A DNA stretch of 64,000 nt, from the NCBI RefSeq assembly GCF_046119375.1, contig NW_027362767.1, forward strand, positions 389,174,001 through 389,238,000, written 5' to 3'. Numbering within the stretch: position 1 is the stretch's first letter; the number at the start of each line of letters is the position of its first letter. A program made the translations under genes and the position numbers. This document shows, one piece after another, positions 1 through 64,000 of this stretch. The stretch is from Phyllobates terribilis. Lineage: Eukaryota. The notes beneath the pieces are model-generated. The model made no database searches. It saw nothing but the letters and a program-made list of their open reading frames with translations, and had not been told where the DNA came from.

Positions 1-3000
1 CGTCTTGGTAATCTTCTGCGACCTCCACCACTCTTCCAAGGGGCATTGATATTGTCTTTTTATTCCACTGCGACCTCCACCACTCTTCCAAGGGGCATTA
101 AAACCGTCTTGTTAAGCTACTGCGACCTCCACCATTCTTCCAAGGGGCATTGGTATTGTCTTTTTATTCCACTGTGACTTCCTCCACTTTTCCAAGGGGC
201 ATTAAAACCGTCTTGTTAAGCTACTGTGACCTCCACGTCTCTTCCACTGGTCAGTGATATTGTCTTTTTATTCCACTGCGACCTCCACCACTCTTCCAAG
301 GGGCATTAAAACCTTCTTGTTAAGCTACTGTAACCTCCACGTCTCTTCAAAGGGGCATTAAAACTGTCTTGTTAAGCTACTGCAACCACCACCACTCTAC
401 CAAGGGTCATTGATATTGTCTTTTTATTCCACTGCGACCTCCAACACTCTTCCAAGGGGCATTAAAACCGTCTTGTTAAGCTACTGTGACCTCCAAGTCT
501 CTTCCACGGGGCATTGATATTGTCTTTTTATTCCACTCTGACCTCCACCACTCTTCCAAGGGGCAGTAAAAATGTCTTGTTAAGCTACTGTGACCTCCAC
601 GTCTCTTCCACGGGGCAATGATATTGTCTTTTTATTCCACTCCGACCTCCACCACTCTTCCAAGGGGCATTAAAACCATCTTTTTAAGCTACTGCGACCT
701 CCACCATTCTTCCAATGGGCATTGATATTGTCTTTTTTTTCCACTGCAACTTCCAGAATTTTTCCAAGGGGCATTAAAACCGTCTTGTTAAGCTACTGTG
801 ACCTCCACGTCTCTTCCGCGGGTCATTGATATTGTCTTTTTATTCCACTGCGACCTCCACCACTCTTCCAATGGGCATTAAAACCGTCTTGTTAAGCAAC
901 TGCGACTTCCACGTCTCTTCCACGGGGCATTGATATTGTTTTTTTATTCCACTGCGACCTCCACCACTCTTCAAAGAGGCATTAAAACCGTGTTGTTAAG
1001 CGACTGTGACCTCCACGTCTCTTCCACGGGGCATTGATATTGTCTTTTTATTCCACTGTGACCTCCACCACTTTTCCAAGGGGCATTAAAACTGTCTTGT
1101 TAAGATACTGTGACCTCCTAGTCTCTTCCATGGGGCATTGATGTTGTCTTTTTATTCGACTGCGACCTCCACCACTCTTCCAAGGGGCAGTAAAACCGTC
1201 TTGTTAAGCTACTGCAACCTCCACCAAACTTCCAAGGGGCATTAAAACCGTCTTGTTAAGCTACTGTGACATCCACGTCTCTTCCACGGGGCATTTATAT
1301 TGTCTTTTTATTCCACAGCGACCCCCACCACTCTTCCAAGGGGCATTAAAAACGTCTTGTTAAGCTACTGTGACCTCCACATCTCTTCCAAGGGGCATTA
1401 AAACCTTCTTGTTATGCTTCTGTGACCTCCACCACTCTTCCAAAGGGCATTGATATTGTCTTTTTATTCCACTGTAACCTCCACGTCTCTTCCAAGGGGA
1501 ATTAAAACCGTCTTGTTAAGCTACTGTGACCTCCACGTCTCTACCAAGGGGCATTTAAACCATTTTGTTAAGCTACTGTGACCTCCACATCTCTTCCAAG
1601 GGGCATTAAAACTATCTTGTTATGCTACTGCGACCTCCACCACTCCTCCAAGGGGCATTGATATTCTCTTTTTATTCCACTGCGACCTCCACCACTCTTC
1701 CAAGGGGCATTAAAACCATCTTGTTAAGCTACTGTGACCTCCACGTCTCTTCCATGGGGCATTAATATTGTCTTTTTATTCCACTGCAACCTCCACCACT
1801 CTTCCAAGGGGCATTAAAACCGTCTTGTTAAGCTACTGTGAACTCCACGTCTCTTCCACGGGGCATTGAAATTGTATTTTTATTCCACTGCAACCTCCAC
1901 CACTCTTCCAAGGGGCATTAAAACCGTCTTGTTAAGCTACTCTGACCTCCAAGTCTCTTCCACGGGGCATTGATATTGTCTTTTTATTCCACTGCGACCT
2001 CCACCACTCTTCCAAGGGGCATTAAAAACGTCTTGATAAGCTACTGTGACCTCCACATCTCTTCCAAGAGGCATTAAAACCGTCTTGTTAAGCTACTGCA
2101 ACCACCACCACTCTTCCAAGGGTCATTGATATTGTCTTTTTATTCCACTGCGACCTCCACCACTCTTCCAAGGGGCATTAAAAACCTCTTGTTAAGCTAC
2201 TGTGACCTCTACTTCTCTTATACGGGGCATTGATATTGTCTTTTTATTCCACTGCGACTTCCACCACTCTTCCAAGGGGCATTAAAACCGTCTTGTTAAG
2301 CTACTGCGACCTCCACCACTCTTCCAAGGGGCATTGATATTGTCTTTTTATTCCACTGCTACCTCCACCACTCTTCCAAGGGGCATTAAAACCGTCTTGT
2401 TAAGCTACTGCGACCTCCACCACTCTTCCACGGGGCATTGACATTGTCTTTTTATTCCACTGCGACCTCCACCATTCTTCCAAGGGGCATTGATATTGTC
2501 TTTTTATTCCACTGCGTCTTCCACCACTTTTCCAAGGGGCATTAAAACCGTCTTGTTAAGCTACTGTGACCTCCATGTCTCTTCCACGGGTCACTGATAT
2601 TGTCATTTTATTCCACTGCGACCTCCAGCACTCTTCCAAGGGGCAGTAAAACCGTCTTGTTAAGCTACTCTGACCTCCAAGTCTCTTCCACGGGGCATTG
2701 ATATTGTCTTTTTATTCCACTGCGACCTCCAACACTCTTCCAAGGGGCAGTAAAACCGTCTTGTTAAGTTACTGCATCCTCCACAAAACTTCCAAGGGGC
2801 ATTAAAACCGTCTTGTTAAGCTACTGTGACCTCCACGTCTCTTCCATGGGGCATTAATATTGTCTTTTTATTCCACCGCGACCACCACCACTCTTCCAAG
2901 GGGTATTAAAACCGTCTTGTTAAGCTACTGTGAACTCCACGTCTCTTCCACGGGGCACTGAAATTGTCTTTTTATTCCACTGCAACCTCCACCACTCTTC

Positions 3001-6000
3001 CAAGGGGCATTAAAACCGTCTTGTTAAGCTACTCTGACCTCCAAGTCTCTTCCACGGGGCATTGATATTGTCTTTTTATTCCACTGCGACCTCCAACACT
3101 CTTCCAAGGGGCAATAAAACCATCTTGTTAAGTTACTGCATCCTCCACAAAACTTCCAAGGGGCATTAAAACCGTCTTGTTAAGCTACTGTGACCTCCAC
3201 GTCTCTTCCACGGGGCATTGATATTGTCTTTTTATTCCACTGCGACTTCCACCACTCTTCCAAGGGGCATTAAAAACGTCTTGATAAGCTACTGTGACCT
3301 CCACAAAACTTCCAAGGGGCATTAAAACCGTCTTGTTAAGCTACTGCGACCTCCACCATTCTTCCAAGGGGCATTGATATTGTCTTTTTATTCCACTGCG
3401 TCTTCCACCACTTTTCCAAGGGGCATTAAAACCATCTTGTTAAGCTACTGTGACCTCAATGTCTCTTCCACGGGTCAGTGATATTGTCTTTTTATTCCAC
3501 TGCGACATCCACCACTCTTCCAAGGGGCATGAACACCGTCTTATTAAGCTACTGTGACCTCCACGTCTCTTCCACGGGGCATTGATATTGTCTTTTTATT
3601 CCACTGCGACATCCACCACTCTTCCAAGGGGCATTAAAACCGTCTTCTTAATCTACTGTGACCTCCAAGTCTCTTCCACGGGGCATTGATATTGTCTTTT
3701 TATTCCACTGCGACCTCCAACACTCTTCCAAGGGGCAGTAAAACCGTCTTGTTAAGTTACTGCATCCTCCACAAAACTTCCAAGGGGCATTAAAACCGTC
3801 TTGTTAAGCTACTGTGACCTCCACGTCTCTTCCACGGGGCATTGATATTGTCTTTTTATTCCACTGCGACCTCCACCACTCTTCCAAGGGGCATTAAAAA
3901 CGTCTTGATAAGCTACTGTGACCTCCACATCTTTTCCAAGAGGCATTAAAACCGTCTTGTTAAGCTACTGCAACCACCACCACTCTTCCAAGGGTCATTG
4001 ATATTGTCTTTTTATTCCACTGCGACCTCCACCACTCTTCCAAGGGGCATTAAAACCCTCTTGTTAAGCTACTGTGACCTCCACTTCTCTTATACGGGGC
4101 ATTGATATTGTCTTTTTATTCCACTGCGACTTCCACCACTCTTCCAAGGGGCATTAAAACCATCTTGTTAAGCTACTGCGACCTCCACCACTCTTCCAAG
4201 GGGCATTGATATTGTCTTTTTATTCCACTGCTACCTCCACCACTCTTCCAAGGGGCATTAAAACCGTCTTGTTAAGCTACTGCGACCTCCACCACTCTTC
4301 CACGGGGCATTGACATTGTCTTTTTATTCCACTGCGACCTCCACCATTCTTCCAAGGGGCATTGATTTTGTCTTTTTATTCCACTGCGTCTTCCACCACT
4401 TTTCCAAGGGGCATTAAAACCGTCTTGTTAAGCTACTGTGACCTCCATGTCTCTTCCACGGGTCACTGATATTGTCATTTTATTCCACTGCGACCTCCAG
4501 CACTCTTCCAAGGGGCAGTAAAACCGTATTGTTAAGCTACTGTGACCTCCACGTCTCTTCCACGGGGCAATGGTATTGTCTTTTTATTCCACTGCGACCT
4601 CCACCACTCTTCCAAGGGGCATTAAAACCATCTTGTTAAGCTACTGCGATCTCCACCATTCTTCCAAGGGGCATTGATATTGTCTTTTTATTCCACTGAG
4701 ACTTCCATCATTTTTCCAAGGGGCATTAAAACCGTCTTGTTAAGCTACTGTGACCTCCACAAAACTTCCAAGGGGCATTAAAACCATCTTGTTAAGCTAC
4801 TGCGACCTTCACCATTCTTCCATGGGGCATTGATATTGTCTTTTTATTCCACTGGGTCTTCCACCACTTTTCCAAGGGGCATTAAAACCATCTTGTTAAG
4901 CTACTGTGACCTCAATGTCTCTTCCACGGGTCAGTGATATTGTCTTTTTATTCCACTGCGACATCCACCACTCTTCCAAGGGGCATGAACACCGTCTTAT
5001 TAAGCTACTGTGACCTCCACGTCTCTTCCACGGGGCATTGATATTGTCTTTTTATTCCACTGCGACCTCCACCACTCTTCCAAGGGGCATTAAAACCGTC
5101 TTCTTAATCTACTGTGACCTCCAAGTCTCTTCCACGGGGCATTGATATTGTCTTTTTATTCCACTGCGATCTCCACCACTCTTCCAAGGGGCATTAAAAC
5201 CGTCTTGTTAAGCTAATGCGACCTCCACCATTCTTCCAAGGGGCATTGATATTGTCTTTTTATTCCACTGCGACTTCCTCCACTTTTCCAAGGGGCATTA
5301 AAACCTTCTTGTTAAGCTACTGTGACCTCCACGTCTCTTCCACTTGTCATTGATATTGTCTTTTTATTCCACTGCGACCTCCACCACTTTTCCAAGGGGC
5401 ATTAAAACCCTCTTTTTAAGCTATTGCGACCTCCACCACTCTTCCAAGGTGCATTGATATTATTCCACTGCGACCTCCACCACTCTTCCAAGGGGCATTA
5501 AAACTGTCTTGTTAAGTTACTGTGACCTCTATGTCTCTACCACGGGGCATTGATATTGTCTTTTTATTCCACTGCGACCTCCTTCACTCTTCCAAGGGGC
5601 ATTAAAACCCTCTTGTTAAGCTACTGTGAACTCCACTTCTCTTATACGGGGCATTGATATTGTCTTTTTATTCCACTGCGACCTCCACCACTCTTCTAAG
5701 GGGCTTTAAAACCGTCTTGTTAGGCTACTGTGTCCTCCACGTCTCTTCCACGGGTCAGTGATATTGTCTTTTTATTCCACTGCGACCTCCACTACTCTTC
5801 CAAGGGGCATTAACACCGTCTTGTTAAGCTACTGTGACCTCCACATCTCTTCCACGGGGCATTGATATTGTCTTTTTATTCCACTGCGACCTCGACCACT
5901 CTTCCAAGGGGCATTAAAACCATCTTGTTAAGCTACTGTGACCTCCACGTCTCTACCACGGGGCATTGATATTGTCTTTTAATTCCACAGCGACCTCCAC

Positions 6001-9000
6001 CACTCTTCCAAGGGGCATTAAAACCGTCTTGTTAAGCTACTGCGACCTCCACCATTCTTCCAAGGGGCAATGATATTGTCTTTTTATTCCACTGTGACTT
6101 CCTCCACTGTTCCAAGGGGCATTAAAACCGTCTTGTTAAGCTACTGTGACCTCCACGTCTCTTCCACGGGTCAGTGATATTGTCTTTTTATTCCACTGCG
6201 ACCTCCACAACTCTTCCAAGGGGCATTAAAACCATCTTGTTAAGCTACTGTGACCTCCACGTCTCTTCCAAGAGGCATTAAAACTGTCTTGTTAAGCTAC
6301 TGCAACCACCACCACTCTTCCAAGGGTCATTGATATTGTCTTTTTATTCCACTGCGACCTCCACCACTCTTCCAAGGGGCATTAAAACCCTCTTGTTAAG
6401 CTACTGTGACCTTCACTTCTCTTATACGGGGCATTGATATTGTCTTTTTATTCCACTGCGACTTCCACCACTCTTCCAAGGGGCATTAAAACCGTCTTTT
6501 TAAGATAATGCAACCTCCACCACTCTTCCAAGGGGCATTGATATTGTCTTTTTATTCCACTGCTACCTCCACCACTCTTCCAAGGGGCATTAAAACCGTC
6601 TTGTTAAGCTACTGTGACCTCCATGTCTCTATCACGGGGCAGTGACATTGTCTTTTTATTAAACTGCAACCTCCACCATTCTTCCAAGGGGCATTAAAAC
6701 CATCTTGTTAAGCTACTGTGACTTCCAAGTCTCTTCCATGGGGCACTGATATTGTCATTTTATTCCACTGCGACCTCCAGCACTCTTCCAAGGGGCAGTA
6801 AAACCGTATTGTTAAGCTACTGTGACCTCCACGTCTCTTCCACGGGGCAATGGTATTGTCTTTTTATTCCACTGCGACCTCCACCACTCTTCCAAGGGGC
6901 ATTAAAACCATCTTGTTAAGCTACTGCGATCTCCACCATTCTTCCAAGGGGCATTGATATTGTCTTTTTATTCCACTGCGACTTCCATCAATTTTCCAAG
7001 GGGCATTAAAACCGTCTTGTTAAGCTACTGTGACCTCCACAAAACTTCCAAGGGGCATTAAAACCGTCTTGTTAAGCTACTGCGACCTCCACCATTCTTC
7101 CAAGGGGCATTGATATTGTCTTTTTATTCCACTGCAACATCCACCACTTTTCCAAGGGGCATTAAAACTGTCTTATTAAGCTACTGTGACCTCCATGTCT
7201 GTTCCATGGGTCAGTGATATTGTCTTTTTATTCCACTGCGACATCCACCACTCTTCCAAGGGGCATTAAAACCGTGTTCTTAATCTACTGTGACCTCCAA
7301 GTCTCTTCCGCGGGGCATTGATATTGTCTTTTTATTCCACTGCGACCTCCACCACTCTTCCAAGGGGCATTAAAACCGTCTTGTTAAGCTACTGCGACCT
7401 CCACCATTCTTCCAAGGGGCATTGATATTGTCTTTTTATTCCACTGCGACTTCCTCCACTTTTCCAATGGGCATTAAAACCGTCTTGTTAAGCTACTGTG
7501 ACCTCCACGTCTCTTCCACTGGTCATTGATATTGTCTTTTTATTCCACTGCGACCTCCACCACTCTTCCAAGGGGCTTTAAAACCGTCTTGTTAAGCTAC
7601 TGCGACCTCCACCACTCTTCCAAGGCGCATTGATATTGTCTTTTTATTCCACTGCGACCTCCAAAACTCTTCCAAGGGGCATTAAAACCGTCTTGTTAAG
7701 CTACTGTGACCTCCACGTCTCTTCCATGGGGCATTGATATTGTCTTTTTATTCCACTGCAACCTCCATCACTCTTCCAAGTGGCATTAAAACCGTCTTGT
7801 TAAGCTACTGTGACCTCCACGTCTCTTCCATGGGGCATTGATATTGTCTTTTAATTCCACTGCGACCTCCACCACTCTTCCAAGGGGCATTAAAACTGTC
7901 TTGTTAAGCTACTGTGACCTCCAAGTCTCTTCCACGGGGCATTGATATTGTCTTTTTATTCCACTGTGACCTCCACCACTCTTCCAAGGGGCATTAAAAC
8001 CGTCTTGCTAAGATACTGCGACCTCCACCATTCTTCCAAGGAGCATTGATATTGTCTTTTTATTCCACTGCGACTTCCACCACTTTTCCAAGGGGCATTA
8101 AAACCGTCTTGTTAAGCTACTGTGACCTCCAAGTCTCTTCCACGGGGCATTGATATTGTCTTTTTATTCGACTGCGACCTCCACCACTCTTCCAAGGGGC
8201 GGTAAAACCGTCTTGTTAAGCTACTGCAACCTCCACCAAACTTCCAAGGGGCATTAAAACTGTCTTGTTAAGCTACTGTGACATCCACCTCTCTTCCACG
8301 GGGCATTGATATTGTCTTTTTATTCTACTGCGGACTCCACCACTCTTCCAAGGGGCATTAAAAACGTCTGGTTATATACTGTGACCTCCACATCTCTTCC
8401 ACGGTGCATTGATATTGTTTTTTATTCCACTGCGACGCCCACCACTCTTCCAAGGGGCATTAAAACCGTCTTGTTAAGCTATTGTGACCTCCACATCTCT
8501 ACCAAGGGGCATTAAAACCATCTAGTTAATCTTCTTTGACCTCCACCACTCTTCCAAGGGGCATTGATATTGTCTTTTTATTCCACTGTAACCTGCACGT
8601 CTCTTCCAAGGGGCATTAAAACCATTTTGTTAAGCTACTGTGACCTGCACGTCTCTTCCAAGGGGCATTAAAACTGTCTTGTTATGCTACTGCGACCTCC
8701 ACCACTCCTCCAAGGGGCATTGATATTCTCTTTTTATTCCACTGCGACCTCCACCACTCTTCCAGTGGGCATTAAAACCATCTTGTTAAGCTACTGTGAC
8801 CTCCACGTCTCTTCCATGGGGCATTAATATTGTCTTTTTATTCCACTGCGACCTCCACCACTCTTCCAAGGGGCATTAAAACCGTCTTGTTAAGCTACTC
8901 TGACCTCCATGTCTCTTCCACGGAGCATTGATATTGTCTTTTTATTCCACTGTGACCTCCAACACTCTTCCAAGGGGCAGTAAAACCGTCTTGTTAAGCT

Positions 9001-12000
9001 ACTGCAACCTCCACAAAACTTCCAAGGGGCATTAAAACCGTCTTGTTAAGCTACTGTGACCTCCACGTCTCTTCCACGGGGCATTGATATTGTCTTTTTA
9101 TTCCACTGCGACCTCCACCACTCTTCCAAGGGGCATTAAAAACGTCTTGATAAGCTACTGTGACCTCCACATCTCTTCCAAGGGGCATTGATATTGTCTT
9201 TTTATTCCACTGTGACTTCCACGTCTCTTCCAAGGGGCATTAAAACCATCTTGTTAAGCTACTGTGACCTCCACGTCTCTTCCAAGGGGCATTAAAACCA
9301 TCTTGTTAAGCTGCTGTGACCTCCATGTCTCTTCCAAGGGGCAGTAAAACTGTCTTTTTATGCTACTGCGACCTCCACCACTCTTCCAAGGGGCATTGAT
9401 ATTATCTTTTTATTCCACTGCGACTTCCACCACTCTTCCAAGGGGCATTAAAACCCATCTTGTTAAGCTACTGTGACCTCCACGTCTCTTCGACGGGGCA
9501 TTGATATTGTCTTTTTTTTCCACTGCGACCTCGACCACTCTTCCAAGGGATATTAAAACCGTCTTATTAAGCTACTGTGAACTCCACGTCTCTTCCACGG
9601 GGCATTGAAATTGTCTTTTTCATTCCACTGCGACCTCCACCACTTTTCCAAGGGGCAGTAAAACCGTCTTGTTAAGCTACTGTGACCTCCACCAATCTTC
9701 CAAGGGGCATTAAAAACGTCTTGTTTAGCTACTGTGACCTCCATGTCTCTTCCACTGTGCATTGATATTGTCTTTTTATTCCACTGCAACCTCCACCACT
9801 CTTCCAAGGGGCGTTAAAACCATCTTGTTAAGCTTTTGTGACCTCCACATCTCTTCCAAGGGGCATTAAATCCGTCTTGGTAAGCTTCTGCGACCTCCAC
9901 CACTCTTCCAAGGGGCATTGATATTGTCTTTTTATTCCACTGCGACCTCCACCACTCTTCCAAGGGGCATTAAAACCGTCTTGTTAAGCTACTGCGACCT
10001 CCACCATTCTTCCAAGGGGCATTGGTATTGTCTTTTTATTCCACTGTGACTTCCTCCACTTTTCCAAGGGGCATTAAAACCGTCTTGTTAAGCTACTGTG
10101 ACCTCCACGTCTCTTCCACTGGTCAGTGATATTGTCTTTTTATTCCACTGCGACCTCCACCACTCTTCCAAGGGGTATTAAAACCTTCTTGTTAAGCTAC
10201 TGTGACCTCCACGTCTCTTCCAAGGGGCATTAAAACTGTCTTGTTAAGCTACTGCAACCACCACCACTGTACCAAGGGTCATTGATATTGTCTTTTTATT
10301 CCACTGCGACCTCCACCACTCTTCCAAGGGGCATTAAAACCATCTTGTTAAGCTACTGTGACCTCCAAGTCTCTTCCACGGGGCATTGATATTGTCTTTT
10401 TATTCCACTCTGACCTCCACCACTCTTCCAAGGGGCAGTAAAAATGTCTTGTTAAACTACTGTGACCTCCACGTCTCTTCCACGGGGCAATGATATTGTC
10501 TTTTTATTCCACTCCGACCTCCACCACTCTTCCAAGGGGCATTAAAACTATCTTTTTAAGCTACTGCGACCTCCACCATTCTTCCAATGGGCATTGATAT
10601 TGTCTTTTTTTTCCACTGCGACTTCCAGAATTTTTCCAAGGGGCATTAAAACCGTCCTGTTAAGCTACTGTGACCTCCATGTCTCTTCCGCGGGTCATTG
10701 ATATTGTCTTTTTATTCCACTGCGACCTCCACCACTCTTCCAAGGGGCATTAACACCGTCTTGTTAAGCAACTGCGACCTCCACGTCTCTTCCACGGGGC
10801 ATTAATATTGTTTTTTTATTCCACTGCGACCTCCACCACTCTTCCAAGAGGCATTAAAACCGTCTTGTTAAGCTACTGTGACCTCCACGTCTCTTCCACG
10901 GGGCATTGATATTGTCTTTTTATTCCACTGTGACCTCCACCACTTTTCCAAGGGGCATTAAAACTGTCTTGTTAAGCTACTGTGACCTCCAAGTCTCTTC
11001 CACGGGGCATTGATGTTGTCTTTTTATTCCACTGCGACCTCCACCACTCTTCCAAGGGGCAGTAAAACCGTCTTGTTAAGCTACTGCAGCCTCCACCAAA
11101 CTTCCAAGGGGCATTAAAACCGTCTTGTTAAGCTACTGTGACATCCACGTCTCTTCCACGGTGCATTTATATTGTCTTTTTATTCCACAGCGACCCCCAC
11201 AACTCTTCCAATGGGCATTAAAAACGTCTTGTTAAGCTACTGTGACCTCCACGTCTCTTCCAAGGGGCATTAAAACCTTCTTGTTAAGCTTCTGTGACCT
11301 CCACCACTCTTCCAAAGGGCATTGATATTGTCTTTTTATTCCACTGTAACCTCCACGTCTCTTCCAAGGGGCATTAAAACCGTCTTGTTAAGCTACTGTG
11401 ACCTCCACGTCTATACCAAGGGGCATTAAAACCATTTTGTTAAGCTACTGTGACCTCCACATCTCTTCCAAGGGGCATTAAAACTGTCTTGTTATGCTAC
11501 TGCGACCTCCACCACTCCTCCAAGGGGCATTGATATTCTCTTTTTATTCCACTGCGACCTCCACCACTCTTCCAATGGGCATTAAAACCATCTTGTTAAG
11601 CTACTGTGACCTCCACGTCTCTTCCATGGGGCATTAATATTGTCTTTTTATTCCACTGCGACCTCCACCACTCTTCCAAGGGGCATTAAAACTGTCTTGT
11701 TAAGCTACTGTGAACTCCACGTCTCTTCCACGGGGCATTGAAATTGTATTTTTATTCCACTGCAACCTCCACCACTCTTCCAAGGGGCATTAAAACCGTC
11801 TTGTTAAGCTACTCTGACCTCCAAGTCTCTTCCACGGGGCATTGATATTGTCTTTTTATTCCACTGCGACCTCCAACACTCTTCCAAGGGGCAGTAAAAC
11901 CGTCTTGTTAAGTTACTGCATCCTCCACAAAACTTCCAAGGGGCATTAAAACAGTCTTGTTAAGCTACTGTGACCTCCACGTCTCTTCCACGGGGCATTG

Positions 12001-15000
12001 ATATTGTCTTTTTATTCCACTGCGACCTCCACCACTCTTCCAAGGGGCATTAAAAACGTCTTGATAAGCTACTGTGACCTCCACATCTCTTCCAAGGGGC
12101 ATTAAAACCATCTTGTTAAGCTTCTGTGACCTCCACCACTCTTCCAAAGGGCATTGATATTGTCTTTTTATTCCTCTGTAACCTCCACGTCTCTTCCAAG
12201 GGGCATTAAAACCATCTTGTTAAGCTACTGTGACCTCCACGTCTCTACCAAGGGGCATTAAAACCATATTGTTAAGCTACTGTGACCTCCACCACTCTTC
12301 CAAGGGCCATTGATATTGTCTTTTTATTCCACTGCGACCTCCACCACTCTTCCAAGGGGCATTAAAACCCTCTTGTTAAGCTACTGTGACCTCCACTTCT
12401 CTTTTACGGGGCATTGATAATGTCTTTTTATTCCACTGCGACTTTCACCACTCTTCCAAGGGGCATTAAAACCGTATTGCTAAGCTACTGCGACCTCCAC
12501 CACTCTTCCAAGGGGCATTAAAACCGTCTTGTTAAGCTACTGTGACCTCCATGTGTCTATCACGGGGCATTGATATTGTCTTTTTATTCCACTGCGACCT
12601 CCACCACTCTACCAAGGGGCATTAAAACCATCTTGTTAAGCTACTGTGACTTCCACGTCTCTTCCATGGGGCTCTGATATTGTCATTTTATTCCACTGCG
12701 ACCTCCACCACTCTTCCAAGTGGCATTAAAACCGTCTTGTTAAGCTACTGTGATCTCCAAGTCTCTTCAACGGGGCATTGATATTGTCTTTTTATTCCAC
12801 TGTGACCTCCACCACTCTTCCAAGGGGCAGTAAATCCATCTTGTTAAGCTACTACGACCTCCACCAAACTTCCAAGGGGCATTAAAACCATCTTGTTAAG
12901 CTACTGTGACCTCCACGTCTCTTCCACAGGGCATTGATATTGTCTTTTTATTCCACTGCGACCTCCACCACTCTTCCATGGGGCTTTAAAAAGGTCTTGT
13001 TTAGCTACTGTGACCTCCATGTCTCTTCCACGGTGCATTGATATTGTCTTTTTATTCCACTGCAACCTCCACCACTCTCCCAAGGGACATTAAAACCGTC
13101 TTGTTAAGCTTTTGTGACCTCCACATCTCTTCCAAGGGGCATTAAATCCGTCTTGTTATGCTTCTGCGACCTCCATCACTCTTCCAAGGGGCATTGATAT
13201 TGTCTTTTTATTCTACTGTGACCTCCACGTCTCTTCCAAGGGGCTTTAAAAACGTCTTGTTTAGCTACCGTGACCTCCACGTCTCTTCCAAGGGGCAATA
13301 AAACCGTCTTGTTAAGCTTTTGTGACCTCCACATCTCTTTCAAGGAGCATTAAATCCGTCTTGTTATGCTTCTGCGACCTCCACCACTCTTCCAAGGGGC
13401 ATTGATATTGTCTTTTTATTCTACTGTGACCTCCACGTCTCTTCCAAGGGGCTTTAAAACCGTCTTGTTTAGCTACCATGACCTCCACGTCTTTTCCAAG
13501 GGGCATTAAAACTGTCTTGTTAAGCTACTGTGAACTCCACGTCTCTTCCATGGGGCATTGAAATTGTCTTTTTATTCCACTGCAACCTCCACCACTCTTC
13601 CAAGGGGCATTAAAACCGTCTTGTTAAGCTACTCTGACCTCCAAGTCTCTTCCAGGGGACATTGATATTGTCTTTTTATTCCACTGCGACCTCCAACACT
13701 CTTCCTAGGGGCAGTAAAACCGTCTTGTTAAGTTACTGCATCCTCCACAAAACTTCCAAGAGGTATTAAAACCGTCTTGTTAAGCTACTGTGACCTCCAC
13801 GTCTCTTCCACGGGGCATTGATATTGTTTTTTTATTCCACTGCGACCTCCACCACTCTTCCAAGGGGCATTAAAAACGTCTTGATAAGCTACTGTGACCT
13901 CCACATCTCTTCCAAGGGGCATTAAAACCAGCTTGTGAAGCTTCTGCGAACTCCTCCACTCTTCCAAGGGGTATTGATATTGTCTTTTTATTCCACTGTG
14001 ACCTCCACGTCTCTTCCAATGGGCATTAAAACCGTCTTGTTAAGCTACTGTGACCTCCACGTCTCTTCCAAGGGGCATTAAAACCATCTTGTTAAGCTGC
14101 TTTGACCTCCACTTCTCTTCCAAGGGGCATTAAAACTGTCTTTTTATGCTACTGCGACCTCCACCACTCTTCCAAGGGGCATTGATATTGTCTTTTTATT
14201 CCACTGCGACCTCCAGCACTCTTCCAAGGTGCATTAAAACCCACCTTGTTAAGCTACTGTGACCTCCACGTCTCTTCGACGGGACATTGATATTGTCATT
14301 TTTTTCCACTGCGACCTCCACCACTCTTCCAAGGGACATTAAAACCGTCTTTTTAAGCTACTGTGAACTCCACGTCTCTTCCACGGGGCATTGAAATTGT
14401 CTTTTTATTCCACTGCGACCTCCAACACTCTTCCAAGGGGCATTAAAACTATCTTGTTAAGCTACTGTGACCTCCAAGTCTCTTCCACGGTGCATTGATA
14501 TTGTCTTTTTATTCCACTGCGACCTCCACCACTCTTCCAAGGGGCAGTAAAACCATCTTGTTAAGCTACTGCGACCTCCACCAAACTTCCAAGGGGCATT
14601 AAATCCGTCTTGTTAAGCTACTGTGACCTCCACGTCTCTTCCACGGGGCATAGATATTGTCTTTTTATTCCACTGCGACCTCCACCACTCTTCCATGGGG
14701 CTTTAAAAACGTCTTGTTTAGCTACTGTGACCTCCATGTCTCTTCCACGGTGCATTGATATTGGCTGTTTATTCCACTGCAACCTTCACCACTCTTCCAT
14801 GGGACATTAGAACCGTCTTGTTAAGCTTTTGTGACCTCCACATCTCTTCCAAGGGGCATTAAATCCGTCTTGTTATGCTTCTGCGACCTCCACCACTCTT
14901 CCAAGGGGCATTGATATTGTCTTTTTATTCTACTGTGACCTCCACGTCTCTTCCAAGGGGCTTTAAAAACGTCTTGTTTAGCTACTGTGACCTCCATGTA

Positions 15001-18000
15001 TCTTCCAAGGGGCATTAAAACCGTCTTAATAAGCTACTGTGACCTCCACGTCTTTTCCACGGGGCATTAAAACTGTCTTGTTATGCTACTGCGACCTCCA
15101 CCACTCTTCCAAGGGGCATTGATATTGTCTTTTTATTCCACTGCGACCTTCACCACTCTTCCAAGGGCCATTAAAACCATTTTGTTAAGCTACTGTGACC
15201 TCCACATTTCTTCCACGGGGCTTTGATATTGTCTTTTTATTCCACTCCGACCTCCACCACTCTTCCAAGGGGCATTAAAACCATCTTGTTAAGCTACTGC
15301 GACCTCCACCATTCTTCCAAGGGGCATTGATATTGTCTTTTTATTCCACTGCGACTTCCACCACTTTTCCAAGGGGCATTAAAACCGTCTTGTTAGGCTA
15401 CTGTGACCTCCACGTCTCTTCCACGGGTCAGTGATATTGTCTTTTTCCACTGCGACCTCCACTACTCTTCCAAGGGGCATGAACACCGTCTTGTTAAGCT
15501 ACTGTGACCTCCACATCTCTTCCACGGGGCATTGATATTGTCTTTTTATTCCACTGCGACCTCAGCCACTCTTCCAAGGGGCAATAAAACCATCTTGTTA
15601 AGCTAATGTGACCTCCAATTCTCTTCCAAGGGGCATTAAAACCATCTTATTAAGGTACTGCAACCACCACCACTCTTCCAAGGGTCATTGATATTGTCTT
15701 TTTATTCCACTGCGACCTCCACCACTCTTCCAAGGGGCATTAAAACCCTCTTGTTAAGCTACTGTGACCTCCACTTCTCTTTTACGGGGCATTGATAATG
15801 TCTTTTTATTCCACTGCGACTTTCACCACTCTTCCAAGGTGCATTAAAACCGTATTGTTAAGCTACTGCGACCTCCACCACTCTTCCAAGGGGCATTGAT
15901 ATTGTCTTTTTATTCCACTGCTACCTCCACCACTCTTCCAAGGGGCATTAAAACCGTCTTGTTAAGCTACTGTGACCTCCATGTCTCTATCACGGGGCAT
16001 TGATATTGTCTTTTTATTCCACTGCGACCTCCACCACTCTACCAAGGGGCATTAAAACCATCTTGTTAAGCTATTGTGACTTCCAAGTCTCTTCCATGGG
16101 GCACTGATATTGTCATTTTATTCCACTGCGACCTCCACCACTCTTCCAAGTGGCATTAAAACCGTCTTGTTAATCTACTCTGACCTCCAAGTCTCTTCCA
16201 CGGGGCATTGATATTGTCTTTTTATTCCACTGCGACCTCCACCACTCTTCCAAGGGGCATTAAAAACGTCTTGATAAGCTACTGTGACCTCCACATCTCT
16301 TCCAAGGGGCATTGATATTGTCTTTTTATTCCACTGTGACTTCCACGTCTCTTCCAAGGGGCATTAAAACCATCTTGTTAAGCTACTGTGACCTCTACGT
16401 CTCTTCCAAGGGACATTAAAACCATCTTGTTAAGCTGCTGTGACCTCCATGTCTCTTCCAAGGGGCAGTAAAACTGTCTTTTTATGCTACTGCGACCTCC
16501 ACCACTCTTCCAAGGGGCATTGATATTATCTTTTTATTCCACTGCGACCTCCACCACTCTTCCAAGGGGCATTAAAACCCATCTTGTTAAGCTACTGTGA
16601 CCTCCACGTCTCTTCGACGTTGCATTGATATTGTCTTTTTTTTCCACTGCGACCTCGACCACTCTTCCAAGGGATATTAAAACCGTCTTATTAAGCTACT
16701 GTGAACTCCACGTCTCTTCCACGGGGCATTGAAATTGTCTTTTTATTCCACTGCGACCTCCACCACTTTTCCAAGGGGCAGTAAAACAGTCTTGTTAAGC
16801 TACTGTGACCTCCACCAATCTTCCAAGGGGCATTAAAAACGTCTTGTTTAGCTACTGTGACCTCCATGTCTCTTCCACTGTGCATTGGTATTGTCTTTTT
16901 ATTCCACTGCAACCTCCACCACTCTTCCAAGGGGCGTTAAAACCATCTTGTTAAGCTTTTGTGACCTCCACATCTCTTCCAAGGGGCATTAAATCCGTCT
17001 TGGTAAGCTTCTGCGACCTCCACCACTCTTCCAAGGGGCATTGATATTGTCTTTTTATTCCACTGCGACCTCCACCACTCTTCCAAGGGGCATTAAAACC
17101 GTCTTGTTAAGCTACTGCGACCTCCACCATTCTTCCAAGGGGCATTGGTATTGTCTTTTTATTCCACTGTGACTTCCTCCACTTTTCCAAGGGGCATTAA
17201 AACCGTCTTGTTAAGCTACTGTGACCTCCACGTCTCTTCCACTGGTCAGTGATATTGTCTTTTTATTCCACTGCGACCTCCACCACTCTTCCAAGGGGTA
17301 TTAAAACCTTCTTGTTAAGCTACTGTGACCTCCACGTCTCTTCCAAGGGGCATTAAAACTGTCTTGTTAAGCTACTGCAACCACCACCACTGTACCAAGG
17401 GTCATTGATATTGTCTTTTTATTCCACTGCGACCTCCACCACTCTTCCAAGGGGCATTAAAACCATCTTGTTAAGCTACTGTGACCTCCAAGTCTCTTCC
17501 ACGGGGCATTGATATTGTCTTTTTATTCCACTCTGACCTCCACCACTCTTCCAAGGGGCAGTAAAAATGTCTTGTTAAACTACTGTGACCTCCACGTCTC
17601 TTCCACGGGGCAATGATATTGTCTTTTTATTCCACTCCGACCTCCACCACTCTTCCAAGGGGCATTAAAACCATCTTTTTAAGCTACTGCGACCTCCACC
17701 ATTCTTCCAATGGGCATTGATATTGTCTTTTTTTTCCACTGCGACTTCCAGAATTTTTCCAAGGGGCATTAAAACCGTCCTGTTAAGCTACTGTGACCTC
17801 CATGTCTCTTCCGCGGGTCATTGATATTGTCTTTTTATTCCACTGCGACCTCCACCACTCTTCCAAGGGGCATTAACACAGTCTTGTTAAGCAACTGCGA
17901 CCTCCACGTCTCTTCCACGGGGCATTAATATTGTTTTTTTATTCCACTGCGGCCTCCACCACTCTTCCAAGAGGCATTAAAACCGTCTTGTTAAGCTACT

Positions 18001-21000
18001 GTGACCTCCACGTCTCTTCCACGGGGCATTGATATTGTCTTTTTATTCCACTGTGACCTCCACCACTTTTCCAAGGGGCATTTAAACTGTCTTGTTAAGC
18101 TACTGTGACCTCCTAGTCTCTTCCACGGGGCATTGATGTTGTCTTTTTATTCCACTGCGACCTCCACCACTCTTCCAAGGGGCAGTAAAACCGTCTTGTT
18201 AAGCTACTGCAGCCTCCACCAAACTTCCAAGGGGCATTAAAACCGTCTTGTTAAGCTACTGTGACATCCACGTCTCTTCCACGGGGCATTTATATTGTCT
18301 TTTTATTCCACAGCGACCCCCACAACTCTTCCAAGGGGCATTAAAAACGTCTTGCTAAGCTACTGTGACCTCCACATCTCTTCCAAGGGGCATTAAAACC
18401 TTCTTGTTAAGCTTCTGTGACCTCCACCACTCTTCCAAAGGGCATTGATATTGTCTTTTTATTCCACTGTAACCTCCACGTCTCTTCCAAGGGGCATTAA
18501 AACCGTCTTGTTAAGCTACTGTGACCTCCACGTCTATACCAAGGGGCATTAAAACCATTTTGTTAAGCTACTGTGACCTCCACATCTCTTCCAAGGGGCA
18601 TTAAAACTGTCTTGTTATGCTACTGCGACCTCCACCACTCCTCCAAGGGGCATTGATATTCTCTTTTTATTCCACTGCGACCTCCACCACTCTTCCAATG
18701 GGCATTAAAACCATCTTGTTAAGCTACTGTGACCTCCACGTCTCTTCCATGGGGCATTAATATTTTCTTTTTATTCCACTGCGACCTCCACCACTCTTCC
18801 AAGGGGCATTAAAACTGTCTTGTTAAGCTACTGTGAACTCCACGTCTCTTCCACGGGGCATTGAAATTGTATTTTTATTCCACTGCAACCTCCACCACTC
18901 TTCCAAGGGGCATTAAAACCGTCTTGTTAAGCTACTCTGACCTCCAAGTCTCTTCCACGGGGCATTGATATTGTCTTTTTATTCCACTGCGACCTCCAAC
19001 ACTCTTCCAAGGGGCAGTAAAACCGTCTTGTTAAGTTACTGCATCCTCCACAAAACTTCCAAGGGGCATTAAAACAGTCTTGTTAAGCTACTGTGACCTC
19101 CACGTCTCTTCCACGGGGCATTGATATTGTCTTTTTATTCCACTGCGACCTCCACCACTCTTCCAAGGGGCATTAAAAACGTCTTGATAAGCTACTGTGA
19201 CCTCCACATCTCTTCCAAGGGGCATTAAAACCATCTTGTTAAGCTTCTGTGACCTCCACCACTCTTCCAAAGGGCATTGATATTGTCTTTTTATTCCTCT
19301 GTAACCTCCACGTCTCTTCCAAGGGGCATTAAAACCATCTTGTTAAGCTACTGTGACCTCCACGTCTCTACCAAGGGGCATTAAAACCATATTGTTAAGC
19401 TACTGTGACCTCCACCACTCTTCCAAGGGCCATTGATATTGTCTTTTTATTCCACTGCGACCTCCACCACTCTTCCAAGGGGCATTAAAACCCTCTTGTT
19501 AAGCTACTGTGACCTCCACTTCTCTTTTACGGGGCATTGATAATGTCTTTTTATTCCACTGCGACTTTCACCACTCTTCCAAGGGGCATTAAAACCGTAT
19601 TGCTAAGCTACTGCGACCTCCACCACTCTTCCAAGGGGCATTAAAACCGTCTTGTTAAGCTACTGTGACCTCCATGTGTCTATCACGGGGCATTGATATT
19701 GTCTTTTTATTCCACTGCGACCTCCACCACTCTACCAAGGGGCATTAAAACCATCTTGTTAAGCTACTGTGACTTCCACGTCTCTTCCATGGGGCTCTGA
19801 TATTGTCATTTTATTCCACTGCGACCTCCACCACTCTTCCAAGTGGCATTAAAACCGTCTTGTTAAGCTACTGTGATCTCCAAGTCTCTTCAACGGGGCA
19901 TTGATATTGTCTTTTTATTCCACTGTGACCTCCACCACTCTTCCAAGGGGCAGTAAATCCATCTTGTTAAGCTACTACGACCTCCACCAAACTTCCAAGG
20001 GGCATTAAAACCATCTTGTTAAGCTACTGTGACCTCCACGTCTCTTCCACAGGGCATTGATATTGTCTTTTTATTCCACTGCGACCTCCACCACTCTTCC
20101 ATGGGGCTTTAAAAACGTCTTGTTTAGCTACTGTGACCTCCATGTCTCTTCCACGGTGCATTGATATTGTCTTTTTATTCCACTGCAACCTCCACCACTC
20201 TCCAAAGGGACATTAAAACCGTCTTGTTAAGCTTTTGTGACCTCCACATCTCTTCCAAGGGGCATTAAATCCGTCTTGTTATGCTTCTGCGACCTCCATC
20301 ACTCTTCCAAGGGGCATTGATATTGTCTTTTTATTCTACTGTGACCTCCACGTCTCTTCCAAGGGGCTTTAAAAACGTCTTGTTTAGCTACCGTGACCTC
20401 CACGTCTCTTCCAAGGGGCAATAAAACCGTCTTGTTAAGCTTTTGTGACCTCCACATCTCTTTCAAGGAGCATTAAATCCGTCTTGTTATGCTTCTGCGA
20501 CCTCCACCACTCGTCCAAGGAGCATTGATATTGTCTTTTTATTCTACTGTGACCTCCACGTCTCTTCCAAGGGGCTTTAAAAACGTCTTGTTTAGCTACC
20601 ATGACCTCCACGTCTTTTCCAAGGGGCATTAAAACTGTCTTGTTAAGCTACTGTGAACTCCACGTCTCTTCCATGGGGCATTGAAATTGTCTTTTTATTC
20701 CACTGCAACCTCCACCACTCTTCCAAGGGGCATTAAAACCGTCTTGTTAAGCTACTCTGACCTCCAAGTCTCTTCCAGGGGACATTGATATTGTCTTTTT
20801 ATTCCACTGCGACCTCCAACACTCTTCCTAGGGGCAGTAAAACCGTCTTGTTAAGTTACTGCATCCTCCACAAAACTTCCAAGGGGTATTAAAACCGTCT
20901 TGTTAAGCTACTGTGACCTCCACGTCTCTTCCACGGGGCATTGATATTGTTTTTTTATTCCACTGCGACCTCCACCACTCTTCCAAGGGGCATTAAAAAC

Positions 21001-23794
21001 GTCTTGATAAGCTACTGTGACCTCCACATCTCTTCCAAGGGGCATTAAAACCATCTTGTGAAGCTTCTGCGAACTCCTCCACTCTTCCAAGGGGTATTGA
21101 TATTGTCTTTTTATTCCACTGTGACCTCCACGTCTCTTCCAATGGGCATTAAAACCGTCTTGTTAAGCTACTGTGACCTCCACGTCTCTTCCAAGGGGCA
21201 TTAAAACCATCTTGTTAAGCTGCTTTGACCTCCACTTCTCTTCCAAGGGGCATTAAAACTGTCTTTTTATGCTACTGCGACCTCCACCACTCTTCCAAGG
21301 GGCATTGATATTGTCTTTTTATTCCACTGCGACCTCCAGCACTCTTCCAAGGTGCATTAAAACCCACCTTGTTAAGCTACTGTGACCTCCACGTCTCTTC
21401 GACGGGACATTGATATTGTCATTTTTTTCCACTGCGACCTCCACCACTCTTCCAAGGGACATTAAAACCGTCTTTTTAAGCTACTGTGAACTCCACGTCT
21501 CTTCCACGGGGCATTGAAATTGTCTTTTTATTCCACTGCGACCTCCAACACTCTTCCAAGGGGCATTAAAACTATCTTGTTAAGCTACTGTGACCTCCAA
21601 GTCTCTTCCACGGTGCATTGATATTGTCTTTTTATTCCACTGCGACCTCCACCACTCTTCCAAGGGGCAGTAAAACCATCTTGTTAAGCTACTGCGACCT
21701 CCACCAAACTTCCAAGGGGCATTAAATCCGTCTTGTTAAGCTACTGTGACCTCCACGTCTCTTCCACGGGGTATAGATATTGTCTTTTTATTCCACTGCG
21801 ACCTCCACCACTCTTCCATGGGGCTTTAAAAACGTCTTGTTTAGCTACTGTGACCTCCATGTCTCTTCCACGGTGCATTGATATTGGCTGTTTATTCCAC
21901 TGCAACCTTCACCACTCTTCCATGGGACATTAGAACCGTCTTGTTAAGCTTTTGTGACCTCCACATCTCTTCCAAGGGGCATTAAATCCGTCTTGTTATG
22001 CTTCTGCGACCTCCACCACTCTTCCAAGGGGCATTGATATTGTCTTTTTATTCTACTGTGACCTCCACGTCTCTTCCAAGGGGCTTTAAAAACGTCTTGT
22101 TTAGCTACTGTGACCTCCATGTATCTTCCAAGGGGCATTAAAACCGTCTTAATAAGCTACTGTGACCTCCACGTCTTTTCCACGGGGCATTAAAACTGTC
22201 TTGTTATGCTACTGCGACCTCCACCACTCTTCCAAGGGGCTTTGATATTGTCTTTTTATTCCACTGCGACCTTCACCACTCTTCCAAGGGCCATTAAAAC
22301 CATTTTGTTAAGCTACTGTGACCTCCACATTTCTTCCACGGGGCTTTGATATTGTCTTTTTATTCCACTCCGACCTCCACCACTCTTCCAAGGGGCATTA
22401 AAACCATCTTGTTAAGCTACTGCGACCTCCACCATTCTTCCAAGGGGCATTGATATTGTCTTTTTATTCCACTGCGACTTCCACCACTTTTCCAAGGGGC
22501 ATTAAAACCGTCTTGTTAGGCTACTGTGACCTCCACGTCTCTTCCACGGGTCAGTGATATTGTCTTTTTCCACTGCGACCTCCACTACTCTTCCAAGGGG
22601 CATGAACACCGTCTTGTTAAGCTACTGTGACCTCCACATCTCTTCCACGGGGCATTGATATTGTCTTTTTATTCCACTGCGACCTCCACCACTCTTCCAA
22701 GGGGCAATAAAACCATCTTGTTAAGCTAATGTGACCTCCAATTCTCTTCCAAGGGGCATTAAAACCATCTTATTAAGGTACTGCAACCACCACCACTCTT
22801 CCAAGGGTCATTGATATTGTCTTTTTATTCCACTGCGACCTCCACCACTCTTCCAAGGGGCATTAAAACCCTCTTGTTAAGCTACTGTGACCTCCACTTC
22901 TCTTTTACGGGGCATTGATAATGTCTTTTTATTCCACTGCGACTTTCACCACTCTTCCAAGGTGCATTAAAACCGTATTGTTAAGCTACTGCGACCTCCA
23001 CCACTCTTCCAAGGGGCATTGATATTGTCTTTTTATTCCACTGCTACCTCCACCACTCTTCCAAGGGGCATTAAAACCGTCTTGTTAAGCTACTGTGACC
23101 TCCATGTCTCTATCACGGGGCATTGATATTGTCTTTTTATTCCACTGCGACCTCCACCACTCTACCAAGGGGCATTAAAACCATCTTGTTAAGCTATTGT
23201 GACTTCCAAGTCTCTTCCATGGGGCACTGATATTGTCATTTTATTCCACTGCGACCTCCACCACTCTTCCAAGTGGCATTAAAACCGTCTTGTTAAGCTA
23301 CTCTGACCTCCAAGTCTCTTCCACGGGGCATTGATATTGTCTTTTTATTCCACTGCGACCTCCACCACTCTTCCAAGGGGCATTAAAACCATCTTGTTAA
23401 GCTACTGTGACCTCCACGTCTCTTCCACAGGGCATTGATATTGTCTTTTTATTCCACTGCGACCTCCACCACTCTTCCAAGGGTCATTAAAACCATTTTG
23501 TTAAGCTACTGCGACCTCCACCATTCTTCCAAGGGGCATTGATATTGTCTTTTTATTCCACTGCGTCTTCCACCAATTTTCCAAGGGGCATTAAAACCGT
23601 CTTGTTAAGCTTCTGTGACCTCCACGTCTCTTCCACGGGTCAGTGATATTTTCCTTTTTTTCCACTGCGACATCCACCACTCTTCCAAGGGGCATTAACA
23701 CCGTCTTATTAAGCTACTGTGACCTCCACGTCTCTTCCATGGGGCATTGATATTGTCTTTTTATTCCACTGCGACCTCCACCACTCTACCAAGG
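1..23794. repeat. 52-bp satellite array with two interleaved monomer types (A: cttccacggggcattgatattgtctttttattccactgcgacctccaccact; B: cttccaaggggcattaaaaccgtcttgttaagctactgtgacctccacgtct); continues past the window start
   Basis: The core cttcca(a/c)ggggcatt recurs every 52 bp (e.g. 33, 85). Monomers mostly alternate A/B as a 104-bp dimer, with occasional AA or BB runs. The array stops abruptly at ...ctctaccaagg (about 23794). Confidence 0.98.
9060..23385. repeat. Higher-order 7123-bp tandem duplication within the satellite (about 137 monomers x2)
   Basis: Rare variants recur at +7123: ccagaa 10625/17748, cgtcttggtaagc 9873/16996, and a 3-bp deletion near 15440/22563. Identical or near-identical spurious ORFs also recur at +7123 (11965/19088, 13312/20435, 13785/20908, 14610/21733, 14821/21944). 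Confidence 0.93.
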
Positions 23795-24700
23795 CCTGAT
23801 ATTGATGTGAATTGTCCCTGTTCCTCCTGCTCTTTCTCCTTTGCCACCACCTCATCCATCATTCATCACCTGATGCTTTGTTTTAACGGGAGTCACAGAA
23901 CTGGGATAGTAGCAGGAAAACATCCAGCAATCCTCGGAGGAGGTAGGATATGCGCCAAAACGCTGACCACCTCAGGCCTAGCCGCTACTACGTACATGTG
24001 CTTGCATTCCTAGGAACAGAAAGCTAAGCAGATGGATGGCCTCATGATCATGAATAATTTACTCATTGTGTAGGAGGCCGACCACTGCTGCTGTCTACCT
24101 TCTGAACTTTGTGTTGAAGCCAGATTGACCCAGGACCCGCAATCCTCTATGTCTGGAGGACGTGATGCATCCCATTGTCCAACTGTGTCCTGGCTTCCAC
24201 AATATTAACCTGTGTGAAGGCATCAGTGAGATGGACCATCCCTGGCCACATTCACTTGTCCATGTGTTTGTGGTTAGGCTGTCCTTCAAATAGGGGCGGC
24301 TGGGGACCGTTTATGGACACCCGGCCGCCCCCAGGCGGCTGGGGACCGTGTGTGGGCACCCGGCCGCGGGGCGCCTGGGGACCGAGTATGGACACCCGGC
24401 CGCCCCCTGGCGGCTGGGGACCAAGTGTGGACACCCGCCCGCCGGGCGGCTGGGGACTGAGTATGTATACCAGGCCGCCGACGCAGCCATGACTTGTTGC
24501 CAGATTCCGCCTCCACATGCCTAAAAGGCCCAATTTCAAGTGCAAGCAAGCAAGCAGTATGGTATTGCAGCCTGGGTGTGGGTGGGTGGCAGGCTGCATA
24601 CTTGCGCTTGCATTGCAAGGAATGGGGGAGGTACAATTGAACAGTGCCCTGGGACAAGGACTTGCACGGGGATAGTTGCAAGTCTGCATCTTCTGATGCG
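23795..24700 (-). pseudogene. Decayed, internally deleted hAT transposase relic
   Basis: Minus-strand peptides ACLLALEIGPFRHVEAES and LTTNTWTSECGQG align with KLLATQMLPFRLVDPEDF and FTTDTWTSRHGQG of the transposase at 57.8-58.1 kb. Further downstream are frameshifted VNIVEA, TIPVL and an acidic MDEVVAKEKEQEEQ patch. Confidence 0.75.
24295..24488. repeat. GC-rich minisatellite, about 5 units of 35-39 bp (ggcggctggggacc...ggacacccggccgcc)
   Basis: Five degenerate copies are directly visible; each starts ggcggc and ends in or near gccgcc. Confidence 0.9.
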
Positions 24701-26318
24701 GCAAGGATCACTTATGATGGGCACACTTTTAGGCAGTGACCTGGGTGTCAGAGATGCTTCCAGGGGTCTTCCCCATGCTGTTCCCATGTCTTTTCAGCAC
24801 TGTATGCATGTGTCACACAGCACATGGCCAGATAAGGTTGTAAAATATTAAAATGACATTTCCCGGTGAATGCATTTGTCATGGTTGAAAGCAATACAAA
24901 AGTGCAAAAACGCATAAAAAATGCTACTTGTGAACATAGCCCAAGGTGTGGAGGAGTATTTTTGTTTTTGGTTATTTATTTTACCTTATACATAAGTCTT
25001 TACCCTGGAAAGTATGTTCCTTAACATATTTCACAGGAAAGCAGTTTCAGTTTTGTTTTTGAACTTTTTATTGTGAGCCCGTAAAAGTGGCTTAATACCT
25101 CTGACCACGTTGTTGACAGCAGTGACCTGGGGGTCAGAAATGCTTCATGGGGTGATCGCACTGTCACTATCATTTTGGGCACTTTTTAGGCTTTCTACAG
25201 ACTGTCGGGGGTGCCGCTGCAAAAATGCTCGGGTCTCCCATAGACTAACATTGGGCTCGTTGCTTGGGTCGAGCACCCGAGTATCACGGTGAGCTCGGCC
25301 CGAGCTTCGAGCACCCGATCATTTTAGTGCTCGCTCAACACTACAAATGACCTTACATCAGATTCCCCTGTTTGGTTTTATAGTTATGGAATGAAGAATA
25401 CATTGTGTCACCACTTTCTTTGCTCATTGACACTGGATGTTACGGCAGTAGTAGAACAAATCAGCATTCCTGACTAGTTACGTATCATTTGGTATTTATT
25501 TCAATGGTTTATTCATTCTGTTGTCATTCTTTGAAATCCATATACACTGTACATACTGTAGTTACAGAGTTACTTGTGTAGCTTGTAAAAACAAGCTTGA
25601 TAAAGGTCAAACTGTAGGTGATTTTTAATTTTAAAGTAAAATTTGAAAATGTGAAAAGAAGCTTAATGGGGTTATCACTAGTGTTGAGCATTCCGATACT
25701 GAAATATCGGGTATCGGCCGATATTCACTGTATCGGAATTCCGATACTTAATTCCGATACTTTTATAATATCGAATACCGGAATCGGAAGTTCCCATAAT
25801 GCCTGCGCTCTCCAGTGTCTCTGAAGGATGACAAGCTGGATGGCAGCGCTCAGCTGCGATCCAGCTTGTCATCAGAATGCCATCCCAGCGTGGGAGAATT
25901 CTCCTGATTGTTTAAAAGCCGGCGCGCGGTAAAAAGCCGCCGGCTTTTAAACAATCACGCAGCCCCATACTGCTTCCCCGCAGCCTCCCACCCCGATCCT
26001 CCGCTCCCCTCGCCACCTCCCATCCCGATCGTAAATTAGGACCGGGCGGGGAGCGCAGCACCAAGGAGCGAAGGACCCGGGCGGGGAAGCCGGCAGTGAA
26101 AAGACTTCACCGCCGGCTTTCCCGTTCTGTGCTGCGCTTTCCCGCCGGTTATTTCAAATGAACAGCTGAGGTATCAGGTGATGCCGATCAGCTGTTCATT
26201 TGAAGTAGCCGCGGTGCCCTCAGAGGGTTCATGTGAGTTCATGCTTGACTGCATGAACTCACATCAACTTTCCCACGGCCGCACAGGTCAGCCTCACCTC
26301 CCGGACCCGTCATGATTA

Positions 26319-26437
26319 GTGTGTGCGGGGTGTGTGTGTGTGCGGGGTGTGTGTGCGGGGTGTGTGTGCGGGGTGTGTGTGCGGGGTGTGTGTGCGGGTG
26401 TGTGTGCGGGGTGTGTGTGTGCGGGTGTGTGTGCGGG
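26319..26437. repeat. (GT)nGCGGG microsatellite-like tract inside element A1
   Basis: Directly visible. Confidence 0.9.
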
Positions 26438-27227
26438 CAGACATAGGCCGATGTGACACTACTACTCCCATCGGCCTATGTCTGTCCCCCGTCCACTCCT
26501 GCCAGCAGGATCAGCTCGATGGGAGCAGTAGTTCCCATCAGCCTGATCCTGCTATTTAAATTGCCCTACTGTGTCCCCAATAAATGTTAGATACATGTCA
26601 TTGGTGGCCAGTGGTTACCTAAAAGAAATTAGTTCATACATTACCTGTCCCCGCCGATCGCCACCTAAAATAAAGTAAAAAATAAAAAACTACACCTATA
26701 CTCACCAAGACACCTAATTCCCCGAAGCCATCGATCTCCTGTAATAAAATATAAAATAATAAACCACAACCTTATCCTTACCCCTCCGTAGTAGTCCACG
26801 AGTGTCCCACGAAGATCTCCAGTTCAGAGCAGCCACATAGAATGTGACCGCTCTGAACCGCTGCCGCCGCTAGAATGACGGGGCCGTAAGGGTTCACCGG
26901 AGTTCAGGCAGCGCTGCTCCGGTTAGCTCCTTTACGGCACTGCTGTATCGTGAGAAATTCCCACGGTACAGCACTGCCGTAAAGGAGGTCTCCGGAGCTG
27001 CGCTGCCTGAATGCACTCCGGTGACCTCAGTCAGTGGCTCCCGCTGCCGGGAGCGGACGTGTTCCCGGCAGCGTGAGCTTACAGCAGCCATGCACAGCTG
27101 TCACCATCTCCAGATGTGACAGCTGTGCATGGGAGATCAGCGCAGGAACGTGGACAGGTAACTATTTTTTTTTTAGTAAACTAAGAATTAAATAAAATGG
27201 TGTTTTATTTCAAATAAATTATTTTTT

Positions 27228-27790
27228 TCTGGGTGTAGTGTGTTTTTTCTTTTTAACACTTTGTAGGTTAGTAATGGGGGTGTCATATAGACGGCCATCA
27301 TTACTAACCTGGGCTTCATGGCAGCTGGCGCTGACATGAACCCCACCACTATTACCCCCTGCCACCGCACCAGGGCAGCGTGGAAGAGCGAGGCTAAGTG
27401 CCAGAATTGGCGCATCCTATGGATGCGCCATTTCTGGGGCGGCTGACGGCTGGTGTTTCTAGCCTGGGAGGGGGCCAATATTCATGGCACCCTTCCTGAG
27501 CTATTAATATCAGCCCCCAGCTGTCTGCCTAGCCTTTGCTAGCTATTAAAATAGAGGGGACCCCACGTCATTTTTTTTTGGGGGGTCCCCCATTTTAATA
27601 GCTAGTAAAGGCTAGGTATTCAGCTGGGGGCTGATATTAGTAGCCTGGGAAGCTCCGTGGGTTTTACCCCCTTCCCAGGCTTCAAACATCTGCCCCAGCC
27701 GTCTGCTTAACCTCCGCTAGAGACTAAAATTATGGGGGATCCCACGCCATTTTTTTTTTAAATAAATCCTTTATTTTAACACTAAATGAC
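27228..27790 (+). repeat. About 560-bp internal direct repeat of element A1, copy 1
   Basis: Closely matches 32073-32642, from ggttagtaatgggggtgtc through aaataaatcctttattttaacactaaatgaca. Confidence 0.88.
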
Positions 27791-30709
27791 ATTTGAGGAC
27801 TTAATAAAGATGCAGTCCCTAAATTATTATTTATTTTTTAATAAATTTTTCCCAAAACTTTTGACGTGGGCTTCGCCATATTTTTGTATGCCAGCCAGGT
27901 ACAGCATCCAGCTTCTATGAACGCGCCATTTTCCGGGGCGGCCGCGGACTGCAATTTTCAGCGGGGGGGGGGAGGGCAAAAAGCTTGGGCCTCCCTGCGC
28001 TGCAGATTCCATCCCCCAGCTGCCTAGTTGTACCTGGCTGGACACAAAAATAGGGAGAAGCTCCACGTTTTTTTTTTTTTAATTATTTCATGAAATTCAT
28101 GGAATAATTAAGAAAAAAAGGGCTTCCCTATATTGTTGTGTCCGGCTAGGTACAAATAGGCAGCTGGTGGTTGGGGGCAACCCGTTCCTGCCTGCTGTAC
28201 CTGGCTGGACACAAATATAGTGTGAAGCCCCACGTCAATTTTTTTTTAATTATTTCAGGAAATTCATGAAATAATTAAAAAAAAATTATGTGGGGCTTCG
28301 CCCTATAATTGTGTCCAGCCAGGTACAGCAGGCAGGAACGGGCTGCCCCCAACCACCAGCTGCCTATTTGTACCTAGCCGGACACAACAATATAGGGAAG
28401 CCCTTTTTTCTTAATTATTCCATGAATTTCATGAAATAATTAAAAAAAAAAATGTGTGGCGCTTCGCCCTATTTTTGTGTCCAGCCAGGTACAACTAGGC
28501 AGCTGGGGGCTGGAATCTGCAGCGCAGGGAGACCCAAGCTTTCTGGGTCCCACCCGCTGCAAATTGCAGTCCGCAGCCGCCCCGGAAAATGGCGCGTTCA
28601 TAGAAGCGCCATCTTCTGGCGCTGTACCCAACTCATCCAGGGCCCTGGTGCGGTGGCTCACTGGGTAATAAAGGGGTTAAGGCCAGCTTGGCATTATCAG
28701 CTGGCCCTAAGCCCGAAATTCATGGGGTCACGCCAATATTAGACATGACCGCCATGAATTTCTAGTAAAGTATTTAAAAAAAACACAAACACCCAGAAAA
28801 AAGTCCTTTAATTGAAATAAAGACACAATTCTTTATTGTTCTAAATTAAACCATACTTACCGCCACACCCATTCCAGCTGAAGCCAACGATCTCCTGCAA
28901 TAAAAGTAAAATAATAAAGCAACCTCATCCTTACCTTTCCATGGTTCCCAGGACAGCTTCAGCTCTGCTACATCGAGATGACAGGCTGGACCGCAGCAGA
29001 ACGCTGCCATCCAGCCTGTCATCCCGCGGACACTGAGAAGCGCAGGCATGCTTGCGCTCCTCAGTGTCTTTCTGTGACGTCATCCAGATGAGCCGAGGTC
29101 ATGTCCAATGAACTCAGCTCACCTCATGCACGTCACTGACAGCGTGGGAAAATTCTCCTGCACTCAGCGCTTCAGCGTGAGAATTCTCCCACGCTGTCAG
29201 TGACGTGCATGAGGTGCGCCGAGTTCATGGGACATGACCTCACCTCATGCACGTCACTGACAGCGTGGGAAAATTCTCACGCTGAAGCGCTGAGTGCAGG
29301 AGAATTCTCCCACGCTGTCAGTGACGTACATGAGGTGAGCCGAGTTCATTGTCGGCTCATCTGGATGCCGTCACAGCCAGACACTGAGGAGTGGAAGTAT
29401 GCCTGCGCTTCTCAGTGTCTGCGGGATGACAGGCTGGATGGCAGCGTTCTGCTGCGGTCCAGCCTGTCATCTCGATGTAGCAGAGCTGGAGCCGTCGTGG
29501 GAGCCATGGAAAGGTAAGGATGAGGTTGCTTTATTATTTTTCTTTTATTGCAGGAGATCGTTGGCTTCAGCTGGAATGGGCGTGATGGTAAGTATGGTTT
29601 AATTTAGAACAATAAAGAATTGTGTGTTTATTTCAATTAAAGGACTTTTTTCTGGGTGTTTGTGTTTTTTTTAAATACTTTACTAGAAATTCATGGTGGT
29701 CATGTCTAATATTGGCGTGACCCCATGAATTTCGGGCTTAGGGCCAGCTGATAATGCCAAGCTGGCCTTAACCCCTTTATTACCCAGTGAGCCACCGCAT
29801 CAGGGCCCTGGATGAGTTGGGTACAGCGCCAGAAGATGGCGCTTCTATGAACGCGCCATTTTCCGGGGCGGCTGCGGACTGCAATTTGCAGCGGGTGGGG
29901 CCCAGAAAGCTTGGGCCTCCCTGCGCTGCAGATTCCAGCCCCCAGCTGCCTAGTTGTACCTGGCTGGACACAAAAATAGGGCGAAGCTCCACGTTTTTTT
30001 TTTTTTAAATTCATGAAATTCATGGAATAATTCAGAAAAAAAGGGCTTCCCTATATTGTTGTGTCCGGCTAGGTACAAATAGGCAGCTGGTGGTTGGGGG
30101 CAGCCCGTTCCTGCCTGCTGTACCTGACTGGACACAAATATAGGGCGAAGCCCCACATCAATTTTTTTAAATTATTTCATGAATTTCCTGAAATGATTTA
30201 AAAAAAATTGACATGGGGCTTCGCACTATATTTGTGTCCAGCCAGGTACAGCAGGCAGGAACGGGCTGCCCCCAACCACCAGCTGCCTATTTGTACCTGG
30301 TTGGACACAACAATATAGGGAAGCCCTTTTTTTCTTAATTATTTCATGAATTTCATGAAATAATTAAAAAAAAAAAATACGTGAAGCTTCTCCCTATTTT
30401 TGTGTCCAGCCAGGTACAACTAGGCAGCTGGGGGATGGAATCTGCAGCGCAGGGAGGCCCAAGCTTTCTGCCCCCCCCCTCCCCCCGCTGAAAATTGCAG
30501 TGCGCAGCCACCCCGGAAAATGGCGCGTTCATAGAAGCTGGATGCTGTACCTGGCTGGCATACAAAAATATGGCGAAGCCCACGTCAAAAGTTTTGGGAA
30601 AAATTAATTAAAAAATAAATAATAATTTAGGGACTGCATCTTTATTAACTCCTCAAATGTCATTTAGTGTTAAAATAAAGGACTTATTTTAAAAAAAATT
30701 GACGTGGGG
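27741..30709. repeat. About 3-kb near-perfect palindrome centred near 29225-29228
   Basis: Arm positions sum to about 58450: 27790 region vs 30660 region, 28452 vs 30000, 28800 vs 29650. Mirror ORFs 28846..29049(-) and 29399..29602(+). Central stem gtgacgtgcatgaggtg / cacctcatgcacgtcac. Confidence 0.92.
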
Positions 30710-31190
30710 CTTCGCCCTATATTTGTGTCCAGCCAGGTACAGCAGGCAGGAACAGGCTGCCCCCAACCACCAGCTGCCTATTTGTACCTGGTTGGACACA
30801 ACAATATAGGGAAGCCCTTTTTTTCTTAATTATTCCATGAATTTCATGAAATAATTTTAAAAAAAAATGCGTGGGGCTTCGCCCTATTTTTGTGCCCAGC
30901 CAGATACAACTAGGCAGCTGGGGGCTGGAATCCGCAGCGCAGGGAGACCCAAGCTTTCTGGGCCACCCCCGCTGCAAATTGCAGTCCGCAGCCGCCCCAG
31001 AAAATGGCGCGTTCATAGAAGCGCCATCTTCTGGCGCTGTACCCAACTCATCCAGGGCCCTGGTGCGGTGGCTCACTGGGTAATAAAGGGGTTAAGGCCA
31101 GCTTGGCATTATCAGCTGGCCCTAAGCCCAAAATTCATGGGGTCACGCCAATATTAGACATGACCACCATGAATTTCTAGTAAAGTATTT

Positions 31191-32094
31191 AAAAAAACAC
31201 AACACCCAGAAAAAAGTCCTTTAATTGAAATAAACACACAATTCTTTATTGTTCTAAATTAAACCATACTTACCACCACGCCCATTCCAGCTGAAGCCAA
31301 CGATCTCCTGCAATAAAAGTAAAATAATAAAGCAACCTCATCCTTACCTTTCCATGGTTCCCAGGACAGCTTCAGCTCTGCTACATCGAGATGACAGGCT
31401 GGACCGCAGCAGAACGCTGCCATCCATCCTGTCATCCCGCAGACACTGAGAAGCGCAGGCATACTTCCACTCCTCAGTGTCTGGCTGTGACGGCATCCAG
31501 ATGAGCCGAGGTCATGTCCAATGAACTCCGCTCACTTCATGTACGTCACTGACAGCGTGGGAAAATTCTCCTGCACTCAGCACTTCAGCGTGAGAATTTT
31601 CCCACGCTGTCAGTGACGTGCATGAGGTGAGCTGAGTTCATTGGACATGACCTCACCTCATGTATGTCACTGACAGCGTGGGAGAATTCTCACGCTGAAG
31701 CGCTGAGTGCAGGAGAATTTTCCCACGCTGTCAGTGACGTGCATGAGGTGAGCTGAGTTCATTGGACATGAACTCGGCTCATCTGGATGACATCACAGAG
31801 AGACACTGAGGAGCGCAAGCATGCCTGCGCTTCTCAGTGTCTGCGGGATGACAGGCTGGATGGCAGCTTTCTGCTGCGGTCCAGCCTGTCATCTCGATGT
31901 AGCAGAGCTGGAGCTGTCCTGGGAACCATCGAAAGGTAAGGATGAGGTTGCTTTATTATTTTTCTTTTATTGCAGGAGATCGTTGGCTTCAGCTGGAATG
32001 GGCGTGATGGTAAGTATGGTTTAATTTAGAACAATAAAGAATTGTGTCTTTATTTCAATTAAAGGACTTTATTCTGGGTGTTTGTGTTTTCTTT
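31191..32094. repeat. About 0.9-kb palindrome, second copy of the central palindrome module
   Basis: Mirror ORFs 31259..31462(-) and 31821..32024(+). The arms read as reverse complements around about 31641. Confidence 0.9.
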
Positions 32095-32642
32095 TAACTT
32101 TGACTATGGGGTTAGTAATGGGGGTGTCTTATAGACGCCTCTCCATTACTAACCTGGGCTTGATGTCAGCTGGCATTATAAGCTGACATCAACCCCAACC
32201 CTATTACCCCCTGCCACCGCACCAGGGCAGCGTGGAAGAGCGAGGCTAAGTGCCAGAATTGGCGCATCCTATGGATGCGCCATTTCTGGGGCGGCTGACG
32301 GCTGGTGTTTCTAGCCTGGGAGGGGGCCAATATTCATGGCACCCTTCCTGGGCTATTAATATCAGCCCCCAGCTGTCTGCCTAGCCTGTGCTAGCTATTA
32401 AATTAGGGGGGACCCCACGTCATTTTTTTGGGGGGGTCCCCCATTTTAATAGCTAGTAAAGGCTAGGTATTCAGCTGGGGGCTGATATTAGTAGCCTGGG
32501 AAGCTCCGTGGGTATTACCCCCTTCCCAGGCTTCAAACATTTGCCCCAGCTGTCTGCTTAACCTCCGCTAGAGCCTAAAATTAAGGGGAACCCCACGCCA
32601 ATTTTTTTTTAAATAAATCCTTTATTTTAACACTAAATGACA
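32073..32642 (+). repeat. About 560-bp internal direct repeat of element A1, copy 2
   Basis: Matches 27228-27790. Confidence 0.88.
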
Positions 32643-33552
32643 AGTACAGTAATCAACACTATCACTGTACTTCATATATATGTGACTGACATGTTTCTAT
32701 CTATCTAATCTATGTGTGATTCTCTATTCCTTCTATTCTAAATTGTCGGGTACAGATGCTGAATTGCCGGCCGGCTTTCTTAAAGAGACGGTGCATGAAA
32801 ACACTATTACTTTTTTAAATAAATCCTTTACACTAAATGACAAGTTCTGTAAGCAACACTGTCACTGTACTTCTTATATATGTGACTGACATGTTTCTAT
32901 CTATCTAATCTATGTGTGAAGCTCTATTCTGTCTGTTATAAATTGTCGGGTACAGATGCTGAATTGCCGGCCGGCTTTTTTAAAGAGACGGTGCACGAAA
33001 ACACTAATATTTTTTTTAATAAATCCTTTACACTAAATGACAAGTACAGTAAGCAACACTGTCACTGTACTTCTTATATATGTGGCTGACATGTTTCTAT
33101 CTATCTAATCTATGTGTGATTCTCTATTCCTTCTATTCTAAATTGTCGGGTACAGATGCTGAATTGCCGGCCGGCTTTCTTAAAGAGACGGTGCATGAAA
33201 ACACTATTATTTTTTTAAATAAATCCTTTACACTAAATGACAAGTTCTGTAAGCAACACTGTCACTGTACTTCTTATATATGTGACTGACATGTTTCTAT
33301 CTATCTAATCTATGTGTGAAGCTCTATTCTGTCTGTTATAAATTGTCGGGTACAGATGCTGAATTGCCGGCCGGCTTTTTTAAAGAGACGGTGCACGAAA
33401 ACACTAATATTTTTTTTAATAAATCCTTTACACTAAATGACAAGTACAGTAAGCAACACTGCCACTGTACTTCATATATATGTGACTGACATGTTTCTAT
33501 CTATCTAATCTATGTGTGAAGCTCTATTCTTTCTGTTGTAAATTGTCGGGTA
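32612..33552. repeat. 200-bp tandem array, about 4.7 copies, with alternating variants (400-bp dimer)
   Basis: aattgtcgggtac occurs at 32741, 32941, 33141, 33341 and 33541. The preceding sequence alternates ttctattcta / gtctgttata over the first four units. Confidence 0.95.
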
Positions 33553-33803
33553 CCGGTGAATGCCGCTGATGAATTGCCGGCTTTTCATGTCATTCTACAT
33601 TATTCTTAGTTGTTTTACTTCATGTAGAATTAACCTACAAGGAAAGAAAGGGTTTATTTTCATTCCGATATTTGTGTCCCATTGACTTGCATTGGTTTCC
33701 GGTATCGGAATCGGCGATATCCGATACTTTTTGGGTATCGGCCCGATCCAATCCGATACGATATTTCCTGATATCGGAAGGTATCGCTCAACACTAGTTA
33801 TCA

Positions 33804-34107
33804 CACAATCAAAAGTTCATTTTAATCAATAGATCTGAGAACCTCAATTTTAGTTTTGAAAATTTTGCTTAGCTGCTGTATATCATTAATATTTGGAAGT
33901 TAGATCTATGTCTTTTTTTTCTACAGTTATGTTACAATGTATTCTTCTTTCACTATTTTTCCTTTTTTTTCAATATGACACCAGCTAAACTGTACATTTA
34001 TATTGGGGCTTTAGGGAGATAGCCATCAGCCAAATGAGCATTCGGGCAACGGCTATCTCATGCGTATGGTCACCTTTTCTACATAAATTAGGATTGGAAT
34101 ACTTGGA
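33804..34107 (+). repeat. About 305-bp local direct duplication, copy 1 (copy 2 at 35345-35653)
   Basis: cacaatcaaaagttcatt...gaatacttgga is present twice with scattered substitutions and a short indel (ctgagaactgagaa in copy 2). Confidence 0.9.
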
Positions 34108-34452
34108 CAAGTAGGTCTGCAATGGAAATGCAGAAGAATAGGCACACACTACATAAATAGTAATCATAAAAACAACATGTAAAATAGGGTATAGAAAGGT
34201 AACCTGTTAGGTATAGATACATACTCATATAATGCCCATACAGCCACAAACTAAAGTGAAGATCACTGATTAAACATGTGGAATCATATCGTAGCTGGTA
34301 GCCAAGGAAGCAAATTATGCATATTGGTCATAATAAATAGAAAGAAGTGGCTGATTGGGCTAAAGAAATAGCAGTTTACCTGAAACAGGACCTTTCATGG
34401 TGGCTATTTATTTAGTATATGTTCCTGTTCTTCTGCATTTCCACTGCTGACC

Positions 34453-35335
34453 TACCTTTTTTTTTCGGACCATAAGACGCACTTTTTTCCCCCCAAATTT
34501 GGGAGGAAAATGGGGGCTGCGTCTTATGGTTTAAAAGTATCTTACCGGTGGTGGTGAAGTGGGATCGTGGCAGCAGGTGGCAGCAGCAAAAGAGGAGGTG
34601 AGGCGGGCCGGTATCTGCCCGGGGGCTGGGGCCTTGCCAGATTGAGGGGCCGGTGTCATGCTGTAAGCAACATGAGCAGTTTCCAGTGCGTGCAGCCATC
34701 TTTCTGAAGCTGTGATCTACAGGAAAATGGCCACCAGAACCAGCGCATATGCTCTGCCATGCCAGTGGCCATTTTCCTGTAGATCACAGCTTCTGAAAGA
34801 TGGCCGCAAGCATCGGAAGCTGTTCACGCCGCTCTGCCATGCCACTCAGCAAGACACCGGCCCCGGTACCAGGCCCCGGTACCAGGCCTCCAGCACCAGC
34901 CACCAGGCCCCTAGCCAACCAGTGCCAGTCACCAGGCCCCCTGGCCACCAGCACCAGGCATCCAGGCCCCAAGCCCCCAGAGGCAGCCACCAGGCACCTA
35001 ACCTCAGGCCACCAGCTCCAGGCACCCAGGCCCCAAGCCACCAGCGCCAGCCACAAGGCCCCCAGCGCCAGCCACCAGGCAACCAGGCCCCCAGACCACC
35101 AGCTCCAGGGCCCCTGCCTACCAGTGCCATGCCCCCTGCCCACCAGTGCCAGGACCCCAGCCCACCAGTGCCAGGCCCCCTGCCCACCAGTGCCAGGACC
35201 CCAGCATCAGCCACCAGGCCACCAGGCCCCCAGCTCAGACCACCAGCATCAGGCACCCAGCCCACCAGGCACCAGGCCCCCACCGCCAGCCACCAGGCCC
35301 CCAGCCCCAGGCCACCAGCACCAGGCTTGGCTTCC
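34453..35335 (+). mobile_element. Truncated non-autonomous DNA transposon, probably Tc1/mariner pogo/Tigger-like, with a GC-rich ccaccaggcccc repeat tract (34850-35325)
   Basis: The start tacc(t)nttcggaccataagacgcac resembles pogo/Tigger-type MITE termini (recollection). It has an internal partial inverse ctgcgtcttatggt at about 34518. The second terminus was not found. Confidence 0.45.
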
Positions 35336-35960
35336 TGAAGGACCCACAATCAAAAGTTCATTGTAATCAATAGATCTGAGAACTGAGAACCTCAATTTTA
35401 GTTTTGAAAATTTTGCTTAGCTGCAGTAAATCATTAATATTTAGAAGTTAGATCTATGTCTCTTTTTCTACAGTTATGGTACAATGTATTCTTCTTTCAC
35501 TATTTTCCTTTTTTTTCAATATGACAAAAGCTAAACTATATATTTGCATTGGGGCTTCAGGGAGATAACTATCAGCCAAATGAGCATTCGGGCAACGGCT
35601 ATCTCATGCATATGGTCACCTTTTCTACATAAATTAGGATTAGAATACTTGGATCTGGTTTATCTTATAAAAAGGCCAAAAAAGAGTTGAAATGTCATAC
35701 ATACTGTTACTTATTACCCACAAAGTCAATGCATAAAATTGACACATTACGGATTACTTCCAAAAACTGTACAGTGTACTAGTTACATATGGACAAGATC
35801 AGAAAAAATACACAACAAACCAAGGTACAGAGTTAAAAAGTCATCGTCAGTCTCTCTACTATATTTACACAGCTAAGGTACATAGAAAAACAGATTGAAA
35901 AAAAAGGAAATGGAGGTAGAGAAAAAAACAGAGAAAACAAGAACCAAAATAGAAGGAAGG

Positions 35961-37055
35961 GTCCAACCAGTGTCTTGAGATAAGACCTGGCTGCGTTTAG
36001 AAGGTGAGTTATAATAATGTAGTGATTGATAAGTTAATGCTGAGAATGGAGGTTGAGTAGAATAAGTGAGGGAGTTAGGGGGAATGAGGTATTGAGTACT
36101 TTCCCAATGTGTTTATGAAGTTTTTCCTAGAAGGGTGTGATCTTAATACAATTGTACCAAATATGAGAAGCTATTCCAAGTCTCGAGTTACATCTCCAGC
36201 AGTTGGATGAGTGAGAGTTGTCTATTTTATTAAGAATATCTGGTGTTTTATACCATCATGATATGATTTTGTAGCTAAGCTCTTGGTGGAGAAATGATGT
36301 GTATGTCCTTTAGTATTTTTGTAGCTTCCTCTGGGCTAAGGGTTATATTTAGTTCTTTCTCCCATTTGTTGATAAATTGGAGAATTTCCCCTGAGTCACA
36401 TAGAGTTTTATATATTTTGGACATTATTTTTTTTATTTTCGTTTGTTTTTATAAGAAGATTTTGTGTTGGATTATCTACTAGCCTGCTCGAGATATCTGG
36501 TATATGGAATCTAATTGTTTCTTTGAGAATTACCAGTTCTGAGTCTTATCGCAAGACACTGGTTGGACCCTGACTCCCCTTCCAATCTCTAAATGGGTTA
36601 ACGAAACAAACACCATATACTCATTTGAAAAAACTCGCCTGATTTATCTTAAAAAATATAATAAGCTCCTGGAACTATGGCATCAATGGCTCAAGTACCA
36701 AAATAAGATCATACTATAAAACATAGAATTGAGCAACAAATTATGTTTATACTATATATATTTTTTACCTGTTATGTGAGCATATTTCTTAAATGTGAAT
36801 TATCTGCCAATCCTCAGCAGGACTCTCCCTCTCCTACCCATCCTTTACCCTTCTTCTCCCTCTGTTTAATACCCTCCCTACTCCCACCTCGTTCCCCTAA
36901 TTCTCCAAGTTAATGTTACTCACTTATAAAACGAATGTTGTTTTTCCTTTTATTACATGTATGCAACTGTTTTTTTTTATATATATGTATACAATTGTTA
37001 TTATATATGTTTGTTTCTCGTCACAACATTCTTAAATAAAGAACATATATATAAA
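35961..37055. mobile_element. 5'-truncated, 5'-inverted L1 (ORF2 C-terminus and 3' UTR)
   Basis: 15-bp TSD AAAATAGAAGGAAGG at 35946-35960 and 37056-37070. The minus-strand part encodes the zinc knuckle SNCWRCNSRLGIASHIWYNC (about 36206-36147). The plus-strand part from 36543 encodes IARHWLDP...LLELWHQW, then AATAAA and an A-rich tail. Confidence 0.88.
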
Positions 37056-38539
37056 AAAATAGAAGGAAGGATTCATTAATTTATGTAATGAAACATTTTT
37101 ATTCCAATGTGGACAATCATTCAATATTGGTATGTGTTTTGGTAAATGTTATATTTATGTTGATTTTTTATTAATTTCCTGAAATTGGAGAATCCAAATT
37201 TCAAAAGGTTATCACTAATATCTAATGACCCAAAGCTAAAGAAATGTTGTAAAATATATGTCTATTCATAGTCCATATAAGAACTATTAACTTTGGCATT
37301 GAAGTAGCGATAAGTAATGAAAATTAGCAACACGCATTTCTGCAGGTAAGAAAATGTTTAAGACTGAATGTCTTTATTTTTGATTGTTTATTTGATTATA
37401 TTAAATTATTATTATTTTTTTAATCCAATTCTGGTACATGTGGATGTATCAGATGTTACTTGTGATATAGGTTCATAAACAAAATCACAAATAAATAACA
37501 ATGTGGGGCATTCATTAGGAAGTACTTGAACAATTTTTACAGGTCAAAAGTCTTTCGTAACTACGATGTTTTTACATGACTAGTCATCAAGATATTATTT
37601 GAATGTGTCAATACAATGTTACAATTCTCTAATGAAAATGAGTCCGAAATAAATAATGACATACATTTGTGTCTACTGATGTTGAGAGTTAAAATAGACA
37701 AGGGGGAAGAATAAAGACAACTTGATCAAAGTGAATCGGAAGTGCATGAGTTAATGTTTTTGTTTAACCCCTTCCATTTTTTGTTCCTTTGTAATTTTGT
37801 TCATTTTTTTTCTTTTATTTTCAGGTCACCATTTACAATGTGGTCTTCTCTGTTTTAAAATATATTGTATGGACCCTTTGAATTCTATGTATGTTTTTAC
37901 AAATGATGCGCAAATGTTCCAAAATGAATATTTGGCAGATTCGCTTAAACTTGGCTCGGAATTTCAATTTGCATCAAATTTATTAGACGGAAATCAAATG
38001 TGCCCTTTTATGTTCTGGAATCTCTTGATTACTCACAGCATAATAAATGCAGACTTTTTAAAATTATACTTATCTCTCACTGTCTCCATGATTGCTGCAC
38101 ATGTAAAAAAAAGGTGAAGTACCAAGTCACCCTGATTTTTTAAATATTTACATCAATTGTTACAGAGCGCTGTTGTATAGCATTTTCCTGTATGGTCCCT
38201 GAGCCATGTGCCCTGATCCACCTATCTCTCCCAGACAGGATTTAAGTACAGCTAACCTGGATTCTATATCTCCATCTGTTCACTTTAGGCCTGGTTAGGA
38301 ATATAGAGAAGTGAGTCAACAGAGTTAAGGTCAATCCAATGAGGTCACTTTGATGCTGGTGGATGGATTTTACACTTTTTAATCAAAAAATGTACTTCAG
38401 TTTTTTTTACATGTGTAGCAATAGAGGAATTGTTATACTTATTAATTGCAGATTGATGTTACAAATATTAGTATATATGTCTGTCTTGCTACTGTTACTC
38501 GATTGAATACTTAATATTGGTCGCTTTCATCTGTAACCA

Positions 38540-38954
38540 CCGTAGTGTTTAGAGGCTGTATGTCTTTTTTGTACCCTGGACCCTTAAAATTGTTCACAGT
38601 ATTCTAAATGTGGGCTGATTAGTAATTTGTATAGAGGCAAAACTATGTTCTCGTCAAGAGCATTTCTACCTCTCTTAATGTATCCCATGATTTTTTGCCT
38701 TAGCATCTGCTTGCAATACACCCCTCTTTTTCACTGACAGTTCTACCCTGGTGTTTCACCATTTAGTACATAATTGTACATTTTGTTTCCTCATTCTTAA
38801 TGCAAAACATTATATTTAGCTACATTAAACTTCAATTGCCATTTTTTAGCCCAATCGTCAAGCTTTCCTGAATTCCTGCAATATTAAAATATCCTCCTTT
38901 GCTTTGATTAACATATGCAGCTTAGCATCATCTGCAAATAAAGAAGTACTAATA
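38540..38954 (-). mobile_element. CR1-type LINE reverse transcriptase fragment, part downstream of the Tc1 insertion
   Basis: Minus-strand SLFADDAKL and PLYKLLISPHLEYCEQF match CR1 RT motifs (FADDTKL; YKSLVRPHLEYC). Confidence 0.8.
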
Positions 38955-38956
38955 TA

Positions 38957-40535
38957 CACTGCTCAAAAAAAATAAAGGGAACACTCAAATAACACATCCT
39001 AGATCGGAATGAATGAAATATTCTCATTGAATACTTTGTTCTGTACAAAGTTGAATGTGCTGACAACAAAATCACACAAATCATCAATGGAAATCAAATT
39101 TATTAACCAATGGAGGCCTGGATTTGGAGTCACCCCCAAAATTAAAGTGGAAAAACACACTACAGGCTGATCCAACTTTGATGTAATGTCCTTAAAACAA
39201 GTCAAAATGAGTCTCAGTATTGTGTGTGGCCTCCACATGCCTGTATGACCTCCCTACAATGCCTGGGCATGCCCCTGATGAGGTTGTGGATGGTCTCCTG
39301 TGGGAACTCCTCCCAGACCTGGACTAAAGCATCCGCCAACTCCTGGACAGTCTGTGGTGCAACGTGACGTTGGTGGATGGAGCGAGACATGATGTCCCAG
39401 ATGTGCTCAATCGGATTCAGGTCTGGGGAACGGGCTGACCAGTCCATTGCTTCAATGCCTTCATCTTGCAGGAACTGCTGACACACTCCAGCCACATGAG
39501 GTCTGGCATTGTCCTGCATTAGGAGGAACCCAGGGCCAACCGCACCAGCATATGATCTCGCAAGGGATCTGAGGACCTCATCTCGATACCTAATGGCAGT
39601 CAGGCTACCTCTGGCGAGCACATGGAGGGCTGTGCGGCCCTCCAAAGAAATGCCACCCCACACCATTACTGAACCACTGCCAAACCGGTCATGCTGAAGG
39701 ATGTTGCAGGCATCAGATCGCTCTCCACTGCGTCTCCAGACTCTGTCACGTCTGTCACATGTGCTCAGTGTGAACCTGCTTTCATCTGTGAAGAGCACAG
39801 GGCGCCAGTGGCGACTTTGCCAATCCTGGTGTTCTGTGGCAAATGCCAAGCGTCCTGCACGGTGTTGGGCTGTGAGCAAAACCCCCATCTGTGGCTGTCG
39901 GGCCCTCATACCACCCTCAAGGAGTTGGTTTTTAACTGTTTGTGCAGACACATGCACATTTGTGGCCTGCTGGAGGTCATTTTGCAGGGCTCTGGCAGTG
40001 CTCCTCCTGTTCCTCCTTGTACAAAGGTGGAGGTAGCGGTCCTGCTGCTGGGTTGTTGCCCTCCTACGGCCACCTCCATGTCTCCTGGTGTACTGGCCTG
40101 TCTCCTGGTAGCGCCTCCAGCCTCTGGACACTACGCTGACAGACACAGCAAACCTTCTTGCCACACCTCGCATTGATGTGCCAACCTACATGAGCTGCAC
40201 TACCTGAGCAAATTCTGTGGGTTGTAGAGTCCGTCTCATGCTACCACGAGTGTGAAAGCACAACCAACATTCAAAAGTGACCAAAACATCAGCCAGAAAG
40301 CATTGGTACTGAGATGTGGTCTGTGGTCCCCACCTGCAGAACCACTCCTTTATTGAGGGTGTCTTGATAATTGCCAATAATTTCCATCTATTGTCTATTC
40401 CATTTGCACAACAGCATGTGAAATTGGTTGTCAATCAGTGTTGCTTCCTAAGTGGACAGTTTGATTTCACAGAAGTTTGATTTACTTGGAGTTATATACT
40501 GTTGTTTAAGTGCTCCCTTTATTTTTTGAGCAGTG
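38957..40535 (-). mobile_element. Full-length 1579-bp Tc1-family DNA transposon
   Basis: About 36-bp imperfect TIRs beginning CACTGCTCAAAAAA. TA on both sides (38955-56, 40536-37). Internal DD34E transposase. Confidence 0.96.
39214..40239 (-). pseudogene. Tc1 DD34E transposase, 341 codons, one premature stop at codon 18 (40188-40186); a 319-aa ORF remains open from ATG 40173
   Basis: [29 protein letters not shown] is in one frame. Motifs [17 protein letters not shown] and SPDLNPIEH are present, with exactly 34 residues between the second D and the E. Confidence 0.92.
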
Positions 40536-40537
40536 TA

Positions 40538-40800
40538 ATGATGTATTTCTACAACAAGGTCTTACCTAAATGCATTCAAAAGATGAGTACCCAATACTGA
40601 CCCCTGTGGTTATTAAAAAGATGAGGGCCCAATACAGACCCCTGTGGTATCCCAGTGCCAACCGTGACCCAAACAATGTGTTCCATTAAAAAACAACCTC
40701 TTTTTTCTCTCATTGAGCAACTCATTAACACATTTAAACATATTTTACCTAAGTCTATTGATCCCAATTTATGTAATAACTTGTTAAATATTTCTTGAAG
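40538..40800 (-). mobile_element. CR1-type LINE RT fragment, part upstream of the Tc1 insertion
   Basis: Minus-strand LLHKLGS...VTVGTGIPQGSVLGPHLFN. It joins across the Tc1 TA site to ...DLVVEIHHYISTSLFADD. Confidence 0.8.
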
Positions 40801-42574
40801 TGACCACTGAAAGGAGGAAATAGAAAAAACAAACAAAAGGCACTATCCAAGTGTTATATATTTTAATGTATGGAATAGGCATATATGCTCACCCGTTAAG
40901 CTGTCATTGGGAACAACACAAATAAACACATGTATATGACAAGGTAGAGTGCTTGATGCTGGTGCGTTCATCCTCTGGTACCCTTTCAAACAGAACCTGA
41001 GAATAGTGAATGATTAACCCTGGCAAGAGAATACCTTTGACATCTCAGATCTACTCCCTGTTTATGATAAAAAAGATGTAATTCCGAAAGAAATACAACA
41101 GAATTTATAAGTGTATAAACAAAAACGCCTTTCGGCTCAAGCCTTAGCCAATGAAAAACCACTTTCCTACTGTTTAGTGTTTTTGCAACCCCTCTACTAA
41201 TAATTTTAATAAAGGATAAATGGTTTAATATTATGGTTATTATTAGATTCTTCATATGTTTACTTTATGGGTAGATTTTCAACAGCTTCCATTATAATTG
41301 TATGTTAGACTAGACTCCTATTGGAATCCTTGTTCCACACAGGGGATTCAATCCAATAATTTTCTGGTTACACTCAATTGATTCCCAGATTATGAAATGC
41401 TAATTCTCCTGCTCTATAACATGCCATCCACGTGTAGGACAACATGTTCAGCGTGACAGACCAAATCTTGCCACAAGCCTGCTAGCTGAGCCACGTGACA
41501 CCCTTAAGAACATATGTAATACGAATGCACGGTCAACTCACTATTCTATTTTGAACCATGTCAAATTGAAAATAATGATGATTTAGGGATTATTTTTTTA
41601 ATATAAATGCTAATTTATGGGAAGAACCCATGCTGAGATTTTTGTACTCTTTTAGTATCGGGAGAGACAGGTGTGAAATGTCATAATCGCAAAGAATTAT
41701 CTTTTGCTTATGGAAGTACTTGAAACTGTATGTTTAAGCATAAAACAAATGTACTTTAAATTAATATTATAGTTATATAGGACAGTTTGCACCATGCTTT
41801 TATGGAGACTTATGGAGTCCCTGTATCTTTACACCATTGAGATTTTGGGATTTCATTTGCTACTATATGGCATTTCCATAAGACATCTTACAATGATATT
41901 TTGTAACGAAAAGTTGCTGTTCCCATAGTAAACTTTTTAATGCACCTCAACTAACAAGGCAATTACTATACACCATATAAAAGTTTTGGTGAAGGAATAT
42001 TAATAAAAATCTGATGGACAGTTCTGGTGACATGCTCCTCTGTCAACGTCCATTTTGAGAACAGGAGAACTTTGGAGTCTGTGAGGACGGCTGTAATACC
42101 AAGTGCAGGAGGAGAATTTGATATAAATTTGCTTTTTTCCAAAGGTAATGACTATGTAACAATGTAACCTGTAATACTTCTATATTAAAAGGTGTCATGC
42201 AATCACATCCCCAACACATTTGTTAAAATAAAAATAATGTGTACAAATCTTTAAACCCTTCAGTATTTTAGTATTTCTTTGTTTAAAGAATCTTAAATCC
42301 AATTTCAGTAAAAATCCAAAAGTTGTAGAAAGAAGATTTGCCTTTTGAAAAAATGCATCAGCATGGGGTTTTTTTGTAAGAGAAAAGCAGGAGAGGCTCC
42401 AGCAAGAAGAAAAAGTTATGGAAGTTGTGTATGGTGGCCATGCAGCTTCAAATATCAGATATCTCACATGCACTTGATACTGCTAATTTCAAGAACAGTT
42501 ATCATCAGAAAACATCATAGGTTTTAGTATTAAATGCATTTTTTTATATTTCACTATATATTTTTTTTTTGTCA

Positions 42575-43028
42575 ATTTTTTTTTGTCCATATTGCAATCT
42601 GTATTAAAAATAACTATTAGAAGTCTTGTAATGTTAACAATGGCCACTGGGACTTTTTAGACTCTAACTTCTTGTTGTTTCAAGAAATCCACTTGTACAT
42701 TAGCAGCAGTGAACAGGCTCTAACCTGATCTTTTATATTGAAGCATCTAATGAGCATGTGCAAAGGTCATTTTAAAGGGTGGGGGAGCAAGGTCAGCTGT
42801 GACATCACCTAGAATGAATGGTGGATCTTGAGTTTTCAGCTGAGTGTAGAGGTGTTACCTGCCATTGTAATCCTCCCTCTAATGATAAGCAGCCTGCTGA
42901 AAACTCTTCAGGAAAGGACAGGAAGTTTAAGTCTATAAAAACCCCAGTGGCCAGTGTAAAAATTAGAAATTTTCTTTTTTAATAGAGACCATGATATGAA
43001 AAAAAAACATTGCCAATATTTCTTTAAA
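42575..43028. mobile_element. Degenerate MITE with inverted arms
   Basis: tggccactgggactttttagactctaacttcttg (42641-42674) pairs with caggaagtttaagtctataaaaaccccagtggcca (42919-42953). The outer ends are poorly defined. Confidence 0.5.
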
Positions 43029-43141
43029 AATACATGTAACACAAAAAAAGAACTAAACAATTGATCATTTTCTGATGAAAGCTTCAATTTAAACAATGGG
43101 TAGAGAAACTTTTATAAGGGCTTATTGAATTACTTCTTTAA

Positions 43142-43587
43142 AGAATAACTCCCATCAAAGTTTTTATCCTCTTAATATATTGCAGTCACCATATTATATA
43201 GCACTGTGTACTTACAATTGCTCCTTTTGCCTTTCTACCCAGCTAATTCTTCTCTTTTCTCTGCTCTATGTAGAAACAGGAAGTCTCTGTTCCCTGCATG
43301 AATCATTTTCCTTTTCAGCTTCTGACTGAGCTGCTCCCTCCTCCTCCTTCCAGGGACTTTTGCAGTGACTTATGACTCATAAAGGGAAACCTGACCTCCT
43401 GTTTCTACATAGGGCTTAGAAGGATTCAGCTAGTCAGTTTTATTCATGTGATGTCATAGAACTAATGGAAAAGAAAATAATTATCAGGGTAGAAAGGCAA
43501 AATTGAAAGTACACAGTGCTGTATAGTATAATGATTGCAATATATTAAGAGGTTAAAAACTTTGATGGGAGGAGGAGGAGTGCTTCT
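43142..43587. mobile_element. 446-bp TTAA-target MITE (T2/Kolobok-like) with about 100-bp imperfect TIRs
   Basis: TTAA at 43138-41 and 43588-91. The left arm ctcccatcaaagtttttatcctcttaatatattgca...gcctttctaccc is mirrored at the right end. Confidence 0.75.
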
Positions 43588-45399
43588 TTAATGTAAAGTT
43601 TGTCCACGTCATGAACACATTTCTTGTATTATTAGATTCGATTATTTCAGCCTTCAATTGTTTAATTTTGTATATGTGGATTTATGTATTGTGAATTCTC
43701 AGTACTGAATTCCAACAGATTTCTTAGAATTCATGTATTCCTTATTGTATTTCTTTTCTGCATTGCTGCTGTGTTACGTTGCTTGTGTACAGATATTTTC
43801 TTTTTTGCACGCAGTGCTATCCAATAACTCTTCAATCTCCAAGCTTTCTTATGGTAATAATAAAATTTTGTTTTGCATGACTGGACTTTTTTTTAACGCC
43901 CCTAAACGCTCTCAGAAGTACAGCTAATAGCAAAGCGAAATTTGTAAAAGGCAAAGTTCTCTAATTTTGAGCACATTAGCCATTTTCAGCAATAAACTCA
44001 CTGTGTTAAAAATTGAATTTTTTTTTATACCTTTGCCTGACAAAAAAAAAAATTCAAAATCTAGCTCGAAAATTTTCCTTAAAATTCCCAACTTTCTTCT
44101 GAAATAACAAGAATCATCATGATGTGAAACTTCATCAACAGAGTTCTCTTTGGTAAACATTCAAGTAGATTGTTCCCTAGATAATTCAACTTCTGACAAC
44201 TGTGAAACAGGATTAGTAGATTCAAATGTAATGTCCTTGTGAGGCCACTGGCTCAAAAGGCTGCCTTGGACAGACTTGGCACAAGCCACTCCATCTGGAA
44301 GATTCTAGAGAAATTCCAATATCCAATGACTCCTAACTGGTTTTACAATAGGGGACCCAGTAGAAAGCTACCATGGAAAGGCTGTCTTCCGAAGGCAAGT
44401 AAGGTTGCCAAGCATGGTCAGAGGGGGGTCTCTGCGCTGCAATACATTTCAGTTGAATGTGCTTCCTTGAAGCACATCAAGGTGAAATAGGCTCTGGCGT
44501 CAGCGGGCCACCCTCCCACATAGGCCTGGTCTCAGTCACACTATTAGGACCCTGAATCCTCCTATATTACAAAACTTTAATATAAATTATAAATGATGAC
44601 TAAGAAGCTAAGAATATCTGCTTTATATAATGTCATTTACATTTCACACCAAATTGAGTTTCTAATTTATTTCTGAGTTATTAACTATTTTTAATATTAA
44701 TTAGTTTCTGAATTATTAATTTATTTTTCTTCTTAGGAACCCTTGACATCCAGTGACTGTTGTACTGACATTCTTTGGAGAAAACAATTCAGAGGGCTTA
44801 GTTTCCATCTATACAGACATGTTCATCTTTTCTTGGGTGCTTTATATATTATGCACATTGGTAATTTCATTGAAGTTATTTGTGAATTACCCTCACAAAA
44901 AGACCTTAGTTGGAAATATAATTGGCTCCGAACCAACTTCAATTGGAGTTATTTTCTACTGGAGCCGGGAGGCGCATTATTGCACCAGGACCTGAACACT
45001 GGAGGACCCCCATGGTGGCTGAGTCTTACGATTAGTGTTGAGCGATACCTTCCGATATCGGGAAATATCGGATCGGATTGGATCAGACCGATACCCAAAA
45101 AGTATCGGATATCGCCGATTCCGATACCAGAAACAAATGCAAGTCAATGGGACAGAAATATCGGAATAAAAATAAACCCTTTCTTTCCTTGTAGGTTAAT
45201 TCTACATGAAGGAAAACAACTAAGAATAATGTAGAATGTATTGGGGGAGGTGGGGGAGACAATAAAGGCATAGACGTTTAGCCCAATCAAATGGAATAGC
45301 AGGAATTAATATTTTTTTGAAGACGTTCGGAGTCACGGAAATATTGACTATGTTAAGCTTTTTATATTTTGTCAGATATTTATGTTTCACTACTTCCAT

Positions 45400-45615
45400 G
45401 CTCTTCACCTTCTTTTTTACTTCTCCCACACCTTCTCCTTCATCATCCTCAGCATCAGCATCTTTTTCATCAACTTCTTCTTCACCTTCTTCATCTTCTT
45501 CTTCTTCACCTTCTTCGTATTATTCTTTTTTTTTACATTCTTCATATTCAACTATTATTCTTCTTCATATTCTACTTCTTCATCTTCTTCATATTCTTCT
45601 ACTTCATCATATTCT
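45400..45615. repeat. TTC/TCA/TAT-rich low-complexity tract
   Basis: Directly visible. Confidence 0.8.
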
Positions 45616-45954
45616 TATTTGTGACAGGCATTTCTGTAGTTGTTATCTATAAAAGTTTGAACATTACACCTTTTGTTCTGCCCGTCACAAAAGATTTACA
45701 ACAGGATTTGTCCGCGTTCAGTTTGGCCTGCAGCAGCAGGTCTTTTCCAGGGGCACCACGAGGAGGAACGGACTCACCCCCATACACTGCTTAGTCATCT
45801 TCTGCTTATAATTTAGATAATATCTTTTGCTCTGATTTTTAGTCTTATGCTTAATTTTCTTCTGCTTTTTGTTCTGCAGCTTCTTGTACTTCAGCTTCTT
45901 GGTTTTCTGTCTCTTGTTCTTCTGTATCTTGGTGGTTGTTTTCTTGTTCTTTGT

Positions 45955-46340
45955 CCTCTTCGTCAACTTCTTCAGGGTCATCTTCTTGGTCTTCTTCGGG
46001 GTGGTCTTCAGGGTCGTCGTCTTCAGGGTCGTTGTCTTCGGGGTCCTCATCTTCTTCGGGGTGGTCTTCAGGGTCCTTGTCTTCAGGGTCGTTGTCTTCG
46101 GGGTCCTCGTCTTCTTCGGGGTGGTCTTCAGCGTCCTCGTGTTCAGGGTCGTCGTCTTCGGGGTCCTCGTCTTCTTCGGGGTGGTCTTCAGGGTCGTCGT
46201 TTTCAGGGTTGTCGTCTTCAGGGTCCTCGTCTTCTTCGGGGTGGTCTTCAGGGTCCTCGTCTTCAGGGTCGTCATCTTCGGGGTCCTCGTCTTCTTCAGG
46301 TTGGTCTTCAGGGTCCTCGTCTTCAGGGTCCTCGTCAGGG
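45955..46340. repeat. 60-bp tandem repeat (4 x 15-bp subunits), about 6 copies
   Basis: cttcttc(g/a)gg(g/t)tggtcttca recurs at 45991, 46051, 46111, 46171, 46231 and 46291. The minus strand reads (EDPEDDDPEDEDPEDHPEED)n. Confidence 0.92.
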
Positions 46341-46394
46341 AGATCCTGAGTGATTACCAAGAACCATTTCAAAAAGCTTGAACTTGGAAATGTA

Positions 46395-47210
46395 GCAGAA
46401 GGTACAAGAAGGCTGAGGAGCTGCCGAGCACCAGCTGATGGTACTGGAACCCGGATGGGTAGCAGAAGGTACAAGAGCCAATGGAACTGCGGAGGACCAG
46501 CTGACGGTACTGGAACTCGGTTACTAAGCAGGAGGTACCTGTGCCAGAAAGTACTACCAAGGACCAGCAGATGTTTGTGGAACTTGGATACCGAGGAGGA
46601 GGCACCTAAGCCAAAGGCACTGTCGAGAACCAGCTGACGGTACTGGAACCCGGATGGGTAGCAGAAGGTACAAGAGCCAATGGAACTACCGAGGAACAGC
46701 TTACGGTACTGGAACTCAGTTACTAAGCAGGAGGTACCTGTGCCAGAAAGCACTACCAAGGACCAGCAGACATTGGTGGAACTTGGATACTGAGAAGGAG
46801 GCACCTAAGCCAAAGGCACTGCCGAGAACCAGCTCACGGTACTGGAACCCGGATGGGTAGTAGAAGGTACAAGAGCAAATGGAACTACCGATGACCAGCT
46901 GACGGTACTGGAACCCGGATGGGTAGCAGAAGGTACAAGAGCCAATGGAACTACCGAGGACCAGCTGACGGTACTGGAACTCGGTTACTAAGCAGGAGGT
47001 ACCTGTGCCAGAAAGCACTACCAAGGACCAGCAGACGTTGGTGGAACTTGGATACTGAGAAGGAGGCACCTAAGCCAAAGGCACTGCCGAGAACCAGCTG
47101 AAGGTACTGGAACCCGGATGGGTAGTAGAAGGTACAAGAGCAAATGGAACTACCGAGGACCAGCTGACGGTACTGGAAACCGGATGGGTAGCAGAAGGTA
47201 CCCATGTAAA
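46395..47210. repeat. Composite tandem array of 66-bp and 133-bp units (199-bp composite)
   Basis: The core ccagctgacggtactggaac occurs, with a few variant bases, at 46431, 46497, 46630, 46696, 46829, 46895, 46961, 47094 and 47160. Spacings are 66,133,66,133,66,66,133,66. Confidence 0.92.
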
Positions 47211-47426
47211 AAAAGGTTGCAAGGCCGTGAGCCGGCCGCAGTTACCAAAGCCCACAGTCCTACAGGGGGTGCTTGTCCTATTGGCACTATGGAACCAGCC
47301 TTCATTGCCAGATCCCGCAGCCCACATAGGAGTCACCTAAACTGCAGACACCATAGAGTCAGCTAACCTGACCGCAACACGACAGGACAATGCATTGGAG
47401 GCAAAGTGACATTGACACTACCCGGA

Positions 47427-49480
47427 AACAGCTGACGTGCTGGAACCAGGCTGGGCAGGAGGGAGTACCCGTGCCAAAGACACTGCTGGGAAACAGCTGG
47501 CGGTGCTGGAACCCAGGGTAAATACTAAAAACAGAGTGGAGCCAGAGGCGTAATTGGAGCTACTTTAAAATCTGTAGTAGTGTGAATGTGGACAGAGCAG
47601 GAGAATTTGCCGGACACACAGCAGGGGAACAGCTGACGTTACTGAACCCAAATAACACTGGAGCAAGCGTTGACTGTGCAGATGGCACTTCTGAGCAGCA
47701 ACTAGCGGTATTGGAGCCCAGGGTAAATACTAAAAACAGAGGAGCCAGAGGTGTAATTGGAGCAAGTTTTAAATCAGTAGTACAGTGGATGTGGACAAAG
47801 CAGGAAAATTTGCCGGACACACAGCTGGGGATCAGCTGACATTACTGAACCCCAATAACACTGGAGCAAGCGTTGACTGTGCAGACGGCACTTCTGAGCA
47901 GCAATAGCGGTATTGGAGCCCAGGGTAAATACTAAAAACAGAGGAGCCAGAGGTGTAATTGGAGCAAGTTTTAAATCAGTAGTACAATGGATGTGGACAA
48001 AGCAGGAGAATTTGCCGGACACACAGCTGGGGATCAGCTGACGTTACTGAACCCCAATAACACAGGAGCAAGCGTTGACTGTGCAGACGGCACTTCTGAG
48101 CAGCAACTAGCGGTATTGGATCCCAGGGATAATACTAAAAACAGAGGAGCCAGAGGTGTAATTGGAGCAAGTTTTAAATCAGTAGTACAGTGGATGTGGA
48201 CAAAGCAGGAGAATTTGCCGGACACACAGCTGGGAATCAGCTGACGTTACTGAACCCCAATAACACTGGAGCAAGCGTTGACTGTGCAAACGGCACTTCT
48301 GAGCAGCAACTAGCGGTATTGGATCCCAGGAATAATACTAAAAACAGAGGAGCCAGAGGTGTAATTGGAGCAAGTTTTAAATCAGTAGTACAGTGGATGT
48401 GGACAAAGCAGGAGAATTTGCCGGACACACAGCTGGGGATCAGCTGACGTTACTGAACCCCAATAACACTGGAGCAAGCGTTGACTGTGCAGACGGCACT
48501 TCTGAGCAGCAACTAGCGGTATTGGAGCCAAGGGATAATACTAAAAACAGAGGAGCCAGAGGTGTAATTGGAGCAAGTTTTAAATCAGTAGTACAGTGGA
48601 TGTGGACAAAGCAGGAGAATTTGCCGGACACACAGCTGGGGATCAGCTGACGTTACTGAACCCCAATAACACTGGAGCAAGAATTGACTGTGCAGACAGC
48701 ACTTCTGAGCAGCAACTAGCGGTATTGGAGCCCAGGGTAAATACTGAAAACAGAGGAGCCAGAGGTGTAATTGGAGCAAGTTTTAAATCAGTAGTACAGT
48801 GGATGTGGACAAAGCAGGAGAATTTGCCGGACACACAGCTGGGGATCAGCTGACGTTACTGAACCCCAATAACACTGGAGCAAGCGTTGACTGTGCAGAC
48901 GGCACTTCTGAGCAGCAACTAGCAGTATTGGAGCCCAGGGTAAATACTGAAAACAGAGGAGCCAGAGGTGTAATTGGAGAAAGTTTTAAATCAGTAGTAC
49001 AGTGGATGTGGACAAAGCAGGAGAATTTGCCGGACACACAGCTGGGGATCAGCTGACGTTACTGAACCCCAATAACACGGCAGCAAGTGTTGACTGTGCA
49101 GACAGCACTTCTGAGCACCAACTGGCGGTGTTGGAGCTCAGGGATAATACTGAAAACAGAGGAGCCAGAGGTGTAATTGGAGCAACTTTAAAATCTGTAG
49201 TAGTGTGAATGTGGACAGAGCAGGAGAAATTGCCGTCCGCACAGCAGGGGAACAGCTGACGTTACTGATCCCCAATAACACGGCAGCCAGTGTTGACTGT
49301 GCAGACAGCACTTCTGAGCTCCAACTGGCGGTGTTGGAGCTCAGGGATATTACTGAAAACAGAGGAGCCAGAGGTGTAATTGGAGCAACTTTAAAATCTG
49401 TAGTAGTGTGAATGTGGACAGAGCAGGAGAAATTGCCATCCGCACAGCAGGGGAACAGCTGACGTTACTGAACCCCAACC
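47427..49480. repeat. 203-bp tandem array, about 10 copies
   Basis: Near-identical ORFs recur every 203 bp (47987, 48190, 48393, 48596, 48799, 49002, 49205, 49408). Confidence 0.95.
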
Positions 49481-49912
49481 AGACGTGGCTGAAGCACACA
49501 CTACGGCGTGAGCTGCACTCACACACAGAGACCTTGCAGACAGGCGTGAACTGCAGAGCACTGTGCACTAGCGCTGCAAGACAAAAAAAAAATTCTCTAT
49601 CTACTCCTATATAGTGTGTTTGGATCCAATTTAGCTGAATACAGATGGAACAACCACACTAATAGGAGATATCAGGAAAAATTATGAATTAGCAAAAAAG
49701 GACAATGTATGAGGCAGTGACACACACTGAGCGCACTACAACCAGACGTGGATGAAGCAGTGAACAGCACAGAGAACTGTGCACTAGCGCTGCAAGGCAC
49801 AGCGATTTATAAAGTAGCTTGGGTAAAGCAGAATAGACCAAATAGGTAGCTAAAACTGTCCCTCAGAATAACAGCGTCCTATCCCTAACTGAATTCACAG
49901 CAGAGTGAGCTC

Positions 49913-50040
49913 AAAATGGCGGCGGCTTTTATAGTGCGTCATGACATCATTTCAGCAGCCAATCACAGCCATGCCATTAGTTAACATGCCTACATGCCTA
50001 ACAGGATGTGCCCACACTTCTTAGGATCCTCATTGGCTGA
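49913..50040 (-). promoter_or_regulatory. Putative inward-facing Pol II promoter of element C
   Basis: On the minus strand: CCAAT (about 50036-50032), an inverted CCAAT (49959-63), TGACG, TATAAAA (49933-49927) and a YY1-like GCCGCCATTTT (49923-49913), in promoter order. Motif match only. Confidence 0.4.
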
Positions 50041-51789
50041 ATAAAATGAAACTGGCTCATTGCATTATGGGAACTTCCGATTCCGGTATACGATATTGCA
50101 AAAGTATCGGAATTAATATCGGAATTCCGATACCGCGAATATCGGCCGATACCCGATATTTCAGTATCGGAATGTTCAACACTACTTACGATGTATCTAG
50201 TACTAATATGCTTTTCATTATTTGCTATGTACAGTAAAAACAAGATGCTAAATTATTTTTGTCATGTCATCCCCTGCTTTGTCTAGTAGAAACCAACTGA
50301 TTCTAACTTTTTCCCTCTTCTGATGATGATTGCCAACAGTCCTCGTGGTGTTAGTTATGGTAGCTGGAGTTTACATTGGAACTAGGGATGAATGAATAAG
50401 TTTGTAAAACCCAGGTCCAATGGCCACAACAGCTTTCCTTATCTGTTGGACGGGAGCCTTGTGAACAGCCTACTTCTTACTGAAATTTTTCGATTGCTAA
50501 ATGAATGCCATATGGATGACAATACAGGTGCAAAGTCATCGTGTTTGAAAATTAAATTACTTTTTATATATGGTGGTGTGAAATTAGCATTAAAGGGGTA
50601 TAGTAGCCAGAAGATTTAAGCATCTATCTACTGGGTAGATAAAAAATGCCTCATTGATAAATCTGATGACTGGGACTAAAAATGATCCCCATCCCTCCTT
50701 CTCCGAGCTGTAAGCTTTAAGTTAGTCGGACCCCACTGATTTAATAGTTATAAGTGGATACATGACAAATGTTTATGGCTGGAATACCATTTTAACATGT
50801 ACTGTTAAACTCCATCTGAACGCGGAAACAATGGCTTCCTATAACATTTCAGGTATTTCCCACAATATAAGAATTCTTAGAATTAGGATTTTTAGGATTA
50901 ACTTTCTATTCAATGAACTACATATATACACTGAACACAGTAAGAAGAGACGCTGAGATGAAGATAAGAAGAATAGAGTTTCGCACCTGATCAGCTATGG
51001 GATATAACATGCGTGAGGAGTAATACAGTATTCTCCATGACTTCTCCGGATTCACATTCTGTGAAGGAATGAATCTAATATTTCAGAGCTTGTTAAAGGA
51101 AAAGTATTCATACTGGGTTGCAATCTCCCTAAAAGGTCTGGACTGCTCCAAGGTTGAAAATCACTTAAAGATCCAAACTCAAACACTTTATGACTTTACA
51201 CTGGACTTCTGACATGTGTTAGAGGGAAATCTCCATTCTACATTTATTGATATGTGTAGAAAGGGAAGTTCTCACCTCTCCAGCCATAAGACGTCTTTTA
51301 CTTGTAGATCAGATTGTAGTATTTTCTTAAAAGGGGGGATTCAATCTAAGATTCACATTACATGTTACTACATAAGAGTAGACTTATTTAACAACATTGG
51401 TCTCTGCATGAAGCCTCCCTACATAATAATACTTTTAGTATGGGACAATTTTTCATCTTTGTTCTTTTATTTTTTCCCTTGGAATATAGAGCAAGGAAAA
51501 AGAGAGAGCACCAGGTATCCAGCGGATCTTCATTAAAATATAGCTTTTATTAGAAACATATAAAAGCAGCCATGTCACAAGGACAACACACGGAGTACTA
51601 ATCCACAGAGCATGGTAGTCCGGGTGATTACTAACGGGTGAGCTGATATTTTTTCCCTCTCCCTCTTCCCGTTTATTTTTTCCCACCCTTCTTCCAAGAG
51701 CCATATATTTTTTATATTTCCATCAACATAGCTGATGTTTTTTTTTCTTTTTTTAAGGATGAGCTGCAGTTTTGAAGTACACTATACAC

Positions 51790-52620
51790 TTTACCATTAA
51801 ATATACTGAAAAATGTGGAACAAATTCCAAGCGGATTGAAATTGGAAAAATAAAACAGCCACCCTGCTGTTATATTTTGGGCTTTGTTTTTACAAAGTTC
51901 AATTTACAGTATATGTTACCTAGTAGCTTAGTTCTATGAGACAGTGAGGTTCTAGTAACTTAAATTAAAAAAAAAACTCGCAAAAAAAGTTGCTGTTTGT
52001 CTCCATATTCTAAATGCCATAACTTTCATTTTTTTGGGTGAAAAAAGTTGTATTAAGTCTTAAATTGTTGCATAACTTTTATTTGTACCAATTTGTGATC
52101 TATAAGACTTTTTGATCTCTTTTTAACATTTTCAATATATTTTTTGGAAGGTGACATGACCAAAAAACAGCAACTCTGCCATTTTAGTGTTTACGGTATG
52201 AGTTAAATAATTTTATATTTTATCAGTTTGGACGAATTAGTATCAAATATGTTATTTTTTTGCAAATTTCACTATTTGTTTCATGGGAAAAAGGATATAA
52301 TTTAAACTTTTAGATTTGTTGCTTTTTTTTAGCATTTTTTTTTTTAATTTATGTTATAATTTTTATTAGTCCCCCTAGGGGACTTGAACCTGCAAATGCT
52401 TAATCGCCCATACAATAGCCTGTAATACTATTGTATTGCAGTGTACTGTATACTTACCATAAAAAAAGAACTTCCCCTATTCCTAACCTGCTCAATGCCA
52501 TTCTTACTGTTGACAGTGCCATCTAAGATGTTAACCTATTAGCACCACTGCAATTACTCTATGCCTTATACAGCCGTCAAATTCGTGGCATGGAGCCACA
52601 ATTACTGTGGATATCGTAGG
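51790..52620. mobile_element. Highly degraded interspersed-repeat remnant, resembling the interior of common frog TTAA-target non-autonomous DNA elements
   Basis: Recollection-level similarity only (ctccatattctaaatgccataacttt; ttagtccccctagggacttgaacc). No termini found. Confidence 0.25.
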
Positions 52621-53229
52621 GGGTTGAAAGCTTGCCAAATCCCCTAATCATAGCAGGATTATTCAACAACTATTGTATATGGGGTGTTCCCAACAGACGG
52701 GGTCCTCTGAGAGGAGATGTTGGGGGAGAGACGGGTCAGACAGATTCAATTATTTGGCCTGATCCTTTAAAAACTGCAGATAGAGGTGTCCATATGAATG
52801 GTATATAGTAGATTCAGAGAAGGCAGCTATTAACCTATATTTATTTAAGTTGTTCGCGAATAGAGATGAGCGGTGTTCGACTCGAACTGTTCGCCAATCT
52901 CAAATTCGAGCTGCTTTGGGCGGTGTTCGAGCCGTTCGGCGAACACGAACGATTTGAAAAAAATTCGGCTGTTCGAGGTTATGTTCGATAACTGTTCGTG
53001 CACCAAAATCATAACTGGATTTTTTTTCAGTAATGCTGAAAATTAATGTTAATACGCAGTTTGAGTGTACAGCGGGGTGGGGGAAGGGTAGGGGATGGAT
53101 CTCTGCAGGAATAATGAAGATCTCCATTTTTTTTTCTCTTTCCCGCATTTACAGTGGGGAGGTGCAATCTGTCAGCCTATCAACAGCGCACACACGGAGC
53201 GAAGTGCTTTTTTTCACACAAGCAAGGGC

Positions 53230-53305
53230 ATGTGTCATTGGCAGTGTATGTCACATGTCCTTGCCCTATAAGACCCAGCCATTTTCCCAGTCGCCACCAT
53301 TTTCT
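53230..53305 (+). promoter_or_regulatory. Putative promoter of hAT element D
   Basis: Inverted CCAAT (cattgg, 53236), ctataag (53266) and two YY1-like ccatttt motifs upstream of the transposase ATG. Motif match only. Confidence 0.3.
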
Positions 53306-53774
53306 CACTGCTGCAGCTGCTTGTTAGACGGCACCGCTGTTGCTGTGTGCGCTATACTTTGTTAATTTCAAGCCAATTTTCGCACAAATCTACAGATAGC
53401 TTGGGAGTAGGGAAAGTTGTGATTGCAGTCCTTTTAAGGACTAGGTTACATCATTTCATACAACTTTTATCAGGCAGGTCTGTGCTCTTAAATAGATAGG
53501 TTGGGATTAAAGACTAATTGTAATTGCAGTCATTTTCAGGGCTAGGTTACATCAGTTCCTATCACTTTTTGCCAGGCAGATCTGTGCCAGTGCTGTGCCA
53601 GTTTTTTTCACAGCATTTGGGCAAATCTAGCAAAGCAAATCCTTTTTGGCCTATTGCAGAGTGTGTTAGTCAGTGGAGTAGCCTATCTGTGTTGCAAGCT
53701 ACACCACTTGTGTATAGAATACAATTTTTTTTACTGCACCTAGTGAAGTAAAACCTTTTGGGCATAGCATCATT

Positions 53775-54058
53775 CTATTAGTCCATCTATACTAACCTCC
53801 ACCAGGGTGCAAATTAAAAATATTTTTTTTCTGCATCTTGCTCTGAAAAAATATTTCAGCTTCTAGCAGTGTGTGGGACTTGGTCTATTAGTCCATCTAT
53901 ACTGACCTCCATCAGGTTGCAAATTCAATATAATTTTTTTCTGCATCTAGCTCTGAAAAAATATTTGGGCTTCTAGCAGTGTGTGGGACTTGGTCTATTA
54001 GTCCATCTATACTGACCTCCATCAGGTTGCAAATTCAATATAATTTTTTTCTGCATCT
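53775..54058. repeat. 110-bp tandem repeat, about 2.6 copies, upstream of the transposase ATG
   Basis: ctattagtccatctatact occurs at 53775, 53885 and 53995. Confidence 0.92.
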
Positions 54059-54175
54059 AACGCAGCCAATACTTTTGGCCTAATACCACAGTTTGGCCTC
54101 TCAGCTCTGCTCGGTTCCCATCCATTGTTTTTTTGTGCAAACAACTCCAGAGTTGTGAATTAGTTAACCACCAAA

Positions 54176-57100
54176 ATGAGTGGAAAAAGGCCTGCTGCTG
54201 GTGGAAAGGGGAATAGGCGTGTTGGGAAGGGGAAAAAAGGTTGTGTCCGTGGAGTAGGTGTTAAAGCAACAGTAACATCTGCAGAAGAAAGACCGTCTTC
54301 CAGCCAAACTAAAATGTCTACTTCTTTTAGCTGACAATGTGATAAGATCCCTTTCTTACGGCCGCGCCAATCGCTACAAATTCTAGATGAGGCACAAAAA
54401 CAGCAGGTGCTTCAACGGATATCAAGTGCTCCTTTAAGTGGGCTCTCCTGCACCTCAACTTCAACATCACAAATACTCCAGTCCTCAGAGGTGTCACCCC
54501 AATCGCACTTGCTTCTGTAACATACCTGACGGCGTCCTTGCATGGTGGTCCATCTCCCACTGTGCAAGAGCGCGCACTTGATCTCCAGTCCAGAATGTCT
54601 CTCTGGCTTCCCTCCATGCTGTCTGTTTGTGTCTGTTTCTGCTGCTTAAGGGCGGCGCCCGATCACTTCCTGCTTTTTGTACCTGCTGTGGGTCACACCC
54701 CTTGTGCGTCCTCAGCCTATTGCTGTCTGTCACCTGGTATATAGCTCAGCTGCTCCCATCTATCCCTGCCTGAGCATAGTGTTTCATTCAGTGTGTGCTT
54801 GCACTCTGAAGGTGCCAGGTCCCGTTCTTTGTCTCCTGCTTTGCGGTATCAGTTCCCGTGTCTGAACTGAGTCCTGTCTATGTCTCCTGCCTTGCGGTAT
54901 CAGTTCCCGTGTCTGAACTGAGTCCTGTCTATGTCTCCTGCCTTGCGGTATCAGTTCCCGTGTCTGAACTGAGTCCTGTCTGTGTTCTCTTGTCTGCCTA
55001 TCCTGGAGGCTGTATTTCCAGGCCTGTCTGAACACGCTCCTAGCCTGTTCCTCCCGCCTTCTATGGGCCGATTACCTAGATCCGTTCCTGTATCTTGTCT
55101 GTCCTGTCTGAACACGCTCTTAACCTGTTCCTCCCGCCTTCTAGGGGTCGATTACCTAGATCCGTTCCTGTATCTTGTCTGTCCTGTCTGAACACGCTCC
55201 TAGCCTGTTCCTCCCGCCTTCTAGGGGCCGATTATCTAGACCCGCTCCTGTATCTTGTCTGTCCTGTCTGAACACGCTCCTTGCCTGTTCGTCCCGCCTC
55301 TCTGGGGGTCGTATTCCCAGACCCGCTCCTGTATCCCTCTGCAGTGTCGGTCTCCTCCGTACACTCAGTTCCAGTCTGAACTCTCTCCTATCCTTTACCT
55401 GTTTTGCCTCTATGTCCGTTCCCTTCCTTTTTCTGCAGAGTCTGAACTCGTACCTACTCCTGCTTGTTGTCTCTGTACTCCCGTTTGTGAGTTTGTGGTT
55501 CACTCGCTACTTCACTGCAAGTACCCTGTGGGTATCTGGCTCTGTCTTTCTCTTCCTGTCTGTTCCGTGTGAACAGAGCCCTGTCCTCCCTGCTCCGGCT
55601 CCTTTGCTCACCGCTCCGGCGGTTCTAGCCTGCTCTGGCTCCTTTGCTCACCGCTCCGGCGGTTCTAGCCTGCTCTGACTCCTTTGCTCACCGCTCCGGC
55701 GGTTCTAGCCTGCTCTGACTCCTCTGCTCACCGCTCCGGCGGTTCTAGCCTTCTCTGACTCCTTTGCTCACCGCTCCGGCAGTTCTAGCCTGCTCTGACT
55801 CCTTTGCTCGCTGCTCCGGCAGCCTTGATCCGCTCTTACCCTTTTGCTCACTGCTCCGGCAGTCTCGCTCCGCTCTTATCCTTTTGCTTACTGCTCCGGC
55901 AGTCTTGCTCCTCTCTTGCTCACCGCTCCAGGCGGTCTCGTCCTGCTTTACTCTTGCTCACTGCTCCGGCAGTCTCGCTCAGCTCTGACCCTTTGCTCAC
56001 CGCTCCTGGCGGCCTTGTCCTGCTCTACTCTTGCTCACCGCTCCATGCGGTCTTGTCCTGCCCTGGTTTCGCTCACCTCTCTGGGCGGCCTCACTCTGCT
56101 GTGTTTGTCCGCCACATCTGTGGTTCTGTTCCTGAGTCCCAGTGTGTACTGGGTCCTATCCCGCCAGTGTTCCTACCTGCTAGTGCCTCCCTGTCTGCAC
56201 TCTAGCTGTGCTTGCCTGTACCCCTCTGCCTGTATTGTTCCTGAGTCCCAGTGTGTACTGGGTCCTATCCCGCCTGTGTTCCTACCTGCTAGTGCCTCCC
56301 TGTCTGCACTCTAGCTGTGCTTGTCTGTACCCCCCTGCCTGCATACCCGCCTGCCTGCATGCCAGTCGTGCCTGCCTATACCCACCAGTCTGTGCGCCAG
56401 CCTAACCAGCCTGTTCCTGTATTCCCCTGTGTGGGTCAACAGCCGTGTCCGGGGTCTGTCCTGGAGTAGCACCTGGTCCCTCTGCTCGGTTCCTCCTTGG
56501 TGCACTGGCGTTGTATGCCGTCGTGCGACCATGGTCGGATCGGGTGAATACCTAGTTACGCCCCTCCAGGCATTCACTCTCCGGCACGGTCCAGTGGAAC
56601 CACTACTCCCGCACACGCCAGTCAGTCCGGGCGTGTGCATAACAGCTTCCTCACAGCTCCCAAGTCTCCAGCTGCCCGTCTGAGTATGGGGTAGAACAGA
56701 TGGTTGAGTCGGCAGAGCTGTTTACTCATACTATAGCCTGGGAATCAGAGGTCGGCTCCAGAGCTTCTGTGAATCCAGACAAGGAAATGATCTGCACTGA
56801 TGCCCAGAATCTTTATGAGTCAGATCCAGGACCAGACGCTGAAGGTTCTGACCATAATGTAGACCCTCGTTCCCAAACTGTAACTCCTGTTGGTGGAGAC
56901 AATGAGGAAGACGATGATGAGACTCAAATACCTGATTGGAGTGACAACTTTAGTCTTTTGTCAGGGCAGTAACAGGTTGGCTCTGAGGACGACGGGAGTG
57001 ATAACCCACAGGGTGATGATGATGAGGTTGGAGATCCCACTTACTGTCAACCCACAGTCAGCCAGTCGATGAGGTCAGCAGAGGAGGTGGAGGAGGATGC

Positions 57101-58765
57101 TAGTGACGACGATGTCAGGTTGCACCTTCCTGGACAGAGACGTAGTACTGGAAGCACGTCAACAACTGCATCCTCAAACACAACTCTGCCTCTGACCACA
57201 AGTCGTGGTGGCTCTTCAGGTCGCATGGGTGCTAAGCCTTGCATAGCCTGGGCATTTTTTCAGATCGATAAAGATGACCCAACTCGTGTTATCTGTAACA
57301 TTTGTCAGAAAAAGCTAAGTAGAGGCCAAAAAATACATAGTTTGAGTACTTCATGCATGAACCGGCACATGGACATGAAGCATAAGTTGCAGTGGGAAGC
57401 TCACTGTGCTACAATGTGGCCTAGCCGGCCGGGCCAACCACCGTCTGCCACATCTTGTGCATCCGCAGCCTCTTCATCCTCTGTGACTAGGGGGACAGCA
57501 GTCACACCTGTTTTGGGACGCAGACCTGCCACCTCTTTACCCGCAACAGCCAGCGTGATTGGCAGGTCATCATTTCCTTTGGATGTGGTAGCACCAGCTG
57601 GTGTTCAGCGCTGTCCGACATCGATAGCACCACCTTTGGATCAAGGCAACCTAACATGTCCGCCTGCATCTTCCTCACAGACCGGCAGCTTGCCGGGGAC
57701 ACCCTTCTCAACCCCGTCTAAGCACAACAGCCAGCCCTCGGTCCCTCAGATGTGGACAAGTAAAAGACCATTTCCTTCTAGCCATGAGAAAGCTAAGAGG
57801 TTGAATTTCACCAACTGCAAGCTCTTGGCTACACAAATGCTTCCTTTCCGCCTGGTGGACCCAGAGGATTTTTGAGACCTTATGTTCGTCGCAGTGCCCC
57901 AGTACCAGATGCCCAGTTGGCACTACTTCTCAAAGAAAGGTGTGCCTGCGCTCCACCAGCATGTCGCACACAACATCACCGTTTCTTTGAGAAACTCTGT
58001 GTGTGACAGGGTGCATTTCACCACAGACACTTGGACGAGTAGGCATGGACAGGGGCGTTACATGTCGCTGACTGGGCACTGGGTAACTATGGTGACTGCA
58101 GGACAAGGGGCTGCTGTCCAAGTCTTGCTGTCTCCACGAGTTGTGCGTCAATCCTCTTTATCTCAAAGTTCCTCCACTGCTTCTGCCTCCTCAACCTCTT
58201 CTCAGTCCTCCACCTGCACCCAAAGCCTGTCTGGTCATGCCACAAGCTTTCTAACTGCACAGAAGGGATCCTGCACACCTCCTTTTTATGCTGGCAGCAG
58301 GGCTCAACGTCATCAGGCGGTTTTTACTTTGAAATGTCTGGGAAATGTGAGTCACACAGCTGAGGAGTTGTGGTCAGCTCTGGAGAACCAGTTTCATGAA
58401 TGGTTGTCTCCACTGGACCTGAAACCAGGGAAGGCCGTGTGCGACAATGCTGCAAACCTGGGTGCGGCCCTTCGCCGGGGCAATGTCACACACGTGCATT
58501 GTATGGCTCACGTGTTGAACCTGGTTGTCCAGCAATTTTTAGCCCACTATCCCAGACTAGATGGCCTTCTGCAGAGGGCACGGTCGCTGTGTGCTCACTT
58601 CCGCCGTTCGCATTCCGCAGCTCAGCGACTTACATCTCTACAGAAGTCGATGGGCCTGCCACTTCACCGGCTAAAATGTGATGTGCCTACCCGGTGGAAT
58701 TCAACTCTGCGCATGTTGCAGCGACTGTGGCAGCACCGACAAGCCCTGGTGCAATACGTTCTGAC
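54176..58765 (+). pseudogene. hAT (Ac-like) transposase pseudogene; about 818 codons reconstructable before truncation
   Basis: One frame after removing the LTR and one TSD copy. In-frame stops at 54332, 56970 and 57873. Motifs: BED finger (AWAFF...CNICQKKL...MNRHMDMKH), FTTDTW, VCDNAANL, CMAHVLNL and DVPTRWNS. The catalytic E and dimerisation domain are not in the window. Confidence 0.93.
54516..56644 (+). mobile_element. 2129-bp probable solo LTR (Gypsy/BEL type) with internal tandem repeats
   Basis: TGT...ACA ends. 5-bp TSD GCTTC at 54511-15 and 56645-49. Removal restores the transposase frame (SHLL|PHSSQ). TATA-like tatatag at about 54738. No gag/pol. Confidence 0.85.
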
Positions 58766-59116
58766 TAGTGTTGAGCGAGCACTAAAATGCTCGGGTGCTC
58801 GAAGCTCGGGCCGAGCTCGCCGTGATACTCGGGTGCTCGACCGGAGCAACGAGCCCAATCTTAATCTATGGGAGACTCGAGCATTTTTGCAGCGGCTCCC
58901 CCGGCAGTCTTTTAAAAGCCTAACAAGTGCCCAAAACGATAGTGACAGTGCTCAAATGACATGGGGACAGCATGGGGATCGCCCCATGAAGCATTTCTGA
59001 CCCCCAGGTCACTGCTGTCAACAACATGGTCAGAGGTATTAAGCCACTTTTACAGGCTCAAAATATAACGCTCAAAAACGAAAGTGAAAGTGCTTTCCTG
59101 TGAAATATGTTAAGGA
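58766..59116 (+). mobile_element. hAT family B terminus, inserted in the D transposase and itself interrupted at 59117
   Basis: TAGTGTTGAGCGAGCAC starts at 58766, where transposase homology ends. It is the reverse complement of 25020-25343. Confidence 0.88.
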
Positions 59117-59349
59117 TAGTGTTGAGCGATACCTTCCGATATCAGGAAATATTGTATCGGATTGGATCGGACCGATACCCAAAAAGTATCGGATATCGCC
59201 GATTCCGATACCGGAAACCAATGCAAGTCAATGGGACACAAATATCGGAATGAAAATAAACCCTTTCTTTCCTTGTAGGTTAATTCTACATGAAGTAAAA
59301 CAACTAAGAATAATGTAGAATGTATTACGCGAAAAGCCGGCAATTCAGC

Positions 59350-59905
59350 AGCGGCATACAACGGTACCCGACAATTTACAACAGTAAGAATAGAGCTTCA
59401 CACATAGATTAGATAGATAGAAACATGTAAGTCACATATATATGAAGTACAGTGACAGTGTTGCTTACTGTACTTGTCATTTAGTGTAAAAGATTTATTT
59501 AAAAAAATAATTGTGTTTTCATGCACTGTCTCTTTAAAAAAGCCGGCCGGCAATTCAGCTGCGGTACCCGACAATTTATAACAGACACAATAGAGCTTCA
59601 CACATAGATTAGATAGATAGAAACATGTCAGTCACATATATATGAAGTACAGTGACAGTGTTGCTTACTGAACTTGTCATTTAGTGTAAAGGATTTATTT
59701 AAAAATATAATAGTGTTTTCATGCACCGTCTCTTTAAAAAAGCCGGCCGGCAATTCAGCATCTGTACCCGACAATTTAGAATAGAAGGAATAGAGAATCA
59801 CACATAGATTAGATAGATAGAAACATGTCAGTCACATATATATGAAGTACAGTGACAGTGTTGATTACTGTACTTGTCATTTAGTGTTAAAATAAAGGAT
59901 TTATT
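59350..59905. repeat. 200-bp tandem array of A2, about 2.7 copies
   Basis: cccgacaattta occurs at 59367, 59567 and 59767. Confidence 0.92.
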
Positions 59906-60422
59906 AAAAAAAAAAATTGGCGTGGGGTTCCCCATAATTTTAGTCTCTAGCGGAGGTTAAGCAGATGGCTGAGGCAGATGTTTGAAGCCTGGGAAGGGGG
60001 TAATACCCACGGAGCTTCCCAGGCTACTAATATCAGCCCCCAGCTGAATACCTAGCCCTTACTAGCTATTAAAATGGGGGACCCCCTCAAAAAAATGACG
60101 TGGGGTCCCCCCTAATTTAATAGCTAGCAAAGGCTAGGCAGACAGCTGGGGGCTGATATTAATAGCCCAGGAAGGTTGCCATGAATATTGCCCCCCTCCC
60201 AGGCTAGAAACACCAGCCGTCAGCCGCCCCAGAAATGGCGCATCCATAGGATGCGCCAATTCTGGCACTTAGCCTCGCTCTTCCCACTGCCCTGTAGCGG
60301 TGGCAGTGGGGTAATAGGGTTGGGGTTGATGTCAGCTTATAATGCCAGCTGACATCAAGCCCAGGTTAGTAATGGAGAGGCGTCTATAAGACACCCCCAT
60401 TACTAACCCCATAGTCAAAGTT

Positions 60423-61332
60423 AAAAAAAAAAACACAAACACCCAGAATAAAGTCCTTTAATTGAAATAAACACACAATTCTTTATTGTTCTAAATTAAA
60501 CTCTACTTACCATCACGCCCATTCCAGCTGAAGCCAGCGATCTCCTGCAATAAAAGAAAAATAATAAACCAACCTCATCCTTACCTTTCCATGGTTCCCA
60601 GGACAGCTTCAGCTCTGCTACATCGAGATGACAGGCTGGACCGCAGCAGAACGCTGCCATCCAGCCTGTCATCCCGCAGACACTGAGAAGCGCAGGCATG
60701 CTTGCGCTCCTCAGTGTCTCTCTGTGACGGCATCCAGATGAGCCGAGTTCATGTCCAATGAACTCAGCTCACCTCATGCACGTCACTGACAGTGTGGGAG
60801 AATTCTCCTGCACTCAGCGCTTCAGCGTGAGAATTTTCCCACGCTGTCAGTGACGTGCATGAGGTGAGCTGAGTTCATTGGACATGACCTCACCTCATTC
60901 ACGTCACTGACAGCGTGGGAAAATTCTCACGCTGAAGCGCTGAGTGCAGGAGAAGTTTCCAACGCTGTCAGTGACGTGCATGAGGTGAGCCGAGTTCATT
61001 GGACATGACCTCGGCTCGTCTGGATGCCGTCACAGAGAGACACTGAGGAGCGCAAGCATGCCTGCGCTTCTCAGTGTCTGCGGGATGACAGGCTGGATGG
61101 CAGCGTTCTGCTGCGGTCCAGCCTGTAATCTCGATGTAGCAGAGCTGAAGCTGTCGTGGGAACCATGGAAAGGTAAGGATGAGGTTGCTTTATTATTTTT
61201 CTTTTATTGCAGGAGATCGTTGGCTTCAGCTGGAATGGGCGTGATGGTAAGTATGGTTTAATTTAGAACAATAAAGAATTGTGTGTTTATTTCAATTAAA
61301 GGACTTTTTTCTGGGTGTTGTGTTTTTTTTAA
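60423..61332. repeat. About 0.9-kb palindrome of A2
   Basis: Mirror ORFs 60496..60699(-) and 61058..61261(+); centre about 60878. Confidence 0.9.
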
Positions 61333-64000
61333 ATACTTTACTAGAAATTCATGGTGGTCATGTCTAATATTGGCGTGACCCCATGAATTTCGGGCTTAGG
61401 GCCAGCTGATAATGCCAAGCTGGCCTTAACCCCTTTATTACCCAGTGAGCCACCGCACCAGGGCCCTGGATGAGTTGGGTACAGCGCCAGAAGATGGCGC
61501 TTCTATGAACGCGCCATTTTCCGGGGTGGCTGCGGACTGCAATTTGCAGCGGGTGGGGCCCAGAAAGCTTGGGCCTCCCTGCGCTGCGGATTCCAGCCCC
61601 CAGCTGCCTAGTTGTACCTGGCTGGACACAAAAATAGGGCGAAGCCCCACGTATTTTTTTTTTAAATTATTTCAGGAAATTCATGAAATAATTAAGAAAA
61701 AAAGGGCTTCCCTATATTGTTGTGTCCAACCAGGTACAAATAGGCAGCTGGTGGTTGGGGGCAGCCCGTTCCTGCCTGCTGTACCTGGCTGGACACAAAT
61801 ATAGTGCGAAGCTCCACGTCAATTTTTTTTTAATTATTTCATGTAATAATTTTTTAAAAAAAGGGCTTCCCTATATTGTTTTGTCCGGCCAGGTACAAAT
61901 AGGCAGCTGGTGGTTGGGCGCAGCCCGTTCCTGCCTGCTGTACCTGGCTGGACACAAATATAGGGCGAAGCCCCACATCAATTTTTTTTTAATTATTTCA
62001 TGAATTTCCTGAAATAATTAAAAAAAAATTGACGTGGGGCTTCGCACTATATTTGTGTCCAGCCAGGTACAGCAGGCAGGAACGGGCTGCGCCCAACTAC
62101 CAGCTGCCTATTTGTACCTGGCCGGACACAACAATATAGGTAAGCCCTTTTTTTCTTTATTATTTCATGAATTTAATGAAATAATTAAAAAAAAAATACG
62201 TGGGGCTTCTCCCTATTTGTGTGTCCAGCCAGGTACAACTAGGCAGCTGGGGGATGGAATCTGCAGCGCAGGGAGGCCCAAGCTTTCTGCCCCCCCCCCA
62301 GGTGCAAATTGCAATCCGCAGCCACCCCGGAAAATGGCGCGTTCATAGAAGCTGGATGCTGTACCTGGCTGGCATACAAAAATATGGCAAAGCCCACGTC
62401 AAAATTTTTGGGAAAAATTAATTAAAAAATAAATAATAATTTAGGGACTGCTTCTTTATTAACTCCTCAAATGTTATTTAGTGTTAAAATAAAGGAGTTA
62501 TTTAAAAAAAAATTGGCGTGGGATCCCCCATAATTTTAGGCTCTAGCGGAGGTTAAGCAGACGGCTGGGGCAGATGTTTGAAGCCTGGGAAGTGGGTAAT
62601 ACCCACAGAGCTTCCCAGACTACTAATATCAGCCCCCAGCTGAATACCTAGCCTTTACTAGCTATTAAAATGGGGGACCCCCCCCAAAAAATGATGTGGG
62701 GTAGCCCCTATTTAATAGCTAGCAAAGGCTAGGCAGACAGCTGGGGGCTGATATTAATAGCCCAGGAAGGGTGCCATGAATTTTGGCCCCCTCCCAGGCT
62801 AGAAACACCAGCCGTCAACCGCCCCAGAAATGGCGCATCCATAGGATGCGCCAATTCTGGCGCTTAGCCTCGCTCTTCCACGCTGCCCTGGTGCGGTGAC
62901 AGGGGGTAATAGGGTTGGGGTTCATGTCAGCGCCAGCTGCCATGAAGCCCAGGTTAGTAATGATGGGCGTCTATAAGACACCCCCATTACTAACCTACAA
63001 AGTGTTAAAAAGAAAAAACACACTACACCCAGAAAAAAAATAATTTATTTGAAATAAAACACACAATTTTATTTAATTCTTAGTTTACTAAAAAAAAATA
63101 GTTACCTGTCCACGTTCCTGCGCTGATCTCCCATGCACAGCTGTCACATCTGGAGATGGTGACAGCTGTGCATGGCTGCTGTAAGCTCACGCTGCCGGGA
63201 ACACGTCCGCTCCCGGCAGCGGGAGCCACTGACTGAGGTCACCGGAGTGCATTCAGGCAGCGCAGCTCCGGAGACCTCCTTTACGGCACTGCTGTACCGT
63301 GGGAATTTCTCACGATACAGCAGGGCCGTAAAGGAGCTAACCGGAGGAGCGCTGCCTGAACTCCGGCGAACCCGCTTATGCAATGACGGGGCTGCTTTAC
63401 GGCCCCATCATTCTAGCGGCGGCAGCGGTTCAGAGTGGTCACATTCTATGTGGCTGCTCTAAACTGGAGATCTTCGTGGGACACTCGTGGACTACTACGG
63501 AGGGGTAAGGATATGGTTGTGGTTTATTATTTTATATTTTATTACAGGAGATCGATGGCTTCAGGGAATTAGGTGTCTAGGTGAGTATAGGTGTAGTTTT
63601 TTATTTTTTACTTTATTTTAGGTGGCGATCGGCGGGGACAGGTAATGTATAAACTAATTTATTGTAGGCAACCACTGGCCACCAATGACATGTATTTAAA
63701 ATTTATTGGGGACACAGTAGGGCAATTTAAATAGCAGGATCAGGCTGATGGGAACTACTGCTCCCATCAAGCTGATCCTGCTGGCACGAGTGGACCGGGG
63801 ACAGACATAGGCCGATGGGAGTAGTAGTGTCACATCGGCCTATGTCTGCCTGCACACACACACCCGCAGACATCGCACAGACACCGCACACACCCGCAGA
63901 CATCGCACAGACACCGCACACACTCGCAGACATCGCACAGACACCGCGCACACCCGCAGACATCGCAGACATCGCACAGACACCGCACACACCCGCAGAC

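Follow-up and report, generated by a model that had tools for sequence, protein, structure and literature searches.

The element at positions 25679 to 33796 of the window (the whole stretch of 64,000 nucleotides of the Phyllobates terribilis genome analysed here) raises the question of how 8 kb of gene-less, nested palindromes came to lie between the ends of a hAT transposon, and whether such a structure represents an undescribed class of element, as the first-pass annotation had proposed. Here we report that it is a non-autonomous, non-coding element of the Ac family of hATs. It keeps the ends of a young full-length hAT and has been copied whole to many sites. We consider it probable that the transposase of that partner did the copying, and that the palindromic filling came from a different hAT family through nesting and deletion.

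The limits of the element fall exactly where clean TIRs and an 8-bp TSD around some 8.1 kb had been described:

25671 to 25678, unstranded: left TSD, GTTATCAC, read from the sequence
25679 to 25802, forward strand: left end common to the autonomous hAT, with the 11-bp TIR and subterminal repeats rich in ATCGG/CCGAT
33591 to 33796, forward strand: right end common to the autonomous hAT, terminated by the TIR
33797 to 33804, unstranded: right TSD, GTTATCAC, read from the sequence

The TIR TAGTGTTGAGC occupies 25679 to 25689 and its complement 33786 to 33796, and ATCGG/CCGAT words occur eight times per end against six times in 7.8 kb of interior. The 40-nt left end has 10,208 exact matches in the genome. 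Among the first 60 of these on one contig (C1), which formed our sample, 31 were followed by a palindromic interior and 29 by that of an autonomous partner; 28 of the 31 were complete (2.5–8.1 kb). MITEs are short, under about 1 kb, and of uniform length, and membership of that group is ruled out by the span of these complete copies, from 2,462 to 8,087 bp. The 8-bp TSD of Ac-type hATs is present at the window copy, is perfect in 25 of the 28 complete copies and at all 18 of the further young sites described below, and conforms to the nTnnnnAn consensus reported for the family (PMC8961557), with T at position 2 in 48 and A at position 7 in 50 of the 60 sampled copies. No hidden ORF was found within the element, whose longest stop-to-stop frame is 125 aa, and no RNA gene: none of 40 Rfam matches reached the gathering score, and 39 were to miRNA models, sub-threshold matches that arise because of the hairpin shape.

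The partner is a young autonomous hAT family of 9–10 kb with a transposase of 1,130 aa. An intact ORF of 1,126–1,130 aa is retained in 10 of the 29 sampled copies, which are on average 0.45% apart, and the protein contains zf-BED (PF02892) and hAT dimerisation (PF05699) domains and aligns to Hermes (E 4e-16). It carries the motifs LTTDAW, VVCDNG, CLAH, TRWNS and LSERVFS, which we take to supply the catalytic D-D-E and CxxH residues. The named proteins nearest to it come from anurans and carry ZBED4/6-like annotations, at 87–88% in Ranitomeya variabilis over residues 400–800. One copy of this type lies in the window:

45033 to 50184, reverse strand: internally deleted copy of the autonomous type, with the same ends and TSD CTTACGAT, lacking the palindromes and having lost the transposase

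What the window element shares with the partner is limited to 124 + 206 bp of end sequence, in which 118 of 124 bases on the left (against three copies with intact ORFs) and 198–199 of 206 on the right are identical (95–97%). The interior has no blastn match in any of three complete partner copies, and tblastn with the partner transposase returned no match; this excludes a deletion derivative of the classical Ds kind, and agrees with the earlier observations that the element departs from the usual deletion derivative and holds no transposase trace. Judged from sequence, the shared ends and matching youth make it likely that the 8-kb element is mobilised by the partner transposase; the 4–5% difference between its ends and those of intact partner copies counts against this.

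Of the 8,118 bases of the element, 5,798 are matched by an inverted counterpart within it, and the interior between these ends can be divided as follows:

25803 to 27190, forward strand: left interior, almost confined to copies with the ends of this family (family A), with small hairpins at 26146–26211 and 26894–27024 and a variable GT-rich array at 26319–26437
27191 to 27791, forward strand: direct repeat D, copy 1, holding a 74% palindrome at 27440–27701 and showing 67% relatedness to the core palindrome's outer arm
27741 to 30708, unstranded: imperfect palindrome of 3 kb, centred near 29225, with arms 94.7% alike
27911 to 28607, unstranded: inner palindrome P1, 92.5% alike, built of ~167-bp units
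28440 to 30008, unstranded: core palindrome P2, centred on 121-bp hairpin units (29118–29349)
29841 to 30538, unstranded: P1', the inverted copy of P1, mirroring 27911–28607
30680 to 30710, forward strand: switch-back junction, from inverted arm to forward sequence in mid-P1, with imperfect A-run/ACGTGGG microhomology
30689 to 32090, forward strand: direct repeat of 28275–29668 (half of P1 plus P2), 95% alike, containing a palindrome at 31182–32101
32033 to 32642, forward strand: direct repeat D, copy 2, pairing with 27191–27791
32630 to 33553, forward strand: 200-bp tandem array of 4.6 copies, variable in copy number among young copies

Most of the architecture recognised in the first-pass annotation is thereby borne out, namely the palindrome of roughly 3 kb, the second one of 0.9 kb (93%), the two direct repeats around the core (91–94% alike) and the 200-bp array. 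The smaller palindrome within the arms is also present, but is larger than the 28070–28450 or so that had been given. The arms of the 3-kb palindrome differ at 117 positions and their longest perfect run is 102 bp, compared with a longest inverted match of 17 bp in 20 dinucleotide-model shuffles. The direct repetition of 28275–29668 had been overlooked, and the “second palindrome” therefore repeats the core of the first. Read from left to right, the 8-kb form follows a 5.3-kb form in the forward direction, turns back for 1 kb, and resumes the forward direction mid-way through P1; it is an inverted-triplication derivative of a family of 4.5–6 kb. Trees of three modules do not separate triplication within one copy from other routes; in them the right half of the 8-kb form clusters with forms of 5.6–6.1 kb (L034, L040 and L042), a grouping that suggests a mosaic.

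Young 8-kb copies account for five of the 60 sampled matches, at 0.23–0.38% from the window copy, and we estimate about 900 copies of this form. The 3-kb palindrome was absent from the first 18 relatives, and the reading that it is unique to the window copy was overturned by a search for the switch-back junction, which gave 2,217 matches genome-wide. Eighteen further young sites picked by this junction, a choice biased toward intact copies (the other samples being first matches on one contig), include 14 with the full palindrome. The 8-kb copies stand at 24 sites with their own perfect TSDs, with the 3-kb palindrome kept at 19 and rearranged at five, and so move as one unit, as had been supposed. 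The 19 intact copies differ on average by 0.11% from their majority, and the arm mismatches (~5%) are common to the young subfamily. Mobility had been set against the instability of long palindromes; this paradox is softer than stated, because the arms are 5% mismatched and five of 24 young sites are already rearranged.

The palindromic interior, hereafter the cargo, is found between the ends of three hAT families, named A, B and C. The ends of A show no alignment to those of B or C, and transposase remnants of B and C type are mostly 36–54% identical to that of A. One 24-nt interior motif has 31,046 exact matches, and a rough extrapolation gives at least 14,000 cargo-bearing elements (about 5,300 A, 1,850 B and at least 6,700 C). 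Of 20 family-B copies, 19 have the cargo next to the left end, and at 20 cargo-motif loci the cargo lay inside complete family-C TIR/TSD pairs in nine and lacked recognised ends in five. Certain copies of B and C (L096, L120, L124) are palindromic over nearly their whole length. The only B copy with a transposase, L118, is decayed, and its likeness to the ends of non-autonomous B elements is only 86% and 76%. Among the interior matches examined, all lay in repeats or lacked recognised ends, and no host source was found among those loci.

It is likely that the cargo was handed over between families by nesting and deletion. Three intermediates (L093–L095) have an intact B end 183 bp inside a C end, and cargo elements of family C have a junction of C base ~152 to B base ~117. 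Scraps of B adjoin A ends in L004, L005, L006, L018 and L056; no such scrap occurs in the window copy, and none of the A elements examined enclosed an entire B element. The nesting that does involve A has the opposite order, with A lying within B, in L003, L132 and a sibling in the window:

59117 to 63971, reverse strand: older sibling, 92–95%, with a shorter interior, lacking the 3-kb palindrome and the family-A left end, nested in a family-B element whose start is at 58766 and whose end falls shortly beyond the window

In midpoint-rooted trees, which are short, weakly supported and otherwise unrooted, A and C cargo segments are intermixed and B segments sit on long branches.

From these observations we infer the following course of events. 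The partner transposase would bind the subterminal repeats and move anything between the ends, so that the interior would be passive cargo. Family B would have donated this cargo to both C and A: a B element carrying it would have landed close to the end of another hAT, and B's own TIR would have been lost by deletion. The 8-kb form may then have been made by replication template switching at hairpins or by recombination between copies, and after the triplication transposition would have multiplied the product, its long palindrome surviving presumably owing to the 5% arm mismatch and a recent burst. Transcripts reading through the element would form long dsRNA and undergo editing. The long dsRNA suggested earlier is plausible and weakly hinted at by one clustered signal: six A>G sites at 31020–31050 reach 13–46% in two putative RNA runs against 0–2.6% in two DNA runs, in data that comprise one contig per run at most sites, come from one study of other individuals, include runs whose RNA nature is guessed, and could stem from any cargo copy. 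This one cluster hints at edited double-stranded RNA.

A bolder version of this scenario, which we regard as doubtful, casts the cargo as a “hyper-parasite” of cut-and-paste transposons: endless and self-rearranging, with no termini of its own, it would colonise at least three divergent hAT families by nest-and-delete, outlive its hosts, gain from its hairpins and produce thousands of long edited dsRNA loci. An unlikely alternative to passive carriage is that the interior is a selfish passenger, whose hairpins promote its own copying or capture or raise the transposition rate, and which selection has spread across the three families. Its presence between three kinds of end, the abundance of its 24-nt motif, the fact that it fills 19 of 20 B copies and 31 of 60 A copies, and the great youth of the largest, most palindromic A form would all suit such a passenger, although founder luck would explain the spread with no advantage at all, and interiors that vary freely from 2.5 to 8 kb by deletions and inversions indicate that no fixed structure is required. 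Substitutions are also scarcer in the 3-kb palindrome, at 29 in 56,408 bases against 100 in 57,936 outside it, and four of the 29 are to the base of the partner arm where about one would be expected at diagnostic sites; however, three recombinant copies account for 43 of the 100 outside substitutions, and in the four events conversion between arms is not separable from conversion by other copies. Highly improbable is a pile of once-independent small palindromic MITEs, inserted into each other and then frozen within hAT ends, for which there is a precedent in Angel within Tol2 (as described in bioRxiv 10.64898/2026.01.12.699174). The hairpin modules do appear to differ in age (D 74%, P1 92%, P2 93–96%), but they are interrelated, D being 67% alike to the P2 arm, which fits internal duplication, and at 40 module-centred loci they occur mostly in multi-module blocks whose surrounding TIR/TSD pairs, in a scan confined to hAT-type ends, are those of A, B or C. 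Finally, a fold-back sequencing or assembly artefact, which the first-pass annotation had itself named as a danger, or a one-off local rearrangement can be dismissed: although no single independent read or contig (short contigs only) spans the window locus, 19 copies, located apart from one another and flanked by different TSDs, show the 117 arm differences again, an inheritance that rules out an assembly fold-back for the family, the junction pattern is found 2,217 times, and independent DNA runs contain 89–95% of sampled words of 29900–31200.

Passive cargo moved between hAT ends remains our preferred reading, and it has wider implications. The intermediates show how a non-autonomous transposon can change its mobilising family without new capture of host DNA. 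The 8-kb copies, of which about a fifth of the very young ones are rearranged, offer a natural, countable test of the lifetime of imperfect palindromes in the vertebrate germline. Given their estimated number, cargo elements may be a sizeable source of endogenous dsRNA. By its sequence the partner resembles an active hAT that moves 8–10 kb, and may be of interest as a vector. In the literature covered, which takes in few subscription papers, we found no account of this family or of a cargo common to different hAT ends; supplementary repeat libraries of frog genome papers may bear on its novelty.

The element does not, in our view, represent an undescribed class, since its ends are also those of an ordinary autonomous partner and the class of mechanism is familiar from anole hobo_AC, Pack-TIRs, the internal repeats of Tol2 and foldback elements. 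It resembles Ac-family hATs such as Hermes, hobo, Ac/Ds and Tol2 in its 8-bp nTnnnnAn TSD, short TIRs and subterminal repeats, and in a partner with BED, DDE and dimerisation domains that can be aligned to Hermes; its non-coding interior is far larger than theirs. Ds1-type elements are “ends-only” derivatives within Ac/Ds. The closest parallel comes from Anolis carolinensis, where hobo_AC and “orphan” hAT-N elements of 1.3–3.4 kb are described as non-autonomous, with extraneous interiors, and moved by an autonomous partner, inter-element recombination exchanging ends and interiors so that some share only their ends with the partner (PMC3014272). The window element is likewise multi-kb, with a foreign interior and likeness to its partner limited to the ends. 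In contrast, the Anolis filler is debris of retro- and DNA elements swapped between two groups of one family, and the main text of that paper does not contain “palindrom”, whereas the filler seen here consists of nested palindromes of up to 8 kb common to three families with non-aligning ends.

Tol2, too, is a vertebrate hAT whose transposing unit includes an internal inverted repeat, described as unique among hATs (bioRxiv 10.64898/2026.01.12.699174). That repeat has about 0.3 kb per arm, arose from a single insertion of Angel and belongs to an autonomous element, whereas the arms in the window element reach 1.5 kb, are nested and fill a non-autonomous one. Foldback elements such as FB, Galileo and Tetris, reported to be mostly Mutator- or P-related and to have long terminal inverted repeats and internal tandem arrays (PMC4079207), share with it non-autonomy, a modular interior with many rearranged forms and long inverted repeats alongside tandem arrays. 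Here, however, the TIR is 11 bp, the ends otherwise differ, the long repeats lie in the interior and the transposase is of hAT type. Pack-TIRs, including Pack-hAT-N8_XT of Xenopus, gain foreign DNA by template switching (FoSTeST) and are then multiplied by transposition (PMC8277862), and are comparable as TIR elements with foreign filling; their cargo as described is unique host sequence in few copies, and that of the window element a non-coding repeat in thousands. The forward-inverted-forward architecture with a microhomology junction matches ODIRA and DUP-TRP/INV-DUP, which are reported for chromosomal segments with junctions at short inverted repeats or microhomology (PMC10766183); here a mobile element contains the triplication, which transposition went on to amplify. 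A new transposition mechanism is not needed for any of these findings.

The element at window positions 25679-33796 is real, young and abundant, and is a member of the Ac family of hAT transposons. It spans 8,118 bp, with perfect 11-bp terminal inverted repeats (TIRs; TAGTGTTGAGC) and a perfect 8-bp target site duplication (TSD; GTTATCAC). Everything that the first-pass annotation had described in it (TIRs, TSD, the 3-kb, inner and second palindromes, direct repeats and a 200-bp array) was confirmed, with an inner palindrome larger than first stated, as was the claim that it lacks a transposase trace: we found no coding trace in the element, and none of 40 weak matches to Rfam families reached the gathering score. 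An inverted partner lies inside the element for 5,798 of its 8,118 bases; the longest inverted match in shuffled sequence was 17 bp (20 shuffles).

Repeats of the window element and the neighbouring family-B end (window coordinates)
27741-30708: 3-kb palindrome, arms 94.7% alike
27911-28607: inner palindrome, 92.5% alike
31182-32101: second palindrome
27191-27791 and 32033-32642: direct repeats
32630-33553: 200-bp array
25221-25343: right end of a family-B hAT element, ending ~335 bp upstream of the window element

Elsewhere, positions 1-23794 hold satellite DNA, an array at least 23.8 kb long with strong strand skew and a unit of ~52 bp (TRF periods 104 and 156), and 39214-40185 (-) a Tc1-type transposase ORF of 323 aa stop-to-stop with HTH_Tnp_Tc3_2 and DDE_3 domains.

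The 40-nt left end of the element, whose ends define family A, has 10,208 exact matches in the 10.6-Gb genome (reversed control 0). Among the first 60 exact matches on contig C1, 31 have a palindromic interior, and 28 of these are complete, at 2,462-8,087 bp, with TSDs that are perfect in 25, carry one mismatch in 2 and are apparently shifted by one base in 1. The remaining 29 carry another interior, and their similarity to the window element is limited to the first 71-124 bp and, in copies sampled that far, the last 206 bp; ten encode an unbroken protein of 1,126-1,130 aa with zf-BED and hAT dimerisation domains, which aligns to Hermes and has frog proteins as its closest named relatives. Intact ORFs of this autonomous partner differ by a mean of 0.45%. 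Its intact copies are identical to the window element at 118 of 124 bases on the left and 198-199 of 206 on the right, and none of three complete copies matches the window element's interior. TSDs in the 60-copy sample follow nTnnnnAn (T in 48, A in 50), an Ac-family signature (PMC8961557, in excerpt). Taken together, the shared ends, unmatched interior, partner ORFs and TSD pattern indicate, at the level of sequence, an ends-only non-autonomous hAT of the Ac family that the partner's enzyme would mobilise. The proposal of an undescribed element class is not borne out, since the element belongs to this family.

Partner length, from 6.6 to more than 10 kb, is set by the copy number of several internal tandem arrays (~269, 203, 66 and 15/30 bp), seen at window 45033-50184, in sampled loci L027 and L037 and in other copies; acidic 'EDPED' frames in partner copies are by-products of these arrays. 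In frog gene models P0002, P0015 and P0034 a partner-type transposase is fused to KRAB or unrelated host genes (MINDY-3, receptor phosphatase), through exonisation or annotation errors.

Relative to a 5.3-kb copy (L009), the window copy runs forward through 1-4003, backwards through ~3113-2094 and forward again through 2610-5310, which is an inverted-triplication layout. The junction at which the inverted arm switches back lies at an imperfect A-run/ACGTGGG microhomology and has 2,217 genome matches; the window's variant letter occurs in 41 of the first 100, giving an estimate of ~900 copies of the 8-kb form, or ~850 from its share of left ends (5/60). Twenty stretches picked by this variant represent 18 different sites, all with perfect TSDs of their own; the 8-kb form thus moves as one unit, as the first-pass annotation had proposed. 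The full 2.95-2.97 kb palindrome is present at 14 of these sites and rearranged at 4; with five copies from the left-end sample (four intact) and the window copy, it is intact in 19 of 24 young copies, those near-identical to the window copy. The comparison of copies with both termini and TSD that the first-pass annotation had suggested gave elements of 2,462-8,087 bp, and the 19 intact young copies differ from their own majority by a mean of 0.11% and have 117 arm-to-arm mismatch positions, so the mismatches are older than the burst and were copied along. Because these mismatches are inherited by copies at many sites, a fold-back artefact is ruled out.

Two older 8-kb relatives lie 2.5-3.0% away, and 5.6-6.1 kb forms (L034, L040) have the window copy's junction with a 1-kb palindrome. 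The 8-kb structure was therefore probably built up in steps. Template switching at hairpins probably generated the inverted triplication, in the manner of the ODIRA template-switching model (PMC10766183, as excerpted); recombination between copies is a possible alternative source. At L150/L151 (G000:C1:151343747-151356486) a ~10.9-kb young copy (TSD GTTAACAA) carries an additional internal block of 2.74 kb and has the junction twice; the interior is still growing. Two adjoining 8,170-bp copies at L148/L149 (G000:C1:151280938-151299115) with identical TSD GTCATCAG arose either by tandem duplication or by two insertions. Some near-identical copies at separate positions or on separate contigs fall into sets with a common flank or TSD (L009, L010 and L011; L012 and L016; L007 and L008); these are likely segmental or haplotype duplicates rather than independent insertions.

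Between the arms of the 3-kb palindrome, 23 stretches of 21 bp or more match perfectly, up to a maximum of 102 bp, and the palindrome's centre folds into a long stem. In general, mismatches between arms make a palindrome less unstable, and they may do so here. About one fifth of young copies are rearranged; the structure is therefore unstable, yet transposition outpaces loss. On 29900-31200, A>G differences occur at 16 and 17 places in two putative RNA runs and at 9 and 8 in two DNA runs, and a six-site cluster at 31020-31050 reaches 13-46% against 0-2.6%, in a comparison of mostly one contig per run from one study of other individuals, where the RNA source may be any cargo copy. The cluster fits ADAR editing of fold-back RNA.

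Loci retrieved with an interior module alone often had ends other than those of family A. Of 20 copies sampled from family B (left end TAGTGATGAGCGAGCATGCTCG...; 1,945 exact matches), 19 have this cargo next to their left end, 7 of these being complete and bounded by TSDs; the one other copy contains a decayed transposase. Exact matches to a 24-nt cargo motif number 31,046; 20 such loci, picked away from ends sampled before, comprised 9 complete elements of a family C with TSDs (TAGAGATGAGCGGTG...GGTGGCTCAACACTA; 16,711 exact left-end matches), 1 C element incomplete at the stretch edge, 4 with A ends, 1 B and 5 without a recognised end. The ends of family A show no alignment to those of B or C, and B- and C-type transposase remnants are mostly 36-54% identical to the A transposase. 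A family-C remnant (window 52861-58765; left end TAGAGATGAGCGGTG) is cut at 58766 by a B-ended composite, and its BED-finger transposase is 36% identical to that of family A.

The simplest reading of the shared cargo is that B handed it over by nesting then deletion, and that the families later exchanged it among themselves. At L093-L095 the cargo comes with a B left end that is still intact and begins 183 bp into a C left end. In C cargo elements, by contrast, C base ~152 is fused to B base ~117 and the B TIR is missing. Five A-ended copies retain a B-side junction scrap beside an A end. The A left end has been lost from a window sibling (59117-63971), which is flanked by B ends with TSD GTCAGAAC; in L003 this A-in-B insertion is also present, and there the A end is intact. 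An A element occupies one site (TCCTTAAC) of a B element in L003, L132 and window 58766-59116, with differing outer flanks, so that the composite seems to have been moved whole, the A element nested within it. In midpoint-rooted, weakly supported trees, A and C cargo modules intermix and B modules sit on long branches. Against the hand-over reading, B scraps are absent from the window copy, and among the sampled loci none showed a whole B element within an A element.

Excerpts of PMC11152451, PMC12676858, PMC6431247 and PMC3310237 contain no description of such an element, and literature searches listed none of this family or of one cargo common to non-aligning hAT ends. For specialists, the element is noteworthy for the size and nesting of its palindromes, an inverted triplication transposed as a unit, and the way in which a single cargo can be seen to have passed between three families. 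As excerpted, non-autonomous Anole hobo_AC families are 1.3-3.4 kb, with foreign interiors and ends swapped by recombination (PMC3014272), multicopy Pack-TIRs arise by template switching and transposition (PMC8277862), and Tol2 has an internal inverted repeat of 0.3 kb (bioRxiv 2026.01.12.699174). Modular, rearranged structures are also found in foldbacks such as Tetris, which have long terminal repeats (PMC4079207, in excerpt); the window element is like them in its interior, yet it is not a foldback, long terminal repeats being a feature of that group.
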